Shown here piece after piece: positions 1 through 64,000 of a stretch of DNA of 64,000 bases. The position numbers were made by a program, and so were the translations under genes. The notes beneath the pieces are model-generated. The model ran no database searches, was not told where the DNA came from, and saw only the letters and a list, made by a program, of their open reading frames with translations. The DNA is from the human T2T-CHM13v2.0 reference genome, Homo sapiens: the NCBI RefSeq assembly GCF_009914755.1, contig NC_060931.1; one strand, written 5' to 3'. How positions within the stretch are numbered: the stretch's first letter is position 1; each line of letters starts with the position of its first letter.

Positions 1-1973
1 ACAACATAGTGAGTTTTTCATATGGTAAGTTCTTTAAGTGTTTTTATTACAATTTATGTCCTGCTCTTTCTCGCATGTAATAATAGTGGTAAGATTAAAA
101 AGTTGATAAAATTATGTCAGTGTGCAAAATACTTAAGTATTGATTTACTTGTATATTGAATCTAAGAAATCAAAAACTCTAGGATCAAGTGCAATAGAGC
201 ACATGTAGCATTATGGTCAGCAATATAGGAAGTCAAAATGAACCTTTCAAACAAAGCACGGAGCCCTCATAAAATCAGATTGTTGAGATACATATATTGG
301 AAACACTAGAAGTTGGAATCTGGAGGCCTTGGTTTGATTTGGGCCTGTAGGCTTAGGCTAGGACAATATGCAAAAAATTTAATCAATGATATCTCACTAT
401 CTTATGAGAACTTACTCTGGTTATAGTGTGGGGATACCAAAAAGGATCTGAGTGGCCAGGCACTTGAATACTCAGTCCATTTGCTTTTCAGGATCAGGGT
501 GAAGTCTGGATATAAAACACTAGGGTCTGAAACACCAAACCAAACTGTACAGCGAATCAAACCATTGCAAGTTGTGGTCAACTCAGATGAGTTACGTTAG
601 AGCTAAGACTGGAAATTGGTTAGTGTATGGAGTGGTAGTCGTTCCATATTGTAGCAGTTATTATGGCCATATCAGTTGCCTGAATATTATTCCTAGGTAC
701 TTACACTCCTTAAATACTAGCAGGAAGAATGCCCGGGAGCTTTAATAAGCTAACCCTAATGTTTGGTATCATCTTCTTTCCCAGATTGAATTTTGTAAAT
801 AAATCCTTAATATCAAGCATTACATGTTTCTGAAGGGAGGTCTGGCTTCAGTTTGAACTGATTCTTGTTCTGGAGGATACCATGGAAGCCAGTTTGATTC
901 CACGATTGTTAGTTGGTCTTTGAAGGATAAACTTTACCATGAATTGGAGGCCCCAAACAGACTCTGCTACTTGTAAATTACGAAAAAGTCAACTTAGTTT
1001 TTCCATTCGCCTTCTCCTCCAGGTGATAACTACACTAGCTTTGACCTCATGTTTAATAGCAAATATTTTCAACTAATCTTTTTTTCTTTATTTCTGAAGA
1101 AAAAGAGAAAAGACACTGGGAAAATATAATCTGTCCCAAAACCATGGGACTATAGCAAGACAATAAAGAGACTCCTGGGCCATCCATTCTCAATGTTTAT
1201 ACTGCTTCCAATCAAGACTATTTGTACATTTAGCTCCTTTTCACTTATCTTTGAACTGTTTGCCCTGTAGAATGCATCTTTGAAATCAGCCATTCTGATT
1301 ACTCAACACGTGTTCTGAGAAAAATAACCTCTTCACCAATGGTATAACACTCCAGGAATTGTATTACAGTCTTTAAAAAGGGAGTCAATAATAATCAATT
1401 TACAATCAAATCCCAAATGGCCTCTAATTGTTCTATGGTTGCTGGGTTGGAAACATTCATGGTCTCTTCAAGGAATTATAATGTAGTTGTAAAATACTTT
1501 AATATTCTCAGATAAAATATGTTATATCAATGCATTATAATTAAAATGCATTATTAGAGAATCTCTGTTTGCTTTTGCTATATGTAACATTTTTAATGTT
1601 TGCTATATTTAACATTTTTAATTTGCAACATATTGCTATCTCTAATTGCTCTTTCTCAGAATTACTGTATGAGATGAATGAGAATTATACTGGTGAACTT
1701 CATCCCTTTTTAATAGGAAAGGAATGGAAAATCAGAAGACGTGTTTAGATCACACAAACCAGAGGTGAAAGCTGAATCTGAGAGGCTTCTGTTTCCAGCA
1801 ATAAGGTAACATTAGAAGACCTGAAAAACCCTAGACATGCTGGACAGTTGGTTCACTAAGGGTTCAACCTGATGCTGTAGTAGGTTGTGGGGCGAGACTG
1901 AGGGCCTTTCTCTTGGTAAACTGGAAGCCTGGTTTTAACACCCACAAAAGGACAGTAGATGACATATTGGGCC

Positions 1974-2358
1974 TGTTATGACCTAAATATTTGTGTCCCT
2001 CCACTCAAATCCCTATGCTGGAGCCCTAACCCCCGGTGTGATAGTATTTTGAGATGGGACCTCCTTTTCCCAAAGTAATTAGGGTTACGTGAGGATATGA
2101 GGATGGGGCCCTTATGATAGGATTAGGGCCCTTATAAAAAGAGACGTTGGTGAACTTGCTCTCTAGTTCTCTCCACTATGTGAGGACATAGTGGGAAGGA
2201 ACAGTCCACAAGCAAAGAAAAGAGCCCTCACCAGAACCATACTATGCTGGCATCCTGCTCTTAGACTTCCAGCATTCAGAACTGTGAGAAAACAAATGCC
2301 TTGTTTTTTAAGACACTGGGTTCATGGTATTTTGTTATAGCAGCTGAGCAGACCCAAG
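1974..2358 (+). mobile_element. MaLR solo LTR (MLT1A/MST-type)
   Basis: Starts TGTTATG...atttgtgtccctcc; contains gtgatagtattttgagatggg and the MaLR 3' end cagaactgtgagaaaacaaatg...tggtattttgttatagcagc. Confidence 0.85.
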
Positions 2359-2399
2359 TGTGCCACATAAAGCTGATGCCCTGAAAGTATTGCACTTTT

Positions 2400-5060
2400 A
2401 ATCTAAGAGTGCACTACGAAATAAATTTGATCCCTAGCCAAGAAAGACAACAGATACATTTATTTGTTTCTGCCAGGGTTCTGGGTGAAGAAATCAAAGC
2501 AAAGAGTTACCCCCGATAATCTAATACCACAGATCTGTGCCTCAAATAGGTTTAGAGCTTGAATTTAGTCTACTCAAGTAGGTTAAACCTTCAATCCCAG
2601 GTTGAGAAATTAACATAAAGTTGTTATATTAATCCCTAGGCCAATAATACCCCAAGCTCCTGACTGAAACCAAACACTCTGGAGGGACACTCTCACATGC
2701 AGGCCAGAAGGAATTTGAATAGAAGGAAACAGGCTAAAGAAGAGAGCTCATGGCAAAAATTACAAACCATACAAGGAAGGCATTCACCACAGTGAGAGTG
2801 AGTAAAAACAGCAGAATTACAACCTAAAACTTGAGATAATATGACGACAGTCTGAAGCAGAATATAACAGAAGTATGCTTAAACTAAGTAAGACGTGAAA
2901 GAATTGAAACCCTAAAAAGGAATAAGAAAATATGAAAAAAAAGAGAAACATGCAGGCACATTGGAAAAAGGAGAATAGGAAAAACAATAGCAGATAAAAA
3001 GTTTTAAATTGACAAAGAACAGATTAAGCAGCTAAATAATTGATGAACTGAAAGCTCTACCTGGGGATATTAGACAGCGTATTGCACTGGGAAATTGTGA
3101 CATGGAGAAAGGGAAATTGATTAAGATTTAAGAAACATGGAAGGTAGAATTAGAAGGTCCCTGCACCCCTAATAGGCAGTACAAAAGAACAGAACAGAAA
3201 AAATGGGAGAGATATAGTCTTGAAAATTCTTGTAATAATTTTCCAGAAGTGGCAAAATGTATAAATTCATCAAATCAAGAACCACATCATTTTCAAGAAG
3301 GATAAATAAAAATAAATCTACACCTAAATACATCACAGTGAAGCTGTGGAGCTTAAAATCTTAAAAGCAAACACAGAAGTTACTTAACTAAGAAAGCCAC
3401 AACTATTAGACAAAAACAAAAAACTTTTCAATAGCAAAAATAGAGAGGAGAAAGTAGCGAAAGAATGTATTTAAAGGGCTAAGGAAAAGTAACTGTCAAC
3501 CTAGTTTATACTCAGCTAAATTGTTATTTAAGAACCTGTTTGAAACAATGACTAAAAACTTTTTTACTCAAAGACCCTTGCTAAAGAGAACTAGTAAATG
3601 ATGTGCTCCATAAAAAAGGTAATAAAATTCATGAAGGAGTGGGATAAAGGAAGCAGTGATGAGCAACCACATTTATAAACATTGGTATCTAACTAAGCAT
3701 TGCAATGACAATAGACAGATTTGAAAATATAAAAACAGGATGGAATGAAAACACTAGAAAAGAATAGAAAGTTAAAAAAATCAAGTTTGGAGTTAAAGCA
3801 TTTTAAAATCCTTTTAATTGTGAGAAAAAAGGTAAAATATTGATTTAGTTTAGGCATTGTTATATTGACAATTCACGTTAAAAGTTCAAAACACTACTAA
3901 AGGAAGAGAAATAGAATATATAACTTTTAAACCACAGACAGCTGATGGATTAAAAAACTGTCAATTAAATAGAATCCTAAGAAGAAGGAAAAAAGTATGC
4001 TAAATAGAAAGAATAAGATGGTAGAAATCAATCCAAATATATTCATAATCATAATAAATGTAAATGATCTAAACTCACGAATTAAAAGAACATATTCAAA
4101 TGAATTTTTAAAATATCAGCTCTGCTGCTTATAAAAATACACTCAAAATACAACACAGAAAAAAAGTGAGAGAAAAATTATTCCAAGAAAACAATAACCA
4201 AAAGAAAGCTGGTATAGCTACAATTCATCTGACAAAATGTCTTTAAGTAAAATTTAAAATATATTTATTAGGAAAAAAGCACACAAGATACAAAAATTCT
4301 AAACTTAAAAACAATAAACCTAAATAGCTGGGCATGTTGGCCCACACCTGTAATCCCAGCTACTCAGGGGGCCAAGCGAGGCATGAGAATCACTTGAACT
4401 TTAGAGGTGGGGGTTGCAGTGAGCCAAGATCACGCCACTGTACTCCAGCCTGGGCAACAGGGTAACACTCTGCCTCAAGATATTAATAATAATAATAATA
4501 AACCTAAAATAATAAAAAATTGATTAAATTACAATGAAATATTGACAAATCCTCGATTATATTGTAAGTCTTTAATATAATTATTTCCATAATTAATGAA
4601 TAAAGCAAACAAAAATAGTAAATATTTGAAATATATTTCAGAAAAATTAATGAGTTTGATCTAATTTACTTATAGAAGAATCCCATACCCAAGAGTTAAA
4701 GAATACACATTCTTTTTAAACACACGCACATCATTTACAAAAATTCACCATATAATGGTTCCAAAACAAGCCTTGACAAACACCAGTGGATTTAGAGACT
4801 ACATCATGCAGATGATATTCTCAAATCACAATGCAAAAAGATGAAAAGTAAATGTCAAAAAGTACTAATCCTTCTGTTTAGAAATTTAAAAACATACTTC
4901 AAAATAATTTATGGATCAATGAAGAGACTGTTATATCAAAACTTGTGAGTTTAAGCTAACCAATCTTTAAATGCATTGATGACAAATATTAGGAAAAACG
5001 CAGATTGAGAATTAAGAACCTATGGAAATAGAAAATTTTTTAAAAATGCGAGTTTATACT
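2400..5060 (+). mobile_element. Old degenerate L1 (L1M/L1ME-type) ORF1 to ORF2-endonuclease remnant
   Basis: A-rich; L1 hallmarks aaatctacacctaaatacatcacagtgaa, aatgtaaatgatctaaactc, aaagaaagctggtatagcta, gaatacacattcttt; no intact ORF. Confidence 0.75.
4325..4497 (+). mobile_element. Alu right-arm monomer (FRAM/AluJ-like)
   Basis: tagctgggcatg...tgtaatcccagctactc...gcagtgagccaagatcacgccactgtactccagcctgggcaacag; (AAT)n tail; TSD aataaacctaaa on both sides. Confidence 0.9.
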
Positions 5061-5259
5061 GATTTATAAAAAAGAAAATAAACTCTCTGTCTAATATTAA
5101 AGTTAGGAGAAAAAGAACACTTATAAGTTAGCATGCAATGTAGGAAAGATGAGCTTCTAGTGTTTTGTAAATTTGAAGCCTTGATTTATCCCTAATGGAC
5201 AACTAGGGGCACTTGACCCACCCCCTACACTGCTTAGTGGTTACCCACGAAAGTCAAGC

Positions 5260-5365
5260 TGCTTTGGAATTCCGATTCTATCACTTACGAGACATGCGGC
5301 GGTGAGCACATTGTTTGACTTTCCTGGGCCTTTAAGTTTTCCAATCTGTAACATGGGAATCATAA
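5260..5365 (+). mobile_element. MIR fragment
   Basis: Degenerate MIR core: ...tcacttac...tgactttcctgggcctttaagttttccaatctgtaacatgggaatcataa. Confidence 0.6.
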
Positions 5366-6439
5366 AACACAGGGAGCTCTCATCATCCAAGTATTTATTG
5401 GCCAAGCTTTTATAGGAAAATAAAAATAATAAAATGTGTCATAATTTGAAAACCTTGACTCATGAATTGACCGCTTCAGTTGAATCCCCCACTCAAGCTC
5501 CTTGACTCTGCCTAGCAATGTCTGCTTTGATCAGACTCTCACTGACCGTCCAACACTGGAAACTGCATTTTGTGAAAATGGTAATGATCATTAAGAATAT
5601 AATTAAAATGAATGTAAAACAAAAATGTGAACAGAGCAACTAACGCAAGGTGTCACAAACTCAATAGAAGTGGAGAAATATCTGAATCACACACAAAGTC
5701 ACTTCATGAAAAAAACAATTGACCAGAGCAATGACATGATAGGCATTTCAAAGGAGACTAAATTTCATATTGGAGTTCCGAGGAAAATAATGAAGAACTC
5801 AAATTTTGGAAAATCACAATTTGAGTTCTTCATGAAAATAAAGATCAGAATTTTTTATGATCTTGTTAAAAACTTCCTCTTTATGATCTTTTAAAAAATA
5901 CGAACCTAAAGAATATTGTATTATGCAATCATGTAATTTTCTTGGTAAAAGTGTGTGTTCCCCCCAAAAACATCCATTTGAATCATTCTTTGTTCATTTT
6001 AAGAACTAGTACAAGTTGTAGTTACAATGTGTGTGTATGTATTGCTGATGTAAGATAAAATAAATGTGTGTTATAATGTTAATCATTTTTAAAAGATATG
6101 CTCTAATCAAACTCTCCCCACCTCCAACCCACAACCACATACACACAATTTACTATGAAATCAAGGTTTCTGTTTCAAGTGGGATTTTTTTTAACCTAGC
6201 CTTTCCCAACACCAATTATATTTGGATAAGGAGGACTTCATGGACCTATGTATGGGATTACTGTCAACCTTAGTTGAGATAATTTATGTGATTACAGTAT
6301 GCCTGGACCATAGTAATCATTCAATAAATATTAGCAGTTAACCATCCTGGGCTATGTTATGAATCTAAAACTTTAAAAGATCTCCATGCAAACTCTCATT
6401 GTTGCCCAGTGTTGTCCTTCATAAACTCCAGAGCTGATC

Positions 6440-6885
6440 CAAATAAAACTCTTCTCCATTTTCCACACATCTCAACACACTTCACTTCCTGCTCTTTGCC
6501 CCAGATAAACTTTCCTGGATTCTGCATGTCCAGATCCTTCAAAGTCCAACTCAAACACAACTTCTTGCAAAAATCCTTTTCCAACACCCATTTGAAATAA
6601 CCCCTTTTCCCTTGTATTCTCTATTCTCAGAGCAATATGTATACTCTGTGATAGGACTTACCACTTTTTCCTTAGAAAGTGTTTTTCATGTCTTGATTTC
6701 CTTAGTAGGTTGTAATCTCTACTAAGAGTAGGTCCTCTGTTTGTGTTATGTTAATATCCTCATAGACTCTTTCACTCTGACTTGCATATAATATCCATTC
6801 ATCCACACATTTATCCACAAACATTTATGGAATGCCAAAAATAGTTGGTTCTTAATAATTGTATGTTCATAAAGTGAATGAACAA
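6440..6885 (+). mobile_element. L2 3' fragment
   Basis: ccttcaaagtccaactcaaacacaacttcttgcaaaaatccttttcc; ends in an L2-type gtgaatgaa tail. Confidence 0.55.
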
Positions 6886-7957
6886 AAGATAAGGCAGTTT
6901 ATTAAATGAGCATAATAGGAAACTTTCTTTCAGCTTGCCCAGAAAGATTCCCTTCCAATCTTTTCTGAATGATAAGAACACACAGGATCCTAGGTATATG
7001 CCCTTCTGGAGATACGCTCGAGGGGGTAGCATGTGTTATTCATTACATCACATATAACCTTTTCAAATTTACAATCAATCTTGCTTGGAAGTCTGGTGTC
7101 ATTTAAAAAGCACGGCAGTGTGCTGGGAGGAGAGACAATCTGAGGAGGCTACAGTCTGTGAATCCAAATACCCTATTTAAAGATCCAAACATGAAGAAGG
7201 AGGATGTACTAAACACATCATTTTCCTTCCAAGTGATTGAAAAGGGATGGTACATTGAAGTTTTGTTGGGTTTCAATGCACTGATTTCTTCCCTACCTGT
7301 TTTTCTCAGGTTTGTCAGGTACTTAAGAGTCTATTTCAAATTGCCTGCAGACTCTTTTTCTCATGTTTCTTAAAACTATTTGTGATTAAATCACCCACAT
7401 TGTCCTCTAGGCTCTAATGATTCTCTTCCCGTGAAATCCTGTTTTTTTATTTTACTTTATTCTTTTTATCACATCTTTGTTTTCCACTACACTGCTTGCT
7501 TTTAGTATTCCCATCAATTTTTCTGTTTCTTGATTCTCCATGCACTCTCATATTTGTTCACCTATCTATTCGCTCAGCATATAGTTTCAGGGTAACTTTC
7601 AGGGTTAAACACCATGCTGGTCAGAGATAGGATTCCTGAATTTAGAGGGATCACAGTCTAAAGTAGTGATGGAGGACTGGAAAATAGAAATAATGTTATG
7701 TGACATAACAAGCGAGCACAGGATAACACCATGCATATAATCATACAGGCATCTCTATAAAAATGCTGAAGAAGTGTGCTCCATTCTTCATTCTCTAATA
7801 AATATGGAGTAAAATTAATAGCTAAGGATTCTTGGAAGAAATTAGTATTAAACTGTGATTTAAAGTAAACAATGAGCGCAAAGAGGAATTCCAGGTATCC
7901 CAAATAAAATAGCAGAGGTGATGGGATGTTTCATTGCAAAGATGCCTGATTGAGAAC

Positions 7958-8130
7958 AGTTATTTCTCAAAGTGCCATCTATGGACCAACTGCATTGGGA
8001 TCATTTAGACTGTTTTTAAAATCACATACAAGTGAACTTCACCCCCAAATCTATTGAGCAGGAATCTCTGGAAGTAGCTAAAATCTGTCTTTAACAACTA
8101 CTCCAGATTATTTCTAGGCCTAGCAAAGGC
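7958..8130. mobile_element. MER5A-like hAT-Charlie MITE
   Basis: agttatttctcaaagtg...gaccaactgcattgggatcatttag...ctattgagcaggaatctctgg. Confidence 0.65.
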
Positions 8131-8249
8131 GGAAAACATTGCATAGAGATAGGGGAAAATTAGCAGGTAACAGGCAGATTGGTTTGGGTGATGCCCACGA
8201 AGATGAGATATAAGTAAAAGGTCAGCTGGGAGGCCCAGACAGTTAGTCT

Positions 8250-8383
8250 TATTATTAGGTTGGTGGAAAAGTAATTGCAGTTTTGCCAAAGTAAAAGTAA
8301 TTGCAGTTTTTGCCAAAGTCCTATTATTAGGTTGGTGCAAAAGTAACTGTGGTTTTGGCAATTACTTTTGCACCAACTTAATA
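8250..8383. mobile_element. MADE1 (Hsmar1 MITE), composite with duplicated left arm; miR-548-type hairpin
   Basis: TIR ttaggttggtg(c/g)aaaagtaa at 8255 and 8327; inverted copy ttacttttgcaccaacttaa ending ~8381. Confidence 0.9.
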
Positions 8384-8884
8384 TTACGTATCTTCTATGG
8401 TTTCCACTGGAGAAGTGAGTGTTAGCATTTTGGTGTGCTACTAGGAACCAGGCATGGTGCTGGATATTCACCAAATGAAATAAAATGTATTTCTCAAGAC
8501 AATCCATCTTCTATGTTTCTACACCTGGGCTGCTGAGGACTATTACAGAAAACCATAGAGCATGCAGATTGATTTCATTGCCAGTATGCACTCTTTGCCC
8601 CATTTAAGCCCTCAACATTGGCCATCCTGTATTTCTCAAGCCATCTCTTTCAACTCTTTACCCCAGAGCTATTGCAAACTTTCTCCATTCTCCTGAAATC
8701 TCCTACTGTACTGCCTCTCTCCTAATTCTTGGTAAGTAAACTTAAATACTACTTTACTAAGGGAAAGAAGCCCTTTAGGTAGGACCCTCAACTTCCTTCT
8801 GTCCTCCCTACAACATAGCTGATCTACACCCAGCCTCATTACCCACCCATTCTCCTGCCTAGATTTAATCCTTCCAACACGTGA

Positions 8885-9338
<454 letters not shown>

Positions 9339-9667
9339 TAAAAAAAAAAAAAAGCAACAAAAAAGATGCCCTTCCTTACCTGTTCAGGTACGTGGTTTCT
9401 TCAAATGTTCCTGTGTCTTCCCTAAATACAAACCTACTTTCTCTGCTGGATCCTCTCAACCACATCTAAACATTTAAATCTCTCCCATTCTAAATCAACA
9501 TTCAAGCCATTTTTAAAAACTGCCCTATAACCTCTTATCTCCAGGTAGTGAATGATTTATGCTCTTTTCCTCTACAAAGCCAAACATCTTCAAAGACTTT
9601 CTTATATTCTATTTCTATTTTGCTTCCTTTATTTCTCAACACACTTTTAAAAGAGATCATTAGCTGT

Positions 9668-10161
9668 TGTCCCCTATCAAGTCTTCCTCTTTTTCATGGT
9701 AATAATACCCTAGCATTTAGCCAGGCACCTGACTGTAAAGACGCTAAAGACTGTAAAGGCACTTGAGTAAATATCATTTTCTAGCTTCCCTTCCAGTTCT
9801 GTGTGCCCATGTTTCTAGGTTCTGATTGTTGGGATGCTAATGGAAATGATATGTGTATCTTCCGAGAAATTATCTTAAATGGAGAGAGTATAACCTTCTT
9901 GTTTCTTACCTCTTTTCTTCTGGTGCAATGTGGATGAAATGCTCAAATGCCACCAGCCAACATGGACCATAAATTAAATTTGGAATGGAAGCCACACATG
10001 ACATGGGAACAAGATGGAAAACTTTAGGTAATAGAAACAATGGAATGCCATTCCAGACTGAACCGACATCCCTAGGCTTCTAGGACTTGAATGAGAAATA
10101 TATTTCTGTCTTATTTAAGCAATGCTTTTAGAGGCTGTTAGTATCAAAATCCTAACTAATA
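9668..10161 (+). mobile_element. Old MLT1 solo LTR
   Basis: cttcctctttttcatggtaata...tttctagcttcccttccagtt...atttctgtcttatttaagc...aatcctaactaata. Confidence 0.7.
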
Positions 10162-10323
10162 TTCTATAGCAATCTGCCAATCCTCCTTCACTTTCCCCAC
10201 TCCCAATACTGTTCAAGTTATCAGTGGTATTTTTTGCCACTCCTCAAGGCACATAAAACCATTGACAACTCCTTTTGTTTCAAACACTGTTTCCTTTGGA
10301 CTTCCATGACACCACATTACCTG

Positions 10324-10326
<3 letters not shown>

Positions 10327-10381
<55 letters not shown>

Positions 10382-10672
10382 TTTTTTTGAGATGGAGTCT
10401 TGCTCTGTTGCCCAGGCTGGAGTGTAGTGGCATGATCTCGGCTCACTGCAACCTCCGCCTCCCAGGTTCAAGGGATTCTTCTGTCTCAGCCTCCTGAGTA
10501 GCTAGGATTACAGGTGCCTGCCATCACACCTGGCTAATTTTGGTATTTTGAGTAGAGATGAGGTTTCACGATGTTGGTTCCAGGCTGGTCTCGAACTTCT
10601 GACCTCAAGTGATCCACCCACCTCAGCCTCCCAAAGTGCTGTGATTACAGGCGTGAGCCATTGTACCCAGCC
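10327..10672 (-). mobile_element. AluS (Sx/Sz-like) with poly(A)+(TA)n tail
   Basis: Full dimer; tail contains a (TA)n microsatellite at 10327-10363; TSD attacctgga. Confidence 0.95.
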
Positions 10673-10724
10673 ATTACCTGGATTTTTATCCAAACTCTCT
10701 TTTGTCTTTACTCCTTAAGTCAGA

Positions 10725-10875
10725 GCTTAACCATGATCACCTGGGAGCTTTGGAAAAAATACTGATGCCTGGGTCTCAATCCCAGAGTTCTGATGTCATT
10801 AGTTTGTGATGGGGTCCTGGCATGACTATTCTTGAAAAGCTCCCCGTGATTCTAGCATCCAACCAGGGTTCACAA
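10725..10875. mobile_element. MER5A/B-like fragment
   Basis: atcacctgggagctttggaaaaaatactgatgcctgggtc...cccagagttctgat...aaagctccccgtgattct. Confidence 0.7.
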
Positions 10876-10919
10876 TAATAGCCTTAAGGATTGCTTGGTG
10901 GAAGACCATTGCAGAGTCT

Positions 10920-11700
10920 AGACTCTTATTTCCTGCTCTGCACATTCACCTTGACCAATCTCATCTACTTCTGGTTTCAGTTAGCATTTACATGCCGATG
11001 ATTTTCAAACTAATATCTCTCAGCTCTCTCTGTTAAGTATGACCCATATACGTAACAACCAATTGGACAACTCCAATAGATATGTCATTAATATCTCATG
11101 ATGATCATATGTACTATATTTTTCATTATTTCTTCCCACTCATCTAAAAAATTCTTGTTCATCTTCTGTGTTTATTAGAATAGTACTACTATCCACATAG
11201 TTGTAAGAGCTAGAAATTTCAGATTCCTCTCCAATTCCTTTAAGTCTCCCTGTCTAATCAATCATTACACTCAGTTTCAACATTTTAATATCTCTCACAT
11301 TTATTCACTTCTTTTCATCTCCATTGCCATTTCCTGGTTGAGACTACCATTATTTCTTGCCTGTACAAGTTTCTCCAGAGTCCTGCTTCCTCCCTATTCT
11401 TCCTCCACACTGCAGCTGGACTGAACATTTAAGAACATGCATCCAGTTATGTCACTTCTTTGTCTCAGATCCTTCAGGGGTTCCCCCTTTGCTTTGGGAT
11501 AGAAGCCAAAGGCCTTTGCCTGACCACCAGATGCTGCCTGACATTTCCCTGTCTTATCTCCTCAAACTCATGGCTCACCATTCCTCTCCACACCATGCTA
11601 CTGTATAGGTATAGGGAACTGTGTGTAGTTTCCCAAATTCATGTGTTCCTCCATGTACCCACCCATAACTACACTGAAATGTCCTGCCTTTTCGTCCAGT
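10920..11700 (+). mobile_element. L2 fragment
   Basis: Pyrimidine-rich L2 ORF2/3' signatures (catgccgatgattttcaaac, ccacactgcagctggactga, atgtcacttcttt, gatagaagccaaaggcctt). Confidence 0.65.
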
Positions 11701-12835
11701 TCACCAAATAGTTTTAAACCTTCCCTGTGTGTAGGGAACTCTGTCTTGATCACCACTTGTATACATAGGCATTTACACAATGTCTGGGGGTATAGTTGGC
11801 ACTACAACACATATTACTGGCTACCTACTATGTTTCAAATATCATGGGGCTTACATCATGGTAGATTAAATGTTTGGTGATTGGGAAATAGATCCTTAAT
11901 TATTTTATTATATATCGATAAGCTCAGAGAGGTTTAATAATTTTCTAAGCATCAAAGCAAAAAGATGAGACTGAGGCTAAGTTTGATGTAGGTTGGCTGG
12001 CTCCAAAGCTCTTGTTCTTTCCACATTAATATGTTATACACACAGATGCTTTGTGAAGAGGCTATAATAAAGACGACATTTACAGTAGATGCCTCTGATA
12101 CTTTGAAATGTTTCCTAGGTTATCATTGGGATTTCCTGGCTTTTCCAATCAACCTATGGCCTCTAACAAGCTCACAAAACAGCAGGCTGAAGCTATGTTC
12201 ATCTAAAAGCAAAACATTTGGTCAATTAAACCAATTTAATAAAAAAACTGAATTTATTGGAAGGACAGCAATTTTCTTCTTGAATAGTTAGTTTGGCATC
12301 ATGTGGGCAAAGCATTAAACTCTGGAACGTTTTTTCTTCTCCCGATTTAAATTTGGAATTTGAAAGTATGGCTTTCCTTGTGCTTCCTTTCTTCAAATTA
12401 TGCAGGAGAGTAACTGTAGGTCTCAGAGACAGGTGCCTATAAAAGCTAGGTCAGTAAAGCAAATGAATGGACAAGGTTGTGTCCGTTCAATAACAGGTGC
12501 ATGAAGACAAATGTATGTTGTGGTAATGTTAAAAAGGAATACAAGACTATGAAGGGTGGAAGAGGGAGAGATGAGTGTTGCAGAAATGTTGACTGAAAAG
12601 GAAAAAATAAAGACCAGATTTTAGGGAATAGAGCAGAGAGGGCAAAGAAATTTCAGTGAAGACCCTGCTTCCACTGGGTTCACGTAGAAGGAGAAAAACA
12701 CTCCCTCTTGAGGGTGACAAGGTGACTATGGCAACCATCTTGAACCGGAACCAGGCCTGAATTTATTAACTCTGTGAGGAGTTTGCACTATAGGTTGAGG
12801 AACGACAACCAAATGGATAGAAAAATCTATCCTAA

Positions 12836-13114
12836 CGCAGGAATAGAAAAGCAAATACTGCATGTTCTCACTTATAAGTGGGAGCTACATGATGAGAACA
12901 CATGGACACACAGAAGGAAGCAACACACCCTGGGGCCTGTTGGGAGGTGGAGTGTGGGAGTAGGGAGAGGATCAGCAAAGATAGCTACTGGGTATTGGGC
13001 TTGACACCTGGGTGACAAAGTGGTCTGTGCAGCGGACCCCCATGGCACAAGTCTGCCTGTATGGCAGACCTGCATATGTACTCCTGAACTTAAAATAAAA
13101 GTTAAATTAAAAAA
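12836..13114 (+). mobile_element. 5'-truncated L1 3' end (L1PA-old/L1PB)
   Basis: caaatactgcatgttctcacttataagtgggagct...cctgaacttaaaataaaagtt plus A-tail; degenerate TSD aaaa(a/g)tctat(c/t)ctaa. Confidence 0.9.
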
Positions 13115-14354
13115 AGTCTATTCTAAGAGGAATTAGTCTTGTAAGTAGATCATCCCCACACCTCCATATGAGCTGCTTGCCCCAGAATCACACATGGTCA
13201 TGAGTCAGCATCTGGGAGGGAAAACAACAGCCCCCGGACCAAGAAGGTATCACTGTCCCTTAGCACAGGGGCAGAGGGAGAGACTGACCATAGTTGCTTT
13301 CTGGAGATTTTCATGACCTAGAGGCAAGGCCCCAGAAATCTGGAAGCTAAGTGTTCTTAAAATATCTACATAAACTTATTAAAAAATCACCAGTTTTTCT
13401 TTAAGCCCGATAGTGTTTGGTTTTCAGACACTTGCAATTGTAAAAGTCCTCTGACTTTTTCAATTGTCTCTTATCAACTTATGAAAAGTTGCTCGAGCTT
13501 GCTCAAAACAAGAGAAACAAATTAAAATGAAAAGAGATGCCATTTTCACCTATCTGATTTGAAAAGATCTAAATGTTCAATAACAGGCTATGTTGGCCAA
13601 GCTGTGAGAAAGTGGGTACGCTCATACACTGTCGATGAAATATAAGCTGTTTGCAATGTTTATGAAGGGCAATGTGGGAATATTTATTAAAATAAAAAAT
13701 TCATGGACTAAACCCAGGAATTCTACTTCTAGAAATTTATTCCACAAATATACTTATACATGTGAAAAATGCTAAATATATGAGGCTATTCATTATAGTA
13801 TTGTTTATAACAATAAAAGATATAAATGAGCCTAAATGTCCATCAAGAGAGACTGGTTAAATGAAGTATGGTACAACCACATGGTGGAATACTCTGATAT
13901 ATGTTGTTTGGTGAATCAATTAATTTTGTGCTACCACTTGTATAAAAGGAAGGGGACAGAAAATGTTTATTCAAATATATGTCAATCTCTGGAAGGACAT
14001 GGAAGAAAATAATGAGTGGTTACATATTTGGGAAGCAGGCATGAGGACTTACCAGATGAGACAAAGTTGAAAAGGAGCTTTTTGTTTTTGTTTTCACTGA
14101 ATATTCCCTTATTCTTTTCATATAAATTTATTCCTTATTTTTACAAATCCAATAAATTTATTTTAAAGTAAGTAACAGAGTCCTAACTGATTTATTATAA
14201 TGATAAATCACTAAACACATGTGTAGAGATCCTGGCACTGACCTGTTGGCTGCGTACATTGACACATCAAACTTCTTTGCCTTCCAGAATTTCTGATCTA
14301 TTGCAGCTTTGAAAGATCAGGGCTGTAGTGCTCAAAAGAGATATTCCATGATTA

Positions 14355-14373
14355 AAATGGCCCCTACAGGACA
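14355..14373 (-). promoter_or_regulatory. Conserved core motif copy 1 (CTCF-like / splice-acceptor-like)
   Basis: Minus strand TGTCCTGTAGGGGCCATTT. Confidence 0.55.
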
Positions 14374-16181
14374 AATTGAGAAGTTTCATTATTTTGGTCC
14401 CCCTTTAAAGACAAGAGTTTAGAAAACGTGGTTGGGAGTTGTGACCATGGATTTCTGCTTCCTGTTGCTAGAAATAAAAGTTTTGATAATTACCAATATA
14501 AGCACTACCAACAAAGCCAATTTGTAGAGAGCACATTGGGATGACAGTATGCTGAAAGAAGGAAATATACCTGGATTCTGACACTGCTCTTGTCACTCAT
14601 ATCTTTATGACTATGGGCTAAGATTCCTAATATTTCCAAGCCTTCATTTCCTCATTTGTAAAATGTAGACAATATTGCTTTCCTTTAAATGTCTAGCATG
14701 CTAAAGTTATCTCTTTATAACTCAGAACTTTGGTAAGTCAGGGATGTTCAAACCTTAGGCAATCCCAGGTCCTCCAAACTCACACGACAGGAAGTGGGCA
14801 GCTCAAAGTCACAGCCAAACACAGACCATTTCAAAGAAAAATTTTCCAGAGAACAAAACCAGAAGGGCCAGATTATATTGCTAAGGAACTCTAAGACATG
14901 ACATGGACTGTGTTCTAGGCAGCACTGTTGTGTTTCCCATTTTCTGTGCTTACAATGGAGTCTTTACGGCACTTATATTATCCTTTATCAATTAATAGTT
15001 TGTATATTGATTGAGGATGATTAATGTTATGATGTATTATAAATTACTGGGCCATGAGAAACCAAGTCTAGATATAAGCAAGAATGCATATCACTTAGAT
15101 ATTACAGATTTGAAGTAATAAACACTAGGTTGCCTCCCTCTAGATAAGGAGTAAATGATTTTAAAATTTTTCTGTAGACATGAGCACTTTTTGAGATGTA
15201 TGTATAGGGAGAGAGATACATGTAGATGCTGGGTACCCATCTTGGTACTCATTCATTTTCCTTTATGTTACACAACTCTAATTTTCCTTAGGAAAATTCT
15301 AATCCTACCTCTGATCCTTCACCTTGAAATCAAAGTACATGCATGTCCAGTTATGTGAAAAATGAATTTCCTCTCTTTGATTCAGTCACTATGAGTCTGG
15401 TATTCTAACCCTTGTGAGTGGAAAAATCTCGGCTAAATGCAATGGTTCTTTAATAAATGAAACAATGCATAACCTCATTTAGAATACAAGAAATAAGAAT
15501 AAAATCACACAGACACTCCAGGTTTCCACAATCAGATTTGCAAATATCCAATATATTGATAACTCATTTTTTGTGTAACTTATGACAGAATAGGAATTAT
15601 GATACTTTGCTGGTGGGAGTGTTAAAATGGTACAATACATATGATGAGTAATTTGGAAATGTTTGTCAAAATTCAAATGCATTTACCTTTTTGCTCAGCA
15701 ATTTCATTTCTAGGATTTATTCTGCAAATAGACTCTTACATGTGAAATAAAGTAATATGTATTCCTTACATTATTATCTGTAACAGTAAAATATATCAGT
15801 CTAAAAGTCTATCAACAAGGGCCTGGATAAATGAAAAATTATCATACAGGGGAATACGTGGAGCTGTAAAAAAGAATGAGGAATTTCTTTTTGTCTAAAT
15901 ATGAACATACCTTCAAGATATGTTAGGAGAAATTTTTAAAAGTGAAGATGTTTGTGCAAAATATTTGTGTAAAAATAGAAAGAAGAAAGGAAATGTCTTT
16001 TCGTATTTGCTTGTATGTGTATGAATATCTCAGTAAAGATAGAAAATAAACTGAGAAGTATCGTTACCCACGGGGTGGAGGTGGAACATGGGTTTGGGGG
16101 ATAAGATTGGAAGGGGGATTTTTTTCACTGTATACCTTGTATTTTCAAATCTTGGGAACCACATAAACTCTTCACAACAAT

Positions 16182-16213
<32 letters not shown>

Positions 16214-16410
16214 TATTTAAATATATATATACACATATATATTTAAACAAAAAAATACAGTAACAGTAGAGTGAGGTTGTGGAGTTCTAAGCCATATATG
16301 GATTGCTGGTGCTGAAATGTCAGCTGCGTAAATTGGATGAGCGGGCTTTCTTCCACCTTCTAGAATGTCAGCTCGGTGCTGCAGTGCTGAAAAGAGTTAT
16401 CCCGTGGCAA

Positions 16411-16429
16411 GAGTGGCACCTACAGGGCA
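16411..16429 (-). promoter_or_regulatory. Conserved core motif copy 2
   Basis: Minus strand TGCCCTGTAGGTGCCACTC. Confidence 0.55.
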
Positions 16430-18030
16430 CAGTAAGAATCTTATGTTTCTTTTTTTATTTTTATTTTTCAGAGAGGTGGAGGTGGCGTATGGATAGAGGT
16501 GTAATGATTGGTTTTCTATTGGAGTTGTTGGACAAGTGTTTTGACCATCATCATAGATTTACCATCAGATACAGCTGGATACAAATCCTGTTCCTATAAT
16601 TTACTGTCTGGGTAGCTTTAGGCAAAGGCACTTATGTTTATTAAAAGCTATAGTTTCTACCCTTGTAAATTGTGGATGATAATATCTACCCTATCACAGT
16701 TTGGCTAATAAATTTTAAGTGAATTGTGTCACTTACGGAATACCAACCTTGCCGCCAAAATGTTCCTGTGATTGCTCAATGTCAGAGACAACCCCAAACC
16801 TGCATCAATAGGAAATGAGATGCTAAAGAAATACAGCCCAAGGAAGGAGCTATGAGGATGCAATCTAGAAGCTTCCCAGTCCAGCAAGTGAATGGAGAAT
16901 GCCTGGGCAGAGGGAGCAGGAGAGAGAAAGAGTGAAGGGAGAGAGGAGAGAAAGGACGTGCACACTTCAATGGCATTCTTTGAATACTTTGATGGCATAT
17001 TGGAAGCCCTGAATTTACCTCTGATTTTTCTGTTGTAAGGACAATAACTTTCTTTTTCTAAAGCTAGATTGAGGTGATTTACTTGTAATTGAAAAAAACT
17101 TCTAACAATATCTAATGGTGCATACTAAAAGCCGCTCATCCTCACTCATAATAAAAGTAGAAATTAAAAATGAGATGACATTTTCTACCTATTATATCAG
17201 CAAAAAGTTAAATTAAAATTGATAACACATTATATTGGCCAAGCTGTGGAGAAATAGGCCTTCTCATATTTTACTGATGAGCAGTTTAACAACTCCTGAA
17301 GCAGGCAAATTAAACATATTTGTTAAGATGCAAATATATGTATCTTTCGACCCAGCAATTATGCTTTTGTGTAATTTGTCCCACAGATATATACTCAATC
17401 CTGTGAAATGAGGCATGTACAAGGCTATTCAGCATTGTTCCAAAGAATAAACAATAAGCATCAAACGTTCATCACTGGAGAAGTGATTTCATTTACATGG
17501 TGGAAAACTCTGAATCCATTAAAAGGAATAAAAAAAATTTTAGAAACTGATAATGGAAAGTTCTCTATAATATATAGCTGTTTAGAAAAATACAGGGAAA
17601 GAATATGAAGAACTTGCTGTAATTTATGCTTAAAGGGGTGGGAGAAGGAATCTATGTTCATGTTTAGTTGCATGTGCACTAAAATCTCTGGAAGAATATA
17701 CAAAAAGTGGAATAGCATGGCAAAGGCTACGTAGAGGAACTTGGTAGAAAAGGGACAGAGATAAAGGGATTCTTTTTCAATGAAGACGTTTTTGCACATT
17801 TTAATTTTTGAACCCTGTAACTGCACAACCGATTCAAAAATGAAATAAGATTCCAGGGGAAAAGATTTCACTTCTATGTTGGAGCTGTGGAACTCTAAAC
17901 CCAGGGGTGGGATGTGAGGGGTCCTTAGTTTGAATTGTGTGTAGACTAGACTCCATCTTCTAGAATTTCTAATCCTTTCCAGCCTTGAGGGAACCAGTTG
18001 CAGAGCTGATCAAGAAATATCCCAGGGTTA

Positions 18031-18049
18031 CAGTGGCACCTACAGGACA
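18031..18049 (-). promoter_or_regulatory. Conserved core motif copy 3
   Basis: Minus strand TGTCCTGTAGGTGCCACTG. Confidence 0.55.
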
Positions 18050-19049
18050 AACGGAAATGTTTCAGCTTGTTTCTTGGTGCTTTTTTTGTGGAGCAGGGGG
18101 AGTCAAAGTTTAGGAGGACAGAGATAAGGAGGTGACGTTACAGTTGCTAGTTACTGCAAACATAATTTTTATACCAGTATATTAGAAGCTTAGACCTTAG
18201 AGCTAAACACCCGTGATTACAAACATCGTGGCTTTGTCACCTGCTCTTTGTTATACCCCTGTTGTATGGCTTTAGGTAAAGGAACTTAACATTTCTGAGT
18301 TATAGTGTCTACTTGAAATATGTGAAATATGCTGTCTATATTACAGGTTAATGCCTCAGTGTTTTAAGAGACTTATTTTACCAGAGAAACTCCAAACCTG
18401 GCAAACAAAGGCCTGTGAGTACTCAACCCTTAAGACAATCCTAAATGCCCCAAACCTATCCCAGCAGGAAGTGAGCTGCTAAAGAGATGTAGTCCACAGA
18501 GGAGGCCTCCAAACCTGTGGGCTACATCACCCAGAGTTCGTCAGGGCCACGGAAGATAAGGGACAAGGAGATCCTTGTGGAGAACTCATCAGGGCAGCCA
18601 GATTGGCTAAGGAGCTCACATCACCTCCAGGTCAGGATACTTTGTGTTTCCAGTCCTACACATCATGGGAATTGCTACGCACCAGGAATTGCTACACTTT
18701 TTGCTGCTTCCCATTCTCTTCCTTATCAAATGGATGATTTTTTTGATAATTATCCTATTCTTTCTCTGTCCCTTCATGTATTGCATTTGTGGTTATATTG
18801 GAGCCATAGTTTGCTGAGCCAGAAGGAACCACCACACCAGGGCCTGACTAAGAAGAATCACCCAGAAATCCTGGACTTGGAGCTATAACTAGATAAGTCT
18901 TTGTGTGGTCTCCCTCTGAGAAGAGGAAAGTGCACTTTCCATGGTATCTAATTATGGCTTCATTAGGTAGGCACTGGCGTTTTTGAAGGGATATGTGAGA
19001 GTAGAAGGGACAGTGTGTTGTTGAAGGTGTGAATTACAGCTAAAACCTC

Positions 19050-19350
19050 TGTTGTTAGCCAAGCCAGCGCTTAGTTGTCTTTCTACATTTAATGTCACTT
19101 TGATCTTCTGTTGGACACCTGGAATCCATGCCTCTCACATCTCTCAATTCACCTAGTTTGAGTGATTTTGGCTCTATCCCCGGCTCCAGAAGTGGTTGTA
19201 TGACTCAGGCCTGGCCAGTCAGAACACTGCATCCTGTTCAATTCAGGTCAGAGAGACTCAGGGCAAGCAAGATCTCTCTGCTGAGATTGGAGCTGCGAGA
19301 ATGAAGGGGAAAGGAGCCTGTCTAAGGACAGGGCCAAGACAGAGGGAGCT

Positions 19351-19383
<33 letters not shown>

Positions 19384-19565
19384 TTGAGAGAATGAGAGCG
19401 AGAGTGCGAAAGAGAAATCACAGTCGGGGGTGACATTTAAGCCTTTGGAGTAAGGCCCATTGGACATTCTCCATCTAGGCTTTTCAGTGATGAGAAAATA
19501 AACATCTTGCTTGAGCCAGGTAGACTGCGGCTTTCTATTGCTTGCAATCAAAACAGTTCTAAATC
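19050..19565 (+). mobile_element. Old MLT1 (J/K-like) LTR with a (GAGTGA)n microsatellite
   Basis: gtatgactcaggcctggccagtcaga; 3' end aaataaacatcttgcttgagccagg...ttgcttgcaatcaaaa; hexamer repeat at ~19351-19385. Confidence 0.7.
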
Positions 19566-20414
19566 AAATGGCTCTTAAACCAAAAGATGCTCAAACTCAT
19601 AATAATAAGAAAATAATTGATACAACTTTTTTTTTTTAACTCTCAGATTGATTGGCAAAAATTCAAAACATACTGTGTTGGCCAAGCTTTTGGGAAATAG
19701 ACAATTTTTACATGGCTGCCAGGAGCACAAGCTGGTACAAGCCCTGTGAAGGGCAATTTGAAAATGCCCGTAAACATGACAAATACATGTATCCTCAGAT
19801 GCACGACAAAGTGAGAATTTTTCTGTTTTTTCATTATTTTTTTCTGACTGGCAGAGAAATTCAGCAGGAATTCTCAGATATATTTAGGTATATTGACACA
19901 CATGCAAAATGGACCCTATACAAAACTTCTCATTTCAGTATTATTTTAAATGGCAAAACAATCAACTTACATGTTCATCAATAGAGAACTGGGTAAATAA
20001 ATTTTGGTGTATCCATAAACTGGGAATACTTCAAAGCTAGAGAGGTGGGGGCAAAGAGGAATTTTTATGTACTGATATACAGGATTTCCAAGATATAGTA
20101 TTATATGGAATAATTAAGACACAGAAAAAAAGGTGTTATAGTACATTATCATGCAAAATAAAAAGTTGCTTTTAAAGTATTTGCTTGTATGTGCATAAAA
20201 TGGTCTCTGGAAGTATAAAAGAAACTAATAACTTTGCTAACCTTTGATATGTAATAGGTAAAAGGGAAATTTTTTAGCATATTCTTTTTATCATTTTAAT
20301 TTGTTTTTGAGCCATATGAAAACATTACTTATTCAAAAACTAAATGAATATAAATTTTTAAATTTTCTCATTAGGACCTACAAGCTAAAGAACAGTTAAA
20401 AAACAGGCAGTGAA

Positions 20415-20671
20415 AAGATTCCAGGGGAAACGATTTCACTTCTGTGTTGGAGCTATGGAACTCTAAACCCAGGGGCGGGGTGTGAGGGGTCCTTAGTTTG
20501 AATTGTGTGTAGACTAGACTCCATCTTCTAGAATTTCTAATCCTTTCCAGCCTTGAGAGAACCAGTTGCAGATCTGTAAAGAAATATCCCAGGGTTACAG
20601 TGGCACCTACAGGACAAACGGAAATGTTTCAGCTTGTTTCTTGGTGCTTTTTTTGTGGGGCGGAAGAGTCA
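20415..20671 (+). repeat. Recent ~257-bp direct copy of 17847-18105
   Basis: Near-identical (about 95% by eye) to 17847-18105; flanked by 24-bp imperfect direct repeats at 20393-20416 and 20670-20693. Confidence 0.95.
20598..20616 (-). promoter_or_regulatory. Conserved core motif copy 4 (inside the recent duplication)
   Basis: Minus strand TGTCCTGTAGGTGCCACTG. Confidence 0.55.
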
Positions 20672-20838
20672 GTGAAACAACAGGCAGTGAAAAAAAAAAA
20701 ATACACCAATCTTACTGATCCAGGCAGTGAAATGCATAAGTTGAATGAACCAGCTTCTTCCATTTTCTATGAATATCTGGTCTATTGCAGCCCTGAGAGA
20801 TCTGTGCTATAAAGCTGGAAATAGATGTTCTGTGATGA

Positions 20839-20857
20839 GGGTGGCACCTGCAGGACA
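20839..20857 (-). promoter_or_regulatory. Conserved core motif copy 5
   Basis: Minus strand TGTCCTGCAGGTGCCACCC. Confidence 0.55.
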
Positions 20858-22429
20858 AAGTGAGAATTTTTCCTGTTTTTTTTTTTTGTTTTTTTTTTTA
20901 ATTGTTTTCTTACTAGCAGAGGAAATCAGCGGAGCATGGAGAGGGCAGGTATTGAGCATGAATTTTCCCCTTAGAGTTGCTAGATGTAAAAGTTTTACTA
21001 AAAATAATGGAGACATTGCAAACAAAACTATTTTTATATAAGGCACACACAGAGAATCAGTGTGGAATAGAGAGGTAAAAGTAGACTCTGGTAACATATA
21101 TTGGCTTTGTCACTCCCCAGCTTTGTGGATTTAGGCAAAAACCACATAACATGACTGAGCTTAGAGGCTACACCTATAAAATGAGGGCAATAAAACTCAC
21201 CTTAAAGGACTGTTGTCTCTTAACTTTTGAAGGGAGTTTCTTAGCCAGAGAAACCCTAACCTGACAAACAGTAGCCTTCAATTGCTCAATCCCTGAGGCA
21301 ATTCCAGGCCCCTAAACCCACTCACTCAGGAAATGAGATGTTGAACAGATGCAGTCCATGGAAGGGGCATCCTTCTGAAAGTCCTCACTTTAAATGGGCC
21401 ATGGAGGATAAAGGACAGGAGAGAAACTTCCAGGGTGGCTAAAGTCATATGACAAAATAGCTCACCTCAACTCTGGAAAGCCAAATGAAAGCCTTTACTT
21501 CAATTGTGATCATCTCTCCCTGTTAAGTGTGTAATGTGAATTACGGTTTTCATTTAATCATAGTTTGCTGGACTATGAGAAGCCACATTAGGACCAAGAA
21601 AAATATTCATCACCCAAAGATTCTGGACTTAGAGTGACAACAAGTTTACTTACGAGTTTGGAGTTGTTCACCTCACCTCCCTCTGAGATGTGGATGAGCA
21701 CAGTTTTTACTGTGAGTAGCGTAGCTGCACTGTATTGACATGGGCACTTCTGAACATGTACGTACAGGTAGAAGGATGTGCTGTTCCTGTGACTCAGGCC
21801 TGGACAAACAGAGCTGTCCCTCCCCACTTTATAGTGATGGTTCAGGGATAGGTACATGAGAAAATTGAAGTCAGTTAGAGTCAGGCCTAGGACTTTCTGC
21901 CCAAGTTGAAGCTATGAGAATGAAAGCCTGGTACTGCCTGGAGGTGGGGAAGGTGGGGAGAAAGACAGAGAGAGAGAAACAGAGACAGAGATTGGAGCAG
22001 AGCCAGGTTTGATGAGATCTTTGGGTTCTTGGATTGAGGCATGTCTCCAAATGCACCTACTGACTTTATTTTATCTGAATATTTATTTCTATTCTTAAAC
22101 CAATTGAGCTGCATTTTCTACCACTTGTAACTGGATTTATATGAAAGCTGTCATACCCCATCATAGAAAAAAGAAATGCAAGCTGAAACTACACAGATAA
22201 CATTTTTCACTTCTCATATTGATAAAAGTCCAGAACATTTGGTAACACACGGTGGACAAGCTGTGGGGCAGAAGGCAGTCACACACAGGATTGGAGGAAG
22301 TATAACCTGCTATAATAGAACCCTTACGGGGGGAAGTTTGAAAATTCTATAAAAATTACAAATGCATCTACCCTTTCATCCAAAAAGTCCACTTCTATGA
22401 ATTTATTGTGCATACATCCTTGCACAAGA

Positions 22430-23890
22430 GAAAGACCAGTAGGCCGGTTATTCTCCCTTGGCCTCCCTGCCTCATTTCCATTCTTTTCTGCCATGTGTTT
22501 GGTCTTTTTCTGCCATGCATTTGGTCCAGGAGGCTGACCTCTACTGAATGCAGCACACAGTATCCTCTAGTGTACTCTGTAGTATGCAGCAATATTATAA
22601 TTACTCAGGTTATCATTGGTTTGGGATGCAGTAGAAGTGAATGGCAAGGCATGATCAAATGACTATAGCTCTTAATAGCTATGGCAACATGTGGTCATTG
22701 CAGTTTGTCATCTGGCTACTCCTAATGACCTTGGAGAGCTAGAGAAAGGAAATAAAAGCCTGAAGACTTGAACTTCCAATGTAGAGAACGAGGAGAGAAT
22801 CAAAAAGCCTCAATGGTGATATTAAAATAATTCTTATTTGTAGAGTGCAGACAACTAAATATTAGGCCCAAGGACTGACTGTATGTGATGCAGAGAAGAA
22901 GCAGCATTTAGATGTTCAACATCTCCAGGTGTCATGTGCCAATGAAGGCACTAGTTAATAAGGAGTGGGATTCTGAGACTTGGAGTAGAAACAGTTGGTT
23001 AACCATGCAAGACTGTGAGTCTTGAACCCTGAAATCTCCCTGAATCTTCCTTGCCTAGGTAAGAAGCCCATCCCTTTTCCCCCTTTCCCAAGGGATTTTG
23101 ATTTCCTTTACATAAATTTCTTTTGTTGACTTAACCTAGAGCAGTTCTCTCACAAGGGGAATCAATCCTCCCCAACACAGCCTCGCCAACCCTCATTTAC
23201 CTCCAGACCCACGGTAAGAGTTAAATACCAGCAAAGCCCAAAGGGAGAGTGTGAGGCTGGCTCTGAGAGGAGATAAAAAACATACTGAATGAGTTGAGAC
23301 ATCTTGTCCCCTTGTATTGGTAGGGGTCTAGGGAGCATACAAAGGCAATGCTTCTAAGTGTGTTAGATGAAACATAAGATGATATCTGGCCACATTTATA
23401 GATAGAGTTGCTCACAGAGGATTCATAGTTTAATGTGTTGGCTGGAGCACCTGGCTGTGATTAACTGAAGCCTGGGCACTGGTGACCTACAGCTAATGAG
23501 GCTATGAGGCTGGAATTTTTCGAGTAAGCTGTACGTAGCAGAGTTCAAAGACTTGTGAATATGGAAATGTTGAGTGGATCTCTATATATACAGGTTGCAT
23601 AGCCACCTCCCACACCCAATTATAACTAGCAAGAGAGATCAGAAGATATTTTATTCATCATCCTTTATTTATTAAAAAGTGCCTTAAAAAGTTCTATCTT
23701 AAAAGCCAGATTTAGTAGGCACGTGATAATGATAGATATGTTGCCCTGGAATAGGGTCTGATTTCATGGGAATAATAAGATCCTAGAATGGTAGATGCCA
23801 AGTGGCTCTGCTTTACCATCAGAGATAAAACGGGAGTGATTATTTTAATGAGTCACAGGGACCTGGTAATAATCAGAGTGTTTGACTCAT
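22430..23890 (+). mobile_element. ERVL-class LTR piece plus internal (gag-like) remnant inserted in the L1ME of unit 5
   Basis: The L1ME breaks at ~22425 and resumes at ~23900 (ttgaaatcaacctaaatg). The insert has ERVL gag-like signatures (aaggagtgggattctgagacttgg, ctccagacccacggtaagagttaaatacc, gttcaaagacttg...ggaaatgttgagtggat). Confidence 0.65.
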
Positions 23891-24210
23891 AGGTTTATTA
23901 TATTGATATTATGTTAATGGAGTTGGTAAACAGAAAGTAGCAAGCACCTTGAAATCAACCTAAATGCTCATCAACAGGGAACTATCTAAATGAATTGTTG
24001 TACATTCATACAACGGAATCCTATGCAGTTGTGTAAAAATATAAAGAAACTTTTTATGCACTGATATAGAAATCTCTAGTGTATATTTTTACGTAAAAAA
24101 ACAAAGTACAGAATAGTCTGTATAATATGCTGCCATTTGTGTAATCAAATGAGGCAGTAACAAGTATTTATATATATAAATATGTGTATCTATATATATA
24201 AATGTGTGTG

Positions 24211-24251
<41 letters not shown>

Positions 24252-24605
24252 GAATGATGCAAGAGGTGACTAACTGTGGTCATCTGTTTTGAGGTCACAA
24301 ATAAGAAGCGGACAGACAAGGGTACTTGGTAGTGAAAGGGAGATTATTTATTATATGCCTTTTTATACTTTCTATTTTTTGAATCATGTAAATATTCTCT
24401 ATTCAAAAGCTTAGAATTTTTTATAAAAGGAAAAATGCAATTATTACACATATATAGAAGCTACAGAGCTGTAAACACACGCATAGATTTATCAAAATGA
24501 ACCGTCAGCTACATAAATTGCCTTCTTCTGTCTTCTAGAATTTCTGGTCTATGGCAGCCCTGAGAAATCAGAGTTGAAGAGCTGGAAAGAGATATTATAT
24601 GGTTA

Positions 24606-24624
24606 TAGTGGCACCTGTAGGATA
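24606..24624 (-). promoter_or_regulatory. Conserved core motif copy 6
   Basis: Minus strand TATCCTACAGGTGCCACTA. Confidence 0.5.
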
Positions 24625-25845
24625 AACTGAGAAATTTTGCTTGCTGGATTCAGGTTTTTTTTTCCCCCTAAAAAGTATGCATTAGAGGGAGGGGCTGGTG
24701 AGTCTTCAATGAAATAACTGAGCAGAAATGTTTAAATAATGAATGATGAAATATTCTAACCATAGAGCAGAGTGATGAGATAAATGTAGTTTCAGAGCCT
24801 CAAACACTTGGCTTCATGTTTTCTCTCTGCTGTTTTAGGTAAATGAAAAAAAATATCTCTGAAACACGAGTTTCTTCATGTGTAAATATGAAATATTAGT
24901 TTCTTCATGTGTAAATATGCACAACCCTGCCCATTTTGCAGAGCTGGTGTAGTATGAGAGCGAGTACATGTAACCTGCTGAATTTGCAGCCTGGCACACA
25001 GCTGGTTCTCGGTAATCTTTAACCAGTGCATTTTTGCCATTTAATGTATCCTTTGATATTACTGCACTCACCCCATAGACTCACTGTTTCAACCCCACCC
25101 CACCATGATGCATTATCACCTTTTATTCACTTTTCTACAAACAAGCTCCTCACACCAAGCCTAATTTAGATTCCTTGCATCTCTTAATATCAAACTAGTA
25201 CAGCCGCATCTCTCCACTCCTCACTGAACTCATGATTTGGGACCATTTTTTGAAACTCTTGATTTGTCTATTTCATTTTCCAGGAAACATATCACAAATT
25301 ATATTTATACATTTTTTTGTACCTGATAATAAGATGCATTTATCCACATAATGACATGACATTTTCTCCTCCGGGATTGTTATTAAGCTTGAGCCTGACC
25401 TTTTTGCACCTTCAGAATGTAAATGTTCTTCTGAATCTCTGTTAGTTTTATGTATATATGCACAGCATCATGTTTTTAGAATGATATGCTTCTGTATGTG
25501 TATAAGACTAAAGCAAAATAGAATTTGAGATCAAGAACTGAAAGAAATTCATTAGCAATCTTAAAACACGAATAAATTTAAAAGATATTGTAACTCAGTA
25601 AAGGAATATTTACTAGTGTAACAGACTAAGCAGACATGATTTTTAAAAGTAAACAAATAGTTACTAGAAATATACACAGTTATGTTTAAACCTAAAATAG
25701 AAGGTGAGTTGATTTTCTACTCCCAAGATGCTTAGACCAAATGGATAAGAGAAAACTAGACAGTAAAGGATGTGATAATTATGATTTGAAACAGTGGAGG
25801 ATCTAGACAGAATTAGGAAAAAAGAGAAGAAATAAACCTCTGTTT

Positions 25846-25860
25846 CCAACAGATGGTGCT
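25846..25860 (+). promoter_or_regulatory. Candidate CTCF motif (forward)
   Basis: CCAACAGATGGTGCT versus consensus CCASYAGRKGGCRS; motif match only. Confidence 0.3.
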
Positions 25861-28800
25861 GCATATCATAAATATTTTGATGAATATAATGACCCCAGGG
25901 GGTTCTGGGCCCGTCAATTAACACTCTAATGGGAGATTTCAACAATCCATATGACAGGATTTACAGAGAGTGACCAGTCATGATTACTAAAAAAAAAATC
26001 TATGCTATAGCGAGCATAAAATAGGTTCAACCACAGAATAATAAATACAAAATATGGCAAATATATAATACACAATATTATTAATTACAAAATATTGCTA
26101 AAGAATTCAGATATCAAGTTAGAGAATTAGAAACCACATGGCAATAAATGGATATATGGATATCATGTTCCTTGACACTACCACACTAACATTAAAAAGC
26201 AAAGGAAGGGGTGGAATTCAGACAACATACAGGTCACAGACAAAAGATAGTCATTATTTCAATATCTGAAAATATCAGTGAAATATTCAGTCATTATCTG
26301 AAGTGGATGTTTGCAGGGTGGAAAATTAGATGGTAAAATCCAAACAAGAGCTTAACAGCTAAACTGTGGAAGGGTTTCAGAAAAGTAAAACAATACTGAT
26401 AAAACTGGGAGAGAGAGCATGGGCGTAATGCACACATATAAGATGAATTGTTGTTTATGTAAGTGTAATTAAGGTTAGTACACTTACAAGGCAGGATGTC
26501 CCCAGATCCAACTACAATTATAAGAGCGACTAAAAATACAGGTGGGATGTAATGATGTCCCAGTTGAGATAAACATGGTAAGGACACTGTTATTAGACTA
26601 CTGAAAAATGTGGAGATTATTTGGTACTAGAGCAGATCTAAAAGAAATAGACCAAAAGAAAAAAAAAAAGAAGGAACTGATGGGGAAGGTAGGGGAGTTG
26701 AGGACACACCGAAGAACCTAATAGAAAATAAAAGAAAGAATAAGAAGAACTTCTGCTTATTCTAGACATGAAAAGAAATAGATAGAACCATCTTAAGAAT
26801 AGGTAAGCCCCATGAGACAGAATAGTAGACCACATAGGGATAAATGGCTTTCATGCAGCCCAAAAGTAAAGAACTTCTGCTGTTCCAACAAAGGGAAAAA
26901 AGGAAGGGACTGTTACTATCAAAAACAGTAAGGATAAGCTTAGACTACAGAGACAAAACCCAGAGCTCTAAACTAGAAACATGGCATTCTTTTATCTTTC
27001 CTGATCACATTTTTCCTATATTATCTATTAAAATGTAATTGTGCAAATAATGTTATAATAGCATTACTACATACAGAATCATAAATATCAATAATTTCAG
27101 GAAAAATGCCTGAGTATGCATAAACGAAATGAAAAGAAAAATTTAAACTGTTAGGAGGAAGCATTTCTGTAGGAGTCCTGGTAAAATGAAGCCTAGGATC
27201 AGCCAGTTGTCTTCCCAGAACATGAAGTATCTTTAACAGCAAATTCCAAATGAGTAACTGGAACAGACCTGATAAAAGAAAATTATAGGACATTGAAGAA
27301 AATAAAATCAATTTAGTAGTATATATTTCTATTGAAGAGGCAAAACTGACACCAGTGACATTACTCACATTGGATTGTGATGTGTCATATCTATTCTCTT
27401 AACTAAAGTTTATTCTTGAAAGCTTTGTAAAATTTATTTGGTGGTGTGAATGGGGGAAGTTTTATTATAATTTTGGATCATTTATTTAACGTGTACATAT
27501 GAACTATTTAGATTTTCTTTTTCTTCTTCAGTCAGTTTCAGTGAGTAATATTTTTCTGGAAATTTGCCTGTTTTACTTAGGTTTTCAAATTCACTGGCAT
27601 AAAATTGTCATTGAGGTGGCAGTAGGAATGGCAGTCCAATGGTTCCTTTTTAATAACCTTTTGAAATAATTATAGACTTACAAGAAATTGCAAAAGTAGT
27701 ACAAACATGTTCCATGTACCCTTTCTTCAACTCACCCCAATTCTAATATCTTACATCTACTAGCACATTACCAAAATCAAATACTGTTGATTAGGCTACG
27801 CACCTTACTTGATTCCACCAGTTTTTACCTGAACTGATTTTTTACATGTATATAGTATATATACATGTACATAGTTTTAAGAGATTTTACCACTTGTATG
27901 GATTCACACAGCTACCACCACAAGATATGGGGCTGTTCCATCATCACAAAGACCCTCCCTCATGCTACCTTATTACAGTCAGATCCTCTTTGCCCACCCA
28001 CCTCCCTAACTCTGACAATCACTGATTTCTTCTCCATATCTATAATTTTGTCACATCAAGAGGGTTACGTAAACTGAATCATACAGTAAGGAACTCCTTA
28101 ATATTGGCTTATTTCACTCAGCATAACTGTGTTCATAACCAATATATGATGTTCTACATTTCTATATGTGCTTTTATTTACAATCTACATTCCTTCTTTG
28201 GTTATATGTCTGCTTCAGTCTTTTACCTTTTTTTTATTGTGGTGTTTGGTTTTTTTTTTTTTTGTTAAACTTGGGGAGTTCTTTATAATACCATTGTCTT
28301 ATTGGTGATTTGCAAATAAACTTTCCCAGTCTGTGGCTTGTGTTTTTATCCTCTTAATGAGGTATTTCACAGAGCAGAAGTTTTTAAGTCTGATCAAGTC
28401 CAATTTATCAAATTTTCTTTCATAGATTATGCTTTTGGTATCACATCTAAGATCTCTTAGACCCAAGTCACAAAGATTTTTTTCTACAATGTTTCCCATA
28501 TAAGTATTATAAATTTGTGTTTTACATGTAGACTTATAGTTCATTTTGAGTTAATTTTACATAAGGTGTGAGGTTTAGGTAGTAGTTCATTTTTCTGGCT
28601 GTGAATGTCCAATTTTCCCAGTGCCATGTATTGAAAATGTCACCTTTCCTTTATTGATTGCTTTCACATTTTTATCAAAATCTGTTGTCCATACCTTTAA
28701 GGGATCTCTTTCTAGGTTCTTTGTTCTGCTCCATTGATCTATGTGTCTTTTTCTGCATGATTCTGTCTTGATTAATGTAGCTGTACAGTAAGTCTTAGAC

Positions 28801-29212
28801 CAAGGTGGCCTGATTTCTCGAACTTTATTACTTTTCAAAAATATTTAGCCTACTCTAGTTTATTTGCTATTTTACATTAATTTTATATTAACCTAGATTA
28901 TATCTACAAAAATATTATGAAGATTTTGATATGAATTGCACTAAATCTATAGATACATTTAGGAAGAATTGACATTTTTCTAGGGTAAGTCTTTCAATTT
29001 ATGAGAATAGTGTGTCTTTTCATTTTATTGCTGCTTCTGTTATTTATTTCATCAGCATTTTGTACTTGACAGCATACCGTCCTGTAAATGTTTTCTAAGA
29101 CAGACGCCTAATAGTTAAATTTTTTTAGTGATTTTAATTGGTCTTGTTTTTTAAGTTTTGGCTTTCAATGTTAGTTGCTAGTCTATGGGAATATTATTGA
29201 TTTCTTGATCAA

Positions 29213-29600
29213 GAATCCTGTACAGTGTGCAGAACCATGAGCCAATTATAAACTACCCAGTCTCAGACATTTTTTAATAACAGTGTGAAAACCAAGCAGT
29301 ACAGGCTTCTGGGGAGGCTTCAAGAAACTTTTACTCATGGTGGAAGGCAAAGTGGGAGCAGGTGTCTTACGTGGCTGGAGTAGGAGAAAGAGAGAGAGAA
29401 GGGGGTAGTGCCACATACTTTTAAACATCCAGATCTCATGAGAGCTCACTCACCATACAGTACCAAGTGGGGGATGGTGCTAGGCCATTTATGAGAACTC
29501 CACCCCCATGATCCAATCACCTCCCACCAGGCCCCGCCTCTAACACTGAGGATTACAATTGAGCATGAGATTTGGATAAGGATGCACCCAAACCATATCA
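29213..29600 (-). mobile_element. MST (MaLR) solo LTR with an inverted terminal segment
   Basis: ggggaggcttcaagaaactt...catgatccaatcacctcccaccaggcccc...caaaccatatca (- strand); segment ~29216-29303 is in the opposite orientation. Confidence 0.85.
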
Positions 29601-29679
29601 GATCCTGTGACCCTGATAAACTCATTTATTAGTTCAAGGGATTTCTTTTTAACTTTTGGGGATTTTTTTTAATATACAC

Positions 29680-29885
29680 TAGAGAGTTTGCAAACTATGG
29701 GTTGTGGGACAAATTCAGGACACTCTCTTTGTTAACTTTCATAAGAACATGCATATTTATATTTTGTATATGGCTGTTTTTATGCTATAAAAACAGAAAT
29801 GAATACTTGTGACAGGCACCACATTGCTACAAAGCTAAGTATTTACTATCTGGTCCTTCACAGAAAAAGCTTGCTGATATCTGAT
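29680..29885. mobile_element. MER58-like hAT MITE
   Basis: agagagtttgcaaactatgg...atttactatctggtccttcacagaaaaagcttgctga. Confidence 0.75.
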
Positions 29886-32800
29886 GTAGACAATTGTGCC
29901 ATATGAAAAGAGACCATTTTATTTTTTCCTTTACTGTCTATATGTTGTTTATATCCTTTTCTTGCCTTATTGCAGTGCCTACAACTTCCAGCACTGTGTT
30001 GAAGGGGTGGTGAGAGTAGACCTCCTTTCATGGTTCTAATTTTAGAGGAGACATATTCAGTCTTTCACCATTAAGCACGATGTTCACTGTAGGCTTTTGT
30101 AGATGCTTTCTATGAGGTTGAGGAGGTTCCTGTCTATTCCTAGTTTTCTGAGTTTCATCATGAAAGGGTGTTGAATATTTTTAATGCTTTTTGTATGCCA
30201 ATTTATATGATTGTGTGGTTTGCCTTCTTAACCTGTATATGTTGAATTACCTTGATTTTCAAGTATAAAACCACCTTTATATTTCTGGAATGACTCCTAT
30301 TTAGTTGTGACACATAATTATTTACATATGTATTGCTGGATAGATTTACTAATATTTTGTTGAGTTTTTTGTGTCTGTAGTTTTATTCTGTACTATCTTT
30401 GCTGATTTTGGTTTGAGGATATTATTAGCTTCATAACATGAGTTAGGAAGTGCTTTCTTCTATTTTCTGAAAGAAGAATGCATAGAATTCAGGTAATTTT
30501 TGTTTAAATGTTTGTGAGAATTGTCCAGTGAAACCATCTTGGGGATTTTTTTTTGGAGTATTTATTTTCAAAGTTAACTTATTTGATAGTTATGGGACTG
30601 TTTAGATTATCTATTTCACCTTTGGTGAAATTTGTTAGGTTGCAGTTTTGCAGAAATTGATTCATTTCATTTAAGTGGTCAAATTTATGTGTGTATGGTT
30701 GATGGTAGTGTTCCCTTAATATCTTTTTATATCTACAGATTTTGTTGTGATATTCCCCTTCTCCCCCTGATATTGATAATATGTATCTTCTTTCTCTTCT
30801 TGTCTGTCAGTTTTATTAAAGGTCTATCAATTTCATCAATCTTTTTCAAGCAACCAGCTTTTGGTTTGATAGATGGATTTTATCTACTGTTTTTTTCTGT
30901 TTTCTTTTTAAAATTTTTCTTTTGTTTTTAATTGACACATAATTATATACATCTGTGGGGTACAGCATAATGTTTGGACACATTGTATAATGATTAAATC
31001 ATGGTATTTAGCATATTCATCAACTCAAACTTTTATCATTTCTTTATGGTGAGAACATTCAGGATTCTGTCTTCTAGTTATTTTGAAATGTACACTATAA
31101 TATAGTTTACTGTAGTCACTCTACTATGCTGTAGAATACTCTTATTTCTCTTACCTAACTGTAATTTTGTATCTGTTGACTGATCTCTCCTTCCCCTCCC
31201 CAGTTCCCCACACTCCCCAGCCTCTGGCAACCCATTATTCTATTATATTTCAATGAGATAAGCTTTTTTGGACTCCACAAAGGAGTGTGATCATGTGGTA
31301 TTTGTCTTTCTGTGCCTGGCTTATTTTACTTAACAATGTCTTTCAGGTTCATCCATGTTGCCAAAAAAGACAGGATTTTATTTTTCCATGCCTGAGTAAT
31401 GTTCTATTGTGTATATATATCAGACTGTATTAATTTGTATGTTGACAGACACTTAGCTTGATTCTATATCGTGGCTATTGTCAATAGTGCAATAACATAG
31501 AAGTTCAGATATCCTTTATCATACTGATTTTATTTCCTTTGAATAAATACCCAATAGTAGAAGTGCTGGATCATACGGCAGCTCTATTTTTAATTTTTTG
31601 AGGAAACTCCATGCTGTTTTTCATAATGGCTATGACAGTTTACATTCCCATCAACAGCTTATGTGTAAAGGTTCCCTTTTTTCCATATTCATGGTAGCAT
31701 TTGTTATTTTTCGTTTTTTTTTACTAGCCATTATAATTGTTGTGAGCTGCTATCTCATTGTGGCTTTTGATTTGCATTTCCCTGATGATGAGTGATTTTG
31801 AGCATTTTTTCATGTACTCTTTGGCTGTTTGTATGTCTTCTTTTGATAAATATCTATTGAAGTCCTTTCTCCATTTTTAAACTGGAATACTTATTTTTTT
31901 GCTATTGAATTGTTTGAGTTTCTTATACGTTCTGGACATTAGCCCTTTGTCAGTTGCATAGTTTGCTGATATTTTCTCTCATTAGTCACTTTGTTGATTA
32001 TTTCCTTTGTTGTGCAGAAGCTTTTTAGTTTGATGTAATCCCACTTGTCTATTTTTGCTTTTGTTGCCTCTGTTTCTGTGTTCTTATATAAAAATCATTT
32101 CCTAGACTGATGTCATAAAGCATTCCCCTAATGTTTTCTTCTAGTACTTTTATAGTTTTGGGTCTTACATTTAAGTCTTTAATCTATTTTGAGTTACTGT
32201 CTATTTCCTTCTTTAGATCTTACAATATTTGCTTTATATATCTGGGTGCTCTGAGGTAGGGTGCATATATGTTTAAAATCGTTACATCCTCTTCCCAAAT
32301 TAACCCCTTTATCATGATATAATGGCCTTTTTATCTCTTTTTTCTAAGTTTTTGGCTAGAAATCTATTTTGTCTGGCATAAGTATTGCTACTCCTGCTCT
32401 CTTTCAGTTCCTGTTTATGCAGAATATTATTTATAAGTTGACAACTTAACTTTGATCTTATACAAATACTCTAGACTTTTGCCCTCCACGTGCAATTTAT
32501 AATTTTGTAGCCCTAATTTATATTTTTTAATATAGTGTGTTCTTTAACATCTTATTGGAACTATAGATTTCATCAACCATTTTAACATTTGTACTAGAGA
32601 TTTGAAAGATTATATACTATCTTTACATTAGTGCTATCCTGAATTTGGTAGTAAATTTACCTCTACTGTTTCTAACTTTGATTTGGAATTTACCTCTACC
32701 AATGAATTTTAAACTTTCATTGTGCTTCACAGGGTTTCTGTGAATCCCTTGCTGTATTCCAGTGTTTTCCTTTAGACTTTTCTAATAGCAGTTTTCCAAT

Positions 32801-35800
32801 TGAAGTATTTTTCTTCTTGCTGTTTCTGTCATTTATTGTGGGAGGGATAAGTGTTAGGTAACTCTAGTCAGCCATCTTACTGACATCACTCTTGTTGTTT
32901 TTCTATTTTCAGTTCCATTTATTTCTAGTCTCCAAATTATTTCCTTTCTTTTGCTGCTTTGAGTTAATCTTTCTCTTATGTTCTATCTTCCTGAGGAGGA
33001 AGCTAAATTTTTTAATTTTAAATTTTTCTTATTTTCTAATATTAGCATTTAGTGCTAAAAATTTCCTTCCAAGCACTGCTTAGCTGCATCTCACATATTT
33101 CAATATGTTGTATTTTCATTTTTCTTCTATTTAATGTAATATTTTATTTCCCTTTAGAGTTCTTCTCTGACCTGTGGATTATGTAGATGTGTGTGGTTAA
33201 ATTTTTCAGTGTTTGAAGATATTTCTATTGTCTTTCTAATAGATTACTAGTTTGATTCCATTGTGGTTAGAGAACATATTTTGTATGATTTCAATTCTTT
33301 TGAATTTGTTGAATGCTGTTTTAAAGACTAAGGATGTGGTATTGGTGAATATTCTATATGCAGTTGAAAAGAATTTGTATTCTGCTGTTGTTTGGTAGAG
33401 TGTTTTATAAATCGTAATTAGATCCCATTGATTAGTAGTATTTTTCAATTCTACTATAACTTTTCAGATTTTCTGTCCATTATTTCTATTGGTTACTTGA
33501 GAGAATAACAAATTATAAATAAAATTTACTCTATATTATAACTTTGTCTTTTTTTTAAGTGGTCAGTTTTTCCTTCATATATTTTGCAGCTTGTTTGCTG
33601 TGTACACATTGAAAATTGTGATGTCTTTGTCAGTGGATTAACCCTTTTGTCATTGTATATCTTTTCTTTCCTCTGAAGTCTACTTTATTTAAGATAGCTA
33701 TTCTCATTTTTCTTTATTACTGTTTGAATAGTGTATTTTTACATCATGTACTTTTAACCTAACTATATAATTACATGTAATATTAATTTCCTGTTAGTAG
33801 CATACAGTTTGTCATAATTTTTGTTCACTCTGCTAAAATGTGTCTTTTAATTGGGTATTTACATTTATTGTAATTATTGACGTATTAGGACTTAAGTCTG
33901 CCATTTTATTATTTGTTTCCATCTTCCCTTCTTATTTCATTTCTCTATTTTCTGCTTCCCTGTGGGTAACCTAAACATTTTTTTAGTATTCTGTTTTGAT
34001 TTACTTACAATGTCTTTGAGTACATTTCTTAATGTAGTATTTTAAGTAGTGACCCTGGGTATTACAATATACATATGTAATTTATTATAACCTACTAGTA
34101 TTGACATTTTATCACTGCAAGTAATAAAGTCAAAACCTTATCACCATTTAGGTCTCTTTTCCCTCCTCCCTTTGTAATATAAATTTCCCAAATATTTTCT
34201 CTATATACATTGAGAACCACATTAGATAATTTAAAAATTTTGCTTCCAACTAATATAATTTTTTGACTAATATAATTTTTTAAACTCATAAGGAAAATGA
34301 TATCCTATTATATTTACCTATTCCATTGCTCCATATTTATTCTTGATGTTTTAGGTTTCTTTCAATTATTATTTTCTTTCTGTTGGAATACTTTTCTTTA
34401 GCAAGTCTTCTAGGTTAGCCTTACTGACATTTTTTCATTTTTTTAGGTAGCAGTTTGTCAATTTTATCTTTTCAGAAAATAAATTCCTCATTTCATTGAT
34501 ATTTTGTATTTTTAGTCACTATTTTGTTGGTTTATGCTCTGATCTTTATTGTTTATTTTCTTGTACTTATTTTGGGTTTAGTTTGTTCTTGTTTTTCTAG
34601 TTCCTTGAGGTATAATATTAGGTGGTTTATTTGAAATGAACCATGCTAAGTAGTTTAGTAAAAATGTCTTTATTTCACTTTCATTCCTGAAAGATATTTT
34701 TGTTGGATATGGAATTCTGGGTTGACAGTTCTCCTCTTCCAGCAATTGGAAAATATTTTGCTACTTCCTTCTGACCTTTGTGGTTTTGGATGACAATTCC
34801 ACTGTTCTGGGAAATGCTTTTTTCCTATAAACAATCTGTCATGGATCTTTCAGGACTTTCTCTGGATCTTTCAGGACTTTGTCTTCAGTTCTCAGAGGTT
34901 TAATTATGATGTCTCTACAAATTTACTTTTTTGAGTTTGTCTTATTTTTGGTTCACTCAGCTTCTTAAATCTATAGTTTATTTGTTTTAGCTGATTTGGA
35001 AGTTTTTCCACCATTATTATTTTTTTCTTAAGTTTTCTGCCCTGCACACTTTTTCTTTTTCTTCTGTGACTCTGATGACACAAATGTTAAATTTTATGTT
35101 GTTGTCTCAGTTATCTGAGGTTCTATTCATTCTTTTCCCAATCATCTTTTTTCCATTGCTCAGATTGAATAATATTTATTGATCTATATTCAAGTTTATT
35201 ATTTCCCCTGTCATTTCCGTTTTCTTACTGAGCCTATCCAGTGAATTTTTCATTTAGGTTATTGAATTTTTCAGTTCTAAATTTTCCATCTGATTTTCTT
35301 TTTATCTTTGTTTGTTGAGACTTTCCACTTTAAAAATTTGTTTCAAGAATGTATCTAACTACTAATTTTTATAATAGTTGCTTTAACATCCTTGGCAGAT
35401 AATTTCAAAATTCATGTCATCTTGGTGTTGGCATTTGCTGATTGTCTTTTCTCTTTCAATTTCACAGTTTCCTTGTTTTTGTACAATGAGTAATGTTCTC
35501 TTATTTTCTAGCCATTTGTTACATTATACATTATGTGATGAGACAAGGTTCCCAGTTAGTTTTCCTTTTCTTTTTTTAGCAGTTATTCCAGCTACTTAGG
35601 TTTAGCATACATTTTATGGCCTACTTTTGTGAGTTGTAGTTCAAATATGAAATTATTTTTCAAAGTCTTTGTAGTGATATTCTCATCTGCACTATTGTGT
35701 GCTACCAGTAACCCAGTCTGAAACCTGGTTGGTTTTCCACTGAAGTTCAGTACCTAAAACTGTTACTTTGTTGATAATCCTGCATGAGTCACTTGAGGAT

Positions 35801-35835
35801 CTGCCCAGGACTTTGTATATAAAGTATCTTTTTCA

Positions 35836-38800
35836 GCTGTGAGAGGGAGCATGGCTGGAGCTGTGAGGTAATATAGAGTACCCCTATGACTGAACAAGAC
35901 CCTATCTACTGACCATTACGCTTAAGTGCTACTTACTGGTTCACACTCTAAAACTTCAACACTGAAAAATACTTTGGTAATCTGTCCCCTTGTAAAACCA
36001 GAGGCAAGAAGTCAGCTACAAATAAAGACTCTGCACAAAGCCTCAGCCCTCTGGAAACATGCAAAAAGAAAGTCTACTGACTGTACTCAATTTATACCAC
36101 AGTTAAAGGAGCATGCACACACAGACATGAGAAAGAACCAGCACAAGAACTCTGGCAAGTCAAATGCCCAGAGTGTCTTCTGTTCTCCAAACAAGCACAC
36201 TAGTTCTCCAACAAGGGTTCTTAACCAGGCTGGGATGGTTGAAATGACAGAAATAGAATCCCAAATATAGATAGGAGTGAAGATCATTGAGATTCAGTAG
36301 AACTTTGAAACCAAATTCAAGAAAGCTAAGAATGAAAATAAAATAATATGGGAGCTAACAGATTAAACAGCCAGTATAAAAAAGAACCTATATGACCTGA
36401 TAGAGCTAAAAAATACACCATAAGAATTTCATAATATTGAGAAGTGAAGCCAGCTGGACTTCCTTGGTAGAGTGGGGACTTGGAGAACTTTTCTGTCTAG
36501 CAAGAGGATTGTAAAACACACCAATCAGCACTCAGTAGCTAGGATTGTAAAATGCACCAATCAGTGCTCTGTAGCTAGCAAGGGGATTGTAAAATGCACC
36601 AATCAGTGCTCTGTAAAAACACACCAATCAGCGCTCTGTAGTTAGCAAGAGGATTGTAAAATGCACCAATCAGCGCTCTGTAAAATGCACCAATCAGCAC
36701 TCTGTAAAATGCACCAATCAGCAGGATCCCAAAAGTAGCCAATCGCAGGGAGGATTGAAAAAAGGGCATTCTAATAGGGCAGAAACAGAACATGGGAGCA
36801 GACAAATAAGGGAATAAAAGCTGGCCACCCCAGCCAGAAGTAGCAACCCATTCAGGTCCCCTTCCACACTGTGGAAGCTTTGTTCTTTTGCTCTTCACAA
36901 TAAACCTTGCTACTGCCCATTCTTTGGGTCCGTGCCATCTTGAAGGGCTGTAACACTCACCGCGAAGGTCCGCGGCTTCATTTTTGAAGTCAGCAAGACC
37001 ACAAACCCACCAGAAGGAACCAACTCCAGACACAATATTATCACAAGTATTAACAGTAGAATAGACCAAGCTGAGGAAAGAATCTCAGAACTTGAAGACT
37101 GGCTCTCTAAAATAAGACAATCAGATAATTAAAAAAAAAAAAAGAAGGAAAATGAATGAACAAAACCTCCATGAAGTATGGGATTATGTAGAGGCTAAAT
37201 CTATAGACCATTAGTGCTCCTAAAAGAGAGGGGGAGAAAGCAAGCAATTTGGAAAACACATTTCAGGATGTTATCCATGAAAACTTCCCCAGCCTCACTA
37301 GAGAATCCAACATCCAAATTCAGGAAATAAAGAGAACCCTTGCAAGATACTACACAAAAATTTCATACCCAAGACGTATAATTATTTAATCGTCAGGTTT
37401 TCCAAGATTGCAATGAAAGAAAAAATATTAAAGGCTGCTAGAGAGACAGGGCAGTTCTCCTAAGGGAATTCCTAAGGGAATTCCATCAGGCTAAAAAGTC
37501 CATAGAAGTCTAAAAGTCTATAGCAGATGTTTCAGCAGAAACCCTACTAGCCAGAGGGGATGAGGGGCCCACATTCAACAACAACAAAAAAATTTCCAAC
37601 CAAGAATTTCATATCCATGCTTCAAAAGTGGAGGAGAAAAAGGATCCTTCTCAGAGAAGCAAATGCTGAGAGATTCATGACGACCAGACCTGCCTTACAA
37701 GAGCTCCTGAAAGAAGCACTAAATATAGAAAGGAAAGAACATTTCCAGCCACAACAAGAACACACTGAAGTACATACACAGACCAGTGACACTATAAAGC
37801 AACCACACAAATAAGTCTGTGTAACAACAACCTAACAATACAATGACAGTTTCAAATCCACACACATCAACAGTAACTTGAATGTAAATAGACGAAATTT
37901 CCCAATTAAAAGGCACAGAGTGACAAGATGGATAAAGAAGCAAGACCCAATGGTATGCTGTTATCAAGACCCATCTCACATGCAATGACACTCATAGATT
38001 CAAAATAAAGGGTTGAAGAAAAATCTACCAAGCAAATAGAGAACAGAAAAAAGCAGGGGTTGCAACCCTAATTCCAGACAAAACAGACTTTGATTTAACC
38101 AACAAAGATAAAAAGAGACAAAGAAGGTCATTATATAATGGTAAAGGGTTCAATTCAACAAGATCTAACTATCCTAAATATATGTACCCAACACAGGAGC
38201 ACCCAGATTCATAAAGCAAGTTCTTAGAGATCTTCAAAGACACTTAGACTCCCACACAATAATAGTGGGAGTCTTCAAAATCCCACTGGCAGTATTAGAC
38301 AGGGAGAAAATTAACAAATATATTCAGAACCTGAACTCAAGTCTTGATCAAATGAACCTAATAGACATTGACAGAACTCTCCATCCAAAAACAATGGATT
38401 ATGCATTCTTCTCATTGCCATATGGCAATGTAAATTATTGCCATACTGCTATGTAAATTAGTCCAACCATTGTTGGAAGCAGTGTGGTCATCCCTCAAAA
38501 AAATAAAAAGAGAACTAGCATTAAACCCAGCAATCCTATTACTGGGTATATACCCAAATGAATATAAATTGCTCTACCATAAGGACACATGCACACATAT
38601 GTTCATTGCAGCACTATTCACAATAGCAAAGACATGAAATCAAACTAAATGCCCACCAATGATAGACTGGATAAAGAAAATGTGGTAAATATACACCTTG
38701 AAATACTGTGAAGCCATATAAAATAATGAAATCATGTCCTTTGCAGGAACATAGATGGAGCTGGAGGCCATTATCCTTACCTAACCAACCCAGGAACAGA

Positions 38801-39067
38801 AAACCAAATACCATATGTTCTCACTTATAAGTGGGAGCTAACTAATGAGAACTAATGGCCACAGCGAGGGGAAAAACAGACACTAAGACCTACTTGAGGG
38901 AGGAGGGAGAGGTTCAGAAACAAACAAACAAACAAACATTCAGGCTCTCTGCTCAGTACCCGGGTGACAATATGGTCTGTGCACCAAACCCACATAATAC
39001 AAATTTGTCTGTAATAAGAAATCTGCACATGTACCCCTGAACCTAAAATAAAAGTTAAATGAATAAA
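35836..39067 (+). mobile_element. L1 (L1PB/old L1PA) with 5'UTR piece, ORF1, ORF2 start, large internal deletion and 3' end
   Basis: ORF1 (gaaagaaccagcacaagaactctggc, gaaagaatctcagaacttgaagac); EN (atggtaaagggttcaattcaac); jump at ~38450 to the ORF2 end; 3' aataaaagtt; TSD taaagtatct(t/c)tttc. Confidence 0.9.
36438..37034 (+). mobile_element. LTR12 (ERV9) solo LTR, short form
   Basis: TG...CA ends; 4-bp TSD atat; 8 CCAAT boxes in tandem gcaccaatcagcgctctgtaaa units; ggaataaaagc TATA-like box; gtaacactcaccgcgaaggtccgcggcttc. Confidence 0.95.
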
Positions 39068-40014
39068 TAAAGTATCTCTTTCTTCAACTACTTCCTTTCT
39101 GTAATTCTTTCCCTAACCTCAAGTTGCAAAGAGAGAAGTGCTGACTAGTTACTACAAATCATGAATGGAAGCCTAGACCCATCACACCCCACTGTCTCTA
39201 CATACACTTAACTGGCTGAGACTATAAGGAGTACCCAACCACTTATTACTACCAGATGAGGACGAAGTCAGAGCTCTGCTCACAGTGTCCATGTTTCCTG
39301 CAGTGCCTGGTATGTGAGAAGGGGCATTTTTCTTTTTGTACTGTGTTTGGCTGGAATAGGATGGGTACTGCTCAAAGAGTACTCTCCTATTGGCCCACTC
39401 CTTTTCACGTCCTTTGGCTAGAGAAAGTAGGATTTTTCTGGAGCTTCTTGGCCTGTGCCTATTGGCATTTCCAAGTTGTGTTCTTCTCTAGTGATCAAGA
39501 TGGGGTATATGAGAGACAAAAAACAAAACAAAACAAAAACCAGAAAAAGGGAACAGACCACTGTCATTTTTCAAGTTCCAAAATTCCTAGGCAGTACACC
39601 TTCTTTTCTCTCATGTAAGAGTCTTCCAGTGTTTTATGCATTTTGTCCAGGATTTTAACATTCAGATAGTGGAAGAAATACAGTGAAATGTGTCTACTTC
39701 ATCGTGATTGAACGGCTGAACCAAGATAAAAGCAAATCTTAACAGAATACAGATTTTTTAAAGACACATTACATACAACGATAAAAAATATAGAAATTAC
39801 ACCAGATGAATTATCAGAAATATGCAAGCCAGAAAACAATGGAGTGACATCATTAAAATGTTGAGAAAGAAACATACCTGTCAATTTAAAAATCCTAAGC
39901 CCAGCAAAAATCTCAAAAATGAATGAGAAATGATGACCTTTTATTTCAGCAAAACAAAAATTGAGGGAATTTATTAACAGCGGCACAGCATGATGAGAAA
40001 TGATGAAGAAAATC

Positions 40015-40406
<392 letters not shown>

Positions 40407-43400
40407 TTAATTTTATTTTAATTGCTCTAAAAGATTGTTATTCATCTATAAACAAATATAGTAGCAATGCGAGTTTATAGGATATATAAAATAAAATAAA
40501 AATTTCTGGTTTCAACTCCAATATGTAGAGAACTTAGAAGTTACCACTACTCCCCTTACAAGAACAAAATAAGTGAATAAATTGAAAACCACTGATTTTT
40601 ATTGAATCCATCAGAGAACCTCTTTGTAGGGCATACTGCCACACCAACATCTGGAGAGACAGGTGAATGCAGAGAATCACAGATGAGATGAATTTACCTA
40701 GAACAGGAACTACTTGAGCTGCAAACTGATAAGAACACTTATATGGTAACTTTGATGAATTGCTGAAGGCAGAATGTAGATTAGCATGAGAGTGATGGAT
40801 TTTGGGGGGTGACAGAGTATTGGGGATCCTCCACATTTTCATAGGTTTTGTTTCCAGGAATCCCATCAGTTTCTCACAGTGATAAGCCAAGAAAGAGCTC
40901 TCACATTTCTAGAAGTGGGAGGGAAAATGTAACCATTTTGAGATATGCCCAGAGCATTCTCCATAACAAAGTCTTATTCACCAGGGGAAAAGACTTTATT
41001 AGAGCCTATTCAGCTTGGAGGAAATTACCCAACTCCAGTCCTCTCTAGCCCTCTTGTCTCATGTGAGGGAGGAAAATGGGTTATAGCCCAGAGACACAGG
41101 TTCATTAAAGACTGAAATTTAATCATAGGATTATAGAATGTGTTTCTTCCTTCCACACTTCACTACCACATCAATGGGATTCCACTATAACAGTGGATCA
41201 CAGCTGAAGAAGCTTTAAATGGAAACCCAAAGACAACAATGGAAAAAGAACAACAACACAAAAAGGACTCTAAAGGAAATTGAAACCATGTACAGGAAAC
41301 ATTAAACATAGCCAACACCTAGCCAGATTAGCATAAACTCTCATAACAAAGGCCTTTTTACCTTAGTTCCTATTAATTGATACATCTTGTCTGGATTTTT
41401 TTTTAACTTGCAAGTAATGCTTAATGGCCAGAAACAAACATAATCTGAAGAAACAAAGTAAGCATAAGACCGGACTCAGATATGTCACAGAATTTAGAAT
41501 TATCAGAGAATTTAATATCACTATGATTAATATATGAATGAATCTAATGGAAGAAAGACAAAATTTAAGAGTAAATAGATAATATAAGCAGAGACAGGTA
41601 ATCTAAAAAAGAATCAAATGGAAATGCAATAAATAAATTTAAAAAACACTGCAACAGAAATACAGAATGCCTGTTATGAGCTCACCAGTAGACTGGATAT
41701 GGCCAAGAAAAGAATCAGTGAACTTGAAGATATGCCAATACAACTTCCCAAGCAGAAAGGCAAAGAGAAAAAATAACAATAATTAAAAAAAAACCAGAAC
41801 AACTCATCCAAGAAATGTGAGACAACTTCAAAAGGCATGATACATGCATAACTGGAATACCAGAAGGAAAAGAAAATAAGAACCAAGCAGAATAAATATT
41901 TGAAGTAATAATGACTGAGAATTTTCCAAAATTAGTGTCAGGCATCAAATCACAGATTCAGGAAGTTCAAAGAACACAAAACAGTATAAATACCAAAAAT
42001 CTTTACCTAGGAATATCATGTTAAAACTACAGGAAACCAAAGACAAGGAGAAGATCTTGAAGAAAGCCAGAGAAGGAAAATACAACTTACCTAAAAAGAA
42101 ACAATGATGAAAATTACATCAGACTTCCCATCAGAAACTATGCAAGCAAGAAGAAAGTGGAGTGAAATATTTAAAGTGTTGAAAGAAAAATCTTCACTAA
42201 TATACCATTATATCTGGCAAAATTATCTTTCAAAAGTGAAAGAGAAATAAAAACATTCTCATACAAATAAAAACTGGGGAAATTAATCAACAGCAGACTT
42301 TCCCTGCAAGAAATGTTTTTAAAAAGTAGTTCAGAGAGAAGGAAAATGATATAGGAAAAAAACTTTAATCTACATGAAGAAAGAAAGAGCATTGAAGAAG
42401 AAATAAATGAATTGATCAAATAAATAGCTATTGTAAATAAATTAATCAAATAAATAACTGTTTAAACTGAAAATAGTAACAATTACTGTGTGACTATAGT
42501 ATATGGATACATGAAATGAATGACAGCAATTTTTTAAGGGATGAATGGGAACAGAAAAAGAGGAAAATAAAAAAGAAACAAAGAACAAATGTAATGAACA
42601 GACAGTAGTTACAAACACAGTGGATATTAATACAACTATATAGCTCATCACTTTAAATGTGGTTTAAATAAACCAATTAAAAGTCAAAAATTGTTGGAGT
42701 GGACAAAACAAACAAACAAATAAGACCCAATCATACGTTCTCTAAAAGTTTCCCAATTTAAATACAAAGACAGGGTTGGACATGGTGACTCACATCAGTA
42801 ATGCCAGCAGAAAATGTAATCCAAATTGTCCTATACCGATTAAAGTAATTAAATTTCTTTTTAAAAATCTTTGAACAAAGTAAACTTCACACAGCGATGA
42901 CTTTAATTGCAAATTCTACTACACATTTAAGGAACAAATAAAACCAGTTCTACAGAAACTCAGAAAAACAAAAAAAGAGACACTTAACAAACTCATTTTA
43001 TTAGTTGAGCATTACACTGATTAAAAAAATACGTTTGAAAAACTTAAAAAAACTATAAAACAATATCCCTCATGAATATAGATATAAATTCTTGTCCTAA
43101 AATATTACCTAACTGAATCTATCAATATATAAAAAGGCCAATATATTATAATGAATTAGGGTCTATATCAGGAATGCTGGTTCAAATTTTCAACTTAAAA
43201 AATTTCATTTTGTTTCCAATTGGAAAAAATCTTCAATTTTTAAAACAAAAATCAATTAATGTAATTAAACTTATCAACTGATTAAACAAGAAACAAAACT
43301 TGGTTATCTTCATAGCTACAAAAACATTTAACAAAATGCATTATCTATCAATAATAGAAACTTCCAACAAATTAAAAATTAAAAGAAACTTTCTTAAACT

Positions 43401-44669
43401 GATTAAAATCATCTATTACAAAACTCTACAGCTAACATCATACTTAATAAAGTGAAAGAATCAATGCTTTACATCTGCTAGTGGGAGAATAAATAAGGAT
43501 ATTCACTGTCACTATTAATCATTGTACTGAAGATTCTATCCAGTACAAGATGATAAAAAAAAGAAGCAAAAACCACACAGATTAAAAATGAAAAACGAAA
43601 ACTGTCTCTATTATCAGACAATATGGAAAATCTACACATTCACTACTAGAACTAATATGTCAGTTTAGCAAGGTGGCAAGGTATGGATCAATACACAAAA
43701 ATCTGTTCTATTTATGCATACCTTCAATGAACAGTTAAAAATTGAACTTCACAAAAAGAGTGTAATTTATAGTACCATCAATAACATGAAATACATAGGT
43801 ATAAATCTAACAAAATAGGTGGTGGGTTTGTGTGCTAAAAACTACAAAACACTGATGAAAGAAATCAAAAGGGAACTAAATAAATAGATATATAGTGTTC
43901 GTGAATTAGAGGACTCAGTGTCATTAAGATGTAAATACACTCCTAATTTATCTATAGATTCAAGACAATGCCAATCAAAATCCCACCAAATTGTCTTTTT
44001 TTTTTGCATAGAAATTCACAAGCTGATCTAAAATTTATATGGAAAACAATGGATCTAGAATAGCCAAAACATTTTTGAATAAGAACTAAATTCAGAAGAT
44101 TCACACTATCTGATTTCAAGACTTATAAAACTCTAGTGATCAACAGAATAGGGTGTTATTTTTAAAAAAAGGATTGGCGCATTATTGATTATTGGAATAA
44201 AATAGAGATTCAAGGAATACACCAAGACATACAGGTTCAACAGATTTTTGACAGATTTCAAGGCAATTCAATGGGGAAAGCAGTCATTTCAGCCAATGGT
44301 ACTGGAACAACTGAATATCATGTAGAGAGAGGCGGAAAAAAAAACTTTTACCTATACCTTGCACCACATACAACATTAACTCAAAATGGATTGCAGACCT
44401 AAACGTAAGACCTAAAACGATACAATGCCTAGAATAAAAGATTAGCTAAAACCTTTGGGCTCTTGAGTTTGGTAAGGGTCTTTTTACATACTATACCAAA
44501 GCACCATCTGTAAGATTAAAATTTAATTAATTTAACCTCATTAAAATTTGAAAATTTGGCTGTTCAAAAGGGATAGTATTACCTGACCTCAAGAATTACT
44601 ATAAATCTACAATAATCAACATAGCATTTGTGTAAAGGTAGATAAATAGATTCATGAAACAACGTAATG

Positions 44670-44881
44670 CAAGAGTTTGCAAACTTTTCTTAAAGAGCCA
44701 TATAATCAATCTTTAGGCTTTGTGACCAGGAAACAAAATTGAGGCTATTAGGTAGGTATTTTACATAATCATTTGAAATGTAGCCATTTAAAAATGTAAA
44801 AGGCATTTTTAGTCCACGGGCATTAAAAATAGAGGCAGCTGATAAGACCTGGTGGACAGGTCATAGTTTGCCAACCCCTGA
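44670..44881. mobile_element. MER58B-like hAT MITE
   Basis: TIRs caagagtttgcaaact ... agtttgccaacccctg. Confidence 0.75.
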
Positions 44882-47538
44882 TATAGAAAGTCCAGAAATA
44901 AACCCACATAATATGGACAACTGATGTTTTATTTTTGTTTTTTATCTTTATAAAGATGCAAAGGCAATGCAGTGGAGAAAAGATAAACATTCTAACAAAT
45001 GATATTGAGAGAGTTGGCTGACTGTTCATATGCAAAAATATGACCTTGAATCCACAGCTCACACATATGCAAAAATTAAAATGGATCATGGACCTAAAGG
45101 TAAAACTTAAAACTATACAACTACCAAAAGAAAAGATAGAAGAATATCTACATGATCTTGGATTAGACAAAATTTTCTTAGATACGACACCAAAAGCACA
45201 ATTCATGAAAGAATACTCTAATAAATTATGTTCCATGAATTAAAAACATTTACTCTTTAGAAAATAGTTAAGAGAATGAGAAAACAAGCCACAGAGTGGA
45301 AGAAAATATTTGCGAAACATATATCTGACTTGTTTCCAGAATACCTAGAATACATAAACAACTCTAAAACTCAACAATAAGAAACAAGTGAGCCTAATAA
45401 AAAATGAACAAAATAATTTTACAGAAATTTTACCAATGATGATACATGGATGATAAATTAGAACATGAATAGATGTTCATCATTAGTCATAGTCAAAGTC
45501 ATAATAAGATACCACTGCCAACCTATCAAAGTGACTGAAATTAAGAAGGTCATTTAAATCAAGTGTTGTCAATTAAGTGGAGGAACTGAAACTCACACAG
45601 GGCTGGTGGGGATTTTGAAAGAGTATGACAGTGTCTGAAAATGCTAAACATTCACCTCCCATGTAATCCAGCCATGACATAATTAGTTATTTACCCAAGA
45701 CAAAAGAAATATATCCTTATACAAAGACTTGTACATGAATGTTCACAGTAGCTTTGTTTGTAATAACCTAAAAATGAAAGCCAAACCAAATGTTTATCAA
45801 TTAGTGAATGGATAAATTGTAACATACCTATACAATGAAATAGTACTAAGCAGTAAAACAAAATGAATTATTGGTACATGGAATAACATTGATATATTGC
45901 AAAATAATCATGTTTAATGAAAAAAGGCAGAAAAGAGTGTGCACTATATAATTTAATTTACATAAAATTTCAGAAAATGCAAAGCAATCTATAGTGATAG
46001 TGTATATTTATAGCAGTGCAATCTATAGTAAATTGTGTAATCTATAGTAACAGAGGTTGCTTGGGGATGGGAGGGAAGGTAGGAGTAGGACAGCAGATAA
46101 CAGTAGGAGGGATGGAGGAGTTAAAAAGAAGAATGAGACATTTTTGGAGATGAATATGTTCACTTTCTTTATTGTGATGATGTTTAATAGGTCTATACAG
46201 ATATCAAAAGTTTTCAAATTGTTGAGTTAAATATGGCCACTTTACTGTATGTCACTTATACCTCAATGGAGTTGTTTTAAAAACCTGCTCTCCAAAACGC
46301 ATGGCTAAACACATGAAAACACAAGTCACATATTGGGAGAAAATTTTGCAAAATGCAGATAATCACTTCCACTTCCACTAAGATAGAGTAGACTACTTTC
46401 TTCTATCCTTCCAATATGTGTAACTAAAAATCCTGGACATTATGTAGAAGACAAACATAAGAATACTCTGAAAGGTGGAAAGAAGGAGGCAGACCAGCTA
46501 AAGATCTTGGGACCTAAGGAACACCACCATAGTGAGTTCCCTGGGTTTTCTTTTTGCCTTATCTATTACATACTTGGAGATAAGGAAACTGGCAAGCTAG
46601 AAACTTGAGTTGAAGCAGACAAAAATAGCCATGACAAAAGCCTGCTCTCTCTAGCCAAGTACTAAAAAAGGAGCAACCTGGCAAGATGTGAAGCTTTTAG
46701 ACAATAACTACTCTACTCCAACCAAACACCACACAAGAGTACTGTAACCCCACTGCTACCAATGTCAGTAAAGGCCGAGTGGGAGCCTACACTTCCACCT
46801 TGGTAAGGCTGTAATGAAGCACCAACATGACAACGGAGGTGGTGTCAGAAGAGACCAAACAAGAAGCCGGAACTTTCATGTTTGCCAGCTTGTAATGAAT
46901 CCCCCCATCCCACCATGGTGTCAGTGGAGGCTAAAGGGCGGTCTAGACTTCCACTCTTGCCTGTTAATAACAAGGAATCTCTTTCTTTCCTCTACTGAGT
47001 TGGAGAACAAAGAGGCCTAGTGGAGAGTCAGGCCTTTCACATTGCCCACTACTAACAAGGTCAACTCAGCCCTGTTAGTGGAGACCACACAGGGAGTTGC
47101 TGTATGAATGTATTCAGGTTTAAACAGAAAATCCCTTGTCAGGGAAGAGTCGGAAAGATATCAAATTGTATGAAAAAACAATAATCTATAGATGTCAACA
47201 TTTATTTTTCAGCTCTGTTGTTTGGTGAATACTCATTTAGGATTGTTAAATCTTCTTGGAGGATTGACCTTTTTATCATTAGGTAACTATCCCTTTCTGT
47301 CTCTATTAATGTTCTTTGCTCTGAAGTCTATTTAGTATTGTATAATGTTAATAGAGGTTGGGAAGAGAGTACAGGTAGAGAATGTGGGTGTGGATGTGTT
47401 ACAGAAGGGCAACATAGAGATCCTTCTGTTGATAGAAATGTATTTTTACTGTATAAGTGTCAATATCCTAGTTGCTATACTGTACTATAGCTTTGCAACA
47501 TATTATAATTATGGAGAATTGAGTAAAGAGACACATAG

Positions 47539-48158
<620 letters not shown>

Positions 48159-49929
48159 TAAGGGTTTTACCCTATTGGTGTCCCAGTTTTATGCAGTGGT
48201 ATCCTATATGACTTTAGTCTTATGGAGGCCTGAAGGTTTGCTTCTTGCAAACGTCCTGTGAGGCCACCAGATAAAAAATTCTGAAATTCCTCACTTGATT
48301 ATCTTGTTCACTACTTTTTGTCTTCTGAATTTTTTTGATACCTTTCTACCTTAACTTTAAAATTTTCAGCTTGCAAATTTAGGAATTTCTTTTTCAGGAA
48401 AGTGAAAGTTTGTTTTTAATTATTTTATCTAGAGTTTTTGTGTTTTTTTCCCTTAAAAGTATGTGTATATTTTTTTCTTTTTCTTTTCCTTTTTTCTTTC
48501 TTCTGTCATACTGCCAGAAATAAGAGTATTTCCACAGTACTATTAAGTAGTATATATTTAGTCTCATACAGTATGAGGGGGAGATTGAGAACCAAGAATC
48601 ATGAATAGTACCTAGGTTCTATTCTTTACTAGCTATGTGATCCCCAATACTTTTCTCTTTTTCCTGTGTGTCATCTTTTCCTGGTAAAGAATGAAGGGCA
48701 TGGGCTAAATGATATCTAAATCCTCATCGCTTAAAACTTGTACTGTTTCAATATTGTGGTATATTAGAACAACCACTGGCCTGGGAATCTGGAGTCCTGA
48801 CTTGGTTCTTCTGCTTTCTAGCTTTCAGCTTTTAGACATGCCACTTTACTTTCTGAGTCATCATTTATTTGTCCACACACAAGAAAACAAAAGTGATAGT
48901 ATCTACTTGACAAGATTGTTGTCAACATTAAATTAGACATTATTTATAAAACTTCTTGGCATGTAAGAGGTGACGATTAAGTCTTAGGAAGATCCACGTA
49001 TACAGAATTCAAGGATCTCTCAGGTCCATTTACTGTTCCAAAAATCTATGATGTCAACTAAAGTTAGTGCTTAAAAAAGAAACGTTTTGCTGCAATTCTG
49101 ACATGCACTCTCTAGAGGTCTCCATTACCAAACAAATCAATGTATGTTTTACTGTTGGTTATGGAAGTTCAGAAATGAAATCTATCAATCTCTTGTAAGA
49201 TTCAACATTGTCCAAAGAGATTTTTTTTTTTGCGCTTTCTACATCGTATGATTTTTCTGGTCATATTTGCTCTCTTCTCTTTCAGGTTGCTGAAGAAGAA
49301 TCTTACTCTAGGGCTCACTAGCAACTTTGGACTGGTGATGTATAAGACATTATATATTTCTGGGGTTTTTTTTTTGCTTTTTTTATTTACAAAAGGTGAA
49401 TTTAGTTGTTTCTCTCTCATTCCCTTAGTTCAAAAATGATTAGCCCCAGATATTGCCCTATTCTTTTCCAAATTCTGGTTATACATCAAAATAAACAACC
49501 AAACAAAAACATAGGGTTAGGGGAGATTGGATGAAAGAAAGAAGAAGATGAAAGAAAGAAGAAAAAAACATTCAAAGGCAATGTTTTTCTTAACTGCTGT
49601 TCCCTTCAGTAAGATATATATTTCAGGCTGTGTCCACAGCACACACATATTTAACTAAAACAAACATTTGACAAAGCAATAGTTATCCTTACAGAGGGAT
49701 ATGACACTTTTATATTTCCTGTTCTAGTCTATCCTTTTTAATGGTGCTTTTGACACACTAATTAAGTCCATAAACCACGAAGGGATACCACCAATGGTTT
49801 GAAAATGATATCTTAAGGAGATGCAAAAATGTGAAAAGAGGGAGTTTCGTTTCATATGTAATACGTACTAACTGACCTAGACTTTGTGAAAGTGGTAAAA
49901 AAAATCACAGTGTGATTTCATTTCTATAA

Positions 49930-50310
<381 letters not shown>

Positions 50311-50311
50311 T

Positions 50312-50846
50312 GTGCTTTCTTTTTCAATCGAGGTTAGAGTTGGCCATGAGGGAACTTATATAAGATTTGGAAGGCAGAAGCAAAAGAGCAGCCATTACTC
50401 TCAGAAGGTCACTGTGGTTGGATATGGTGTTGGCCAATAGGTCAAACCTCCATGTCCATCTGCTCTTTCTTATGTCTTGCCCTGATATCCAATAGCAGCC
50501 ACAGCTGATCAAAAGATGCTTGGCTACGGATCCACAGAGAGGTGGTTATGCAGAGGTAATAGCTTCCCATGCATAGCCTTCCACACGAGCTCCTGTTCTT
50601 GATCCCGCTTTGCTAGTTGAACATGCCTGCTGCTCAAATTTCCGTGCGAGCCTAGGGTTTGGCTTGCCTACACCACTGCTCCTAGGCACTCTGGCTAGGG
50701 ACTTTGCTATCTGACTCCTCTTCCAGACTTTTGCTTCTCCAGTACTGCCCACATTTTTGTAAGATCTAATTCCTACTAAAAAAAAATTCCTCTTTCCATA
50801 ATTCTTATCATGATTCTGCTTCTTTCACTGAATCCTGGATGATACA
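50312..50846 (+). mobile_element. MLT2-like (ERVL) LTR
   Basis: 3' end aattcctctttccata...ttctgcttctttcactgaatcctggatgataca. Confidence 0.55.
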
Positions 50847-50984
50847 GATAAGTATCAATCAGTCAACAGTAGTTACCTCTGAAAACGGAAATAAAAGTGA
50901 TTAAAAAAAAAACCATAAAGAAGGCTGCAGACTTTTCTTTGTAGATTTCTAAATTATTTGAAGTTTTACAATAAAAAATGTACT

Positions 50985-51354
50985 ATTAAATCAAGTTTAG
51001 TCTAATGCTTCTCCTTACATATCTTAAGTTCAGCCTAAAGGTTTTTCTGTATATAGTAAACTATAACTTAAATGGAGACTGTAACCTACTCTTATGCCAA
51101 TCACTGAGTTTTGGCCAATCAAAGGGGACCAATCGTTCAAACCGTGTTCAAATAAGGTAAACGCTAAGCTATAATCAATCCGACTGTTTCTGTATCTCAC
51201 TTTTCCTTTACCTGTCTATAAATCTTCTTCCACCACATGGCTGCCCTGGAGTCTCTGAGCCTACTCTAGCTCCTGAGGCTGCCCGATTCTCAAATCGCTC
51301 TTTGGTTAATTGAACTCTGTCAAGTTTAATCTGGCTAAGGTTTTTCTTTGAGCA
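50985..51354 (+). mobile_element. MER57-family ERV1 solo LTR
   Basis: ttaaatcaagtttagtctaa...ccttacatatcttaagttcagcctaaaggttt...gccaatcactgagttttggccaatcaaagg. Confidence 0.8.
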
Positions 51355-52006
51355 GTACTTATATATTACCTACATGATCAAAAGAAAAAATGAGAAAAAA
51401 GGAAAAGGATGTTTTAAAGATACTAAAGCACACCCAGAAACAGAAAAACAAAGTAGAACATAAAATTGCCATTTTCCAAATGTCCAAAAATGGATGTAAG
51501 TGACTTTTATATTCAGGTAAGTGACTGTAAAAGTAGTTGTGAAAAAAAAGATAACTGTTCTCAACTTTCCAAAAATTCAGTATCCTGGGGGAAAATGTGG
51601 GAGCAATGTGCCAGAGCCATGTTCTTCTGTCCTTAAAGTGCATAGAGATCACCTTGAGATTTGGTTCAAAAGTTGATTTTGATTCAATAGGTTTGGGGAG
51701 GGCCTCAAATTCTGCATTTCAAATCAATTTCCACTTGGTGTTGATAATATTGATTCACGAATCACACTTTGAGTAGCAAAATCCAAGGAAGCTGAAGAGA
51801 CATAAAACCCAAATGCAATGCGTGAACTTAGATTGTTTATTGTTTCAAGAGGGAGAATAAAGCAATAAAAGTCATTTGGAGGACAATTATAATAGAAAAG
51901 TTAGAATGTGGACTGGACATTATAAAATATCATAACATTAATTTTGGGGGATAATATTACTATGATTCTATACAAGAATGTTCTTTTTAAGAAATATATT
52001 CTCCCA

Positions 52007-52372
<366 letters not shown>

Positions 52373-52496
52373 TCAGTTAGTTTAAAAATGCATAATTAAT
52401 TTAGTAATTATTTTTTCCTAAATACAAAGAAGTGAAGAAACAGAGGCAGAGAATGATAAGTAAATGGCTCCAAATAACCAGTAGTTGGAGGTGTAG

Positions 52497-53181
52497 TGTA
52501 AGGTGCTACTTTGGAAATGACGATTTTGAATTCTTCATGATCCAAGTGTTCCTAGAACACTGCAACAGCTGAGAACTGCCCCCATCCTCCAAGTTCCAGA
52601 AAAAGGCTTACTGCAAAGAATTACCCTTCCCCAAACTTAGATAAGACTCCCTTGCTTACCTATGACAAGACACAAGTTCTCCATATTCCCATTTTTAATC
52701 TTATAAAAGATATAATAGCTGAACTGTTTTCCCCACTGACCAACTTTCTGCATCATATGATTTTCTGATTTGATCAACTGAGCAAAGTGCTGCTAACTTA
52801 CTTTGACCAAGGAAAGTTTAGTCAGGCTTCTCTCCTTCCTGCAGACCTCTAAACTTTGTCCCCTGGGAGGTTAAGCAAGCATTGGAATTTGGAACAATTC
52901 CATATAACAACCCCTCTGGACCTCAGAGAATTGATACTTCCAGCTCACCTCTCTGATCACGACACCTGCTTGTCCTATTCCCCTTCTCCCAGTTCTTTGT
53001 AGCCTTGTTTACTCTTCCTTATAAAACAAAAGCCCTTTCTGCCTGACCATCGAGAGGCATATGGACCTTACAGTTAAGCATTTTCTCCATTGATTTCAAT
53101 AGTTCTCCTCTTCCTATTGCAATAGTCTTTTTGAATAAAGTCACTGCTGACTTAGGTCCAGATGTGTTTTTTCATTTGACA
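52497..53181 (+). mobile_element. ERV1 solo LTR (MER34/MER39-like)
   Basis: TG...tttgaCA ends; ataagactcc...cttacctatgacaag; tataaaa; aataaagtc poly(A) signal. Confidence 0.6.
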
Positions 53182-53509
53182 GAAGTCTAAAGTGGGAGAG
53201 AGACGTCGCTCTGAATAAGTAAGAAGTCAGAGAAGGGGCGCAGGCAGGGAGTTGACAAGGCAGGGAGAGCCTTGGAGCAAGGACACAGGAGTCTCAGGAG
53301 CTGAATGCGACAACGGAGAAGGTCCCTGGAAGGGATTCTGATGACTGCTCAGGTGACCCTTCTGCATGACTCTGAAGTGTAACCTCAAAAATCATGTCGT
53401 GCATGGGGTAACTGGATTTCATCTGGAAAGTGGTGAAGGGGCTGATTGGTACCAAGCTGAGTATCTGGCTGAAACAGAAGCAGTGGGCAGACAGTGGCCA
53501 TTAACAATA

Positions 53510-54470
53510 CTGATAGCTAGTAGTTATCGAACTTGGGGAGTGTGCTAGGAGCTGGATGATGAACTTCAGATACTTCATTTCAAATCCATACAACTCTAAA
53601 AAATGGGCTTCATGATCCATATTTCACACCTGAAAGAATAATATTCCAGAGGCTATTAAATGCCTTCACTGAAAAATACAACTAGTAAGTGGGAAGCACT
53701 TTTCCTGGATGCCCTAAATTAAACATACCTTTGCTTGCAGTAGTTCCATCAGTGTTTATGGAACTTCTTTGTCTAACAACTCTAATGGGAAATCCATGAT
53801 CACCCACCTCCAGCTATGTTCCAGCTATAGTGCTCTTCTGCTCAGCAAATAAACTAACAAATTCTCAGTTTGTCCTGCAGGTGCCACCCTTGCCATGAGA
53901 TAGGTCCCCTGAGTGCTCAGGCATTCATGACTCAGGACTGCAATTGATCAGAAATTCTCAAAGAAGAAAGAAGCCTAATCATCTAATGTATGAAACCTAC
54001 GTTTCAGGATCATGACCCTCACATATGGATTTACAGTTTCCTAGATCCAATAATTAATTAGAATTATTCCTTTTTTATATTTTGTTTTTAAAGTATTTGA
54101 TCTATTTTTGAGTAGATAATACATTTATATGGTTCTTAATTCAAAACATATAAAAATATACAGTGGAAAAAACTCTCTTCTACCACTGTCACCCATTTGC
54201 CTAGTTTTTATGACCCAAATAGAAAAACGACTATTATTAGTTTCTTGTGTATCTTCCCTGAGTAATTTTATGCATATACAACCAAATATAAATATATATT
54301 GCTTTGCCATATTGTTCTACACGAATATTATACAAGCTGTTTTGCAACTTCTCAACATTAATATATCTTATAAATCTTTATTTTTAAACAACTGCATGGT
54401 ATTTTATTATATGGCCAAATTATAATTCGTTTAATCAGTACTCTATATTTTAGGTTGATTTTAATCTCTG
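53510..54470. repeat. Inverted sixth copy of the array unit (MIR - core - L1ME 3')
   Basis: Antisense MIR at ~53515-53695; core at ~53860-54010 (gcaattgatcagaaattctc...gaagcc); antisense L1ME 3' at ~54090-54470; mirror image of the units at 13-25 kb. Confidence 0.8.
53871..53889 (+). promoter_or_regulatory. Conserved core motif copy 7 (forward)
   Basis: TGTCCTGCAGGTGCCACCC; 31/32 identical to copy 5 over aaattctcaNtttgtcctgcaggtgccaccct. Confidence 0.55.
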
Positions 54471-54542
54471 GTCTGGCACCGTTCCCAACACTTTACTTGT
54501 ATTAGCCCATTTAAGCTAAACCACAATTCTATAAAGTACCAT

Positions 54543-54874
54543 CAAGCACTGCATAACAACATTCTGTCAATGGCAGACCGCATATAGGATGGTAGTCCCA
54601 TATGATTATAATACTGTATTTTTACTGTACCTCTTCTATGTTTAGATACACAAATACTTACCATCGTATTACAATTGCCTACAGTATTCACTACAGTAAC
54701 ATGGTTTACAGGTTTGTAGCCGAGGAGCAATAGGCTCTACCATACAGCTTAAGTGTGTAATAGGCTATACCTATTAGTAGGTACCACTCTGTGATGTTTG
54801 CACAACAACTAAGTCACCTAGCAATGCATTTCTCTTCAGAATGTATCCTCATGATTAAACAATGCCTGACTGTA
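54543..54874. mobile_element. Tigger3/Golem-type DNA transposon
   Basis: gcataacaacattctgtcaatggcagaccgcatat...cccatatgattataatactgtatttttactgtacc...tgactgta. Confidence 0.85.
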
Positions 54875-55402
54875 TGCATTTTTATTATCATCATTTGATA
54901 GATGAAGAGAAAAAGGCAAGGAAAAGTCAGACAATTGGCCCAAGATCACCCAGCCAGTAAGTGGTGGATCCAGAATAGCAAATGAGAGAAGACAGGGAGT
55001 TAGCAATACTTGAGGGTTGGTGCCCTGTGATTCTTCAGATGAGGGTGGGGTTCAGGATGGGAAGCCATGGACTGCCTCCCACCACCACACAGGAGAGGAT
55101 GATCTATCTTCCAAAGATACTGTCCCTCTAGCCTGGGGATTTCCAGATTTCAGGACCCAGTCCATGGGTCTGGATGTAGATGTGTGAGGTTGTGTCAAAG
55201 AAGAGAGGAAAATAACCTCTCAGAATGGAACACGCTGAGATTCAAAGTAAAACAAGAAATTAAATGCCTCAGAGTACCTAGGGAATCTGCCCAACCTCAC
55301 AACTCATCTATTGAGAGAAGTGGATGTGGTGGAAGAAAGCATCCCAGGCTACAAGCAGCCACTCTTTTTAAGGAGACCAGCTTTTTATCATTATCTTTAT
55401 TT

Positions 55403-55434
55403 TGTACTTCACACCAAGGCCAAAAGATGGCACC
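55403..55434 (+). promoter_or_regulatory. Candidate CTCF motif with an upstream (ZF9-11)-like module
   Basis: TGTACTTCAcaccaagg CCAAAAGATGGCACC; core plus a TGCAGTNCC-like upstream module at plausible spacing. Confidence 0.35.
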
Positions 55435-55877
55435 TCTTGCCTCAGGTTTCTCTTCTGCCATGTTCCATCATCAGCCTTGTTGCTCTGGTATCTCTCTGCT
55501 AACTCTCTCAGACAAATCTTGCCTTCTTGACCCCACTGACCTTCATTATGCCACCTCAGTTGGACTGCTGCTAGCACATATGGTGCCTTTGTGCAAATTA
55601 GAGTCACAGCTGGATGTGCCGTAGGTCTGGGATCCAGAAAAATGAAGCTGTTCCTTTCTCTGCTCCTTGGTCTTTCTTTTTATGGGATGAGCATGAAAAC
55701 AACCTTGCATTTTGGCCAGCTCCTTTATGTGCAGCCTGGCAGCACTTTGCCTCAGGCCTGCCCCTCACACTGGATTATTTCCTGCCCAAGGCTTTTTTTA
55801 ATTGGTCTATTATCATAGTAAACTGGATGGGAAACTGCTGAGCACTCATGTATGTATAACTCAAAAACGTAGGTCAG

Positions 55878-56306
55878 TGTGATGGTTAATTATATGTGTT
55901 AACTTGCCCAGGCCACTGTATCCAGATATCTGGTCACACAACGTAAAATTCTGTTTCTGTGAAGATACTGTTTAAGATAAGGTTAGCGTTTAAATCTGTA
56001 GACTTTGAGTAAAGGAGATTGCCTTCCATAATGAGGGAGGGTATCATCCAATCAGTTGAAGACCTTAATAGAAAAAAACTAACCTCCCCCATAAAAGAGG
56101 GAATTCTGCCAGCAGATAAACTTTGGACTCAAACTGAAGCATTAAGTCTTCCCTGGGATTTTGGACTTTCCAGCTTCCCAATTGCCTGAGTCAATTCCTC
56201 AAAATAAATCTCTCTCTCTCTCCGTCTACCTAGAGAGATGTGTGTGTGAGTGTGTGTGTGTGTGTGTGTGCATGTGGTGTGTTCTCTGAAGAACCCTGAA
56301 TAATCA
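55878..56306 (+). mobile_element. MLT2 solo LTR with a (TG)n microsatellite
   Basis: tgtgatggttaattatatgtgttaacttg...catccaatcagttgaagaccttaatagaa...ttctctgaagaaccctgaataatca. Confidence 0.9.
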
Positions 56307-56424
56307 AGGCAGTTATTGCCCTGTGCAATAACCTTCACTAATGTGAGGTGAGAGTCAATGAGTAAATTTTCACTCCTTTCTTTCCCTGGATGTACAGTCC
56401 TGAGTTACTTTTAGGCATCAAGCT

Positions 56425-56898
56425 GTATTCATTTTCTGTTGCTGCTGTAACAAATTGCCACAAACTTAGTGACTTAGAATAATGCAAATTTTTTATCTCC
56501 AGTACTTTAGGTCACAAGTCTAGGTTGGCTTGATGGGTTTCTCTGCTCTGGGTTTCAGAAGACTAAAGTCAAGGTATCTGCTGGCTTAGATTCTTTGCTG
56601 AATGCTCTGAGGAGAATCCAATTCCAAGCTTATTTGTGTTGCTGGAAGAATCCATGCCATGTCTCCAAGACTGCTCTTGTCTCCAGTTAGGGAAGTTCTC
56701 TGCCTCTAAGAGCATATGTGATTAGATTGGGCTGGCTCATCTATTAATTTCAGATAATCTCCCTATTTTAAGATCAGCTTTTTAGTCACCTTAATTACAT
56801 CTGCAAAGCCCTTTCATAGTAGTGCCTATATTTGAGTTTGGTTAAATAACCAGGTGATGAGTATCTTCGGGGAGATCTTTAGAATTCTGACTATCACA
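56425..56898 (-). mobile_element. MLT1 solo LTR
   Basis: tgtattcattttctgttgctgctgtaacaaattgccacaaacttagtgactta...ccttaattacatctgcaaa. Confidence 0.85.
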
Positions 56899-57344
56899 TA
56901 ACCAGTCATCCATGGTGGTAGCCAACTTGACAACCCGTCTTTGTATTAGCTTTCTATGCTTTCCTGCTTTGCTTTCACTATCTCTTACCTTTACTTCCTA
57001 GATCATAGCTGCCAATAAAGTGTTGGAGTTTGAGCTTTGTCTCAGGCTCTGCATATTGGGGAACCTGTCTATAGTACTTGTAGTGGACCTTTAGAGTAGG
57101 CTTCAGGATGGGATTCTGAAACTGGTTTGCTCACAAGTCAGATGGCCATAAGGGACCCATTCCTGAAGTCATGCAGCAGCATGGCATAACCTCTGGCATT
57201 TCAATTACCGAAGTTCTCACCTGTGGTTTGATGCAGTGAGATACAGGTGGCAAATAAGATTGTAGGTTACACTCTGCTTATGGCACTTGAATGATACTGG
57301 AATAATGATAATCCTATAAATTGTGGACAGGGCTCTTCTTTCAT

Positions 57345-57860
57345 CTTAAAAATTGAACATTTTTTTCTTTTGAGATAATTGTAGATCCATAGACAGGCAT
57401 AAAGAAATACAGAGAGATACTGTGTACCTTTTATCCCCCAATGATAATACCTAATAAAACTATAGTACAATATCGCAACCAAAACATTGACATTCATACA
57501 GTCAAGTTACGGAAGATTTCCATCATCACAAGGATCCCTCATGTTGCTTTCTTATAGTCACATTAATTTCTCCGGAACTCCCAGATGCTTTATCCCCTGA
57601 CACCCACTAATCTGTTTTCCATTTCTATAATTTTGTTCTTTTAAGAACACTACATAAATTGAATCACATGGAATGTAAAATTGGAGATTTTTTCTGACTC
57701 AGTGTAATTATCTAGAGATTCAGCTGAGATGTTGTGTGTACCAATAATTTGTTTCATTTTACTGCTGAATAGTATTTCATGGTATGAATGTGCTGCAGTT
57801 TGCTCAGCCATTTACCCACTGAATGACATTTGAGTTGTTTCCATTTTTTTGTTATTGAGT
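57345..57860 (-). mobile_element. L1MB/MC 3' fragment
   Basis: ttgagataattgtagatccata...catcacaaggatccctcatg...gctgaatagtatttcatggtatg. Confidence 0.8.
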
Positions 57861-58409
57861 TTTAATTTAATATCATTGTGGTCAGAAAACATATGCCCTA
57901 AGAATTCAATATTTATTTTTAAGTTAGATTAGATTATGATAAATTTCATAATTTCAGTGATCCCATGGGATTAAGCAATCAGTCACACATATGGACAGCC
58001 AACTTCATAACACATCATTGTTCTGGCCTTCCCTGCTTCACTACCATTGTTTCTCATGCTTGCTCCATGGATCACACTCTTTAATAAGATATTGGCACAT
58101 GAGCTTTTTTCTCAGGCTCTGCTATTTGAGAAACCTAGGTCAAGACAGGTGTAATTGCGTGTTAGCCTCTTATGGTTGCTCGCCATAATCTCAGAACATG
58201 CTTTGTGTACTAGTGCCCCTTGTCAGGAAGGTGAGATAGAAGCTGGGAAGCTGGGGAGGAGGTTCCAACATTAGTTTAATGTGTTCTTGGTGATTCCTCA
58301 GGGCCTGAAGCACATAGTGAATTACAAAAGGTAAATCAATAATCTAGGAGAAAAAGTTTATTACTTTGCAGAAGGGGCAAAACAATAGGGAATACATTTT
58401 AGAAAATCA

Positions 58410-59215
58410 TTTTGAATATATATCCAAAGGAATTGAAATCAGTGTGTGAAAGAGATGCCTGCACTTTCATGATCATTGCAACTTTATTCACAATAGCTAA
58501 GATATGAAATCAATCTAAGTGTCTATCAATGGTAAACTGATTTTTAAAATGTGGTGTATATACACAATGGAATACTATTCACTATTTCATTAAAAAAGGA
58601 AATTCTGTCATTTGTAACAGCATAGATGAATGTAGAGGACATTATGCTAAGTGAAAAAAGTCAGGCATAGAAAGACAAATACTATACGAACTCATTTATA
58701 TGTGAAACCTATAGAAGTTGGTCTCATAGAGATAGAGAGTAGGATGATGGTTCCCAGGGGATAAGTGTGGAAGGAGAGTAGATAGGGAAAGGAGAGATGT
58801 TAGTCAAAGGATACAAAGTTTTCAGTTAGACAGGATGAATCAATTCCAGTGATCTATTACACAGTATGGTGAAATATAGTTAATGGTAATATATTGTATA
58901 TTTCAAAATTGTTAAAATAAAAAAAATTGTGAATGTTCTCACCACAAAGAAATAACAAATATGTGACTTGGTGGATTTGTTAATTAGTCTGATTTAATCA
59001 CTCCACTAAGTGTACATGTAGCATAACATCAAAGTTTGCCCAATGTACTATGTTCACTGCTTCAGTGATAGGATAATTTGTACCCCAGAAATCTCAGTGT
59101 CACACAATATACTCACATGAAAAACCTGCAATATACCCTCTGAATCTAAAATAAAAGTTGACATAAAAATATTTACCCAATAAATATAAACAATTATTAT
59201 TTGTCAACTAAAAAG
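58410..59215 (+). mobile_element. L1MA 3' end with a nested small L1 3' piece (~59045-59165)
   Basis: tttattcacaatagctaagatat...gacattatgctaagtgaaa...tttcagttagacaggatgaat...tgttctcaccacaaagaaat. Confidence 0.85.
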
Positions 59216-59231
59216 AAATGAAAAGAAAAAA

Positions 59232-59545
<314 letters not shown>

Positions 59546-59789
59546 TCATCCTGAGATAAATTATTTTGGAGACCATATTTAAAAATTATTAATTAAGGCC
59601 AGAAAAATCATGTCTTAGAGCCCTTAGGTATAGTTGATCATCACGGTATGCATGAACTCTGGAAAAATTAGGATTTGTTTTTAATCTATCATGAACTGAA
59701 CAAAAGTTTAACCAGTAAATTGTACTTTTAATTTAGAATATTGAAAACACAAATTTAGATTGTCAGATTAGAATCAGTGGTGTTATATG

Positions 59790-61380
59790 TGTTTGTTGTC
59801 AGCCACTCATGAATACAGATAATAATGAGAAGAAAGATATCATGCCTGGTAGGATTTTTCCAGTCTCAGACAGTGACTCAGGGTATTTCCAAGGTCCCTC
59901 AGCAGAAGAAAGAAATGAAGTGTTTGGAAGTACTGATATCCTCAGAAGGATGTTGGAGAGTAGAGTATATAGACTACTGAAGAAGGCAGGGTTGGAACTG
60001 ACCTTGTAAGGGTTGGCACTGCTGCAACTTTGTGACATATGAGGAACACATTGTGTCTTAACTGGGGATGAGCCCACAGCCTGGAAATATTTCTGAGGTT
60101 AGAGTGTTGAAGTCCTATGGATCCTTTAAGAGAGAGAGAGGTGGGAAGAAACCTGTGAGCAACCATACTGAGAACTCGTGTTGGATATTGGATTTTCTCA
60201 GCCCTCATAATATTTCACATAAATTTCAACTTGGAAGGCTTGAAGTGGTATCATAACAGGAGTACCCCCAAGTAAAGGAGACCATAGCATCAGTTAGGTT
60301 GATTCAGTCTGACAATGAGATCATAAATTAAAATTCTTAGCTGTCAAGAAGGATATGTGGGTTAAATTTTCAGATTTATATGAAATGCAGTACTCTTTTA
60401 TACTAGGTTTGTGCAAAAGTGATTGCAGTTTTTGCCATTAAAAGTTAATGCCAGTAACTTTGCCGTTAAAAGTTTGCCATTAAAATTAATGGCAAAAATC
60501 GCAATTACTTTTGCACCGACCTAATAGTATAGACAAACATAAAATGCTCACTAGTGTCCTTACCACTGCTAAATTGAGCATAAATAGGCAGCAATGGATA
60601 GCAGCTCTAGAAACTATCATCTTTGCATTTATGATTGGTCAGGCCTGAGAAACAGAAATGTAAATGTTTCATTGCATTACCAGTCTCAAGTCTCTTGTCA
60701 TTTGGGATGAAAAAGACTTACATCCTGAAGGCTGTACTACCTATCGGCAGCCATGAGTTATGTAACCTAAAACTTTCACAGTCATTCCACATGAGACTGG
60801 AAGTCTGGCAAAGAGCCCAGTGGAAAGATTCAAGGTGACAGAAAATAGTGGAGGCTTCAAGTAAGGAAAAAATGAGTCTTTTCTAAAGGCCAGAACCTTG
60901 CTCCAGAAATGGCAGAAACTAACACTAACTAATGAGGGTTTCCAGAAGGTTCTGTTATACCTCATAAACGGGTTGTGGAAAGAGCTAATACTTTCTCAGC
61001 TACATCACCTCTGGGTACTAAGGATATGTATGACGATTGTACCATTGAACTCTGGCTAAACTAACCAGAAAATGAATGTATTACAATGCTATTATGCAGC
61101 TCACAGGTTTGACAGGAAAGTTAAAGACCTTAGCTCAGATAATGGGCAGACTCCAGGGAGTATGGGAAGCAGACAGCATATCCACTGTTGTGCCACAGGA
61201 ATATCTGTTAGAATCCCACTCCAGTGCCTGGTGCCATATTGACTCCGCCACCATGAACTATCTCTAACTTTCTCTGTGTTTTCAGGTTTCTTCTTCCACA
61301 TTCAAAATCCCAGTTAAGGAGGAGAACATCTGGTGTCCTTTAAATTTTCATAGTGGGATTAAATTTCTGCTTCTCACAAA
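59790..61380 (-). mobile_element. ERVL-class internal (gag/pro-like) remnant
   Basis: Antisense ERVL-like signatures (actggggatgagcccac, ttccacattcaaaatcccag); degenerate, no long ORF. Confidence 0.5.
60401..60526. mobile_element. MADE1 with expanded loop; miR-548-type hairpin
   Basis: taggtttgtgcaaaagtgattgcagtttttgccatt ... aatggcaaaaatcgcaattacttttgcaccgaccta; TA flanks. Confidence 0.9.
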
Positions 61381-61399
61381 CACTCATGTGCTGTGGCGT

Positions 61400-61716
61400 T
61401 TTGTTTTTATTTATTTATTATTTAAATTTTTAAATTTTTTTAGAGATGAGGGTCTCATTCTGTTGCCTAGGCTGGAGTGCAGTGGTGCAAACACAGCTCA
61501 CTGCAGCCTTAAACTCCAGGGCTCAAGTGATCCCCTCACCTCAGCCTCCTGAGTAGCTGGCACCATAGGTACGTGCCACCATGCCGAGCTAATTATTTTC
61601 TATTTTTTGAGTTTCTCTTTGTTGCCTAGGCTGGTCTCAAACTCCAGGTTTAAGCAATCCTTCCACTTCAGCCTTCCAAAGTGCTGGGATTACAGGCATG
61701 AGCCACTGTGCCCGGT
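61400..61716 (-). mobile_element. AluJ
   Basis: cacagctcactgcagccttaaactccagggctcaagtgatcc; diverged. Confidence 0.9.
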
Positions 61717-62402
61717 CTTGTTTGGTTTTAACAATATAAATGGGATCTGTTTGCTGGGCAACCAAAGATGACTGTCAAATGTCAATCCTGTCCGTGCCAC
61801 TGGCTGCCCAATATCTGACATGCATTCTTCCTCCTCTAATTGCATGTCACTGAAAAAACTTATAAAATATTGAAGCTATTTATTATTTGTTTTTTAAAAA
61901 CAGAATTTGTTTAGATATCTGTCAGAGTTTGGAGTTTTCTTTGTGGGGAAGGTTTTATATTAGTGATTTAGTTTCTTTAATATTTAGTTTGCATTATAGA
62001 AATTGTAAATATTTAACCATGTAGGTCTGTTTAGATATCTATTTCTCCTGTCCATTTTGTTAAGTCGTATTTAATAAAAGTATGGTCATATCTTCTATAT
62101 GTTCATATGTATTGGCATAAAATTGTTTCTAATATGTTGATATAGTCTTATTTACTGTTATATTGCCTTGAAAATCTCCAGTGACGCCACCTTTTCCAGC
62201 TCTGATACTCTTATATTTGTGCCTTCTCCCTTTTATTGATTAGTCTTATTAGATGTTATCAATTTTCAACAAACCACCTTTTTTGTTGATTTTAGTTGTC
62301 AGAGACTCATTGTCTACTTCACTAATTTCTGCCCTTATTTTTCTTATTTCCTTTCTTGCGCATTGAGGTTGATTTTGCAGGTTTTTGTCATAACTTTTTG
62401 AG

Positions 62403-63810
<1,408 letters not shown>

Positions 63811-63814
63811 TGGG

Positions 63815-64000
63815 GTGGGGTGGGAACAAGGAATTAGTCAAAGGACACAAAATTTTAGTTAGATAGGAGGAATAAATTCAAGAGCTTTATTGTACAACAT
63901 AGTGACTATAGTTAATAATATATTGCATTCTTGAAAAATGCTGAGAGTGGATGTAAAGTGTTCTCACCACAAAAATAATAACTATGTAACATAATGCATA
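63815..64000 (+). mobile_element. L1MA 3'UTR fragment (runs off the window)
   Basis: gtcaaaggacacaaaattttagttagataggaggaataaattcaagag...tgttctcaccacaaaaa. Confidence 0.85.

What the first reader, a model, noticed from the sequence alone, without database searches (positions are those of the whole stretch)
13400..24960. Hidden ancient tandem array: ~5 units of MLT1-L1ME-unique core-MIR-LTR that look like ordinary scattered repeats
Seen: the same ordered fragments recur with a 1.5-3 kb period. MLT1 3' ends lie at ~13400, 17050, 19500 and 22100. Each is followed by an L1ME piece starting at the same point (~13500, 17130, 19585, 22150; also ~15470). Next comes a ~130-bp non-TE core (14243-14390, 16300-16440, 17940-18060, 20716-20870, 24500-24640), then a MIR, then a shared LTR-like block (~14720, 16740, 18380, 21245). 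Established: MIR, L1ME and old MLT1 predate or accompany the eutherian radiation. Inference: the unit amplified early in placental mammals and decayed below segmental-duplication detection thresholds, while the core stayed recognisable, which suggests selection on it.
Basis: partly seen in the sequence, partly recalled or inferred. Interest (0 to 1): 0.8.

Follow-up and report, generated by a model that had tools for sequence, protein, structure and literature searches.

The report
Ancient five-unit tandem duplication of repeats
A 12-kb stretch between PDK4 and DYNC1I1 is a very old, heavily decayed five-fold tandem duplication of one block of dead mobile-element fragments, and nothing found here shows that it does anything.

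Summary
Window ~13,140-25,157 is a direct tandem array of five units, 1.7-3.0 kb each. Each unit has the same order: LTR-like piece, 5'-truncated LINE-1 3' fragment, ~160-bp locus-specific core, SINE-sized old repeat, shared block.

- **Array is real:** unit-to-unit alignments are colinear over 1.0-2.1 kb (E 1e-38 to 1e-85), all on the + strand. Shuffled controls gave 0 hits.
- **One insertion, then copied:** the L1 piece starts at the same truncation point in the units.
- **Age:** units are 60-66% identical (K2P ~0.5), which I read as roughly 90-150 Myr. That is far below segmental-duplication thresholds.
  - a second core in unit D, a 262-bp insert 95% identical to unit C and flanked by a 15-bp direct repeat;
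  - an inverted 1.06-kb partial copy at 53,404-54,467;
  - a 1.5-kb insertion in unit E.
- **Core:** it has no kin elsewhere in the genome. It is no better conserved among paralogs than the dead L1 piece, so selection is not supported.
- **Names:** only L1 was confirmed with tools. MLT1 and MIR rest on recall, because no repeat library was available.

The finding is ordinary and of low interest.

The parts
13140..13475 (+). LTR-like piece before unit A (left edge of the array)
   Evidence: 13267-13475 aligns with unit C's LTR-like end 19397-19576 in both directions, weakly (E 0.035 and 0.091). The stretch 13140-13266 is assigned by eye only. No kin elsewhere in the genome by BLAST.
13476..14200 (+). 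Unit A: 5'-truncated LINE-1 3' fragment (end of ORF2 plus 3' UTR; the gene remnant is broken)
   Evidence: 11 dispersed hits in both orientations in 264 kb; 6 of the 11 begin at 13476-13479. A stop-free stretch hits only human L1 ORF2p in the PDB (3 of 3 hits, E 0.35). The 3' limit is inferred from unit B's long hit.
14245..14406 (+). Unit A core (locus-specific)
   Evidence: Alignments A1 and A2. nhmmer finds 5 other direct cores and the inverted one, and nothing else in 264 kb. Genome BLAST hits only the array.
14524..14700 (+). Unit A SINE-sized old repeat (MIR-like by recall)
   Evidence: Hits L013:4914-5029 at E 0.02. The reverse search gives E 0.0012. L013:4826-5070 is itself one of 7 places of an interspersed family in the sample.
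14720..15315 (+).
   Evidence: 14746-15228 aligns with D 21284-21786, E 6e-10. A 13401-15315 aligns with C 17059-19138. No kin elsewhere.
15350..15453 (+). A/B junction: remnant of the LTR-like piece (most of it deleted)
   Evidence: B from 15367 aligns with A from 13387. A's block end at 15315 corresponds to C 19138, so about 350 bp present in C is missing here.
15454..16286 (+). Unit B LINE-1 3' fragment
   Evidence: 6 of 8 dispersed L1 hits begin at 15453-15455. The longest runs 15454-16286 against L008 7530-6743.
16319..16473 (+). Unit B core (carries a ~20-bp internal deletion)
16556..16724 (+). Unit B SINE-sized old repeat
   Evidence: Hits L013:4912-5042 at E 0.07. The reverse search gives E 0.0011.
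16743..17122 (+). Unit B shortened shared block plus LTR-like piece
   Evidence: 16606-16850 aligns with C 18260-18506 (E 2e-15). 16838-17116 aligns with C 19281-19569 (E 1e-6). 16762-17091 aligns with D 21828-22133. About 775 bp present in C is missing.
17123..17900 (+). Unit C LINE-1 3' fragment
   Evidence: Dispersed hits begin at 17123 and 17126, which is 2 of 3. Aligns with A 13484-13897 at 70% identity.
17924..18093 (+). Unit C core (source or partner of the young copy in D)
   Evidence: 17847-18105 is 95% identical to 20415-20671.
18153..18380 (+). Unit C SINE-sized old repeat
   Evidence: Aligns with D 21015-21171 and B 16608-16690. It has no dispersed hit of its own.
18380..19140 (+). 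Unit C shared block (the fullest copy)
   Evidence: 18381-19023 aligns with D 21245-21786, E 7e-25. No kin elsewhere in the genome.
19140..19584 (+). Unit C LTR-like piece (MaLR/MLT1-like by recall only)
   Evidence: 19194-19547 aligns with D 21783-22130, E 2e-9. It also aligns with B 16883-17120. One weak dispersed hit, L009:295-371 on the minus strand, E 0.012.
19585..20340 (+). Unit D LINE-1 3' fragment
   Evidence: 19581-19993 aligns with C 17126-17487. Dispersed hits to L020 and L005.
20417..20678 (+). Young 262-bp duplicative insert in unit D, holding core D1 (20492-20660)
   Evidence: 95% identity over 259 bp to C 17847-18105 (alignment A4). Flanked by a perfect 15-bp direct repeat at 20402-20416 and 20679-20693.
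20727..20901 (+). Unit D original core (D2)
   Evidence: Colinear with D's old flanks: A 14223-15227 aligns with D 20712-21785. Also.
20948..21208 (+). Unit D SINE-sized old repeat
   Evidence: Aligns with A 14437-14687, E 3e-7.
21245..21786 (+). Unit D shared block
   Evidence: No kin elsewhere except two short simple-repeat hits.
21783..22158 (+). Unit D LTR-like piece
   Evidence: Aligns with C 19197-19549 (E 5e-9) and B 16762-17091 (E 4e-6).
22159..22435 (+). Unit E LINE-1 fragment, left piece
   Evidence: Dispersed hits begin at 22159-22169 in 3 of 3. Aligns with A 13512-13769.
22436..23909 (.). ~1.5-kb insertion inside unit E's L1 piece, identity unknown
   Evidence: The L1 coordinates on its two sides are nearly contiguous: L005 8409-8646 and 8721-8961. 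There is only one dispersed match, G000:C2:145186906-145187039, 72% over 134 bp.
23910..24250 (+). Unit E LINE-1 fragment, right piece, ending in (TA)n/(AC)n simple repeats
   Evidence: The mir-297 hit in Rfam at 24177-24249 is this simple repeat.
24504..24668 (+). Unit E core
24669..25157 (+). Unit E post-core stretch; right edge of the array
   Evidence: C 17488-18421 aligns with E 24001-25014. E 23946-25157 aligns with the inverted copy. 24900-28000 has no further homology to the array or to the flanks of the inverted copy.
53404..54467 (-). Inverted partial unit (L1 3' end, core at 53833-54000, post-core stretch)
   Evidence: nhmmer E 1e-15 to 7e-23 against all five units. Identity 61-69%, K2P 0.40-0.56, as between the direct units.

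Best explanation
This is an ancient tandem segmental duplication that has since decayed neutrally.

**Starting segment.** One roughly 2.4-kb genomic segment already held:
- an LTR-like piece;
- directly after it, a 5'-truncated LINE-1 3' fragment covering about the last 185 codons of ORF2 plus the 3' UTR;
- a stretch of locus-specific DNA, the 'core';
- a SINE-sized old repeat;
- a further ~0.8-kb block.

**Amplification.** This segment was amplified head to tail to five units. The mechanism is inferred to be out-of-register exchange or a replication-based process.

**Events of about the same age.** One 1.06-kb piece was also copied in inverted orientation 28 kb downstream.

**Later changes.**
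- Deletions at the A/B junction and in unit B.
- A 1.5-kb insertion in unit E.
- In the primate era, a 262-bp duplicative insertion of unit C's core region into unit D.

**What is shown and what is inferred.**
- Shown: the array, its colinearity, the shared L1 junction, the uniform divergence and the later events.
- Inferred: the mechanism, the absolute age (~90-150 Myr) and the lack of function.
For: - **Colinear alignments:** they run 1.0-2.1 kb between units and cross the L1/non-L1 boundaries.
- **Strand:** 35 of 38 self-hits are on the same strand.
- **Controls:** 0 hits in shuffled controls.
- **Shared L1 truncation point:**
  - Dispersed L1 alignments begin at 13476-13479 in 6 of 11 cases, at 15453-15455 in 6 of 8, at 17123-17126 in 2 of 3, and at 22159-22169 in 3 of 3.
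  - Dispersed copies L005, L010, L013 and L020 run on 0.57-1.1 kb further 5'.
- **L1 identity:** unit A's piece aligns with L020 8610-8183 (E 1e-12). A stop-free 236-aa stretch of L020 matches human L1 ORF2p residues 1025-1260 of 1275 at E 2.7e-155.
- **Tree:** the five array L1 pieces form one clade in an NJ tree. Mean K2P is 0.63 array-to-array and 0.78 array-to-dispersed.
- **Uniform divergence:** all unit pairs, the inverted copy included, have K2P 0.35-0.58. This suggests one old burst.
- **Locus-specific parts:** the core, the block and the LTR-like pieces match only the array in whole-genome BLAST.
Against: - Bootstrap support for the array L1 clade is only 99 of 300.
- The conserved columns of the core cluster more than a column shuffle allows. 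The best 20-column window has 10 of 107 cells differing, and 2 of 5000 shuffles reach that. This could mean constraint, although the dead L1 piece shows equally good blocks.
- The core region was copied three separate times: in the array, in the inverted copy and in the young insert.
- No orthologous sequence from another mammal could be examined, so both the age and the neutrality are untested by comparison between species.
Confidence: 0.85

Rival explanations
1. The array is a tandemly amplified LTR element with shared LTRs. A non-autonomous MaLR-type element (LTR, internal part, LTR), already invaded by an L1 fragment and a SINE, was multiplied by ectopic recombination between its two LTRs. 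That would give LTR-internal-LTR-internal and so on. The core and the block would then be the element's own internal sequence. This is a special case of the best explanation that names the substrate of the exchange.
For: - One LTR-like piece lies between successive units at 3 of 4 junctions, with a remnant at the fourth.
- The array begins on the left with an LTR-like piece. Nothing upstream of it (10,700-12,831) is homologous to the block that precedes the other LTR-like pieces.
- The mechanism is in print: passages and the Figure 1A legend of PMC5932611.
- The unit length of 1.7-2.6 kb is of the order I recall for MaLR elements.
Against: - No LTR-like piece closes the array on the right. Unit E stops at ~25,157.
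- The supposed internal parts (core, block) have no kin anywhere else in the genome. The core motif is exact only in 4 cores, with 5 one-mismatch hits elsewhere. A family with many internal copies should have given more.
- The LTR identity itself is unverified.
Confidence: 0.15
2. The core is a functional repeated element that has been kept, and re-copied, by selection. It could be a regulatory module or a repeated exon or small RNA of the host lncRNA.
For: - The core is the part present in all seven copies. Coverage is 4.6-4.8 of 5 partners.
- It holds two ~20-bp blocks at about 9% difference, against 28% overall.
- A 19-base motif is exact in 4 of 7 cores.
- The core region alone was re-copied at 95% identity.
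Against: - The dead L1 piece is as well conserved.
- There is no consensus RNA structure: -3.8 kcal/mol on the plus strand and -0.3 on the minus strand.
- No Rfam family comes near its threshold in 12,500-26,000.
- Substitutions show no codon periodicity: 24, 21 and 26 by column phase.
- No RefSeq exon or functional element lies in the array (and the gene table supplied).
Confidence: 0.08
3. The pattern comes from independent insertions of the same common repeat families that happen to lie in the same order.
For: L1 fragments are common here. There are 12 or more dispersed L1 places in the 264-kb sample.
Against: - All units are on one strand and in one order.
- The L1 truncation point is the same in the units.
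- Homology runs through DNA that exists nowhere else in the genome.
- Shuffled controls gave 0 hits.
Confidence: 0.01

Closest known systems
Ancient segmental (tandem) duplications below the classical threshold
   Same: - Low-copy duplicated segments longer than 1 kb, in tandem.
- Built largely of older interspersed repeats.
- Found only by sensitive self-alignment.
- PMC6129265 (passages read) sets the classical cut at 90% identity and extends detection to 25% error. It lists Pu et al. 2018 on ancient segmental duplications, which I saw only as a reference-list entry.
   Different: At 60-66% identity these units lie beyond even the 25-30% error range handled there. The array would therefore probably not be in such catalogues. 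I did not check any catalogue.
[quoted passage not shown]
   Same: One LTR-like piece lies between successive units, and the left edge of the array is an LTR-like piece. The mechanism is described in PMC5932611 (passages).
   Different: - The right edge lacks an LTR.
- The 'internal' part contains an L1 fragment and DNA with no kin elsewhere.
- The LTR family is not verified.
TE-derived satellites and macrosatellites
   Same: Head-to-tail copies of a unit that contains mobile-element sequence.
   Different: There are only five units, no homogenisation (60-66% identity) and no sign of ongoing exchange. The one exception is the single 262-bp young copy.
Tandem small-RNA clusters in introns of non-coding host genes (SNORD116-type, C19MC-type; recalled, not from a call)
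   Same: A ~2-kb period with a short, better-kept core, inside an intron of a lncRNA.
   Different: - No Rfam hit near threshold.
- No conserved fold.
- The box-like motifs are degenerate in most copies.

Membership tests
Segmental duplication (classical definition) | Length over 1 kb | tested here: met
   Alignments of 1.0-2.1 kb between units.
Segmental duplication (classical definition) | At least 90% identity (definition read in PMC6129265) | tested here: not met
   60-73% identity in 25 of 26 alignments. Only one 312-column block reaches 88%, and its inner 259 bp reach 95%.
LINE-1 (3' fragment) | Similarity to L1 ORF2 protein, colinear with its C-terminal end | tested here: met
   - Direct: 3 of 3 PDB hits are human L1 ORF2p, residues 1171-1215, but weak (E 0.35).
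- Transitive: unit A's piece aligns with L020 (E 1e-12), and L020 matches ORF2p residues 1025-1260 (E 2.7e-155).
- Pfam gave no family for any of the 4 stretches tried.
LINE-1 (3' fragment) | Many dispersed copies in both orientations | tested here: met
   38 scored genome matches, all in the L1 pieces or in 23,760-24,116. 11 dispersed hits for unit A in 264 kb, on both strands.
LINE-1, subfamily L1ME | Best match to an L1ME consensus in Dfam or Repbase | not testable with these tools
   No repeat library was available. The names are listed in PMC5753468 (passage). The array pieces have long branches in the NJ tree, so they belong to an old L1.
ERVL-MaLR LTR (MLT1) | Similarity to an MLT1 consensus | not testable with these tools
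   No repeat library was available. The likeness of the ends at ~13,460 and ~19,575 to MaLR LTR ends is my recall only. The family table was seen in PMC5753468.
ERVL-MaLR LTR (MLT1) | Dispersed copies of the same LTR elsewhere in the genome | tested here: inconclusive
   - Genome BLAST found none for 13120-13476, 17520-19480 or 21100-22158.
- nhmmer in 264 kb: 1 of 4 copies hits L009:294-375 (E 0.012 and 0.0013).
- L009:268-475 has 2 other kin in the sample.
- Single-sequence searches have little power at this age.
MIR SINE | Membership in an abundant ~260-bp interspersed family | tested here: inconclusive
   - 2 of 5 array copies hit L013:4881-5069 (E ~1e-3).
- That place has 6 kin on both strands in 264 kb.
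- 5 other dispersed members tried gave no hit in the array.
- The name MIR is from recall.
Tandem LTR element with shared LTRs | A single LTR between successive internal parts | tested here: met
   LTR-like pieces lie at 3 of 4 junctions, with a remnant at the A/B junction.
Tandem LTR element with shared LTRs | The array starts and ends with an LTR | tested here: not met
   The left edge is an LTR-like piece (weak). The right edge at ~25,157 has none.
Tandem small-RNA cluster (snoRNA or miRNA) | The core matches an RNA family or has a conserved fold | tested here: not met
   - Rfam E-value scan: the best snoRNA hit on a core has E 4.4. The mir-297 hit is a simple repeat.
- Consensus fold: -3.8 kcal/mol on the plus strand and -0.3 on the minus strand.

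The most novel reading that the evidence does not exclude
The ~160-bp core is a working sequence module, such as a factor-binding or insulator-like element or a repeated exon of the host lncRNA, in the PDK4-DYNC1I1 gene-poor interval. On this reading, multiplying it is what was selected. It survives in all seven copies, holds two ~20-bp blocks at about 9% difference, and was copied again in inverted orientation and again in primates at 95% identity.
Probability: 0.07. Interest if true: 0.55.

Novelty: new member of a known kind. Interest (0 to 1): 0.22.

Why it matters
- It is a clean worked example of how an old tandem duplication can look like a run of ordinary scattered repeats in a repeat annotation.
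- Five apparent L1 fragments, five LTR fragments and five SINE fragments here are one insertion each, copied five times. Counts of old insertions and ages derived from such counts are slightly inflated by cases like this.
- The virus-derived part is at most a few hundred bases of LTR without genes. It is of historical interest only.
- Nothing found here points to a function.

Tried and rejected
**Dropped or corrected along the way**
- **RNA gene in the core:** rejected. The Rfam scan and the consensus folds on both strands gave nothing.
- **Coding exon in the core:**
  - One minus-strand frame is stop-free in 4 of 6 copies.
  - Substitutions show no codon periodicity.
  - Dropped.
- **'20 kb free of young repeats' (my own early idea):** withdrawn. 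The masked_repeat table is incomplete. It misses a very high-copy ~285-bp repeat at 12,832-13,116 and L1 sequence at 28,004-31,297.
- **Larger inverted duplication around the inverted copy:** none. The flanks 24,900-28,000, 52,000-53,500 and 54,400-56,200 share nothing with each other.
- **More array copies within 100 kb on either side:** none.
- **Naming MLT1 and MIR without a library:** a transitive single-sequence search gave only weak hits.
- **Papers:**
  - 0 papers hold LOC105375409.
  - 3 papers hold PDK4, DYNC1I1, intergenic and conserved together. Judging by their titles and abstract starts, none is about this array.
  - That is the only basis for saying the array is not in print.
  - Supplementary tables were closed. 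Table S2 of PMC1914374 may hold family ages that bear on the dating.

Full report

Yes.
- A sensitive blastn of window 12,000-26,500 against itself gave 38 non-self hits.
  - 35 were on the same strand.
  - The 3 opposite-strand hits were all (AC)n/(TA)n simple repeats.
- Tandem Repeats Finder saw nothing beyond short simple repeats, as expected at this divergence.
- Single-sequence nhmmer of each provisional unit against the whole 64-kb window gave long colinear alignments:

| Pair | Coordinates | E-value |
|---|---|---|
| A vs C | 13394-15315 vs 17052-19138 | 5e-53 |
| A vs B | 13390-14828 vs 15370-16801 | 6e-38 |
| B vs C | 15412-16921 vs 17083-18569 | 2e-46 |
| C vs D | 17061-18106 vs 19517-20672 | 3e-83 |
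| C vs D | 17951-19017 vs 20758-21780 | 4e-42 |

- Controls:
  - the five unit queries gave 0 hits at E<=0.01 in five locally dinucleotide-shuffled copies of the window;
  - they gave 4 short hits, each 21 bits or less, in the reversed window.

**2. Anatomy**

There are five direct units:

| Unit | Span |
|---|---|
| A | ~13,476-15,349 |
| B | 15,350-17,122 |
| C | 17,123-19,584 |
| D | 19,585-22,158 |
| E | 22,159-~25,157 |

An LTR-like piece at ~13,140-13,475 precedes unit A. Within a unit the order is always the same:
- a LINE-1 3' fragment;
- about 50 bp;
- a ~160-bp core followed by a T-rich run;
- a SINE-sized old repeat;
- a ~0.8-kb shared block;
- the LTR-like piece that abuts the next unit's L1 fragment.

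Departures from this plan:
- Most of the LTR-like piece is missing at the A/B junction.
- About 775 bp of the block is missing in B.
- Unit E's L1 fragment is split by a ~1.5-kb insertion at 22,436-23,909.
- Unit E ends inside the post-core stretch.
- Unit D has two cores.

A further 1.06-kb partial unit lies inverted at 53,404-54,467. It holds the L1 3' end, a core and the post-core stretch. Its flanks share nothing with the array's flanks. No more copies lie within 100 kb on either side.

**3. One insertion copied, or many insertions?**

One insertion, copied.

*Only the L1 pieces have dispersed kin.*
- In the whole genome, only the L1 pieces and 23,760-24,116 have dispersed matches: 38 scored matches at 68-84% identity.
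- In the 264-kb local sample, the dispersed L1 alignments begin at the same point in each unit:
  - 13476-13479 in 6 of 11 hits for unit A;
  - 15453-15455 in 6 of 8 hits for unit B;
  - 17123-17126 in 2 of 3 hits for unit C;
  - 22159-22169 in 3 of 3 hits for unit E's left piece.
- Four dispersed copies (L005, L010, L013, L020) continue 0.57-1.1 kb further 5' as L1.
- So every unit carries the same 5' truncation.

*The piece is L1.*
- Unit A's fragment aligns with L020 8610-8183 at E 1e-12.
- A stop-free 236-aa stretch of L020 matches human LINE-1 ORF2 protein residues 1025-1260 of 1275 at E 2.7e-155.
- By that mapping the array's fragment starts near residue 1091.
- A 54-aa stop-free stretch of unit A itself hits only L1 ORF2p in the PDB: 3 of 3 hits, residues 1171-1215, weak at E 0.35.
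- Pfam gave nothing for the 4 stretches tried.
- The ORF2 remnant lacks about 85% of the gene through this 5' truncation. It is further broken by stops and frameshifts, which I did not count.

*The pieces group together.*
- In an NJ tree of the five array pieces and nine dispersed pieces, the array pieces form one clade. Bootstrap support is 99 of 300, which is weak.
- Mean K2P is 0.63 within the array, 0.78 from array to dispersed, and 0.44 among dispersed copies.
- By local alignment the array pieces are 60-70% identical to each other and 54-65% identical to dispersed copies.

*Everything else is locus-specific.* The core, the block and the LTR-like pieces match only the array itself in whole-genome BLAST. 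Homology therefore runs through DNA that exists nowhere else, which independent insertions cannot explain.

**4. Age**

*The array.*
- 25 of 26 pairwise alignments, the inverted copy included, are 60-73% identical, K2P 0.35-0.58.
- The pattern is star-like, so I infer one burst.
- Inference: about 0.23-0.3 substitutions per site per lineage. At roughly 2.2e-9 per site per year (a rate I recall, not from a call) this gives about 100-140 Myr.
- Local alignment flatters identity, so I state 90-150 Myr.
- That is near or before the placental radiation.
- Passages of PMC1914374 place MLT1A0 and the L1MA family near the divergence of mammalian orders, and older MLT1 and L1ME families before that.

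*The young block.*
- C 17,847-18,105 is 95% identical over 259 bp to D 20,415-20,671.
- I infer roughly 12-25 Myr for this copy.
- It is an insertion of 262 bp (20,417-20,678) just ahead of D's own core.
- It is flanked by a perfect 15-bp direct repeat.
- I saw no A- or T-rich tail at either end of the insert. I therefore favour template-directed DNA copying during repair or replication over retroposition. This is inference.

**5. The virus-derived part**

*Is it real?*
- The four LTR-like pieces are paralogs of one another: C vs D E 2e-9, B vs D E 2e-6, B vs C E 1e-6. The pre-A piece aligns with C only at E 0.035-0.09.
- They are therefore one old insertion copied with the unit, not four insertions.

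*Family.*
- No repeat library was at hand.
- Genome BLAST found no kin.
- Only 1 of 4 copies has a weak dispersed hit.
- I therefore cannot name the family with tools.
- Print lists MLT1 subfamilies under MaLR (PMC5753468, passage).
- Closer naming would need a library or inner genes, and I stopped there. No viral gene was seen or sought.

*Age.* It is at least as old as the array.

**6. Is the core under selection?**

Not shown.

*For the idea:*
- It is present in all seven copies.
- Its mean pairwise identity is 0.68, against 0.54 and 0.46 in its immediate flanks.
- Two ~20-column blocks have about 9% of cells differing, against 28% overall. The clustering is reached by only 2 of 5000 column shuffles.
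- A 19-base motif is exact in 4 of 7 cores and occurs nowhere else in the genome. Elsewhere there are 5 one-mismatch hits, and the control gave 0.

*Against the idea:*
- In 100-bp windows the core peaks at 0.69-0.705, while the dead ORF2 piece peaks at 0.69-0.72. The background is 0.58-0.65.
- In the same four copies, the best 20-column block has 6 of 80 cells differing in the core and 7 of 80 in the L1 piece. With three copies it is 4 of 60 in the core and 6 of 60 in the post-core region.
- Conserved islands of this size therefore arise here without selection.
- There is no consensus RNA fold.
- There is no Rfam match.
- There is no codon periodicity.
- There is no annotated exon or functional element.

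**7. Comparison with what is known**

- It works like any old tandem segmental duplication.
- It fails the classical identity criterion of at least 90%, and lies beyond the 25% error limit of the extended detection method (PMC6129265).
- The LTR-shared tandem model (PMC5932611) fits the left edge and the junctions but not the right edge.
- I could not check whether public self-alignment tracks already show the array.

**8. Verdict**

- It is a new member of a known kind, of low interest.

Noticed in passing
window 12832-13116: A ~285-bp very high-copy repeat: 3272 first-look candidates, 39 scored at 80-82% identity, with an A-rich tail at 13090-13117. It is Alu-like by recall. It lies just left of the array and is absent from the supplied masked_repeat table, so that table is incomplete.
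   Followed up: partly
window 20402-20693: A 262-bp copy of unit C's core region, 95% identical, inserted in unit D between two perfect 15-bp direct repeats. A third copy of the same 12-mer lies 40 bp further on. I saw no A- or T-rich tail at either end of the insert.
   Followed up: yes
window 53404-54467 (minus strand): An inverted 1.06-kb partial unit with its own core, 28 kb beyond the array. It is as diverged from the units as they are from each other.
   Followed up: yes
window 22436-23909: A ~1.5-kb insertion of unknown kind splits unit E's L1 fragment. Its only match elsewhere in the genome is 134 bp at 72% identity, at G000:C2:145186906-145187039.
   Followed up: partly
window 16187-16259 and 24164-24249: (AC)n/(AT)n simple repeats lie at the same unit position in B and E, at the 3' end of the L1 fragment. 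They match each other and cause a spurious mir-297/mir-466 hit in Rfam, 53.6 bits against a gathering score of 90.
   Followed up: partly
window 28004-31297: Interspersed L1-type sequence with many dispersed kin (E down to 8e-37). It too is missing from the masked_repeat table. Its kin in L005, L010, L013 and L020 are the 5' continuations of the L1 copies used to place the array's truncation point.
   Followed up: partly
window 14245-14406 and the other cores, minus strand: One minus-strand frame is free of stops across the ~102-nt core in 4 of 6 copies, but substitutions show no codon periodicity.
   Followed up: partly
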